The notes below the pieces were generated by a model, which was not told where the DNA came from, searched no databases, and worked only from the letters and a program-made list of their open reading frames with translations. Position numbers and translations under genes: made by a program. 32,000 nt of DNA from Acidothermus cellulolyticus 11B. GTDB taxonomy: Bacteria; Actinomycetota; Actinomycetes; Acidothermales; Acidothermaceae. Location: NCBI RefSeq assembly GCF_000015025.1, contig NC_008578.1, positions 660,001 through 692,000 of the forward strand, read 5' to 3'. This document shows positions 1 through 32,000 of this stretch, one piece after another; the stretch's first letter is position 1; each line of letters opens with the position of its first letter.

Positions 1-1088
1 TCGCCAGCGAGGCGCTCGCAATCAGTACCGGCACATCGCCTCCGCCGTCGCCGAGCTCGAGTCCATCCTCGTCGCCGTCTCCGTCGCCGTCTCCGTCGGC
101 GTCTCCGTCGGCGTCTCCGTCGGCGTCTTCGTCGCCGAGCCCGTCTCCGTCGTCGTCGCCGGTGTCGGGTGGGGTGAAGGTGCAGTACAAGAACAATGAT
201 TCGGCGCCGGGTGATAACCAGATCAAACCGGGTCTCCAGTTGGTGAATACGGGGTCGTCGTCGGTGGATTTGTCGACGGTGACGGTGCGGTACTGGTTCA
301 CCCGGGATGGTGGGTCGTCGACACTGGTGTACAACTGTGACTGGGCGGCGATGGGGTGTGGGAATATCCGCGCCTCGTTCGGCTCGGTGAACCCGGCGAC
401 GCCGACGGCGGACACCTACCTGCAGTTGTCGTTCACTGGTGGAACGTTGGCCGCTGGTGGGTCGACGGGTGAGATTCAAAACCGGGTGAATAAGAGTGAC
501 TGGTCGAACTTTGATGAGACCAATGACTACTCGTATGGGACGAACACCGCCTTCCAGGATTGGACGAAGGTGACGGTGTATGTCAATGGCCGGCTGGTGT
601 GGGGGACTGAACCGTCCGGCACCAGCCCCAGCCCCACACCCAGCCCCAGCCCAACCCCGTCCCCGAGCCCGAGCCCGACCCCAAGCCCCAGCTCCTCCCC
701 ATCCCCGTCCCCGAGCCCCAGCCCCAGCCCTACGCCGTCCCCGTCGCCGAGCCCGTCGCCGTCGCCGAGTGTGTCGTCGTCGGGTGTGGGGTGCCGGGCG
801 ACGTATGTGGTGAATAGTGATTGGGGTTCTGGGTTTACGGCGACGGTGACGGTGACGAATACCGGGAGCCGGGCGACGAGCGGGTGGACGGTGGCGTGGT
901 CGTTTGGTGGGAATCAGACGGTCACGAACTACTGGAACACTGCGTTGACCCAATCAGGTGCATCGGTGACGGCGACGAACCTGAGCTACAACAACGTGAT
1001 CCAACCGGGTCAGTCGACCACCTTCGGATTCAACGGAAGTTACTCAGGAACAAACACCGCACCTACACTCACCTGCACGGCTAGTTGA
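1..1088 (+). CDS. 3' part of a multidomain secreted glycoside hydrolase gene entering from upstream (P/S linker - CBM3 - P/S/T linker - CBM2); the catalytic domain lies outside the window
   Basis: The frame with codons starting at nt 3 is open from the window edge to TGA 1086-1088. The ORF track lists only the part after an internal GTG (162..1088). The translation is an (S/P)n linker, then [27 protein letters not shown]...[12 protein letters not shown] (family-3 CBM), a second linker, then [25 protein letters not shown]...TLTCTAS (family-2 CBM with terminal Cys pair). Confidence 0.85.
   Translation, partial: ASEALAISTGTSPPPSPSSSPSSSPSPSPSPSASPSASPSASSSPSPSPSSSPVSGGVKVQYKNNDSAPGDNQIKPGLQLVNTGSSSVDLSTVTVRYWFTRDGGSSTLVYNCDWAAMGCGNIRASFGSVNPATPTADTYLQLSFTGGTLAAGGSTGEIQNRVNKSDWSNFDETNDYSYGTNTAFQDWTKVTVYVNGRLVWGTEPSGTSPSPTPSPSPTPSPSPSPTPSPSSSPSPSPSPSPSPTPSPSPSPSPSPSVSSSGVGCRATYVVNSDWGSGFTATVTVTNTGSRATSGWTVAWSFGGNQTVTNYWNTALTQSGASVTATNLSYNNVIQPGQSTTFGFNGSYSGTNTAPTLTCTAS
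162..620 (+). repeat. CBM3 cassette, copy A (459 nt)
   Basis: Near-identical at the DNA level to 7410-7868 and, from nt 183 on, to 1289-1726. Off-frame ORF-track peptides from the different copies are almost identical. Confidence 0.9.
792..1088 (+). repeat. CBM2 cassette, copy A (297 nt including stop)
   Basis: The core is near-identical to 8406-8702 and 10032-10328. The 3' end (NGSYSGTNTAPTLTCTAS) instead matches the GH48 copy. Confidence 0.9.
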
Positions 1089-1115
1089 ACAAACAAGGAG
1101 GAGACAAAGGAATAG

Positions 1116-1166
1116 ATGACTGTGCAGTCGAACTGTCTGGTAACAACGGAAAGGATAGGTCGGTAA
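1116..1166 (+). promoter_or_regulatory. Candidate 16-codon upstream ORF in the AT-rich junction before the GH48 gene
   Basis: AAGGAGGAG (1095-1103) and AAAGGAA precede ATG 1116. The peptide is MTVQSNCLVTTERIGR, and its TAA at 1164-66 ends 2 nt before the GH48 ATG at 1169. Confidence 0.25.
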
Positions 1167-1168
1167 AT

Positions 1169-4100
1169 ATGCCAGGATTACGACGGCGACTCCGCGCCGG
1201 TATCGTCTCGGCGGCGGCGTTGGGGTCGCTGGTTAGCGGGCTCGTTGCCGTCGCACCAGTCGCGCACGCGGCGGTGACTCTCAAAGCGCAGTATAAGAAC
1301 AATGATTCGGCGCCGAGTGACAACCAGATCAAACCGGGTCTCCAGTTGGTGAATACCGGGTCGTCGTCGGTGGATTTGTCGACGGTGACGGTGCGGTACT
1401 GGTTCACCCGGGATGGTGGGTCGTCGACACTGGTGTACAACTGTGACTGGGCGGCGATGGGGTGTGGGAATATCCGCGCCTCGTTCGGCTCGGTGAACCC
1501 GGCGACGCCGACGGCGGACACCTACCTGCAGTTGTCGTTCACTGGTGGAACGTTGGCCGCTGGTGGGTCGACGGGTGAGATTCAAAACCGGGTGAATAAG
1601 AGTGACTGGTCGAACTTTGATGAGACCAATGACTACTCGTATGGGACGAACACCACCTTCCAGGACTGGACGAAGGTGACGGTGTACGTCAACGGCGTGT
1701 TGGTCTGGGGGACCGAACCGTCCGGAGCGACGGCGTCTCCATCCGCGTCGGCGACGCCCAGCCCGTCCAGTTCACCGACCACGAGTCCGAGTTCGTCCCC
1801 GTCGCCGAGCAGCAGCCCGACGCCGACACCGAGCAGCTCGTCGCCGCCCCCGTCGTCCAACGACCCGTACATCCAGCGGTTCCTCACGATGTACAACAAG
1901 ATTCACGACCCAGCGAACGGCTACTTCAGCCCGCAGGGAATTCCCTACCACTCGGTAGAAACGCTCATCGTTGAGGCACCGGACTACGGGCACGAGACAA
2001 CTTCGGAGGCGTACAGCTTCTGGCTCTGGCTCGAAGCGACGTACGGCGCAGTGACCGGCAACTGGACGCCGTTCAACAACGCCTGGACGACGATGGAAAC
2101 GTACATGATCCCGCAGCACGCGGACCAGCCGAACAACGCGTCGTACAACCCCAACAGCCCGGCGTCGTACGCTCCGGAAGAGCCGCTGCCCAGCATGTAC
2201 CCGGTTGCCATCGACAGCAGCGTGCCGGTTGGGCACGACCCGCTCGCCGCCGAATTGCAGTCGACGTACGGCACTCCGGACATTTACGGCATGCACTGGC
2301 TGGCCGACGTTGACAACATCTACGGATACGGCGACAGCCCCGGCGGTGGTTGCGAACTCGGTCCTTCCGCTAAGGGCGTCTCCTACATCAACACATTCCA
2401 GCGCGGCTCGCAGGAGTCCGTCTGGGAGACGGTCACCCAGCCGACGTGCGACAACGGCAAGTACGGTGGGGCGCACGGCTACGTCGACCTGTTCATCCAG
2501 GGTTCGACGCCGCCGCAGTGGAAGTACACCGATGCCCCGGACGCCGACGCCCGTGCCGTCCAGGCTGCGTACTGGGCCTACACCTGGGCATCGGCGCAGG
2601 GCAAGGCAAGCGCGATTGCCCCGACGATCGCCAAGGCGGCCAAACTCGGCGACTACCTGCGGTACTCGCTCTTTGACAAGTACTTCAAGCAGGTCGGCAA
2701 CTGCTACCCGGCCAGCTCCTGCCCTGGAGCAACCGGACGCCAGAGCGAGACCTACCTGATCGGCTGGTACTACGCCTGGGGCGGCTCAAGCCAAGGCTGG
2801 GCCTGGCGCATTGGTGACGGCGCCGCGCACTTCGGCTACCAGAATCCGCTTGCCGCGTGGGCGATGTCGAACGTGACACCGCTCATTCCGCTCTCGCCCA
2901 CGGCAAAGAGCGACTGGGCGGCGAGCTTGCAGCGCCAGCTGGAGTTCTACCAGTGGTTGCAATCCGCGGAAGGAGCCATTGCGGGCGGCGCCACCAACAG
3001 CTGGAACGGCAATTACGGGACCCCGCCGGCCGGAGACTCGACCTTCTACGGCATGGCGTACGACTGGGAGCCGGTCTACCACGACCCGCCGAGCAACAAC
3101 TGGTTCGGCTTCCAGGCGTGGTCCATGGAACGGGTTGCCGAGTACTACTACGTCACCGGCGACCCGAAGGCCAAGGCGCTGCTCGACAAGTGGGTCGCAT
3201 GGGTGAAGCCGAATGTCACCACCGGTGCCTCATGGTCGATTCCGTCGAATTTGTCCTGGAGCGGCCAACCGGATACCTGGAATCCGAGCAACCCAGGAAC
3301 GAATGCCAACCTGCACGTGACCATCACGTCGTCCGGGCAGGACGTCGGTGTTGCCGCGGCGCTCGCGAAGACACTCGAGTACTACGCGGCAAAATCCGGC
3401 GATACGGCCTCGCGCGACCTCGCGAAGGGATTGCTCGACTCCATCTGGAACAACGACCAGGACAGCCTCGGTGTGAGCACACCGGAGACGCGGACCGACT
3501 ACTCTCGGTTCACTCAGGTGTACGACCCGACGACTGGTGACGGCCTCTACATCCCGTCGGGTTGGACGGGGACCATGCCCAACGGTGACCAAATCAAGCC
3601 GGGTGCGACCTTCCTGAGCATCCGGTCCTGGTACACCAAGGATCCGCAGTGGTCGAAGGTGCAGGCGTACCTCAACGGCGGGCCTGCTCCGACGTTCAAC
3701 TACCACCGGTTCTGGGCGGAGTCCGACTTCGCGATGGCGAACGCCGATTTTGGCATGCTCTTCCCATCCGGGTCGCCCAGCCCGACCCCGAGCCCGACTC
3801 CGACGTCGTCCCCGAGCCCGACTCCGAGCAGCTCGCCGACGCCGTCGCCCAGCCCGTCACCGACCGGCGACACCACGCCGCCGAGCGTGCCGACGGGTCT
3901 TCAGGTCACCGGGACAACGACGTCGTCCGTGTCGCTCAGCTGGACCGCGTCCACCGACAACGTCGGCGTCGCGCACTACAACGTGTACCGAAACGGCACG
4001 CTGGTGGGTCAGCCGACAGCGACGTCGTTCACGGACACCGGCCTGGCTGCTGGCACGTCGTACACGTACACAGTGGCGGCCGTTGATGCGGCCGGTAACA

Positions 4101-4534
4101 CGTCGGCGCAGAGCTCGCCGGTGACAGCGACGACGGCATCGCCGTCGCCGAGCCCGTCGCCGAGCCCGACTCCGACGTCGTCCCCGAGCCCAACGCCGTC
4201 GCCGACACCGTCACCGACGTCCACCAGCGGCGCATCGTGCACTGCTACCTACGTTGTCAATAGCGACTGGGGTAGCGGCTTCACGACAACCGTGACCGTG
4301 ACGAACACCGGCACCAGGGCCACCAGTGGCTGGACGGTCACGTGGAGCTTTGCCGGTAATCAGACGGTCACCAACTACTGGAACACCGCGCTGACGCAAT
4401 CCGGAAAGTCGGTGACCGCAAAGAACCTGAGTTACAACAACGTCATCCAACCTGGTCAGTCGACGACCTTTGGATTCAACGGAAGTTACTCAGGAACAAA
4501 CACCGCGCCGACGCTCAGCTGCACGGCAAGCTGA
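1169..4534 (+). CDS. Secreted family-48 glycoside hydrolase (cellobiohydrolase/exoglucanase), architecture CBM3-GH48-Fn3-CBM2
   Basis: ORF track 1085..4534. I place the start at ATG 1169 (MPGLRRRLRAGIVSAAALGSLVSGLVAVAPVAHA, an RR-containing signal peptide, with GGAAAGGA upstream) rather than at TTG 1085. Domains: CBM3 at about 1274-1717 and a P/S/T linker. The catalytic region at about 1860-3770 reads DPYIQRFLTMYNKIHDPANGYFSPQGIPYHSVETLIVEAPDYGHETTSEAYSFWLWLEA..., as in GH48 enzymes. Then Fn3 at 3869-4135 and CBM2 at 4238-4534. Confidence 0.9.
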   Translation: MPGLRRRLRAGIVSAAALGSLVSGLVAVAPVAHAAVTLKAQYKNNDSAPSDNQIKPGLQLVNTGSSSVDLSTVTVRYWFTRDGGSSTLVYNCDWAAMGCGNIRASFGSVNPATPTADTYLQLSFTGGTLAAGGSTGEIQNRVNKSDWSNFDETNDYSYGTNTTFQDWTKVTVYVNGVLVWGTEPSGATASPSASATPSPSSSPTTSPSSSPSPSSSPTPTPSSSSPPPSSNDPYIQRFLTMYNKIHDPANGYFSPQGIPYHSVETLIVEAPDYGHETTSEAYSFWLWLEATYGAVTGNWTPFNNAWTTMETYMIPQHADQPNNASYNPNSPASYAPEEPLPSMYPVAIDSSVPVGHDPLAAELQSTYGTPDIYGMHWLADVDNIYGYGDSPGGGCELGPSAKGVSYINTFQRGSQESVWETVTQPTCDNGKYGGAHGYVDLFIQGSTPPQWKYTDAPDADARAVQAAYWAYTWASAQGKASAIAPTIAKAAKLGDYLRYSLFDKYFKQVGNCYPASSCPGATGRQSETYLIGWYYAWGGSSQGWAWRIGDGAAHFGYQNPLAAWAMSNVTPLIPLSPTAKSDWAASLQRQLEFYQWLQSAEGAIAGGATNSWNGNYGTPPAGDSTFYGMAYDWEPVYHDPPSNNWFGFQAWSMERVAEYYYVTGDPKAKALLDKWVAWVKPNVTTGASWSIPSNLSWSGQPDTWNPSNPGTNANLHVTITSSGQDVGVAAALAKTLEYYAAKSGDTASRDLAKGLLDSIWNNDQDSLGVSTPETRTDYSRFTQVYDPTTGDGLYIPSGWTGTMPNGDQIKPGATFLSIRSWYTKDPQWSKVQAYLNGGPAPTFNYHRFWAESDFAMANADFGMLFPSGSPSPTPSPTPTSSPSPTPSSSPTPSPSPSPTGDTTPPSVPTGLQVTGTTTSSVSLSWTASTDNVGVAHYNVYRNGTLVGQPTATSFTDTGLAAGTSYTYTVAAVDAAGNTSAQSSPVTATTASPSPSPSPSPTPTSSPSPTPSPTPSPTSTSGASCTATYVVNSDWGSGFTTTVTVTNTGTRATSGWTVTWSFAGNQTVTNYWNTALTQSGKSVTAKNLSYNNVIQPGQSTTFGFNGSYSGTNTAPTLSCTAS
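1289..1726 (+). repeat. CBM3 cassette, copy B (N-terminal module of the GH48 gene)
   Basis: By eye I found a single mismatch to copy A across the roughly 340 nt between ...accagatcaaaccggg and gggacgaacacc. The flanks diverge. Confidence 0.9.
4238..4534 (+). repeat. CBM2 cassette, copy B (GH48), synonymously diverged
   Basis: Same length and a closely similar protein, but with many third-position differences (C-ending codons) from the other three copies in its 5' two-thirds. Confidence 0.85.
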
Positions 4535-4551
4535 TCTCGGCTCAACCACTA

Positions 4552-4590
4552 GGGGTAGCGGCCGTCCATCCCCTCGGCGGCCGCTACCCC
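4552..4590 (+). terminator. Stem-loop terminator candidate after the GH48 gene
   Basis: Perfect 13-bp inverted repeat GGGGTAGCGGCCG (4552-4564) / CGGCCGCTACCCC (4578-4590) with a 13-nt loop, 18 nt after the stop. There is no U-tract, which is common in high-GC actinobacteria. Confidence 0.6.
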
Positions 4591-4720
4591 AACGGGGTAC
4601 GACCCGTCCGTCGGTGCGGTCCGTCGATCGCTTCGGCCGCGCGTCGTTTGCACGCTGACGGCTGCGACGGCGGGTTCGTAGGAGCCTTGCTGAGCGACGG
4701 AGGGCCGGAATGGGTTGTAT

Positions 4721-4735
4721 TCGGTGGCGCACCGA
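4721..4735. promoter_or_regulatory. Palindrome TCGGTG-GCG-CACCGA upstream of the GH74 gene (possible operator)
   Basis: Perfect 6-bp arms about 70 nt upstream of ATG 4806. A related CGGTG-N7-CACCG lies about 30 nt upstream of the GH12 ATG (about 9083-9099). Confidence 0.25.
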
Positions 4736-4805
4736 GTGATAACCGCGGAACGCAATCGCCGTGCGCAGCGTCATCGCCGTCCACTCATACGGAGAAGTGA
4801 TCACG

Positions 4806-8702
<3,897 letters not shown>

Positions 8703-8731
8703 CCCACCAGGAGGCAGCGGAAAAATCACGG

Positions 8732-8765
8732 CCGCGCTCGGCTGTCCTGGTGGCCGAGCGTGCGG
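8732..8765 (+). terminator. Stem-loop terminator candidate after the GH74 gene
   Basis: CCGCGCTCGGC ... GCCGAGCG(T)GCGG inverted repeat, about 11 bp with one bulge and a 10-nt loop, 30 nt after the stop. Confidence 0.45.
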
Positions 8766-9116
8766 GAGTCGTCAGACCTTCGCGCATTCCGTGGCGATCG
8801 ACGGGAGACCGTGCCACGTAAGGCGGTCCTCCACTGATCGCCGGTGACCACACGGTGCTGCGGGAGCGAGAACATTGCTCTGGTCGATAGCCGGTTGTCG
8901 GTCGATTGGCGTACGGGCTTCGCCGGACGGTACGAATCGCGCGTCCGTTTGGCTACACCGGATAGGACCATCCGGCTCTTTACGCCTCGTAATGGCATTC
9001 TCACACTGAGTTAATAGGAGCAGGTAGGCCGACGCAGGCAAGCTCCTGCAGGCTCCTCGCCGTCCCCGAATGCGACCGGGGCCGGTGTCAGAGGCACCGT
9101 CCGAGAGGAGCAGATC

Positions 9117-10328
9117 ATGCTAGTGCTCAGGGCGCCGCGATGGCGAGTGGTCATCACGGCAGCCGCAGTGGGGATCGCGGCCGCCGGAATACTTGTGACA
9201 AGTCACTCCGCCTATGGTGCAACGACATCAACGTGTTCACCTACCGCCGTGGTGAGTGTGGCCGGTGACGAATACCGGGTGCAGGCCAATGAGTGGAATT
9301 CGTCGGCCCAACAATGCCTCACCATTGACACGTCAACGGGCGCCTGGTCAGTCAGCACGGCGAATTTCAATCTTGCGACCAACGGAGCGCCGGCGACGTA
9401 TCCGTCGATTTACAAGGGTTGCCACTGGGGCAACTGCACGACAGCCAATGTCGGGATGCCGATTCAGGTCAGCAAGATTGGTTCGGCTGTGACGTCGTGG
9501 AGTACGACGCAGGTGTCGTCGGGCGCGTATGACGTGGCCTACGACATTTGGACGAACAGCACCCCGACGACCTCTGGTCAGCCGAATGGCACAGAGGTGA
9601 TGATTTGGTTGAATTCGCGGGGTGGGGTGCAGCCGTTCGGGTCGCAGACGGCGACGGGTGTGACGGTCGCTGGTCACACGTGGAACGTCTGGCAGGGCCA
9701 GCAGACGTCCTGGAAGATTATTTCCTACGTCCTGACCCCTGGTGCGACGTCGATCAGCAATCTGGATTTGAAGGCGATTCTCGCGGACGCTGCTGCGCGC
9801 GGCTCGCTCAACACCTCCGATTACCTCATCGATGTTGAGGCCGGGTTTGAGATCTGGCAAGGTGGTCAGGGCCTGGGTAGTAACTCGTTCAGCGTCTCCG
9901 TGACGAGCGGCACGTCCAGCCCGACACCGACACCGTCTCCAAGCCCATCCCCGAGCCCCGCGCCCAGCCCGTCCCCGAGCCCGAGCCCAACGCCCACGTC
10001 CAGCCCGACATCGTCGTCTGGTGGTGTTGGGTGCAAGGCTGCCTATGCGGTTAGTAATGATTGGGGTTCTGGGTTTACGGCGACGGTGACGGTGACAAAT
10101 ACCGGGAGCCGGGCGACGAGCGGGTGGACGGTGGCGTGGTCGTTTGGTGGGAATCAGACGGTCACGAACTACTGGAACACTGCGTTGACCCAATCAGGTA
10201 AGTCGGTGACGGCGACGAACCTGAGCTACAACAACGTGATCCAACCGGGTCAGTCGACCACCTTCGGGTTCAACGCCAACTACACCGGCAGTAACACCCC
10301 ACCCACACTCACCTGCACCGCCAGCTGA
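9117..10328 (+). CDS. Secreted family-12 endoglucanase with C-terminal CBM2
   Basis: ATG 9117 is preceded by GAGAGGAG at a 6-nt spacing. The signal peptide is MLVLRAPRWRVVITAAAVGIAAAGILVTSHSAYG. The catalytic region has YRVQANEWNS, GTEVMIWLN (E-x-M-I-W nucleophile motif) and VEAGFEIWQGG (acid/base Glu motif), as in GH12. Then a P/S/T linker and CBM2 at 10032-10328. Confidence 0.88.
   Translation: MLVLRAPRWRVVITAAAVGIAAAGILVTSHSAYGATTSTCSPTAVVSVAGDEYRVQANEWNSSAQQCLTIDTSTGAWSVSTANFNLATNGAPATYPSIYKGCHWGNCTTANVGMPIQVSKIGSAVTSWSTTQVSSGAYDVAYDIWTNSTPTTSGQPNGTEVMIWLNSRGGVQPFGSQTATGVTVAGHTWNVWQGQQTSWKIISYVLTPGATSISNLDLKAILADAAARGSLNTSDYLIDVEAGFEIWQGGQGLGSNSFSVSVTSGTSSPTPTPSPSPSPSPAPSPSPSPSPTPTSSPTSSSGGVGCKAAYAVSNDWGSGFTATVTVTNTGSRATSGWTVAWSFGGNQTVTNYWNTALTQSGKSVTATNLSYNNVIQPGQSTTFGFNANYTGSNTPPTLTCTAS
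10032..10328 (+). repeat. CBM2 cassette, copy D (GH12)
   Basis: The core is near-identical to copies A and C. The 5' 25 nt and the 3' end differ. Confidence 0.9.
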
Positions 10329-10411
10329 CATCGTTGGCGGGACGTTCGAGCCAATACGCTCGAGCAAGGACGACGGACGATGTCCTCCGCGCAGGTAGCG
10401 TGAGGTCGACA

Positions 10412-10502
10412 AGGTGAAACCCGCGAGCGGGGACCCGAAGCGGACCGAGCGGACGGGCATGAGGCACGGGTGACGTCCGCGAGGTGAAACCCGGCGAGCG
10501 GG
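10412..10502. repeat. Two approximately 21-nt direct repeats (AGGTGAAACCCGCGAGCGGG / AGGTGAAACCCGGCGAGCGGG) 70 nt apart in the convergent GH12/cyclase intergenic region
   Basis: Copies lie at about 10412-10432 and 10482-10502. Each can form a small CCCG-loop-CGGG hairpin, and a CGGACG...CGTCCG stem (about 10450-10479) lies between them. Confidence 0.7.
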
Positions 10503-10520
10503 CACATCAAGAATGTGGGG

Positions 10521-12074
10521 CTATGCGGGTTGTGGGGAGCCAGGCAGGACCTGGCTCCCCACTCCCGCGAGAGTGACCCGGTTGCGGCCGGCTGATTTCG
10601 ATTGATAGAGGGCGGCGTCGGCAGCCGAAAGAATGTGATCCGGTGATCCGCCATGCAGGGGGAAGGTCGCGACCCCGAGGCTCACCGTAACGCGCGGTTC
10701 GGCGTCAAGACCGAAAATTCGGCGGCGAAGATTCTCCGCTGCGGTGGCAGCGCCGGCGAGATCGGTGTCCGGCAGCACAACGACGAATTCCTCCCCGCCG
10801 TACCGGGCGACGAGGTCAGAGCTCCGGCACCCCTGCTGGAGTGCGCGGGCAACCCGCTGGAGCGTCTGGTCGCCGACTTGATGTCCGAACGTGTCATTGA
10901 TGTGCTTGAAATGGTCGATGTCGACCATGACGACGGATATCGGTTGTGCCGCCCGACTCGCTTGAGCGAACATCCGGTCGAGATTCTCTTCGAGAGTACG
11001 CCGATTCGCTACTCCGGTGAGCATGTCAGTCGCGGCAAGCAATGTGATCTGCTCGAGCAGCCAGCTGTTGGCCAGCGCGAGCGCTGTTTGCGACGCGTAA
11101 CGTTCCAGCATTGCGACGACGCGCCGGTCAACCCGCGAACCGAAACGGGCATTGTGCTCGGCCACCAGTACGCCGTCCACGTTGTTGCCGGCTGACATGG
11201 GGACGAGGAGGAGGCGCTGGGCCCCGGGAAAGCTGGCCGCAAGCCATCGATCCCGGTGTCGGTCGATATGCCCCAGCCGCCACGTCCGCCGTTCGCGGCG
11301 AACCGATTGAATAGAGCGGTCTTCCGCGGGTGACAGTCGGTTCGGTGTCGTCTTGACCGAGGCCAGGATGACGTCGCCCGGGCCGCTCTTGACGACGATT
11401 GCCGCTCGAGGTGCGAGAAAGTCGTCGTGCACCGCTTCGACAAGCACGCGACCGACGTCGGCGGGATGGAGAGCTTCCTCCAAGCGCTGAGAAAGTCGAG
11501 CCAGCCCAAGAAGATCGTAGTTGCGGCGGCGCAACTCGCGTTCGTTCACGGAGGCGAACGCGGCGGTCGCCAGCGTGACCAGCCATACCGCGGCGACGAA
11601 AGCGCCCACCTCCGCCCCGGTCGAGTGGTGCGGAGAATGGAGCACCCCCGCCCTCAGGTATTGATAGACGACGAAGGCAAGCAGGGAATGCCAGACCGCG
11701 ATTTTCAAGCCGGTGCGAAAGGATGCCAGCAGCGTAACCGTTACGGCGTGCACCAGAACGAGGGTGACCTGGGGAGACACGTATCCGGTTGTGGCATAGC
11801 TGGTGATCGCCAGATATATCCCGTCGATGACGAGCGACGCGCTGAAGACCGTGAGTATCGTTCGCCGTGACAGTCGTGCGGCGTACGCGGTCGGCGCTGT
11901 CACCGCGAGATATCCGGCCGTGAATCCCGCGAGCGAGACAAGCGGCAGGCCTCGATATTGCGGGACGGCGTACCACAGCAGCACCATCACCACACCGAGG
12001 CCATACCGACACAGCTGGGTAGTCCGGAGCCGTTCGCTGAGCGGCACCAAGTCGATGTCCTGTGTTCGTGCCAT
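10521..12074 (-). CDS. Membrane diguanylate cyclase: about 6 TM helices, a GAF-like domain and a GGDEF domain (GGEEF active site, RxxD I-site)
   Basis: 517-aa ORF with an ATG start. The N-terminal half is hydrophobic helices (VVMVLLWYAV..., LAGFTAGYLAV..., VFSASLVIDGIYLAI..., and others). The centre is GAF-like (LLLVPMSAGNNVDGVLVAEHN...). The C-terminus reads DMLTGVANRR...VVMVDIDHFKHINDTFGHQVGD...RSSDLVARYGGEEFVVVLP, with RSSD at the canonical I-site spacing before GGEEF. Confidence 0.9.
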   Translation of the reverse strand: MARTQDIDLVPLSERLRTTQLCRYGLGVVMVLLWYAVPQYRGLPLVSLAGFTAGYLAVTAPTAYAARLSRRTILTVFSASLVIDGIYLAITSYATTGYVSPQVTLVLVHAVTVTLLASFRTGLKIAVWHSLLAFVVYQYLRAGVLHSPHHSTGAEVGAFVAAVWLVTLATAAFASVNERELRRRNYDLLGLARLSQRLEEALHPADVGRVLVEAVHDDFLAPRAAIVVKSGPGDVILASVKTTPNRLSPAEDRSIQSVRRERRTWRLGHIDRHRDRWLAASFPGAQRLLLVPMSAGNNVDGVLVAEHNARFGSRVDRRVVAMLERYASQTALALANSWLLEQITLLAATDMLTGVANRRTLEENLDRMFAQASRAAQPISVVMVDIDHFKHINDTFGHQVGDQTLQRVARALQQGCRSSDLVARYGGEEFVVVLPDTDLAGAATAAENLRRRIFGLDAEPRVTVSLGVATFPLHGGSPDHILSAADAALYQSKSAGRNRVTLAGVGSQVLPGSPQPA

Positions 12075-12075
12075 G

Positions 12076-13179
12076 TCAGTGTTCCTCTCCCGGAGCGCCG
12101 TGTTCCTCTCCCGGAGCGCAGTCGTCGAACGGCAGTGTTTCGTCCCGGTAGACCGGCGCTAAGGCAAGCTTCGGATCACGCCTATCAATGCGGTGTTGGA
12201 GAAGGAGGAAGAGCAGCGGAATGGGCGTGACAAAAAGGGTCCACGATATTCCTTTTGCGGTCGGCAACGCGGTGGGTGCGAGCGCGTGAAACACCGTCCG
12301 GGCGAGGTTTCCCAGCCGGTTTGCAAAGCTCGGCGGCCCGGACGGCGGCGGATTTGTCAGCGGAACGTGTAACACCTGCCGGGGTTTCCGGTGCGGTGAC
12401 GGCGTGGGGGCGGCCGATGGTGCGGGGCTCGCCGGTGGGGTGCTCGATGCGGAGCTCCTCGGCGGAGCGGAGACGTCGTTGAAGGCCGGACCGCCCGGCG
12501 ATGTCGTCGTGGGAGAACCGCCCGGCGTTCTCATCGTCGGGGGTTGGGTGGCGGACGGCGTTTGCGCTGGTGTGGGGCTGGGGGACGGCGATGCGGTCAC
12601 GGTGGGGGACGGGCTTGGAGATGGGCTCGGGCTCGGCGGCAGCTGATCGGCGGTCGTGAGCGCAAACGTGAGGCTTGCCGTGGCGGTAAGCCCTTGCGCG
12701 CGGTTGTCATCGACGAGGGTGACCTGGATTTCGACGCTTGCGGAACCGCTCGGCGGCGGCATCGAGCCAAGGCTGAGCTGAGTCGACAGATCGCCATGCT
12801 GAGCGGCGAGGTCGGCGAGAGTACCGGCGTAGCGCACCGTACCGGAAAATCCCGTGCACGATCCGAAACCGCCTCCAGAGCCGACGGCTATCGTCACATT
12901 CAGGAATGACGCGAGATTTCCGCTCGCCGCTGCGGTCATGCCGAGATCTGCCGGCGTGGTGAGGTTGGCGTAATCGAGGCGGAGGCAGTTCGTTTGAGTC
13001 GCGCCCGGTGCGAGGTTCGTGAGGGCCGGAAAGAGCGGGCCGGACGCATCGCTGGTCAGGGTCGGATCGGCGGCGCTCGCCGGGTATGCGGAGCCGATCC
13101 CCACTGCCGCGCAGCAAAGGACGGCGGCCACCGTCTGGACGGTCGCCGCCACGCCGCGTCGTACGGTTAGCGGCACCAT
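12076..13179 (-). CDS. Type-I membrane protein: signal peptide, TasA/camelysin-like beta-sandwich ectodomain, long P/S/T-rich stalk, single TM helix and an approximately 40-aa cytoplasmic tail
   Basis: ORF track 12076..13515. I start at ATG 13179 (residue 113 of the track ORF), which has GGGAGG just upstream, followed by MVPLTVRRGVAATVQTVAAVLCCAAVGIGSAYPASA. The ectodomain pattern is LFPALTNLAPGATQTNCLRLDY...FLNVTIAVG...VRYAGTLADLA...VTLVDDNRAQGLTATASLTFALTTADQ. It resembles the TasA/CalY (peptidase M73-like) family; I recognised this from memory and did not search. The TM helix is ISWTLFVTPIPLLFLLL. The family call is moderate and the coding call is high. Confidence 0.6.
   Translation of the reverse strand: MVPLTVRRGVAATVQTVAAVLCCAAVGIGSAYPASAADPTLTSDASGPLFPALTNLAPGATQTNCLRLDYANLTTPADLGMTAAASGNLASFLNVTIAVGSGGGFGSCTGFSGTVRYAGTLADLAAQHGDLSTQLSLGSMPPPSGSASVEIQVTLVDDNRAQGLTATASLTFALTTADQLPPSPSPSPSPSPTVTASPSPSPTPAQTPSATQPPTMRTPGGSPTTTSPGGPAFNDVSAPPRSSASSTPPASPAPSAAPTPSPHRKPRQVLHVPLTNPPPSGPPSFANRLGNLARTVFHALAPTALPTAKGISWTLFVTPIPLLFLLLQHRIDRRDPKLALAPVYRDETLPFDDCAPGEEHGAPGEEH
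12079..12120 (-). repeat. Perfect-but-one 21-bp tandem duplication at the 3' end of the TasA-like gene
   Basis: The plus strand reads gtgttcctctcccggagcgcc then gtgttcctctcccggagcgca. This encodes ...CAPGEEH GAPGEEH*. Each unit contains GGGAGAGGAA, which is the Shine-Dalgarno sequence for the downstream cyclase ATG at 12074. Confidence 0.9.
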
Positions 13180-13399
13180 CCCTCCCGGTCCATCGATCCG
13201 CGCGCCGCTACTCGCCGGATCTATCGGCGGGTGTGGTTGCGAACTGAGGGCCCCGAGTCGGTGATCACGGCAGCGGGTGGTTGCCGCTGCCGGTCCGGCC
13301 TCGCTGACCAATCCACGGCGCGGCCGTGATTCGATACCATGCCGGTGTCGCCTCCGTTCGGCACGCGACGCCTTCTCCGGTCCGGAAAGTCGGCAGCCT

Positions 13400-14437
13400 G
13401 TGATACATCGCGGCACGATTCTGCTACCCGTGACATTGGTCGCTTTGCTGGCGGCGTGCACCGGACACGCAGCGCCAAACCGGCCGTCGCCGGCGTCGTC
13501 CCGCACCGCATCCATGCCGCCGACCGCAACGGTTCCCGCCGCACCGGCGTCGGAATCCCCGTTGCTCGTCAGCGGGATCCCGGGAATTTCGGTGGACGCC
13601 GGTTTCGAGACTGAGCCGCAGATTCACGTGGACAGCGCGACACCGCCGCCCACCCGCACCGAAGTTGTCGTCGTGCGTCGCGGTCCCGGCGTCCTGCTCC
13701 AGCAGGGTGACCTGGCGGTGGTGGACGACGTCGGCCGGACCTGGCGGAGCAGTGCGATGTACGAGAACACCTATTACCTCGGCCAGGCTCCGCATGTCTT
13801 CCCGGTGGGGACGACACCGTTGGCGCTACCGGGGTTGGTTCATGCCCTGGAGGGAATTCCGGTCGGGAGCCGGGTCCTCGTCGTCGTTCCGCCCAGTCAG
13901 GGTTTTGGGGTCAGTGCAAGCCGACCGCAAGGCGTTTCGGCTGCTGATACCGCTGTCGTGGTGTTCGACATCATCGGCGGTTACCGCGGGGACGCCGGAC
14001 CGCAGGGCAGCGTCGTTTCGCACGGTGGCGGTCAGCTGCCCAGCGTTTCATGGTCGGATGTGCACAGTGCGCCGCACGTGCACATTCCGGAGGCCGCGCC
14101 GCCGCAGCAGCGGCGTGTCGTCACGCTGGTCAAAGGCAATGGCCCGGCCCTCCAGCAAGGAAATCTCGCGATCGTGCAGTATCTTGCCGAGACGTGGAGT
14201 GGGCAGCTGGTGGGTTCCTCCTGGGACCGGCCGTTGCCGGTACCGCTGCCGATAGGGACTGGAGCGCTTCTTCCCGGACTCGACCAAGGACTCGTCGGAG
14301 TCACGGTCGGCAGTAGGGTCCTCATCGTTGTTCCGCCCGCTGAAGGACTGAGCGCCAGCGGAGCGCCGTCAGCTGGAGTTCCCCGAAGCGAGACGCTGGT
14401 CTTCGTCGTCGACGTTCTCGGTGCGTACAACACCTGA
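13400..14437 (+). CDS. Lipoprotein with two FKBP-type peptidyl-prolyl cis-trans isomerase domains
   Basis: ORF track 13277..14437. An in-frame GTG at 13400 gives (M)IHRGTILLPVTLVALLAAC, a lipobox LLAAC at normal signal-peptide length. Two FKBP-like repeats are present: GDLAVVDDVGRTW...LPGLVHALEGIPVGSRVLVVVPPSQGFG and GNLAIVQYLAETW...LPGLDQGLVGVTVGSRVLIVVPPAEGL. Confidence 0.8.
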   Translation: MIHRGTILLPVTLVALLAACTGHAAPNRPSPASSRTASMPPTATVPAAPASESPLLVSGIPGISVDAGFETEPQIHVDSATPPPTRTEVVVVRRGPGVLLQQGDLAVVDDVGRTWRSSAMYENTYYLGQAPHVFPVGTTPLALPGLVHALEGIPVGSRVLVVVPPSQGFGVSASRPQGVSAADTAVVVFDIIGGYRGDAGPQGSVVSHGGGQLPSVSWSDVHSAPHVHIPEAAPPQQRRVVTLVKGNGPALQQGNLAIVQYLAETWSGQLVGSSWDRPLPVPLPIGTGALLPGLDQGLVGVTVGSRVLIVVPPAEGLSASGAPSAGVPRSETLVFVVDVLGAYNT

Positions 14438-14474
14438 TCGACGCCGCAGCAGCGGCGGCCACATTGACCGGTGA

Positions 14475-14843
14475 TTAACGGCCGGCTCGCTGCGTCTTTT
14501 TGCGGAGATAATCGCGGAGGACGACGGCGTTGTTGTGTGTCTCGTCGCGGGCCGAATAGAGGAGGACGACGTCGTGGGTTCGTGCGGCCTCGAGGAGCGG
14601 ACGCCAGGACTCCGGGTGAGCGTCGAGTTCCGCGATATAGCGGCGGCGGAATTCCTCCCATTTCGCAGGGTCGTGGCCGAACCATTGCCGGAGTTCGGGG
14701 CTCGGGGCGACGTCCTTGAGCCACCCATCGAGGGCGAGGTCTTCTTTGCGGACGCCGCGGGGCCAGAGCCGTTCGACGAGGTACCGCTTCTCGTGTGCGT
14801 GAGGCGCGTCGTCGTAGCTGCGACGCGCGGTGATGGTGCCCAT
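14475..14843 (-). CDS. DUF488 (YeaO-like) family protein
   Basis: 122 aa with an ATG start. The sequence YLVERLWPRGVRKEDLALDGWLKDVAPSPELRQWFGHDPAKWEEFRRRYIAEL...VVLLYSARDETHNNAVVLRDYL is the characteristic DUF488 pattern. Confidence 0.8.
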   Translation of the reverse strand: MGTITARRSYDDAPHAHEKRYLVERLWPRGVRKEDLALDGWLKDVAPSPELRQWFGHDPAKWEEFRRRYIAELDAHPESWRPLLEAARTHDVVLLYSARDETHNNAVVLRDYLRKKTQRAGR

Positions 14844-14853
14844 TGCGACGGCA

Positions 14854-14859
14854 ATTGTA
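14854..14859 (-). promoter_or_regulatory. Possible -10 hexamer TACAAT giving a near-leaderless DUF488 mRNA
   Basis: The minus strand reads GCGTACAATTGCCGTCGCAATG. TACAAT ends 10 nt before the ATG and there is no Shine-Dalgarno sequence in between. Confidence 0.3.
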
Positions 14860-14963
14860 CGCGTCGTCGTGCTCGGTGGAGTCGTGCGCGTTTCGGGTAG
14901 CGTGCTGTTGGCGGCCAGCGGTGGTCGCGGCGGCTGCTGGAAGGACCTTTGGGTGCGTGGTGA

Positions 14964-15905
14964 ATGGGGGCGCCGGTGGCAGGGCGGGTCATCGTCGTTG
15001 GTTCGATCAACCGGGATATCGTGGCCCGCGTTGGTCGGTTACCGAGCCCTGGCGAGACCGTTCCCGGGTGGGATCTTGAATTTCTTCCGGGCGGTAAGGG
15101 GGCGAATCAAGCGGTCGCTGCAGCCCGGGCTGGTGGGCGCGTGTGTTTCGTCGGCGCGGTCGGTGCGGATGAGGCCGGCGTCCAGAACGTCACAATGCTC
15201 CGTGCCGAGGGAATCGACACCCGTGAGATACGGGTCGTCGACGGCGTCCCGTCAGGCACCGCGGTTATCTTTGTCGCTGACACCGGGGAGAACGAAATCG
15301 TCATTATCGGCGGCGCCAATACACACGTCACCGGAGCGGCGGTGCGGGAGGCGCTGCAGCGAATTAACGTGACGCACCAGGACGTTATCCTCACCAATTT
15401 CGAAATCCCCGATGACGCCGTGGACGCCGCCGTCGAGTACGGCGGCGCCGCCCGATGCCGGCTTATCGTCAATCCGGCGCCGGCACGGCCGCTCACCACC
15501 GCGCTGTGGAACGGACGAGCAATTCTCACGCCCAACCGGGTGGAGAGCCTGGTCCTCACCGGATTAGACGACGTTCACGCGGCGGCGCGGTCGCTTACGG
15601 AGCAGACGCGGGCACCCGTCGTCGTCACGCTCGGCAGCGATGGTGCGTTGCTGGCCGACATCGACGGCGACACGCATATTGCGGCGCGGCAGGTGCCCGT
15701 GGTCGATACGACCGGCGCAGGTGACGTATTCGTCGGCGTGCTGGCTGCCGAAGTCGCGGCCGACGTTCCCTTACGGTCGGCGGTGCGACGTGCCGTTGTC
15801 GCCGCGAGCCTTTCGGTGTCCCGTCCCGGGGCGCGCGCAGCGCCGAGCCTGGCGGAACTCGACGCCGCTATGACCGCCGGGGAGCCAGATACTCCTCGTC
15901 GGTGA
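14964..15905 (+). CDS. rbsK: Ribokinase (PfkB family)
   Basis: VIVVGSINRDIV...PGETV...GGKGANQAVAAARAG...NEIVIIGGAN...DTTGAGDVFVGVLAA are ribokinase/PfkB signatures. The start could instead be GTG 14976. Confidence 0.85.
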   Translation: MGAPVAGRVIVVGSINRDIVARVGRLPSPGETVPGWDLEFLPGGKGANQAVAAARAGGRVCFVGAVGADEAGVQNVTMLRAEGIDTREIRVVDGVPSGTAVIFVADTGENEIVIIGGANTHVTGAAVREALQRINVTHQDVILTNFEIPDDAVDAAVEYGGAARCRLIVNPAPARPLTTALWNGRAILTPNRVESLVLTGLDDVHAAARSLTEQTRAPVVVTLGSDGALLADIDGDTHIAARQVPVVDTTGAGDVFVGVLAAEVAADVPLRSAVRRAVVAASLSVSRPGARAAPSLAELDAAMTAGEPDTPRR

Positions 15906-16275
15906 CGTGGTCCGCCCACTCGACCTCCGCCCTGCCGTCACCGGGGACCTCGGTGATCGACAGGTGGCTCATGAAGTTCTCCGGCGTCGCCCCATGCCAG
16001 TGCCAGTGATCCGGCGGTGTGTAGACGACGTCCCCGGCGCGCATTTCCGTGACGGCTTCGCCGCGGGTCTGCACCCAGCCCTTGCCCTCTAGGACATACA
16101 ACGTCTGGCCGACCGGATGGCGGTGCCAGGCCGTGCGGGCGGACGGGGTGAAGCGCACGACACTGACCCGCAGCCGCGACGGCCCCTCACCGCGCGCGAT
16201 CGTGTCGACGTAGACGTCGCCGGTGAATGTTTCCGCGGGACCCTTGCTCGTCGGTGGGTGCGCTGGTCCGGTCAT
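15868..16275 (-). CDS. Small cupin-2 domain protein
   Basis: 135 aa with an ATG start. [47 protein letters not shown] is the two-motif cupin metal-binding pattern. The 3' end overlaps the ribokinase 3' end by 38 nt (convergent). Confidence 0.8.
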
Positions 16276-16468
16276 CAGTTTCTCCCAGGTGAGACGGTCT
16301 TGCTCGTGGCTTCTCCGGCCATTGCTATCAGCTTCTCCCGCCCGATGCCGGCCGATGCCCCGGGGGTCGCCGTGGGGGCGGGTGGCCGCGGCGGGGACGG
16401 AGATGCTGCCAGCGGAGTAGTAGACGCCGTCAGAACCGATGAGCAGGTGACACGAGTTGACGTGCGCC

Positions 16469-16804
16469 TCACTCGTGGATAGTCACATCACCCGTCCTCG
16501 GGTCGACTTCGGCCACCAGCTGCACCACCCCGCTCACGGTATCTAGGAAGGCAGCTGCTTCGCCGTACGCCGGGATAGTTACACCAACTCCATTGTCGTC
16601 CACCTCTACGCCGGTTAAATCGCAGACGCGATGACTGATCGTGACCTGCACTTTGGTGATTGTGACGTGACTGCCGGGGTGGCCGCATGCGGTGCGGAAG
16701 GCAGCAGGGATAGACGGACTGCCGCTCACTGACGCGCCATGTGATCTGCAATCGGTCGTCGCGGTAATGGCACTTCCAACGATGAGCATTAATAGGGCAC
16801 GCAC
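16469..16804 (-). CDS. Small hypothetical secreted protein (about 106-111 aa, 4 Cys)
   Basis: Start at GTG 16804 or ATG 16789 (MLIVGSAITATTDC...), with a hydrophobic N-terminus. I recognised no family. Codon usage is visibly less GC3-biased than in the neighbours (TTA and CTA codons are present), so coding status is less certain. Confidence 0.45.
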   Translation of the reverse strand: MRALLMLIVGSAITATTDCRSHGASVSGSPSIPAAFRTACGHPGSHVTITKVQVTISHRVCDLTGVEVDDNGVGVTIPAYGEAAAFLDTVSGVVQLVAEVDPRTGDVTIHE

Positions 16805-17123
16805 CGTGCGCTCAACTCATTGTGCCCTTGTGTAATTGGACGTCCTCTGTACGGTGGTGGTTGTTTCTCAACCGCAATCGTGTGGGGACTCGCATGGGCG
16901 GGTACGGCGGCGATTAGCGCTGTGGCTGTTCCGCCAGACGAGGCCGGCTCGGCGTAGGGGTTGGGGTAGAAGCCGTATTCCCTGGAAACGTTTCGATTGT
17001 GTACGCCGGCGGGACCAGGTCGGCGACTACGGCGGTGTCGTCGCAATGCGGCCAAGACCTGCACCAAGCCGGTATCCGGCGGCCGCGTATGTCTTGTGAG
17101 CTCTGGACGCGGCTCCTGGACCG

Positions 17124-17195
17124 TGCCCCCGGCAGGATTCGAACCTGCGCCCCTGCCTCCGGAGGGCAGTGCTCTCTCCCCTGAGCTACGGGGGC
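17124..17195 (-). tRNA. tRNA-Arg (anticodon CCG), CCA not encoded
   Basis: The minus strand reads GCCCCCG TA GCTC AGGGGAGA GAGC A CTGCC CTCCGGA GGCAG GGGC GCAGG TTCGAAT CCTGC CGGGGGC A. This is a complete cloverleaf with a 7-bp acceptor stem, a TTCGAAT T-loop, U33 and anticodon CCG. Confidence 0.93.
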
Positions 17196-17206
17196 CACGC
17201 CGCGGC

Positions 17207-17255
17207 GCGACACCTATCCGGATACCTGTGAGTGTCGCTCTCCGCGTCGCGAGAG
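17207..17255 (-). terminator. Two adjacent GC-rich hairpins between the thiolase stop and the tRNA
   Basis: GCGACAC (17207-13) pairs with GTGTCGC (17232-38), enclosing the palindrome TATCCGGATA. This is followed by CTCTC-N8-GAGAG. They may act as a terminator or processing site. Confidence 0.3.
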
Positions 17256-17300
17256 TGAGCCTACCAGCGCCCGCCGAGCCCTTGGCCGGGCAGATCGCTG

Positions 17301-18476
<1,176 letters not shown>

Positions 18477-18575
18477 CTTCCGCCTCTGGCGATCCCGGCG
18501 AGCAGTGGGCGGATCCTGCCGACGGGCGAACCGGGGCGAGGGGTCGGCGGTTCGTGAGCGGACAGGCACCCACGG

Positions 18576-19115
18576 GTGTTGTCCACTAGGCTACGCAGGG
18601 TGGGGAGGGAGCCGCGGCGGATATTGATCGTCGACGATGACGAAGCGATCCGCCGGCTCATGCGAGTCAATCTCGAACTTGAGGGGTTCCAGGTCGACGA
18701 GGCGCCGGACGGCGAACGCTGCCTGGCCGCGATCCACCAGCTGCGACCCGATCTCGTCGTCCTTGACGTGGCCATGCCGGGAATCGACGGCCTGTCGGTT
18801 GCGCGAACGCTCCGAGCCGATCCCGCCGTCGCAGAGGTAAAGATTCTCATGGTGTCGGCCCTGGCCCGATCCGAGGACGTCGAGCGAGGCCGGCTCGCCG
18901 GTGCCGATGCCTACCTCACCAAACCGTTCGAACCCGACGCCTTCGTCCAGCTGATCCGTACTTTGCTGGCCGCTGACCGCCCGGCGGACGACGCGACGGA
19001 TCCCGAACGCCACACTGACGCGACGGATCCCGGCCGCCACACCGGCGCGGCGAGTGCCGAACCCCGCCCGGCGGACGCCGCCGCGGATCCCGAACGCCAC
19101 ACCGCGGCCGGGTGA
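18576..19115 (+). CDS. Stand-alone response-regulator receiver (CheY-like) protein with a repetitive disordered C-terminal tail
   Basis: [13 protein letters not shown]...[14 protein letters not shown]...ILMVSA...AYLTKPF carries the acidic pocket DD, the phospho-acceptor D, and the S and K residues. There is no output domain. The tail contains DATDPERHT / DATDPGRHT / AADPERHT repeats. The start is uncertain: GTG 18576, GTG 18600, or a TTG after GGGGAGGGAG. Confidence 0.8.
18990..19106 (+). repeat. 27-bp in-frame tandem repeat plus a third dispersed copy in the receiver-protein tail
   Basis: gacgcgacggatcccgaacgccacact (18990-19016) and gacgcgacggatcccggccgccacacc (19017-19043), then gcggatcccgaacgccacacc at about 19083-19103. 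Confidence 0.85.
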
Positions 19116-19161
19116 CCTCCTCGGTGTGCCGGCGAGGCGGCGCTGCGGTAGCCTCGCGCCC

Positions 19162-20814
19162 GTGACCCCAGCAGACCTTGCCGATGCGATTCGCCGGGCA
19201 ATCCGCGCCGCGGTGGACGCCGACCAACTGCGCGTCGACGTCCCCGCCGAGGTGCTCGTCGAACGGCCCAAGCGCAAGGAATTCGGGGATTACGCCACCA
19301 ACGTCGCCCTGCAACTCGCCAAGTCCGCCGGACGCCCGCCGCGTGACGTCGCCGCGATCCTGGCCGAGCAGCTTGCCGCGCAGCCAGGTATTGCCGCGGT
19401 CGACGTTGCCGGGCCCGGTTTTCTCAATATCCGGCTGGCCGCCGGTGCGCAGGGTGACATCGCCCGGCAAATCGTCGAAGCGGGACCACGGTACGGAACG
19501 AGCACCACCCTGCGCGGTCAGCGCATCAACGTGGAATTCGTCTCCGCCAACCCGACCGGGCCGCTGCATCTGGGGCACACCCGGTGGGCGGCTGTCGGCG
19601 ATGCCCTCGCCCGGGTCCTCCAGGCCGCAGGCGCGGAGGTGACGCGGGAGTTCTACATCAACGACCGCGGCGCCCAAATGGAAAAATTCGGCGCGTCGCT
19701 CGCCGCCGCGGCCGTCGGTGAGCCGATCCCGGACGACGGCTACCACGGCCGGTACATTCACGACTTGGCCAAAGAAATCGCCGGTGAGCATCCCGAATTC
19801 CTCGACCTGCCCCCGGACGAGCGGGCAGCCGCGTTCCGTGACGAGGGGTATCGCCGGCAACTGGAGCGGCAGCGGCGGGCCTTGGAACATTTCCGGGTGC
19901 ATTTCGACGTATGGTTCTCCGAACGGGTGCTGCACGAATCCGGGGCGGTGGAGGCGGCGCTCGACGAACTCCGCCGTCAAGGGCATGTCTACGAAGCTGA
20001 CGGCGCGGTATGGCTGCGCACCACGGATTTCGGCGACGACCGCGACCGTGTGCTCGTGCGCAGCAACGGTGAGAAGACCTATTTCGCCGCGGACGCCGCG
20101 TATTACCTCGACAAGCGGCGGCGTGGTTTTGACACCTGCCTCTACCTTCTCGGCGCGGACCATCATGGGTACGTCGCGCGACTCAAGGCGATCGCAGCCT
20201 GCGCCGGCGACGACCCGGAGAGAACCCTCGAGGTTCTCATCGGGCAGCTGGTGAAAATCCTCAAAGGCGGGGAAGAGGTCCGCCTCTCCAAGCGCGCCGG
20301 GGAAATCGTCACGCTCGAGGATGTCGTCGACCTCGCCGGTGTGGACGCCGTCCGGTACTCCCTTGCCCGGTATCCGGCCGACTCACCGCTCACCCTCGAC
20401 GTCGACCTCATCACCCGGCAGACCAACGACAATCCGGTGTTCTACGTCCAGTACGTCGCCGCCCGCACTGCCTCGGTCTCCCGGCACGCCCGGGACCTCG
20501 GCATCGACCGCGGCGCCTTTGACCCGACCCTGCTCGGCCACGACCGGGAAATTGATTTGCTGGGAGCGCTCGCGGAATTTCCCCGCATCGTCGCATCCGC
20601 GGCCGAGCTTCGCGAACCGCACCGGATCGCGCGCTACCTCGAAGAGCTCGCCGGCACCTATCACCGGTTCTACGACGCGTGCCGGATTCTGCCGGTCGGC
20701 GATGAACAACCGACACCGCTCACCCACGCCCGCCTCTGGCTCAACGACGCGACCCGCATCGTCATCGCCAACGGCTTGGAATTACTCGGCGTCGAGGCAC
20801 CGGAGCGGATGTAA
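19162..20814 (+). CDS. argS: Arginine--tRNA ligase
   Basis: ORF track 19054..20814. GTG 19162 gives (M)[13 protein letters not shown]..., the usual actinobacterial ArgS N-terminus. It has [12 protein letters not shown] (HIGH-type motif) and a C-terminal anticodon-binding region ...[27 protein letters not shown]. Confidence 0.92.
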
Positions 20815-22316
20815 TGCGCGCCCACGAAGCCGGTGCCCTGCACGCAGAAGTCGCCGAACCGCCCGCGCTCCCGCTGCGGCCGCCGGCGGACCTCGACTCT
20901 CTCGCCCCGCACGTGTGGCCGGCAACCGCGCGCCGCGGGCCGGACGGCGAAATCCGCGTCGGCGGCGTTGACCTGCGCGCGGTGGCCGCCGAATTCGGCA
21001 CGCCGTGCTATGTCATCGACGAGACGGATTTCCGGTCCCGCTGCCGGCGTTGGCGGACCGCCTTCGAGGGCGCCACGGTGTACTACGCCGCCAAGGCGTT
21101 GCTCACGCTCGGCATCGCCCGGTGGGTGGCTGACGAGCAGCTCGGTCTCGACGTCTGCACCGGTGACGAATTGGCGGTGGCGCTGCGGGCCGGCGTGGAT
21201 CCGGCGCGGATCGTCTTCCACGGCAACAACAAGTCGGACGCCGAATTGCGGACCGCGCTGCAGGCCGGTGTCGGGCGGATCGTCATCGACGCGTTCGCCG
21301 AACTCCGCCGCCTTGCCGCGCTCGGGGCCGAACTCGGTGTCCGGCCGGATGTCCTCATCCGCGTCACGGTCGGCGTCGAAGCGCACACGCACGAGTTCAT
21401 CGCGACTGCGCATGAAGACCAGAAATTCGGGTTCTCCCTTGCCGGCGGACAGGCCCTTGCGGCTGTCACCGAGGCGCTGGGCGCGACGAGCCTCCGCCTT
21501 GTCGGATTGCATTCGCACATCGGTTCGCAGATTTTCGACACCGCCGGCTTTGAGGTCGCCGCCCATCGGGTCGTCGGATTGCTCCGCACCATTCGTGACC
21601 AGCACGGCATCGAATTGCCGGAATTGAATCTTGGCGGCGGGGTGGGCGTTGCGTACACGGCCGACGACGACCCCGTGGACGTCGCGGAATTTGCCGCGCA
21701 GGTGCGGGCCATCGTCGAACGGGAATGCGCGGCCGCCGGCCTTGCCGTGCCGCGGTTGGCCGTTGAGCCGGGACGGGCGATCGCCGGCCCGCCGGTGCTC
21801 ACCGTGTACCGGGTCGGCACCGTCAAACCCGTCGATCTCGGCGGGGGATTCGTTCGCACGTACGTCTCGGTGGACGGCGGAATGAGCGACAACATTCGCG
21901 CCGCCCTCTATGACGCGGCGTACACCTGCGCGCTCGCCAATCGCCGAGCGGCCGGCGAACCGATTCTCGCCCGGGTCGTCGGCAAGCACTGCGAGGCGGG
22001 TGACATCGTCGTCCGCGACACCTTCGTGTCCGCCGACATTCAGGACGGCGACCTGCTCGCCGTCCCGGTCACCGGCGCATACTGCCGTTCGCTGGCGAGC
22101 AACTACAACTACCTGGGCCGTCCGCCGCTGGTCGCGGTCCGCGACGGCAGAGCCCGCCTGCTCGTCCGCCGGGAGACCATCGACGACCTGCTCCGCCTCG
22201 ACCTTGGGGACGATCTCAACCGCGGCGAATGCACGGCAAGCGAAGATACGCCGCCCGACACCCGAACACACGACCGTGCCGGAGTGCGAAGCGGCGCAGC
22301 CGAACCGGCAGAATGA
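20814..22316 (+). CDS. lysA: Diaminopimelate decarboxylase
   Basis: ATG 20814 shares one nt with the argS TAA (TAATG). FGTPCYVIDETDFRSRC...YAAKA...HSHIGSQIF...EPGRAIAGP...CEAGD are PLP-dependent decarboxylase fold-III motifs. An approximately 45-aa tail lies beyond the usual ...RRETIDDLLRL end. Confidence 0.92.
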   Translation: MRAHEAGALHAEVAEPPALPLRPPADLDSLAPHVWPATARRGPDGEIRVGGVDLRAVAAEFGTPCYVIDETDFRSRCRRWRTAFEGATVYYAAKALLTLGIARWVADEQLGLDVCTGDELAVALRAGVDPARIVFHGNNKSDAELRTALQAGVGRIVIDAFAELRRLAALGAELGVRPDVLIRVTVGVEAHTHEFIATAHEDQKFGFSLAGGQALAAVTEALGATSLRLVGLHSHIGSQIFDTAGFEVAAHRVVGLLRTIRDQHGIELPELNLGGGVGVAYTADDDPVDVAEFAAQVRAIVERECAAAGLAVPRLAVEPGRAIAGPPVLTVYRVGTVKPVDLGGGFVRTYVSVDGGMSDNIRAALYDAAYTCALANRRAAGEPILARVVGKHCEAGDIVVRDTFVSADIQDGDLLAVPVTGAYCRSLASNYNYLGRPPLVAVRDGRARLLVRRETIDDLLRLDLGDDLNRGECTASEDTPPDTRTHDRAGVRSGAAEPAE

Positions 22317-22368
22317 GCCGGAGAAGACCACCCCGCGTCCCCACGTCACGTCCGAACCGAGGAGTCCG

Positions 22369-23664
22369 ATGCCCCACCGGCCGCTGCGTCTCGCGCTGCT
22401 CGGATGCGGCACCGTCGGGTCCGAGGTGGTCCGCCAACTTCGCGCCCGCCACGACGACCTGGCCGCGCGGATCGGGGCGCCCCTGGAGCTCGCCGGTATC
22501 GCGGTTCGCCGACCGGAGTTGCGCCGCGACGTCGACGTCGACCCGACTCTCTTCACGACGGACGCCGCCGGGCTGGTCGGTCGGGAGGATCTGGACATCG
22601 TCGTCGAGGTGATGGGCGGCGTGGAGCCCGCGCGTTCGCTGCTGCTCACCGCGATGAGCCGGGGCGCCTCGGTGGTGACCGCCAACAAAGCACTGCTCGC
22701 TGAAGACGGCGCCACCATCTACGAGGCGGCGGACATATACGGCGTCGACGTGTATTTCGAAGCAGCCGTCGCCGGCGGTATCCCGCTGATCCGGCCGTTG
22801 CGCGAATCGCTGGCCGGCGATACGGTGCAGCGGATTCTTGGAATCGTCAACGGCACGACTAATTACATCCTGACCCGCATGGATGAAGAGGGCGTCACGT
22901 TCGCCGATGCGCTGGCGGAAGCGACGGAACTCGGCTATGCGGAGGCCGACCCGAGCGCGGACTTGGACGGGCTGGACGCTGCGGCGAAAGCGGCCATCCT
23001 CGCGAGCCTGGCCTTTCACACCCGCGTCACCATCGGCGATGTCCACCGGGAGGGAATCGCCGGGTTGAGCGCCGCGGCGGTCAGCGCGGCCCGTGACATG
23101 GGCTACGTCGTGAAACTGCTCGCGATCTGCGAACGCACCGCCCGCGGCATCGGCGTCCGGGTGCACCCGGCGATGATTCCGCGCACCCACCCGCTCGCCG
23201 GGGTCCGCGACGCGTACAACGCGGTCTTCGTCGAATGCGACGCCGCCGGGCAGCTCATGTTTTACGGCCGGGGTGCCGGCGGGCCTCCGACAGCGAGCGC
23301 CGTCCTCGGCGACATCGTCGCGGTCGGCCGGAACCGGGTCCGCGGCGGCATCGGCACCGGCGAATCGGCGTACGCCGACTTGGACGTCCGCCCGATCGGC
23401 GAGACCATCACCCGCTACCACGTCAATCTCGACGTCGCCGACCGAGCGGGCGTGCTTGCCCAGGTTGCGACCGTTTTCGCCCGCCACAATGTGTCCATCC
23501 AGACGGTCCGGCAAATCGGGCGAGGAGACGACGCCCAGCTTGCCGTGATGACCCACACCGCGCCGGACGCCGCGCTCGCCGCCACCGTCGACGACCTGCG
23601 GGACCTGGACGTCGTCCGGGCGGTGGCGAGCGTGCTGCGGGTCGAAGGGGAGGAAGGGGCGTGA
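22369..23664 (+). CDS. hom: Homoserine dehydrogenase (with C-terminal ACT domain)
   Basis: ORF track 21910..23664. ATG 22369 follows GAGGAG and gives [24 protein letters not shown] (Rossmann GxGxxG). It has [13 protein letters not shown] and [12 protein letters not shown] motifs, and an ACT-like end [28 protein letters not shown]. Confidence 0.92.
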
Positions 23665-24758
23665 CGACGACCAGCACCGCCGCGGCCGCCCGACCACGAT
23701 GGCGCGGGCTCATCGAGGAGTACCGCAGATGGCTTCCGGTCAGTGACGACACCCCGGTCATCACCCTCCAAGAAGGCGGCACTCCGCTGCTCCCCGCCCC
23801 GGTGCTCTCTGAGAAGACCGGATGCGAGGTCTACCTCAAGGTCGAAGGGGCGAATCCCACCGGCTCGTTCAAGGACCGCGGCATGACCGTGGCGATCAGC
23901 AAGGCGGTGCAGGCCGGTTCCCGGGCGGTGATCTGCGCATCGACCGGAAACACCAGCGCGAGTGCGGCGGCGTACGCCGCGCGTGCCGGGCTGCTCTGCG
24001 CCGTGCTTGTCCCGCAAGGAAAAATCGCGCTCGGCAAATTGGCGCAGGCATTGGTGCACGGCGCGAAATTGCTGCAGATCGACGGGAATTTCGACGATTG
24101 CCTCGCGCTGGCGGCCAAGCTTGCGCAGGATTACCCGGTCACGTTGGTGAATTCCATCAATCCCGACCGTATCGAAGGGCAGAAGACCGCGGCGTTCGAA
24201 ATCGTGGACGCGCTCGGCGATGCGCCCGACGTCCACTGCCTTCCGGTCGGGAACGCCGGGAACATCACCGCCTACTGGAAGGGGTACGTCGAGTACGCCG
24301 ATCCCAGCCGCGGCGGTCCGGCCCGGCGTCGTCCCCGGATGTTCGGCTTCCAGGCCGCCGGCGCTGCACCGATCGTCCTCGGCCGGGTCGTCGAGAAACC
24401 GTCGACGATCGCCACCGCGATTCGCATCGGCAACCCGGCGAGCTGGACGAAGGCGCTCGAGGCACGGGACGCCTCGGGTGGGGCGATTCTGTCGGTGACC
24501 GACCGCCAGATTCTGGCCGCATACCGCCTGCTCGCCACCCGGGAGGCCGTTTTCGTCGAACCGGCAAGCGCCGCCAGCGTCGCCGGGCTGCTTGCGGCCC
24601 GCGAGCAGGGTCTCCTTGACCGCGGTCTGCGGGTCGTCTGCACGGTCACCGGAAACGGGCTCAAGGATCCCGATTGGGCGATCGCCGGCGCGCCTGCGCC
24701 GGTCACCGTCCCGCCGGATCCGCAGGCCGCGGCCCGGACGCTCGGGCTGCACGCCTGA
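23661..24758 (+). CDS. thrC: Threonine synthase
   Basis: GTG 23661 overlaps the hom stop (GTGA). [31 protein letters not shown]...[18 protein letters not shown] contains the PLP-lysine motif. Confidence 0.92.
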
Positions 24759-24769
24759 TCGAGGTTCCG

Positions 24770-24853
24770 ATGGCTCAGGACCGATCGTTCCGCCGCTGTG
24801 TCGTCGAACGGCACCACGGTCCCGTGATCACCGCCCGGGTGGCGGTCCGATGA
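24770..24853 (+). promoter_or_regulatory. Candidate 27-codon upstream ORF bridging thrC and thrB
   Basis: GAGG lies 5 nt before ATG 24770. The peptide is MAQDRSFRRCVVERHHGPVITARVAVR, and its TGA (24851-53) overlaps the thrB ATG (24850-52) as ATGA. It is too short for the ORF track. Confidence 0.3.
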
Positions 24854-25782
24854 CCGGCGCCGGGCTGGCCGCACCCTTCCGGCAGGGGCCGGTGCGGGTC
24901 CGGGTGCCGGCGACAAGCGCCAACCTCGGACCCGGATTCGACAGTTTCGGGTTGGCTCTCGCGTTGCACAACGAGGTCACCGTCCGGGTCACCGACCACG
25001 GCCTGCACGTCGAGGTGACCGGCGAGGGGAGCGCGGAGGTGCCGCGGGACGAGCGCAATCTCGTCATCCGGTCGATGCGTGCGGCGTTTGAGCGGCTGGG
25101 CGGACAGCCGCCCGGTCTCGAGGTCCGCTGCACGAATCGCATTCCGCACGGCCGAGGCCTCGGGTCATCGGCAGCCGCGATCGTGGCAGGTGTCGTGGCG
25201 GCCCGGGAGCTCGTCATCGGCGGCACTGGGGAGCTGCCCGACGACGCGGTGCTCGAACTAGCCGCCCGGCTCGAGGGACACCCGGACAACGTCGCCGCCT
25301 GCCTGCTCGGCGGATTGACCGTGGCGTGGCGAGACACGTTCGGCGGCGTCCGCGCCCTGCGGTTGGAGGCCGACCCGCGGATCCGCGCGGTGCTCTTTCT
25401 CTCCGAGCAGACAGCGGCGACCGCGGATACCCGGCGAACGCTGCCTGAGCAGGTACCCCACCAGGCCGCGGCCCGGAATGTCGCGTACGGCGCCCTGCTC
25501 ATCGCCGCGCTCACCCGCCGTCCCGACCTGCTCCTGGACGCGACCCGCGACGAGTTGCACCAGCCGTACCGGGCCGCCGTCATGCCGGCAAGTGCGGCGT
25601 TGATCGATCGGCTCCGGTCGGGAGGGATTGCCGCGGTGCTCTCCGGGGCGGGCCCGACCGTCCTCGCCCTGGCCGATGCCGCCGAGGCGCCCCGGGTCGC
25701 CGCGCTCGAGGTTCCCGGATTCCGCCCGATGCTGCTTGCCGTAGACACCCGAGGGACAGGCGTGGAGCTGCTCGTCGAGTGA
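24850..25782 (+). CDS. thrB: Homoserine kinase
   Basis: ORF track 24592..25782. The first in-frame start after the thrC stop is ATG 24850, giving MTGAGLAAPFRQGPVRVRVPATSANLGPGFDSFGLAL. The GHMP kinase motif is IPHGRGLGSSAAAIVAG. Confidence 0.9.
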   Translation: MTGAGLAAPFRQGPVRVRVPATSANLGPGFDSFGLALALHNEVTVRVTDHGLHVEVTGEGSAEVPRDERNLVIRSMRAAFERLGGQPPGLEVRCTNRIPHGRGLGSSAAAIVAGVVAARELVIGGTGELPDDAVLELAARLEGHPDNVAACLLGGLTVAWRDTFGGVRALRLEADPRIRAVLFLSEQTAATADTRRTLPEQVPHQAAARNVAYGALLIAALTRRPDLLLDATRDELHQPYRAAVMPASAALIDRLRSGGIAAVLSGAGPTVLALADAAEAPRVAALEVPGFRPMLLAVDTRGTGVELLVE

Positions 25783-25793
25783 CGCATCCCGTC

Positions 25794-25857
25794 CGGGGCG
25801 GCCGCGACTCGGCGTTACCGGGTCGGCGGTCGCGGACGGGGCGGCCACGACTCGGCG
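25794..25857. repeat. 21-nt direct repeat (CGGGGCGGCC[G/A]CGACTCGGCG) just after thrB
   Basis: Copies lie at 25794-25814 and 25837-25857 with one mismatch. They are embedded in GC-rich inverted repeats (CCGCGAC...GTCGCGG) that could terminate the thr transcript. Confidence 0.7.
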
Positions 25858-26215
25858 GTGGAAAACCTCGCCACCGGTTGACTGCAGTGCTACTCTGAAG
25901 CTGCACCAAGCCCTCGCCGATCACGTGAGAGTGGTGAGGTGCTCGCTCCCCGAACATTCGCCGGCCCTAGCGGCCAGGGTTTCCTCGACGCCGTACCCAC
26001 CATCTCTCCTCCAGGGATGTCAGACGTCAGTGAGTCCAGCCGGCCGTTGCGGGCGACCAGTTTCTGGGGTTCGCCGCATGCGCACAAGCGCGAATCCAGG
26101 AACCAGCGATGAATTCCCGGGGAGCATGCCGCAATATTTCCGGCGGCCTGCCGGACAGACCAGACGGCATCGGTTGCACGCGCCGTCTCGGACATCTTTT
26201 CGAAAGGAACTCTGA

Positions 26216-28246
26216 GTGACCGACATCAGCACCGCAATGCCCACCGTTTCCGGCGAGAATTCCTCTCCTTCCGGCACCAGCGACGAGAGCCGTGGTGGTG
26301 CGCGCCGCCGCAAGGCTGCCGAGAGCGGCACATCGTCGCTGTCCGCCATGGTGCTTTCGGAATTGCAGGCGCTGGCCGCCAGTCTGGGAATTACCGGGAT
26401 TGCGCGGATGCGTAAGGGCGAATTGATCGAAGCAATTCGCCAGCGGCAGGGTGGTTCGGGCGCCGCCGCTGGAGGCTCCCCGGCCGGGAGTGATGCCGGC
26501 GGCGAAAGCCCCGGCGAGACGCCCGCGGCGCGGACGACGGTAAGCCGCTCACGCGGGCGGCGGGCGGTGGTTCCCGCCCTGCAGACGACACCCACGCTCG
26601 ACGTCGAGGTTCCCGTGCAGTCGACGGCTGCAGCTCCGGCTGGTTCGCCGCTCGAAATCTCTCCGGGTACGGCGGAGACCGCTCAGCCACCGGCCGCCCG
26701 CGCCGGCGACGGTCAGATGCAGCGTCGCGCCGGCCGGTTCGGCGGCCGCAACGCCACGGGTGCAGCGGGCGGAGGAGCCGGCGCGAGCCCGAGTCAGCCG
26801 GCTGGTTTCGGGCCGGCGAACGGGGCCGCGGCGGTCTCAGCCCCGACGGCAGGGCCGGGCCTGGGTCGGGAGGCAGCGCAGCGCGGCGCTCCGGCGGGCA
26901 ACGGGAGCCGCGTGGCCGGCGGTCAGGCGGGCAGCCCGGCGGAAACCGGCGGCAACGGCAATGGAACCGTGAGCAACGGTGCGGAACGTCGCCGGGAGGA
27001 CGAGGAATTCGCCGACATGGGCGGCCGTCGCCGGCGCGGCCGCTTCCGCGAACGCGGCGGACGGCTGCGGGTGCGGGAACGGTCGGATTACGAGCCGGCT
27101 GTTTCCGAGGACGACGTCCTGGTGCCGATCGCCGGAATTCTTGACGTGCTGGACAATTACGCATTCGTGCGTACGTCCGGATACCTGCCCGGGCCGAATG
27201 ATGTGTACGTCTCGTTGGCCCAGGTGCGCCGGTATGGCTTGCGCAAGGGCGATGCGATCACCGGAATGGTTCGCCAGCCGCGCGAAGGGGAACGGCGGGA
27301 GAAATTCAACCCGCTGGTGCGGCTGGACACCGTGAACGGCATGGATCCGGAGAGCGCCCGAAACCGAGTGGAATTCAGCAAGCTCACTCCGCTGTATCCG
27401 CAAGAGCGGTTGCGGTTGGAGACGGAGCCTCAGCAGATCACCACGCGCATCATCGACCTCATCGCACCGATCGGCAAAGGCCAGCGCGGTCTCATCGTCT
27501 CGCCGCCCAAGGCGGGCAAGACGATGGTGCTCCAAGCAATCGCGAACGCCATTACGCGGAACAATCCGGAGTGCCACCTCATCGTCGTGCTCGTCGACGA
27601 GCGGCCGGAGGAAGTCACCGACATGCAACGCTCGGTGAAGGGCGAGGTTATTTCGTCGACGTTCGACCGTCCGGCGGAAGACCACACGATGGTCGCGGAG
27701 CTGTCCATTGAGCGGGCGAAGCGACTTGTCGAGCTCGGTCACGACGTCGTCATCCTGCTCGACTCCATCACCCGCTTGGGCCGCGCGTACAACACCGCGG
27801 CGCCGGCGTCCGGGCGTATTCTCTCCGGTGGGGTCGACTCCGCTGCGCTGTATCCGCCGAAGAAATTCTTCGGCGCGGCCCGCAACATTGAGAACGGCGG
27901 TTCGCTCACTATCATTGCCACGGCGTTGGTCGAAACCGGTTCCCGCGGCGACGAGGTCATCTTCGAAGAATTCAAGGGAACCGGCAACATGGAGCTCAAG
28001 CTCGACCGGAAATTCGCTGACAAGCGCATTTTCCCGGCGGTCGACATCAACGCGTCCGGCACCCGGAAAGAAGAAATCCTGCTCTCCCCGGAGGAACTCC
28101 AGATCGTCTGGCGGTTGCGGCGGGTGCTTCATGCCCTCGACCCCCAGCAAGCCCTTGAGGTGCTCATCGAGAAAATGCGGCAGACCCGCAGCAACGCGGA
28201 GTTCCTCGTCCAGGTGCAGAAGACGATGCCGATGCCCTCGGAGTGA
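26216..28246 (+). CDS. rho: Transcription termination factor Rho with a long actinobacterial Arg/Gly/Ala-rich N-terminal insertion
   Basis: GTG 26216 immediately follows an in-frame TGA, giving (M)TDISTAM... It has the N-terminal helix bundle [28 protein letters not shown], an approximately 200-aa low-complexity insert and an OB/CSD-like segment [27 protein letters not shown]. The Walker A motif is SPPKAGKT, followed by [14 protein letters not shown] and [15 protein letters not shown]. Confidence 0.95.
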
Positions 28247-28428
28247 TGCCGGCCTGGTGTGCGCGGGCTTGGCCGACGCCGTCTCGGCCGGGCGTACGAG
28301 GAGGCGGCTAGTCCGTTCGACACACCGGATTGGGTCGCTCAGGCGCTCGAGTCGCGGCGCGATCCGCCGAGTATGTTCTCGTACCGTCCAGCGTTTCGAG
28401 GCCCGCGTGGGGGCTACGGGAGCACCGC

Positions 28429-29202
28429 ATGAACGTCCTCGCCATTGGGGCGCACCCCGATGACATCGAACTGGGCTGCGCCGGCGCCCTCCTTCGACAT
28501 GTCGCGGTCGGTGACAAGGTCACCCTGCTCGTGATGACCACCGGCGAGCGGGGGCCGCAGGACTCCGTCTCGCGTGTCCTCGAACAGGAGAATGCCGCGG
28601 CGCGCCTCGGGGCCGAGCTGATTTGGGGCGGTTTCCCGGACGGCGCGATCCCGCACAGCCGAGAGACGGTGACCTTCATCGACTCCGTCATTGCCGCCGT
28701 CGGCGCGGAGGTGCTCTACACGCACGGTCAGCACGACACCCATCAAGACCACGTGGCGACCGCCCTCTGTTCGCTCTCCGCCGCGCGGCGCCTCAACCGG
28801 GTGCTCTGCTACCAATCGCCGTCCGCCACCGCGTTCAACCCGGTCGTCTACGTCGACATCGAAGACACCTTGCGGGGCAAGCTCGAGGCGCTCGCTTGTC
28901 ACCGCTCGCAGGTCGAGCGGTGCGAGCTCGTTGATCTAGAAGCGGTCGAGGCCGGCGCCCGGTTCTGGGGTCATCAAGCCCGGATGCGGTACGCCGAGGC
29001 GTTCGAGGTGCCCCGGTTCGTCTGGGACATCACCGGTGGCGCGTCGGCGGTACGCCGGCTCGAGAGCGCAGCGGCGGCCGGTGAGGCGGCCGCTGATCGG
29101 GTCGGCGTCCGGGACTTCGAGCTTGTCGACGGCGGCGGTGCGGGCGAGCCTGTCCGGCGTACCGGGACATCGGTGTACCTGGTGGGTGGCCGCCGTCCGT
29201 GA
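28429..29202 (+). CDS. PIG-L/LmbE-family zinc-dependent N-acetylglucosaminyl deacetylase
   Basis: ORF track 28330..29202. ATG 28429 is preceded by GGGAG and gives MNVLAIGAHPDDIELGCAG (AHPDDxE motif). It also has THGQHDTHQDH (HxDH motif) and ...ACHRSQ. Confidence 0.85.
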   Translation: MNVLAIGAHPDDIELGCAGALLRHVAVGDKVTLLVMTTGERGPQDSVSRVLEQENAAARLGAELIWGGFPDGAIPHSRETVTFIDSVIAAVGAEVLYTHGQHDTHQDHVATALCSLSAARRLNRVLCYQSPSATAFNPVVYVDIEDTLRGKLEALACHRSQVERCELVDLEAVEAGARFWGHQARMRYAEAFEVPRFVWDITGGASAVRRLESAAAAGEAAADRVGVRDFELVDGGGAGEPVRRTGTSVYLVGGRRP

Positions 29203-30614
29203 CCGCCCCGCCACTCGCCGGCTCGTTCCGGGGACTCGCGGCGTCCGATTCCTCGGTCAGCGGCGTGCCGTGGACGTTCATCGTGCTGGCCGGGCTGATC
29301 AGCGCGGCCGTCGGCATTCTCGGCCCTGATCGGGCGATCTTTCTCGGCGTCCTCGTCATCAACCTCGTCTTCCTCGTCTTCTTCCTCCGCCATGTCGCCT
29401 TCGCGGCTGCGGCGGCCCGATGGGCGCCGACGGATCTGTACGAGAGCCCGGAGGTGCCCAGCGAAGACCTTCCGACGGTGAGCGTGCTCGTCGCGTGCCA
29501 CAACGAGGAGAGCGTCGTACCCGGGCTGATCCGCGGCCTGGTCGCCCTGCACTACCCGAGATCCCGCCTCGAAATTCTGATCGTCAACGACGGGTCCAGT
29601 GATCGCACGGGTGAATTGCTTGATCAGCTGACCGCCGGCATCCGGCACATGCGGGTGATTCATCGACCGGCCGGCGCCGGCGGCGGCAAATCCGGTGCGC
29701 TCAACGCCGCGCTGGCGGAAGCGAACGGGGAAATCGTCGTCGTCTTCGACGCCGACCACATCCCGCGCCGCAACGTCATCCACCGGCTGGTCCGTCACTT
29801 TCGCGACCCCACCGTGGCCGCCGTCCAAGGCCGGTGCATCGTGCGGAATTCCGTGCAATCCACCCTCGCCCGCTCGATTGCCATCGACTATTTCTCCGGC
29901 TACCTCGTGAACGAATACGGTCGGCAGGCGCTTTTCGGGCTACCGGCGTACGGCGGAGCCAATTGTGCGGTCCGGACCGCTCTGCTGCGGCAATTCGGCG
30001 GCTGGAATGTCAACAGCGTGACCGAAGACACCGATATCACGTTGCGGCTGGTCTTGGCCGGTTATCGCGTGCGGTACGACATCACCGCGGTGGACACCGA
30101 GGAAGGAGCGACCACGTTGGCGCGGTTCGTCCGGCAGCGATACCGCTGGGCCCGCGGCCACCAGCAGGTATGGCGGGACTATCGCCGCGGCGTGTGGCGG
30201 TGCCCGCACCTCACCCTCGGGCAGAAGATCGAGACGACCCTGTTTCTCCTCGTCTACCACGTGCCTGTCTTCTGCACCCTGACGCTCGTCCTCACCCTGC
30301 TGCGCCTTGCCGGCATCGGGCCGCACGTGAGTGTGGTCGAACTGCTGCCCCTCGCCGCCCTGCTCTTCGCCGGCCCGTTCTGCGAACTCGCGGTCGGCCT
30401 GCTGGTCGGCCGGGCTCCGCGCCGGGCCGCCTGGTCGGTGGCCTGGATGACCCCCCTGTTCGTCGTTTTCATGCTCGTCTGCACCCGGGCGTGGATCGAC
30501 GGGCTCCTTGGCCGGCCCTACACCTGGGTGAAGACGAAGCGGTCCCAGTGGAGCGCGCTCGCCGGCCGCGAGGAGATCGCGGACCGCGGACCGCTCGCCG
30601 AGGAGCGGCTGTGA
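29199..30614 (+). CDS. Integral-membrane family-2 glycosyltransferase of the processive synthase type (D, DxD, TED, QxxRW)
   Basis: GTG 29199 overlaps the PIG-L stop (GTGA); GTG 29265 is an alternative start. It has two N-terminal TM helices. The motifs are VSVLVACHNEE, ILIVNDGSSD, VVVFDADH, SVTEDTDITLRL and RQRYRWARGH. At least 3 C-terminal TM helices follow. Confidence 0.88.
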   Translation: MTAPPLAGSFRGLAASDSSVSGVPWTFIVLAGLISAAVGILGPDRAIFLGVLVINLVFLVFFLRHVAFAAAAARWAPTDLYESPEVPSEDLPTVSVLVACHNEESVVPGLIRGLVALHYPRSRLEILIVNDGSSDRTGELLDQLTAGIRHMRVIHRPAGAGGGKSGALNAALAEANGEIVVVFDADHIPRRNVIHRLVRHFRDPTVAAVQGRCIVRNSVQSTLARSIAIDYFSGYLVNEYGRQALFGLPAYGGANCAVRTALLRQFGGWNVNSVTEDTDITLRLVLAGYRVRYDITAVDTEEGATTLARFVRQRYRWARGHQQVWRDYRRGVWRCPHLTLGQKIETTLFLLVYHVPVFCTLTLVLTLLRLAGIGPHVSVVELLPLAALLFAGPFCELAVGLLVGRAPRRAAWSVAWMTPLFVVFMLVCTRAWIDGLLGRPYTWVKTKRSQWSALAGREEIADRGPLAEERL

Positions 30615-31144
30615 TCCGCCGCCGCGCCGTCATCGCCGGGCTGCTGGCGGCCGCCTTGGTGGTGGCTTTCGGCGGTTTTCTCCTGCTCTCCGACCCGCTC
30701 CGGGCGCTCGAGAGCCGGCTGGTGCTCGACGTCCTCCGGCCCGGGCAGCGGGTGACCCTCGTTGGTGACCACTATTTCCAGGTCCTGCCCGCCCACCACA
30801 CCCCGTTCCGGGCGCAGCTGACGCCGTTCTGCTCCTCGCTCGTACCGGTGCTCGCCCTCGCGGCGATCGCGGCGTTCGTCGTCCACGGGCACTGGGTGCG
30901 GCGCAGCGCCGCGCTGCTCACGGCGGCAACCCTCGTCGTGATCTGCAATGTGCTCCGGATCGCCGCATCGCTCTGGGTCGGCCTGCAGGTCGGTGCACGG
31001 GGATTGGTGTTGTTCCACGACTGGGTGGGCACGCTCTTCGGCCTCGGTTACACGATGATCGGGTTTTTCCTCATGCTCTACCTGCTGCTGCCGAGGGCGA
31101 CGACACGGATTCCACGAGCGGCCCGGGTCAGCGATGTCCTCTGA
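30611..31144 (+). CDS. Small (177 aa) polytopic membrane protein of the exosortase/archaeosortase family (minimal core)
   Basis: GTG 30611 overlaps the GT2 stop (GTGA); this is the terminal part of track ORF 29834..31144. Hydrophobic helices carry TPFCSSL (Cys74), ICNVLRIAAS (N-x-x-R) and LFHDWVGTLFG (His136) in the order typical of exosortase catalytic motifs. The family assignment is from memory, not from a search. Confidence 0.65.
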   Translation: MIRRRAVIAGLLAAALVVAFGGFLLLSDPLRALESRLVLDVLRPGQRVTLVGDHYFQVLPAHHTPFRAQLTPFCSSLVPVLALAAIAAFVVHGHWVRRSAALLTAATLVVICNVLRIAASLWVGLQVGARGLVLFHDWVGTLFGLGYTMIGFFLMLYLLLPRATTRIPRAARVSDVL

Positions 31145-31203
31145 GGGCGTGGCCGCTGCCCAGCCGCGGCATGCGCCCGGAGGAGAGGTAAGGAGAGTAG
31201 CCG

Positions 31204-32000
31204 ATGGTGGATAACCTGCGGCTGCTTGCCATCCTGCTCGGCGTCGTCCTCATCGCGGCCGGCATCGGCTGGCGGACCGTCCGGTTCGCGCGGATTCGGC
31301 AGGGCATCCGCAGCGGCCTTGCGGACCCCGACCCTGCAGTGCGCATCGCCGCGGTGCGGCAGGCGGCCGAGCTCGGCTTGGCCAGCACGGCTCCGGCGCT
31401 GCTCCGCGCCGTCCGCGTCGAGACCGACCCGGCGGTCCGGGCGGCGGTCGTCGAGTGTGTCGCTGCTCATCAATGGGAACCGGCGTCCACTGCGGCGATC
31501 GTCGAGTTGCGGTTGTGGGCGAAGGCGTACGTCGGCGCACGCCCGGATCTCGCGCGATCACCGGTCCGGTCGGCTCCGCTGCTCGCCGGGGTGGCGGGGA
31601 CCGTGCCGGCGCCGTCCCTGCATCCTGTCCGCGAACACGAATTCCGGCGCCGGACCGCGACCGACCTGCACGTCGACGACGCCGCCGCGCTGGGGCCGCC
31701 GCCGGACGACGATCCGCTGGCCCGACTGCGGATTCTGGTCACCGGTGTCGGCGGTGCAGCCGGCGTCGCCGTCGTCCGGGCATTGCGGGCCGCCGGGCAC
31801 ACGGTGATTGGCGTGGACGCCGATCCGGACGCTGTGGGGATCCGGCTTGCCGATCACGGCCAAGCCGTGCCGCGAGCCGACGATCCGACGTACCTGACCG
31901 CGCTGATCCACGCTGCGACGCTGTTCGACGCCGAGCTGCTCGTGCCGACCGTCACCGAAGAATTGCCCGTTCTCATTGCCGGTGCAGGGTATTTGCGTGA
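31204..32000 (+). CDS. 5' part of a gene for a membrane-anchored HEAT-repeat protein fused to an ATP-grasp-type (pre-ATP-grasp Rossmann-like) domain; 3' end outside the window
   Basis: This third + frame is not in the ORF track because it has no stop before the window end. AGGAGAG lies 7 nt before ATG 31204. The protein has MVDNLRLLAILLGVVLIAAGIGW (TM helix) and DPDPAVRIAAVRQAAELG...ETDPAVRAAVVECV (HEAT/PBS-lyase-like repeats). RILVTGVGGAAGVAVVRALRAAGHTVIGVDADPDAVGIRLADHGQAVPRADDPTYLTALIHAATLFDAELLVPTVTEELPVL resembles the N-terminal module of ATP-grasp ligases found in polysaccharide loci. Confidence 0.55.
   Translation, partial: MVDNLRLLAILLGVVLIAAGIGWRTVRFARIRQGIRSGLADPDPAVRIAAVRQAAELGLASTAPALLRAVRVETDPAVRAAVVECVAAHQWEPASTAAIVELRLWAKAYVGARPDLARSPVRSAPLLAGVAGTVPAPSLHPVREHEFRRRTATDLHVDDAAALGPPPDDDPLARLRILVTGVGGAAGVAVVRALRAAGHTVIGVDADPDAVGIRLADHGQAVPRADDPTYLTALIHAATLFDAELLVPTVTEELPVLIAGAGYLR

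Follow-up and report, generated by a model that had tools for sequence, protein, structure and literature searches.

In Gram-negative bacteria, the exosortase of the PEP-CTERM/XrtA (EpsH) system, an enzyme with a Cys/Arg/His set, is encoded in a glycan-synthesis locus and is suspected to link proteins to EPS. Its targets carry a tripartite C-terminal signal comprised of a Pro-containing motif, a transmembrane (TM) helix and an Arg cluster. The loci often hold deacetylases, FemAB-like or ligase-type amide-forming enzymes, and glycosyltransferases. The short-form exosortases XrtS, XrtR, XrtX, XrtH and XrtK (NF033767, NF012138, NF046081, TIGR04177 and TIGR04287, respectively) have about 155-170 residues and the catalytic signature TIGR04178. 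The XrtG system of Firmicutes consists of XrtG, a Firmicu-CTERM protein and two XrtG-associated GT2s, and thus places a Gram-positive exosortase by a GT2 and a dedicated target. In GPI-type anchoring, a transpeptidase removes the C-terminal hydrophobic signal and the new C-terminus is joined to the amine of a membrane-bound acceptor; eukaryotic PIG-L acts on the cytoplasmic face, where it de-N-acetylates the GlcNAc-lipid. A glycosyltransferase step followed by PIG-L or another de-N-acetylase and by N-reacylation occurs in mycothiol, bacillithiol, Nod factor, tunicamycin and teicoplanin biosynthesis.

The window analysed here, 32,000 nucleotides of the Acidothermus cellulolyticus 11B genome, ends within a gene cassette located behind rho (Table 1). 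Genes 1 and 2 overlap by GTGA at 29199-29202, genes 2 and 3 by GTGA at 30611-30614, and the gene 4 ATG is 59 nt past the gene 3 stop. A first-pass annotation of the window had described translational coupling of the first three genes and a separate ribosome-binding site (RBS) for gene 4; both are present exactly where it had placed them, as are the GT2 and PIG-L motifs and all its other sequence features. Its domain calls for all four genes, a "stripped-down exosortase" included, hold in the profile HMM searches that it had proposed as a check, where the exosortase signature is passed and GT2, PIG-L and HEAT/ATP-grasp are supported. It had also advised reading past position 32000. Contig L001, identical to the window over 3223 bp (0 mismatches), continues from gene 4 into wecB, encoding a UDP-GlcNAc 2-epimerase (TIGR00236, 260 against a cutoff of 210), a HAD-IA hydrolase gene and then rpmE. 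The four-gene operon originally proposed is the conserved core of a unit that has six genes in this genome, Acel_0634-0639: PIG-L, PgaC/NodC-like GT2, exosortase, HEAT-ATP-grasp, WecB and HAD.

Table 1. Features of the cassette and its upstream flank, in window coordinates
Feature	Position	Strand	Remark
rho	26216-28246		182-nt gap before gene 1 ATG
Gene 1 RBS, GGGAG	28418-28422	+	6 nt upstream of ATG; direct sequence reading
Gene 1, PIG-L/LmbE-family de-N-acetylase, 257 aa	28429-29202	+	presumably Acel_0634
Gene 2, membrane GT2 synthase, 471 aa	29199-30614	+	Acel_0635
Gene 3 RBS, GAGGAG	30600-30605	+	inside gene 2 end, 5 nt before GTG; direct sequence reading
Gene 3, short-form exosortase-family protein, 177 aa	30611-31144	+	Acel_0636
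Gene 4 RBS, AAGGAGAG	31190-31197	+	6 nt before ATG; direct sequence reading
Gene 4, HEAT-ATP-grasp	31204-32000	+	presumably Acel_0637; codons 1-265 of 484, window stops within gene

With a gene 3 profile, 79 related loci were collected from other genomes of Actinomycetota. The complete six-gene set is found in 61 of them, in several actinobacterial classes, and most of the others are truncated at the end of a contig. The order GT2-Xrt-(HEAT)ATP-grasp-WecB-HAD is invariable; this repetition of gene set and order indicates that the arrangement is not due to chance. A minimal form, found in Acidimicrobiia, comprises only the target, GT2, PIG-L, Xrt and HEAT/ATP-grasp. Because just 23 loci adjoin rho or rpmE, the cassette is independent of rho. 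The survey, another of the checks proposed, bears out the earlier view that the cassette was inserted into a conserved block: it lies between rho and rpmE here and elsewhere in most other lineages.

Gene 3 is a member of the exosortase superfamily with an intact Cys/Arg/His set. It passes the exosortase/archaeosortase signature TIGR04178 (30.7, cutoff 23), as do all 10 sampled members of its family, and is labelled "exosortase/archaeosortase family protein" in RefSeq. Cys74 (30830-30832), Asn113, Arg116 (30956-30958) and His136 (31016-31018) are invariant in the family alignment and lie near the outer membrane face. The protein has four TM helices (residues 7-25, 73-91, 100-118 and 142-160) with both termini in the cytoplasm. 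The C-terminus is assigned to this side on the grounds of its fusion, in other genomes, to an enzyme that uses ATP, and the cytoplasmic tail contains the invariant sequence PRAARVSDVL. The AF2 model has a pLDDT of 88, and dN/dS values of 0.11-0.26 indicate purifying selection. Gene 3 aligns with the short-form exosortase XrtS from end to end (residues 11-156 on model positions 3-152 of 155), but scores 49.5 against a cutoff of 145. No named Xrt class of NCBIfam is reached by gene 3 or by any of the 10 sampled relatives, all class cutoffs being far higher, and the literature searched describes neither fusion of short-form exosortases to ATP-grasp nor their partnership with PIG-L, GT2 and WecB. 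Identity with XrtG was rejected, as gene 3 has no match to TIGR03110, the GT2 scores 62 bits against the TIGR03111 cutoff of 364, and the accessory genes and target tail motif differ.

The gene 1 product has the motifs AHPDD at residue 8 and HQDH at residue 105 and scores 77 bits on PF02585 (PIG-L; cutoff 28). It is cytoplasmic, with neither signal peptide nor TM helix in a TM scan, and its C-terminal ~50 residues are not conserved. Its PDB relatives are TT1542, BshB and diacetylchitobiose deacetylase. It reaches no thiol-pathway equivalog cutoff in NCBIfam, the best score being 86 against a cutoff of 182 for BshB1; Mca scores 25 against 277 and MshB 18 against 224. PIG-L genes accompany 69 of the 79 loci; none is found within 10 kb at three Acidimicrobiaceae loci (L036, L044, L046), nor at L040 and L037, the last of which stops at a contig edge.

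Gene 2 contains D131, DAD184-186 (29748-29756), TED275-277 (30021-30029) and QRYRW313-317 (30135-30149), with two N-terminal and three to four C-terminal TM helices. Pfam GT2 families score 85-109 bits, NodC 82 bits and CelA 101 bits; the best PDB match is BcsA. PgaC_IcaA, the best NCBIfam match, is near full length (152 bits, E 2e-44), with a far higher cutoff of 422, and the automatic name in UniProt and JGI is monoglucosyl-diacylglycerol synthase (diacylglycerol glucosyltransferase). The protein is equally compatible with a polymer synthase, as in the PgaC/IcaA model, and with a lipid glycosyltransferase. A GT2 is encoded in 78 of the 79 loci, each time immediately upstream of the gene 3 homologue.

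The gene 4 product begins with a TM helix (residues 5-23, 31216-31272), followed by a cytoplasmic HEAT-like adaptor (residues ~35-110, 31306-31533, motif QWEP...LRLWA) and an ATP-grasp ligase part with the motifs WIVKPRFGRGSR and VVEANPRF. The part within the window matches HEAT_2 (35.8, cutoff 27.7) and PylC-like_N (30.4, cutoff 27); the full protein, read from L001, matches ATP-grasp_3 (51.6, cutoff 23.2), ATPgrasp_Ter (43.9) and a PRK12767-like model (160 bits). The ATP-grasp motifs are intact, which favours the predicted ligase competence. Of the loci, 42 have the HEAT-like domain fused to ATP-grasp and 15 have it fused to Xrt; it forms a protein of its own in 17, and 3 loci carry a fusion of all three. 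Among these fusions are one uninterrupted ORF of Geodermatophilus obscurus DSM 43162 and the database proteins P0179, P0189 and P0217. These varied fusions tie the membrane enzyme to the cytoplasmic ligase. The recurrent exosortase/HEAT-like adaptor/ATP-grasp fusion is one of the two new results of this analysis.

The other is a set of proteins with a shared tail that adjoin the cassette. At 62 of the 79 loci, inside the cassette or within ~200 bp of it, lie genes for secreted proteins that fall into three or more unrelated families; their ORFs were taken from stop-to-stop translations, and signal peptides were recognised by visual inspection and in one AF2 model. In 42 loci they belong to a new family of ~175-195 residues with a signal peptide, a beta-sandwich and a C-terminal helix, often in 2-3 tandem copies. 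Another 15 loci have choice-of-anchor P proteins (NF040603, 118-120 bits, cutoff 27), and 5 have other targets. Choice-of-anchor domains are defined by their occurrence on surface proteins whose sorting signals are exchangeable. The tails share [VLM]-P-x(1-2)-G, then a TM helix and an Arg cluster, and Pro with Gly one or two residues on directly precedes the helix in 58 of 80 tabulated tails. The order of elements is that of PEP-CTERM proteins, but the motif is not PEP; the cassette further differs from the XrtA system in its monoderm host, in an exosortase of four rather than about eight TM helices, in a single synthase-type GT2 instead of Wzx/Wzy machinery, and in the cytoplasmic PIG-L and physically coupled ATP-grasp. 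No adjacent target is found in the window, in the L001 extension or in the closest relatives (L003, L005, L009, L017). Among the matches of profile searches with the two main target families, none is named as Acidothermus; this is weak evidence of absence, as many of them have no organism attached. Targets of A. cellulolyticus 11B, if any, are not adjacent to the cassette.

It could be argued that these neighbours are ordinary membrane-anchored proteins or LPXTG-like sortase substrates, the apparent signal being a generic TM helix with a stop-transfer Arg cluster. One target weakly matches Gram_pos_anchor (13.4) and another MYXO-CTERM (15.1), both with a cutoff of 20, a Catenulispora protein is automatically named an LPXTG-motif anchor in UniRef, and tails in Geodermatophilaceae read LP[AE][DE]G, superficially like LPXTG, so that a housekeeping sortase may process this subset. 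However, no curated sorting-domain model reaches its cutoff on the tails, the near-invariant Thr of LPXTG is absent while the Pro and Gly are retained, and adjacency to the cassette extends over distant lineages and unrelated mature domains, which makes such an explanation very improbable.

The enzymes alone would fit two other schemes, each of which we consider unlikely. The operon might produce a PNAG-like exopolysaccharide for a biofilm matrix, with gene 3 as a small GT2 partner comparable to PgaD/IcaD, with PIG-L, ATP-grasp and HAD tailoring the polymer, and with no protein sorting, at least in Acidothermus. PgaC/IcaA is the best-scoring characterised model for the GT2 and shares with it the 2 + 3-4 TM helices and every processive-synthase motif (D/DxD/TED/QxxRW); a small membrane protein is encoded directly downstream and translationally coupled, just as icaD is directly downstream of icaA, and the clade of the window has no adjacent target. 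Yet PgaD/IcaD are missing, WecB implies ManNAc, and known PNAG systems rely on secreted CE4 deacetylases (PgaB/IcaB), whereas the PIG-L here is cytoplasmic. The family-wide invariance of Cys, Arg and His, the purifying selection on gene 3 and the sorting-type tails of the neighbours also speak against a mere synthase partner. The two are not exclusive, as an exosortase docked on the synthase could transfer proteins to the chain as it emerges. Alternatively, following the logic of mycothiol (MshA/A2/B/C), bacillithiol (BshA/B/C) and Nod factor (NodC/B/A) synthesis, GT2 would transfer HexNAc to a lipid or phosphorylated acceptor, HAD would dephosphorylate, PIG-L de-acetylate and ATP-grasp add an amino acid; the resulting membrane aminoglycolipid, thiol or signal would be an end in itself, and the exosortase homologue would be non-proteolytic, acting in flipping or scaffolding. 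MshA, MshA2, MshB and MshC are likewise a GT, a phosphatase, a PIG-L protein and an ATP-dependent ligase, PIG-L is also the deacetylase of bacillithiol synthesis, and the membrane GT2 NodC shares the motifs of the gene 2 product. The top rank of BshB1 among the equivalogs, though below cutoff, and the diacylglycerol glucosyltransferase name of the GT2 agree with this scheme, and a membrane-tethered ligase suits a lipid substrate. Against it, the thiol-pathway cutoffs are not approached, the place of the ATP-grasp ligase is taken in those pathways by a Cys-tRNA-synthetase-like enzyme, BshC or NodA, and they contain no exosortase or sorting-signal proteins, while here the catalytic triad is invariant and such proteins lie adjacent. 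Its glycolipid half is compatible with protein sorting, the glycolipid then being the acceptor.

The sugar had been proposed to be GlcNAc/GlcN; since WecB makes UDP-ManNAc available, GlcNAc is not obligatory. In the C. jejuni HS:2 capsule, Cj1438 (GT2 + ATP-grasp, the latter Cj1438C) and the phosphatase Cj1435 edit the growing glycan on the cytoplasmic face (PMC11800379). The cassette likewise combines a GT2 and an ATP-grasp amide ligase with a phosphatase, but in C. jejuni a uronic-acid carboxylate is amidated with a phospho-amine, whereas no dehydrogenase is encoded here. The presence of PIG-L instead suggests a sugar amine as the partner of the ligase.

Under protein sorting onto a glycoconjugate, WecB would supply UDP-ManNAc beside UDP-GlcNAc, and the GT2 would build a HexNAc glycolipid, a short oligomer or a PNAG-like chain at the inner leaflet, from which PIG-L would remove an N-acetyl group in the cytoplasm. 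The ATP-grasp enzyme, held to the membrane both by its TM helix and through docking of its HEAT domain to the exosortase tail, would re-acylate the resulting amine, using an amino acid or a phosphorylated acid, and the HAD enzyme, whose role is a guess, would take off the phosphate. The exosortase would then cut Sec-exported targets at the motif just outside the C-terminal helix, and resolution of the Cys74 thioester onto the glycoconjugate would tether the protein to the envelope. A processive chain extruded during synthesis would, however, be out of reach of the cytoplasmic PIG-L and ATP-grasp except at its growing end. The chemistry of the product (polymer or glycolipid; GlcN or ManN) we only infer. 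GPI anchoring (PIG-A, PIG-L, GPI transamidase), archaeal ArtA/PGF-CTERM and bacterial rhombosortase lipid anchoring serve as analogies only: unlike in GPI anchoring, the glycosyltransferase is a GT2 and not a GT4 and the transpeptidase family is not GPI8, and the attachment chemistry of the cassette is drawn by analogy.

The first-pass annotation had seen an operon for a membrane polymer or glycolipid, which is better read as a protein sorting and acceptor-building module; it foresaw neither the cognate substrates nor the fused ligase. Its suggestion of a route not yet described agrees with our searches, in which no curated equivalog model and no paper was found to cover the cassette and the literature searched made no mention of the locus tags or the gene combination. 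On the sequence evidence, we consider it reasonably likely that the cassette encodes an exosortase system of Actinomycetota that is of the short-form type, has so far been assigned to no class and comes together with the enzymes for making its glycan or glycolipid partner. Surface proteins are probably tethered to a glycan or glycolipid by this uncharacterised route.

The cassette that follows rho in Acidothermus consists of six genes. The first-pass annotation had proposed a module of four plus-strand genes; these are real, and both their positions and the GTGA stop/start overlaps of genes 1 and 2 and of genes 2 and 3 were exactly recovered on re-reading, but the unit is larger. The Logan contig L001, which matches positions 28778-32000 of the window with 0 mismatches in 3223 bp, carries the locus past the window end through the remainder of gene 4, WecB (gene 5), a HAD-IA hydrolase (gene 6) and rpmE, so that the six-gene unit lies between rho and rpmE. 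By TIGR00236 (260 bits against an equivalog cutoff of 210), WecB is a non-hydrolysing UDP-GlcNAc 2-epimerase. The PIG-L, WecB and HAD proteins have no signal peptide and no TM helix. A promoter and terminator scan gave no signal separating the cassette genes above shuffled expectation, and an Rfam scan of the spacer between rho and gene 1 gave no riboswitch or leader. Rho itself has about 290 residues rich in Gly, Ala and Arg ahead of its conserved core, a long N-terminal region typical of actinobacterial Rho. At the other end of the window, the secreted cellulase cluster encodes a CBM3+CBM2 protein, a GH48 protein of 1149 aa and a GH74-like Sortilin/BNR protein of 1313 aa, each with CBM3, fn3 and CBM2, and a GH12 protein with CBM2. 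The cluster agrees with the source given by exact-sequence look-up, Acidothermus cellulolyticus 11B.

Features of the window, with the cassette genes numbered in order
Feature	Position	Strand	Remarks
Secreted cellulase cluster	162-10328	+	known Acidothermus cellulase island
GGDEF diguanylate cyclase	10521-12074	-	164 bits
ORF of 479 aa	12076-13515	-	no Pfam match at E<=1e-5
rho	26216-28246	+	676 aa
Gene 1, PIG-L deacetylase	28429-29202	+	ATG start 182 nt past rho stop; GGGAG 6 bases 5' of ATG
Gene 1, C-terminal ~50 residues (~205-257)	29040-29202	+	Ala/Gly/Arg-rich; without tblastn coverage in most related loci
Gene 2, GT2 synthase	29199-30614	+	Acel_0635 (exact-sequence look-up)
Gene 3, exosortase family	30611-31144	+	Acel_0636 (exact-sequence look-up); GAGGAG ahead of start
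Gene 3, cytoplasmic tail (residues ~162-177)	31096-31144	+	ends in PRAARVSDVL
Gene 4, HEAT-ATP-grasp ligase	31204 to beyond window end	+	preceded by AAGGAGAG

With a profile of gene 3 homologues, 79 related loci were retrieved from species-representative genomes. The carriers include Acidothermaceae, Frankiales and Sporichthyaceae MAGs, the genera Geodermatophilus, Blastococcus, Modestobacter and Trujillonella, Catenulispora, Pseudonocardia, Acidimicrobiia and one Solirubrobacteraceae MAG. All six genes were found by tblastn with the six proteins in 61 of these loci, and contig ends truncate most of the remaining 18. The order GT2, exosortase, (HEAT) ATP-grasp, WecB, HAD is fixed, while PIG-L is found either upstream or about 1 kb downstream. 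WecB and HAD are absent from three Acidimicrobiia loci, and the minimal form in that class consists of a target protein, GT2, PIG-L, exosortase and HEAT/ATP-grasp; the four genes singled out in the first-pass annotation are thus this minimal form minus its substrate. Three Acidimicrobiaceae loci (L036, L044 and L046) have no PIG-L within 10 kb and no detected target; L036 has MMPL and MFS transporter genes upstream. Two or three PIG-L paralogues surround a single cassette in L034, L065, L069 and L077. Rho or rpmE adjoins the cassette in only 23 of the 79 loci, and adjacency to rho is therefore a trait of Acidothermus, Sporichthyaceae and Frankiales rather than of the system; a functional meaning of this adjacency was rejected, since most copies of the cassette are located elsewhere.

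The four domain calls of the first-pass annotation are upheld by profile searches against the curated cutoffs of Pfam and NCBIfam. Gene 3, named "exosortase/archaeosortase family protein" in RefSeq, matches the exosortase/archaeosortase catalytic-region signature TIGR04178 with 30.7 bits against a cutoff of 23, and all ten family members sampled across the score range pass it as well (31-47 bits). Residues C74, N113, R116 (in NVLRI) and H136 (in FHDW) are invariant among 20 homologues at 55-84% identity, 16 of which are 177-178 aa long, and the Cys, Arg and His are kept in the Geodermatophilus and Acidimicrobiia homologues. Hydropathy and the positive-inside rule predict four TM helices with both termini inside, and the C-terminus is independently placed in the cytoplasm by its fusion to an ATP-using enzyme in other genomes; Cys74, Arg116 and His136 are therefore predicted to lie at the outer leaflet. 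The AF2 model (pLDDT 88) has a long TM1, a small three-stranded element and then three helices. The family is small, with 292 representatives at E<=1e-3 among 1.84 billion, and dN/dS of gene 3 within the Acidothermus-like clade is 0.11-0.26.

The relation of gene 3 to the named exosortases is distant. With four TM helices in 177 aa, it is excluded from the full-length EpsH architecture of eight TM helices, from which the short classes XrtS, XrtR and XrtK deviate in the same manner. PF09721 covers it only through the C-terminal third of the model (18.9 bits against 25.7), and no match to TIGR02602, the full-length EpsH model, was reported. The best class model is XrtS (NF033767), which gives 49.5 bits against a class cutoff of 145, and 20-39 bits, where it matches at all, for the sampled relatives. 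None of the ten sampled members passes XrtS, XrtR, XrtX, XrtH, XrtG or XrtA. XrtG, the class named in the first-pass annotation, was rejected for gene 3 (no TIGR03110 match at E<=0.1), as was the XrtG-associated GT2 for gene 2 (TIGR03111, 61.9 bits against a cutoff of 363.95). Sequence and fold searches of the PDB found no significant match of gene 3 to a solved structure. Judged from its signature and catalytic residues, gene 3 is a member of the exosortase superfamily that passes no class-level test.

Candidate substrates were found in the related loci by checking all ORFs for a hydrophobic helix near the C-terminus with a basic cluster behind it. All-against-all ORF clustering had given no additional gene conserved in every locus; single linkage had fused overlapping ORFs and so masked the target family, and only the tail scan brought that family to light. 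Proteins with the tripartite tail, read as stop-to-stop translations on contigs that lack annotation and in many cases belong to MAGs, adjoin the cassette in 62 of the 79 loci. The first target family, present in 42 loci by HMM and often in 2-3 tandem copies, immediately precedes PIG-L or sits between it and HAD. Its members are about 175-195 aa long, with a signal peptide, a beta-sandwich of about 110 residues with two invariant Cys and a tail in which C[AS]TKPV[PS]Q[VI]G or LP[AE][DE]GNG is followed by a TM helix and RPRR/RRRR. Neither this family nor the tail reaches the cutoff of any Pfam or NCBIfam model, PDB sequence and fold searches with the target gave no significant match, and the database homologues are called "hypothetical protein" where the source gives a name.

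In 15 other loci, among them those of Pseudonocardia, Catenulispora, a Mycobacteriales MAG and the Solirubrobacteraceae MAG, the first family is replaced by choice-of-anchor P proteins, several of which carry this name at NCBI. The Pseudonocardia and Solirubrobacteraceae targets score 118 and 120 bits with NF040603, against a subfamily cutoff of 27. The tail of this second family is [VM]P.GA[VI]GG, a TM helix and R[RK]RR; in L043, L053, L063 and other Catenulispora loci the choice-of-anchor P targets extend 15-40 Gly/Ser/Ala-rich cytoplasmic residues past the Arg cluster. In five further loci, different proteins bear a tail of this type. The target tails share [VLM]-P-x(1-2)-G, placed immediately ahead of a helix of about 20 residues and the Arg cluster. 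"Choice-of-anchor" domains are defined by their occurrence on surface proteins with interchangeable sorting signals. That choice-of-anchor P occurs with a new tail beside a putative new exosortase class argues more strongly than any other single finding for protein sorting by the gene 3 family.

HMM and tail scan detected no adjacent target in the window, in L001 or in the four closest loci, and two database profile searches with the target families gave no hit named Acidothermus among hits of which many are without organism name. The 1.5 kb insert between HAD and rpmE in the related locus L009 was rejected as a target because it encodes a beta-propeller-like protein instead; this is a 439-aa protein on the opposite strand (L009 13907-15226, minus), resembling by eye a repeat-rich beta-propeller.

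The ligase appears to be physically tied to the exosortase. Gene 4 (484 aa at full length, from L001) consists of a TM helix, a HEAT-like domain with the motif QWEP...LRLWA (HEAT_2, 35.8 bits against 27.7) and an ATP-grasp region (PylC-like_N, 30.4 against 27; ATP-grasp_3 PF02655, 51.6 against 23.2; PF15632, 43.9 against 29.1; PRK12767-like matches). Domain scores and the motifs of the ATP-binding Lys and the E-x-N Mg site, WIVKPRFGRGSR and VVEANPRF, identify it as a predicted ATP-grasp carboxylate-amine ligase, tethered by the one TM helix; the Arg cluster beside that helix places the enzyme on the cytoplasmic side. The HEAT-like domain is joined to ATP-grasp, as in the window, in 42 loci, is a separate gene in 17 (some of which may be frameshift artefacts), is joined to the exosortase C-terminus in 15 (Geodermatophilaceae) and, in 3, forms a single ORF with both exosortase and ATP-grasp. 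This triple fusion is an uninterrupted ORF in G. obscurus DSM 43162, and Exosortase_EpsH and ATP-grasp_3 are combined in database proteins of 696-804 aa. We read the pattern as Rosetta-stone evidence that exosortase, HEAT and ATP-grasp form one complex. The PRAARVSDVL tail of gene 3 is invariant where HEAT sits on ATP-grasp and is replaced by the direct HEAT fusion in Geodermatophilaceae; it may serve as a docking peptide. The 1118-aa database protein P0164 appears to carry two ATP-grasp-type modules downstream of its exosortase domain, with PylC-like_N at 462-543, ATP-grasp at 891-1072 and a Rossmann-like region between them at 785-860. Six gene 3 homologues of about 177 aa (P0007, P0027, P0034, P0036, P0095 and P0102) bear the JGI label 'carbamoyl-phosphate synthase large subunit', a name most likely transferred from the exosortase-ATP-grasp fusions.

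The two remaining enzymes of the original module have the motifs assigned to them, all at the exact positions. Gene 1 scores 77.2 bits with PIG-L (PF02585, gathering cutoff 28.2) and has metal-binding motifs AHPDD (residue 8) and HQDH (residue 105). Gene 2 scores 85-109 bits with GT2 families, and its motifs (D131, DAD184-186, TED275-277 and QRYRW313-317), flanked by 2 N-terminal and 3-4 C-terminal TM helices, identify it as a predicted synthase-type (processive) GT2, although non-processive lipid GT2s share the D/DxD/TED/QxxRW motifs. Its best characterised model is PgaC/IcaA (TIGR03937, 152 bits against an equivalog cutoff of 422). The UniProt automatic name is 'Beta-monoglucosyldiacylglycerol synthase' and a JGI cluster member is called '1,2-diacylglycerol 3-beta-glucosyltransferase'; these lipid-GT names are at odds with the PgaC-like best NCBIfam match. 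The GGDEF diguanylate cyclase lies in the same window as this GT2; synthase-type GT2s such as PgaCD and BcsA are controlled by c-di-GMP.

Gene adjacency and coupling would also be plausible in an exopolysaccharide operon of the PNAG type, in which gene 3 would be a PgaD/IcaD-like partner of the GT2. This reading is improbable, as it leaves unexplained the invariant Cys/Arg/His triad and the neighbouring candidate substrates; among the six cassette genes there is no PgaD/IcaD homologue and no CE4 domain. The sequence of a glycosyltransferase, a de-N-acetylase and an N-reacylation is known from mycothiol, bacillithiol, Nod factors, tunicamycin and teicoplanin, and a thiol- or Nod-like small-molecule or glycolipid pathway without protein sorting is a further alternative. 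It meets the same objection from the triad and the substrates, and no equivalog cutoff is approached: gene 1 was rejected as a bacillithiol deacetylase (BshB1, 86 against 182 bits; BshB2, 33 against 195) and as a mycothiol-type deacetylase (MshB, 18 against 224; Mca, 25 against 277). We regard such a pathway as unlikely. That the targets are ordinary anchored proteins or LPXTG-like substrates that happen to neighbour the cassette is very improbable, for their adjacency holds across lineages, the common Pro/Gly motif is without the Thr of LPXTG, and no model matches the tails.

The functions assigned across the cassette as a protein-sorting system are inferred from sequence. UDP-GlcNAc and UDP-ManNAc would feed the GT2, whose product would be a HexNAc-lipid, a short oligomer or a PNAG-like chain; PIG-L would then free an amine on this product, ATP-grasp would re-acylate it, HAD would strip the phosphate carried by the ligase co-substrate, and the exported glycoconjugate would take over the protein from the exosortase thioester. 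The acceptor of sortase A is the amine of the lipid II cross-bridge, and the substrates of rhombosortase and ArtA end on lipid. A precedent for the editing step is the capsule of C. jejuni, where Cj1438C (ATP-grasp) and Cj1435 (phosphatase) modify the chain on the cytoplasmic face as it grows (PMC11800379). As the acceptor we slightly favour a glycolipid or short glycan over a polymer, because editing in the cytoplasm is easier to reconcile with an oligosaccharide that is lipid-linked or released than with a co-translocated polymer, and because UniProt and JGI automatically name the GT2 a diacylglycerol glucosyltransferase.

More tentatively, and as a possibility that we hold to be less than probable, the cassette could be a bacterial counterpart of GPI anchoring, in which PIG-L is used, building an aminoglycolipid or glycan and then joining it to secreted proteins. 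GT2 would make a HexNAc-lipid on the inner leaflet, PIG-L would unmask its amine, as it does for GlcNAc-PI, and the exosortase-docked ATP-grasp would add an amino acid to that amine; once the product had been flipped, the mini-exosortase would remove the C-terminal helix of the target and join the target to the aminoglycolipid or glycan.

The PEP-CTERM/XrtA and XrtG systems combine an exosortase with dedicated C-terminal-signal proteins and glycan genes, and the present system would work in a similar way. It differs from them in its minimal enzyme of four TM helices, the new tail motif of the related loci, Gram-positive host, synthase-type GT2, cytoplasmic PIG-L and fused or docked ATP-grasp ligase. 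No description of it was found in NCBIfam release 20.0, Pfam or the literature searched: a search for exosortases with ATP-grasp, deacetylase and glycosyltransferase in Actinobacteria gave nothing relevant, a search for XrtS gave only unrelated XRTS physics papers, and no paper was found that mentions the locus tags Acel_0634-0639. The exosortase class, the C-terminal sorting signal and the target family thus appear to be new.

Exosortases were first described in 2006, and the attachment partner of their substrates is still obscure. The working models of a recent exosortase paper still have the substrates "possibly" linked to polysaccharide. The present cassette is unusually small and self-contained, with one synthase, one deacetylase, one exosortase-tied ligase and, in many genomes, 1-3 putative dedicated substrates, and its cultured Gram-positive carriers include Acidothermus, Geodermatophilus, Blastococcus, Modestobacter, Catenulispora and Pseudonocardia; the acceptor question can therefore be put to a direct test, with one small protein analysed by mass spectrometry. 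The analysis gives a candidate sorting signal and target family to proteins that current pipelines annotate as "hypothetical protein", and a function-level hypothesis to a gene set spread across soil Actinomycetota. If the analogy to GPI anchoring is true, a compact cassette of 5-7 genes would comprise a transpeptidase together with the complete pathway for its long-sought acceptor.

Follow-up and report, generated by a model that had tools for sequence, protein, structure and literature searches.

A small exosortase-family protein encoded in a conserved glycosyltransferase cassette of Actinomycetota

Introduction

Exosortases are widespread, but we know of no bacterial member whose acceptor is defined or whose reaction has been reconstituted, and an explanation for their linkage to exopolysaccharide genes has been outstanding since 2006. 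The gene considered here belongs to Acidothermus cellulolyticus 11B and lies close to the end of a 32,000-nucleotide stretch of DNA (the window). A first-pass annotation had proposed that this gene encodes a minimal enzyme of the exosortase/archaeosortase type. Does the protein belong to this superfamily? And if it does, which proteins could it process, and what could it attach them to?

Family assignment and size

The open reading frame is present as annotated (30611–31144, forward strand, 177 aa). Its product scores 30.7 bits against the family model TIGR04178 (exo_archaeo), for which the curated cut-off is 23. The alignment joins residues 76–158 of the protein to positions 12–94 of the 97 in the model, and 107 of 108 relatives match the same model. 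Judged by these models, the window protein is a genuine, unusually small member of the exosortase/archaeosortase superfamily, and the original identification is supported. In NCBI, close homologues already go by the name 'exosortase/archaeosortase family protein'. The similarity exceeds chance: database searches found 190 homologues and 215 clusters at 50% identity.

The best named subfamily is XrtS (NF033767). Its model aligns end to end (residues 11–156 against positions 3–152 of 155; 49.5 bits, E = 4e-13) without reaching the cut-off of 145, and the XrtR score is 11.7 bits against a cut-off of 150. The relatives behave similarly: below the curated thresholds, XrtS is matched by 100 and XrtR by 56 of the 108, with a best XrtS E-value of 9.5e-15. 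Since the scores fall far under both cut-offs, the protein belongs to a separate subfamily. For Pfam PF09721 (Exosortase_EpsH) the window protein reaches 18.9 bits, under the gathering score of 25.7; a precomputed match to this family is carried by many close homologues, and fused relatives score 25.6–27.9 bits. XrtG is not matched by the window protein at E up to 1. A literature search on XrtS, XrtG, XrtK and XrtR returned nothing relevant.

Canonical members are indeed larger, as had been pointed out: PF09721 has 254 positions, XrtA 261 and XrtD 486. The 8TM_EpsH architecture (TIGR02602) does not apply to a protein with four transmembrane (TM) helices, and just 12 of 108 relatives match that model, weakly. 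To call the protein a bare catalytic core is therefore fair as far as helices are counted (four instead of eight), but small size in itself is not new, as curated short exosortase families already exist (model lengths: XrtS 155, XrtR 160, XrtK 163).

Conserved residues and membrane topology

The three motifs on which the identification was based are in place. TPFCSSL contains Cys74 (TGC, 30830–30832), ICNVLRIAAS contains Asn113 (AAT, 30947–30949) and Arg116 (CGG, 30956–30958), and LFHDWVGTLFG contains His136 (CAC, 31016–31018), all on the forward strand. We counted conservation over 108 sequences, which reach down to 28% identity. Arg116 and His136 are invariant (108/108 each), Asn113 is kept in 107, and Cys74, the presumed acyl-enzyme nucleophile in a TP[FSY]CSS motif, in 105, with Ser in two others. 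Orthologues and distant relatives alike thus retain the set that was predicted to be conserved. The order Cys, Arg, His within TM segments is retained as well, as in the superfamily at large. A fourth residue, Glu34 (30710–30712, forward strand), is also found in 108 of 108 relatives; it sits in the part of helix 1 that projects past the membrane on the outer side.

The polytopic character of the protein is borne out by a hydropathy scan (four TM segments) and by the AlphaFold2 model (four long helices; pLDDT 93.9, pTM 0.86). In the model the helices span residues 2–45, 77–89, 95–127 and 129–159, and the first outer loop is predicted to form a small three-stranded sheet. By helix limits and topology, the three residues all fall within the outer-leaflet part of the predicted membrane segments: Cys74 at the outer start of TM2, the Asn113-x-x-Arg116 motif (30947–30958, forward strand) in the outer half of TM3, and His136, in the motif LVLFHDW, about seven residues below the outer end of TM4. 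A search of PDB sequences with the family profile gave no match, and Foldseek with the window-protein model found nothing in the PDB below E = 1.

The orientation can be read from relatives in which the protein is extended. In the fused and HEAT-extended forms described below, no TM helix is added between TM4 and the ATP-dependent domain. Therefore the C terminus of the exosortase should be cytoplasmic, and Cys74, Arg116 and His136 should point toward the outer face. The resulting picture is a protein of four TM helices with both termini in the cytoplasm.

In the unfused clade the cytoplasmic C-terminal tail (IPRAARVSDVL, 31112–31141, forward strand) hardly varies, and it is predicted to be disordered, with pLDDT 61–73 at this end of the AlphaFold2 model. 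Positions R169, A170, A171, R172, S174, D175 and L177 are invariant in the set A1. In other lineages a HEAT segment is covalently joined here. We propose that the HEAT domain of the neighbouring ATP-grasp protein docks onto this tail.

A conserved cassette

The mini-exosortase gene does not stand alone. Its GTG start overlaps the TGA stop of a family-2 glycosyltransferase (GT2) gene by 4 nt (GTGA, 30611–30614), and the start residue is identical in all 20 aligned homologues. The exosortase gene is translationally coupled to the gene of a processive GT2 synthase.

A profile scan of a genome collection with the 20-sequence alignment yielded 79 related loci in Actinomycetota, from Acidothermaceae, Frankiales, Geodermatophilaceae, Pseudonocardia, Catenulispora, Nanopelagicales, Acidimicrobiia and Solirubrobacteraceae. 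Essentially all of them keep the GT2, exosortase, ATP-grasp, WecB and HAD genes in colinear order. The full order is PIG-L deacetylase, processive GT2 synthase, mini-exosortase, membrane-anchored HEAT/ATP-grasp ligase, WecB epimerase and HAD hydrolase. A literature search for exosortases together with ATP-grasp proteins, or for exosortases in these actinobacterial genera, returned nothing relevant. The cassette is conserved and so far undescribed, and its exosortase system was previously uncurated. PIG-L, WecB and HAD proteins belong to generic families.

The first cassette gene in the window (28429–29202, forward strand) encodes a PIG-L/LmbE-type N-acetylglucosaminyl deacetylase, which is cytoplasmic and has no signal peptide. 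Its likely start is the ATG at 28429; the listed reading frame begins farther upstream, at 28330. The protein matches Pfam PF02585 (E = 3e-21), its best NCBIfam model is BshB1 (86 bits, under the cut-off), and the gene holds the same position in the cassettes of relatives. The GT2 gene follows at 29199–30614 on the same strand. It encodes a PgaC/BcsA/NodC-like enzyme with DxD, TED and Q-R-Y-R-W motifs and, according to a TM scan, two N-terminal and about four C-terminal TM segments. The enzyme scores 109 bits against Pfam Glyco_tranf_2_3 and matches BcsA among PDB sequences. Three more specific models fall short of their cut-offs: NCBIfam PgaC_IcaA (152 bits, cut-off 422.3), the XrtP-associated glycosyltransferase (81.7 bits) and TIGR03111, the XrtG-associated glycosyltransferase (61.9 bits, cut-off 363.95).

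Downstream of the exosortase, the 5' part of the ligase gene (31204–32000, forward strand) runs past the end of the window. It encodes an N-terminal TM helix, HEAT repeats and an ATP-grasp domain of the PRK12767 type ('carbamoyl-phosphate-synthase-like'). The protein matches Pfam HEAT_2 and PylC-like_N, and the full-length orthologue in locus L001 has ATP-grasp_3/ATPgrasp_Ter. The best PDB match of the ATP-grasp part is 2pn1, an entry with a generic depositor name only; there is no characterised close relative.

Exosortase and ligase come in three architectures. They can be separate, with HEAT repeats on the ligase (Xrt and TM-HEAT-ATPgrasp), separate with HEAT repeats on the exosortase (Xrt-HEAT and ATPgrasp; HEAT homology at E = 1e-11), or a single protein (Xrt-HEAT-ATPgrasp). 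Fusions of exosortase and ATP-grasp occur in P0173, P0178, P0182, P0218, P0225, P0232 and L085. The fusion to a cytoplasmic ligase settles how the exosortase lies in the membrane, and it leads us to expect a physical complex. This exosortase-ATP-grasp system also explains why 177-aa proteins in JGI data carry the mislabel 'carbamoyl-phosphate synthase large subunit'.

Where are the substrates?

Substrates of exosortases would be recognised by a C-terminal signal of three parts: a short motif, a TM helix and a basic tail. The first-pass annotation had seen no such signal in the window, and three approaches agree with it: a scan for hydropathy and basic tails, a motif scan and a signal HMM. The HMM covers 44 residues and was built from 60 candidate signals of relatives, with the consensus LGSTTACATTPVPADGNVGGVLLALALLGVAGALLLAARRRRRR; its best match in the window has E = 0.15 and falls on a spurious antisense reading frame. 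In one protein of the window (12076–13179, reverse strand) about 40 residues follow a C-terminal TM helix, just as had been described. We considered this protein as a substrate ('LPTAKG', TM helix, 40-aa tail) and rejected it as evidence: it matches neither the signal HMM nor any family.

In relatives the situation is different. Signal-bearing reading frames lie within 10 kb of the cassette in 62 of the 79 loci, counted by homology. A strict regular expression (P..G, TM, three basic residues) recovers 31 loci only. Because it misses many true cases, we prefer the homology-based count. The candidate substrates are small Sec-secreted proteins that end in a motif with an invariant Gly, a TM helix and an Arg cluster. 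Many of their genes are directly upstream of the cassette and linked by 4-nt overlaps (in L009: 6819–7358, 7355–7894 and 7891 onwards). The motif lies immediately before the helix and the Arg cluster after it, a geometry that fits an outward-facing Cys74, Arg116 and His136. Co-location of the signal-bearing proteins with the cassette could also be structural and need not reflect an enzyme-substrate relationship.

The motif comes in the variants KPVPxxG[NS], LPA[DE]GNG and [VM]PxGA[VI]GG. Some of these look superficially like sortase signals, for example LPADGNG and LPEEGNG in Geodermatophilaceae, and Actinobacteria have several sortase classes. The neighbours might then be conventional sortase substrates (LPXTG-like, class E/F), close to the mini-exosortase by coincidence. 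We regard this as very improbable. Thr is absent at motif position 4, most variants read KPVPxxG or VPxGAxGG, and the NCBIfam LPXTG-anchor model gives no match even at E up to 10. Moreover, the conserved neighbours include no sortase gene, and the association of substrates with the cassette is kept across three classes of Actinomycetota.

In the remaining 17 of the 79 loci, most Acidimicrobiia among them, no signal-bearing reading frame was found nearby. Two seemingly conserved clusters of reading frames in Acidimicrobiia loci proved to be antisense shadows typical of high-GC DNA; the all-against-all clustering of reading frames from the loci is contaminated by such shadows. Neither a substrate nor a substrate homologue was found in the closest relative, an Acidothermus sp. 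metagenome-assembled genome (MAG) that may be incomplete (L005).

These gaps, together with the gene order, could be taken to mean that no protein is sorted at all. The 177-aa protein would then serve the GT2 synthase as an accessory or modifying subunit, with a role like that of PgaD/IcaD, or it would be an enzyme that acts on glycan only and, for example, transfers or trims an aminoacyl or peptide group that the ATP-grasp ligase has added. The signal-bearing neighbours would be ordinary membrane-anchored partners. Translational coupling to GT2 speaks for this explanation, GT2 and ATP-grasp are always linked to the gene while signal-bearing frames are missing from 17 loci and from the window, and NCBIfam pairs some curated exosortases with GT2 enzymes (the XrtG- and XrtP-associated glycosyltransferases). 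For XrtG we know of no identified target protein. Yet the Cys/Arg/His set of sorting enzymes is conserved, and proteins with a classic tripartite signal and Sec export stand in operon with the cassette in 62 of the 79 loci. One such family, the type found in Pseudonocardia and Catenulispora, matches the NCBIfam model 'choice-of-anchor P' at 119 bits (cut-off 27), and 'choice-of-anchor' domains are named for carrying differing C-terminal anchors by lineage. Pfam and NCBIfam scans of the window protein reveal no sequence similarity to PgaD/IcaD. An explanation without protein sorting is thus unlikely in our view.

The preferred reading remains that the protein sorts substrates, and a protein from the window's own clade suggests where to look for them. 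P0292 ends in QCATKPVPITGG, a TM helix and then SRRR; it is predicted to fold as a beta-sandwich, with no significant match in the PDB. It is encoded on contig JBOGEK010000170, and the cassette of the same MAG (L019) lies on contig JBOGEK010000016. As gene and cassette are on separate contigs, a substrate encoded elsewhere is the better reading. Hence the substrates in the A. cellulolyticus 11B genome are probably encoded outside the cassette. The first-pass annotation had offered a choice: either the substrate lies elsewhere or the enzyme acts on a non-protein acceptor such as the GT2 product. Its first half gains from P0292 and from the dedicated substrates beside the cassettes of relatives. 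The second half is better put otherwise: given the obligatory linkage to GT2, PIG-L, ATP-grasp, WecB and HAD, the GT2 product is a plausible acceptor rather than a stand-in for a protein substrate.

A possible mechanism

We propose that the 177-aa protein is the catalytic subunit of an actinobacterial exosortase system, in which Cys74 would carry out transpeptidation onto an acceptor and the substrates are encoded elsewhere in the genome. We assign this reading, which is drawn from sequence comparison, a probability of about 0.6.

The reaction may proceed in three steps. A substrate would be exported by Sec and retained in the membrane by its C-terminal helix. Cys74, at the outer membrane boundary and helped by His136 and Arg116, would attack the peptide bond at or near the conserved Gly to form a thioester, as proposed for ArtA. 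Such an intermediate has been shown for sortase A. Finally, an amine would resolve the thioester and leave the protein covalently joined to the acceptor.

With less certainty, we suggest the product of the cassette itself as this acceptor. GT2 together with WecB may produce a HexNAc (GlcNAc/ManNAc) oligo- or polysaccharide or a glycolipid, which PIG-L would N-deacetylate in the cytoplasm. N-aminoacylation of the deacetylated product by the ATP-grasp ligase may follow, so that a free amine would be displayed on the outer face after export.

The same substrate evidence would also fit an enzyme that cuts and does not transfer. Such an endopeptidase would cut off the C-terminal anchor, and the small beta-sandwich proteins would be set free into the wall or into the glycan matrix that the cassette produces. 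Sortases are known to hydrolyse as a side reaction, and we know of no bacterial exosortase for which an acceptor has been demonstrated. However, release leaves unexplained the obligatory linkage and fusion to a cytoplasmic ATP-grasp ligase, as well as the linkage to a cytoplasmic deacetylase that creates free amines. The ArtA precedent, too, favours transfer onto an amine (PMC7157517). Cleavage alone is therefore quite an improbable account.

The system is unusually compact. It has six or seven genes, which in many cases form a single translationally coupled operon and which appear to hold the enzyme, its candidate substrates and a plausible module for building the acceptor. Carriers such as Geodermatophilus obscurus, Pseudonocardia and Catenulispora can be cultivated, and the thermophile A. 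cellulolyticus, with its cellulase cluster, is a carrier too. The acceptor question can thus be tested directly. To the biology of the actinobacterial cell envelope, the system would contribute a new C-terminal sorting signal together with a family of surface proteins of about 130 residues.

Comparison with known systems

Like EpsH/XrtA and ArtA, the mini-exosortase is polytopic, carries conserved Cys, N-x-x-R and His motifs and passes TIGR04178. Its relatives are likewise paired with proteins that combine a motif, a TM helix and a basic cluster, and the linkage to polysaccharide genes recalls the founding EpsH systems. In contrast to those enzymes, with about 8 TM helices and 260–500 aa, it has four helices and 177 aa. 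The known systems use a PEP or PGF motif, whereas the motifs here (KPVPxxG[NS], LPA[DE]GNG, VPxGAxGG) share an invariant Gly. The hosts also differ, as Actinomycetota are mostly single-membrane (monoderm) bacteria. We know of no XrtA or ArtA system with the PIG-L, HEAT/ATP-grasp, WecB and HAD partner set, or with a fusion to ATP-grasp.

Among sorting enzymes, ArtA offers a parallel for the proposed chemistry. In Methanosarcina, artA is syntenic with pssA and pssD, and in the published model the thioester is resolved by the amine of archaetidylethanolamine (PMC7157517). In both cases a sorting enzyme is linked to genes for an amine-bearing acceptor, putative in the present case, and a Cys thioester resolved by an amine is proposed (PMC7157517). 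The acceptor route of ArtA is phospholipid-based, whereas here it would be sugar-based (GT2, deacetylase, ligase).

XrtS, XrtR and XrtK are similar in length to the mini-exosortase, which scores well below the cut-offs of XrtS and XrtR. The XrtG and XrtP systems (TIGR03110/TIGR03111 and NF012139/NF053846) resemble the cassette in that an exosortase homologue stands beside a membrane GT2 synthase, and within the exosortase family XrtG is the Gram-positive representative. The window GT2 matches both associated glycosyltransferase models below threshold only, and the cassette differs by its ATP-grasp, PIG-L, WecB and HAD genes and by identifiable candidate targets in relatives. Poly-N-acetylglucosamine (PNAG) synthases (PgaC/IcaA with PgaD/IcaD) also pair a GT2 with a small partner, but the small partner here matches exosortase models instead, and the deacetylase is of the cytoplasmic PIG-L type, not the extracellular CE4 type.

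The most far-reaching analogy is with GPI anchoring. In GPI, Nod-factor, mycothiol and bacillithiol synthesis, GlcNAc is transferred, de-N-acetylation by PIG-L-family or NodB-type enzymes exposes an amine, and acylation follows. By analogy, the cassette may give bacteria a self-contained equivalent of GPI-type anchoring, a tentative idea that is more doubtful than not. On the cytoplasmic face, GT2, WecB, PIG-L, ATP-grasp and HAD would assemble a hexosamine glycolipid or glycan that bears an amine, and the exosortase would be coupled physically to these enzymes by way of its cytoplasmic tail and the HEAT domain. After export of the glycan, small secreted beta-sandwich proteins would be transferred onto it at the conserved Gly. 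If true, a new sorting signal would be defined, and for the first time a bacterial exosortase would have a chemically defined acceptor. The GPI transamidase is not homologous to exosortases, the glycosyltransferase here is a processive GT2, and the signal here has an Arg cluster. As far as the analogy goes, GPI signals too have a cleavage site at small residues, followed by a hydrophobic tail.

A reduced exosortase with a conserved catalytic set

The ORF at 30611-31144 (+) encodes a 177-residue membrane protein that is a reduced form of exosortase. Its start codon, GTG, overlaps the stop of the preceding GT2 gene (GTGA, 30611-30614). The start call is sound, since 20 homologues share the same first residue.

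The first-pass annotation had called the protein exosortase/archaeosortase-like, and database models support this identity. The protein scores 30.7 bits against the signature model TIGR04178 of NCBIfam (curated cut-off 23) and gives a full-length alignment to the model of XrtS, a short curated exosortase family with 155 positions (E = 4e-13). NCBI names close homologues, for example in an Acidothermus sp. MAG (84% identity), 'exosortase/archaeosortase family protein'; the family identity is already in public annotation. The XrtS score of 49.5 bits lies far under that model's cut-off of 145 bits, and the Pfam PF09721 score of 18.9 is below the gathering score of 25.7. TIGR04178 matches 107 of 108 relatives. 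XrtS matches 100 of them and XrtR 56, all weakly.

Canonical exosortases have eight TM helices, whereas this protein has four. In this sense the earlier description as minimal holds. Its size is not unprecedented, however, because the short curated families XrtS, XrtR and XrtK have models of 155, 160 and 163 positions.

The codons named in the first-pass annotation are at the stated places: Cys74 at 30830-30832, Asn113 at 30947-30949, Arg116 at 30956-30958 and His136 at 31016-31018. Across the 108 sequences, with identities down to 28%, conservation is strong: Arg116 and His136 are invariant, as is Glu34, Asn113 is kept in 107 and Cys74 in 105 (the exceptions are two Ser and one misaligned sequence). 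The two homologues with Ser at the presumed nucleophile position, P0186 and P0219, may use this Ser as the nucleophile or may be paralogues that lost activity; P0219 additionally carries His at Asn113. Glu34 (30710-30712, +) and the near-invariant Arg31 lie in the extended first helix, beyond the classic Cys/Arg/His set, and may have a role in catalysis or substrate recognition.

With the 108 relatives as alignment input, AlphaFold2 gives a confident model (pLDDT 93.9, pTM 0.86). It consists of four long helices (residues 2-45, 77-89, 95-127 and 129-159), and a small three-stranded sheet lies in the loop between the first two. No similar solved structure was found, by sequence or by fold.

A conserved cassette

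In the window, the exosortase gene follows rho (26216-28246, +, 676 aa), a cytoplasmic PIG-L/LmbE deacetylase gene (28429-29202, +) and a processive GT2 synthase gene (29199-30614, +). Rho has a long N-terminal extension rich in Arg, Gly and Ala. The GT2 protein resembles PgaC, BcsA and NodC, with DxD, TED and QRYRW motifs and TM segments at both ends. The reading frame from 31204 to the window end (+) encodes a single N-terminal TM helix, HEAT repeats and the first part of an ATP-grasp domain. In a relative with 84% identity the next genes are those for a WecB UDP-GlcNAc 2-epimerase, which exceeds its NCBIfam cut-off, and a HAD hydrolase, followed by rpmE and prfA.

With each GTDB species represented by one genome, a scan found 79 distinct loci. 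They occur in Acidothermaceae, Frankiales, Sporichthyaceae, Nanopelagicales, Geodermatophilaceae, Pseudonocardia, Catenulispora, Streptosporangiaceae, Acidimicrobiia and Solirubrobacteraceae. In tblastn, GT2, exosortase, ATP-grasp, WecB and HAD are colinear at essentially all of them, and PIG-L lies upstream or about 4.8 kb downstream. The site between rho and rpmE/prfA is confined to the window's wider clade. The conserved unit is the cassette itself.

Fusions constrain the topology

An exhaustive search of 1.84 billion representatives returned several matches of 696-1118 residues with an N-terminal exosortase domain and a C-terminal ATP-grasp domain. Three architectures exist. The window has an exosortase and a separate TM-HEAT-ATP-grasp protein. 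Geodermatophilus obscurus has an exosortase-HEAT protein, whose HEAT segment is homologous (E = 1e-11), and a short ATP-grasp protein. Complete exosortase-HEAT-ATP-grasp fusions occur, for example, in loci L085, L043, L058, L078 and L080.

The only TM helices in the fused and extended forms are the four of the exosortase. Since the ATP-dependent domain is necessarily cytoplasmic and the fusions add no TM helix, TM4 must run from outside to inside. Hence we infer that Cys74 at the start of TM2, Arg116 in the outer half of TM3 and His136, some seven residues into TM4, are all oriented outwards.

The cytoplasmic tail IPRAARVSDVL (31112-31141, +, about the ten last residues) is near-invariant in the unfused clade and predicted to be disordered. 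Distant relatives have a different tail or carry the HEAT/ATP-grasp part at that point. The tail may be a dock for the HEAT repeats.

JGI labels six exosortase homologues of 177-194 aa 'carbamoyl-phosphate synthase large subunit' (P0007, P0027, P0034, P0036, P0095 and P0102). The label was probably carried over from the exosortase/ATP-grasp fusions.

Candidate substrates

In 62 of the 79 loci, one to three proteins with a tripartite C-terminal signal are encoded directly beside the cassette. Each begins with a Sec signal peptide, continues with a short mature domain and ends with the signal, in which a motif containing an invariant Gly precedes a hydrophobic helix of 17-20 residues and an Arg cluster. 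Overlaps of 4 nt tie their genes to the cassette (locus L009: 6819-7358, 7355-7894, 7891 onwards; L085: 443-970, 967 onwards).

Two main families exist. Proteins of family one (about 175-190 aa; Frankiales-like, Acidothermaceae and Geodermatophilaceae genomes) have two invariant Cys and end in C-[AS]-T-K-P-V-[PS]-x-x-G-[NSD] or C-P-[PS]-S-T-x-L-P-[AE]-[DE]-G-N-G. They are always annotated 'hypothetical protein' and match nothing in Pfam or NCBIfam. Their predicted fold is a beta-sandwich, for which the PDB gave no match. In family two, which occurs among others in Pseudonocardia, Catenulispora and Solirubrobacteraceae, the terminal motif is [VM]-P-x-G-A-[VI]-G-G, followed by a TM helix and then Q-[LF]-R-R-R-R. 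This family matches NCBIfam 'choice-of-anchor P' with 119 bits; we take 'choice-of-anchor' to denote domains whose C-terminal anchors differ between lineages.

Two or three tandem paralogues of the small signal-bearing protein, all upstream of PIG-L, occur in several loci: L009 (6819-7894), L017 (6058-7819) and L030 (6006-7822); their motifs differ (KPVPQVGS, KPVPAEGN and TTVTAEGN types).

The signal-bearing neighbours are unlikely to be conventional sortase substrates: their motifs lack the Thr of LPXTG, no LPXTG-anchor model matches them and the conserved neighbourhood contains no sortase gene. An exosortase that acts on the glycan alone, or as an accessory protein, would agree with the universal GT2 linkage and with the 17 loci without neighbouring candidates. 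Such a role leaves unexplained both the conserved catalytic set and the 62 loci with tripartite-signal proteins.

No ORF in the 32-kb window ends in a tripartite signal, as the first-pass annotation had stated. It had left the choice between a substrate encoded elsewhere and a non-protein acceptor. The best reading is that the genome probably encodes the window enzyme's substrates at other sites. A neighbouring signal-bearing copy is also absent from the loci most similar to the window, the four loci L005, L007, L011 and L019. In the MAG with L019, the cassette lies on contig JBOGEK010000016, and the signal-bearing protein P0292, whose C terminus consists of QCATKPVPITGG, a TM helix and SRRR, lies apart on JBOGEK010000170. 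Two further homologues, P0282 and P0293, are likewise in unrelated neighbourhoods. No signal-bearing homologue surfaced in the Acidothermus sp. MAG.

Other features of the window

A secreted cellulase cluster (162-10328, +) encodes a CBM3/CBM2 protein, a GH48 and a BNR/Sortilin-type (GH74-like) protein, each with CBM3, fn3 and CBM2, and a GH12 with CBM2. Its GC content (0.59-0.65) is under that of the rest of the window. Taken with the 84% identity of the exosortase to its counterpart in the Acidothermus sp. MAG, the cluster indicates a genome like that of Acidothermus cellulolyticus. The protein at 12076-13179 (-) is secreted: it has a signal peptide and a linker rich in Pro, Ser and Thr, and its C terminus consists of 'LPTAKG', a TM helix and an acidic tail of 40 residues. 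It matches no Pfam, NCBIfam or sorting-signal HMM. A GAF-GGDEF diguanylate cyclase gene (10524-12074, -) follows directly downstream on the same strand, about one base away. A tRNA-Arg (CCG; 17123-17195, -) is the sole Rfam or ARAGORN match.

Proposed mechanism and acceptor

In the published model of ArtA, the active-site Cys forms a thioester that is resolved by the amine of archaetidylethanolamine, and in Methanosarcina artA is syntenic with pssA/pssD (PMC7157517). Family membership, conserved residues, topology constraints, cassette, fusions and signal-bearing neighbours are shown for the system studied here; the reaction itself can be proposed by analogy with sortase A and ArtA. At the outer boundary of the membrane, Cys74 would attack the substrate's invariant Gly or a position close to it. 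This would free the TM helix together with the Arg tail, and the protein would be passed to an amine acceptor. A protease that only cleaves would agree with the candidate substrates as well, but not with the ligase fusion.

The subfamily, the six-gene cassette, the ATP-grasp fusion, the two cargo families and the Gly-centred signal appear to be uncurated and unpublished, as far as NCBIfam 20.0, Pfam and the literature that could be searched show. Because the system is compact, it could allow a long-standing question, that of the acceptor of exosortases, to be tested in actinobacteria that can be cultivated.

With lower confidence, we propose that transfer to an amine would use the cassette's own product. 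WecB would supply UDP-ManNAc, GT2 would make and export a HexNAc chain, and the cytoplasmic PIG-L enzyme would expose an amine, to which an amino acid may be joined by the ATP-grasp ligase. In the PDB, the sequence that matches the ATP-grasp protein best, 2pn1, has a generic depositor name that gives no substrate clue. By analogy, a similar logic operates in Nod-factor, mycothiol/bacillithiol and GPI biosynthesis.
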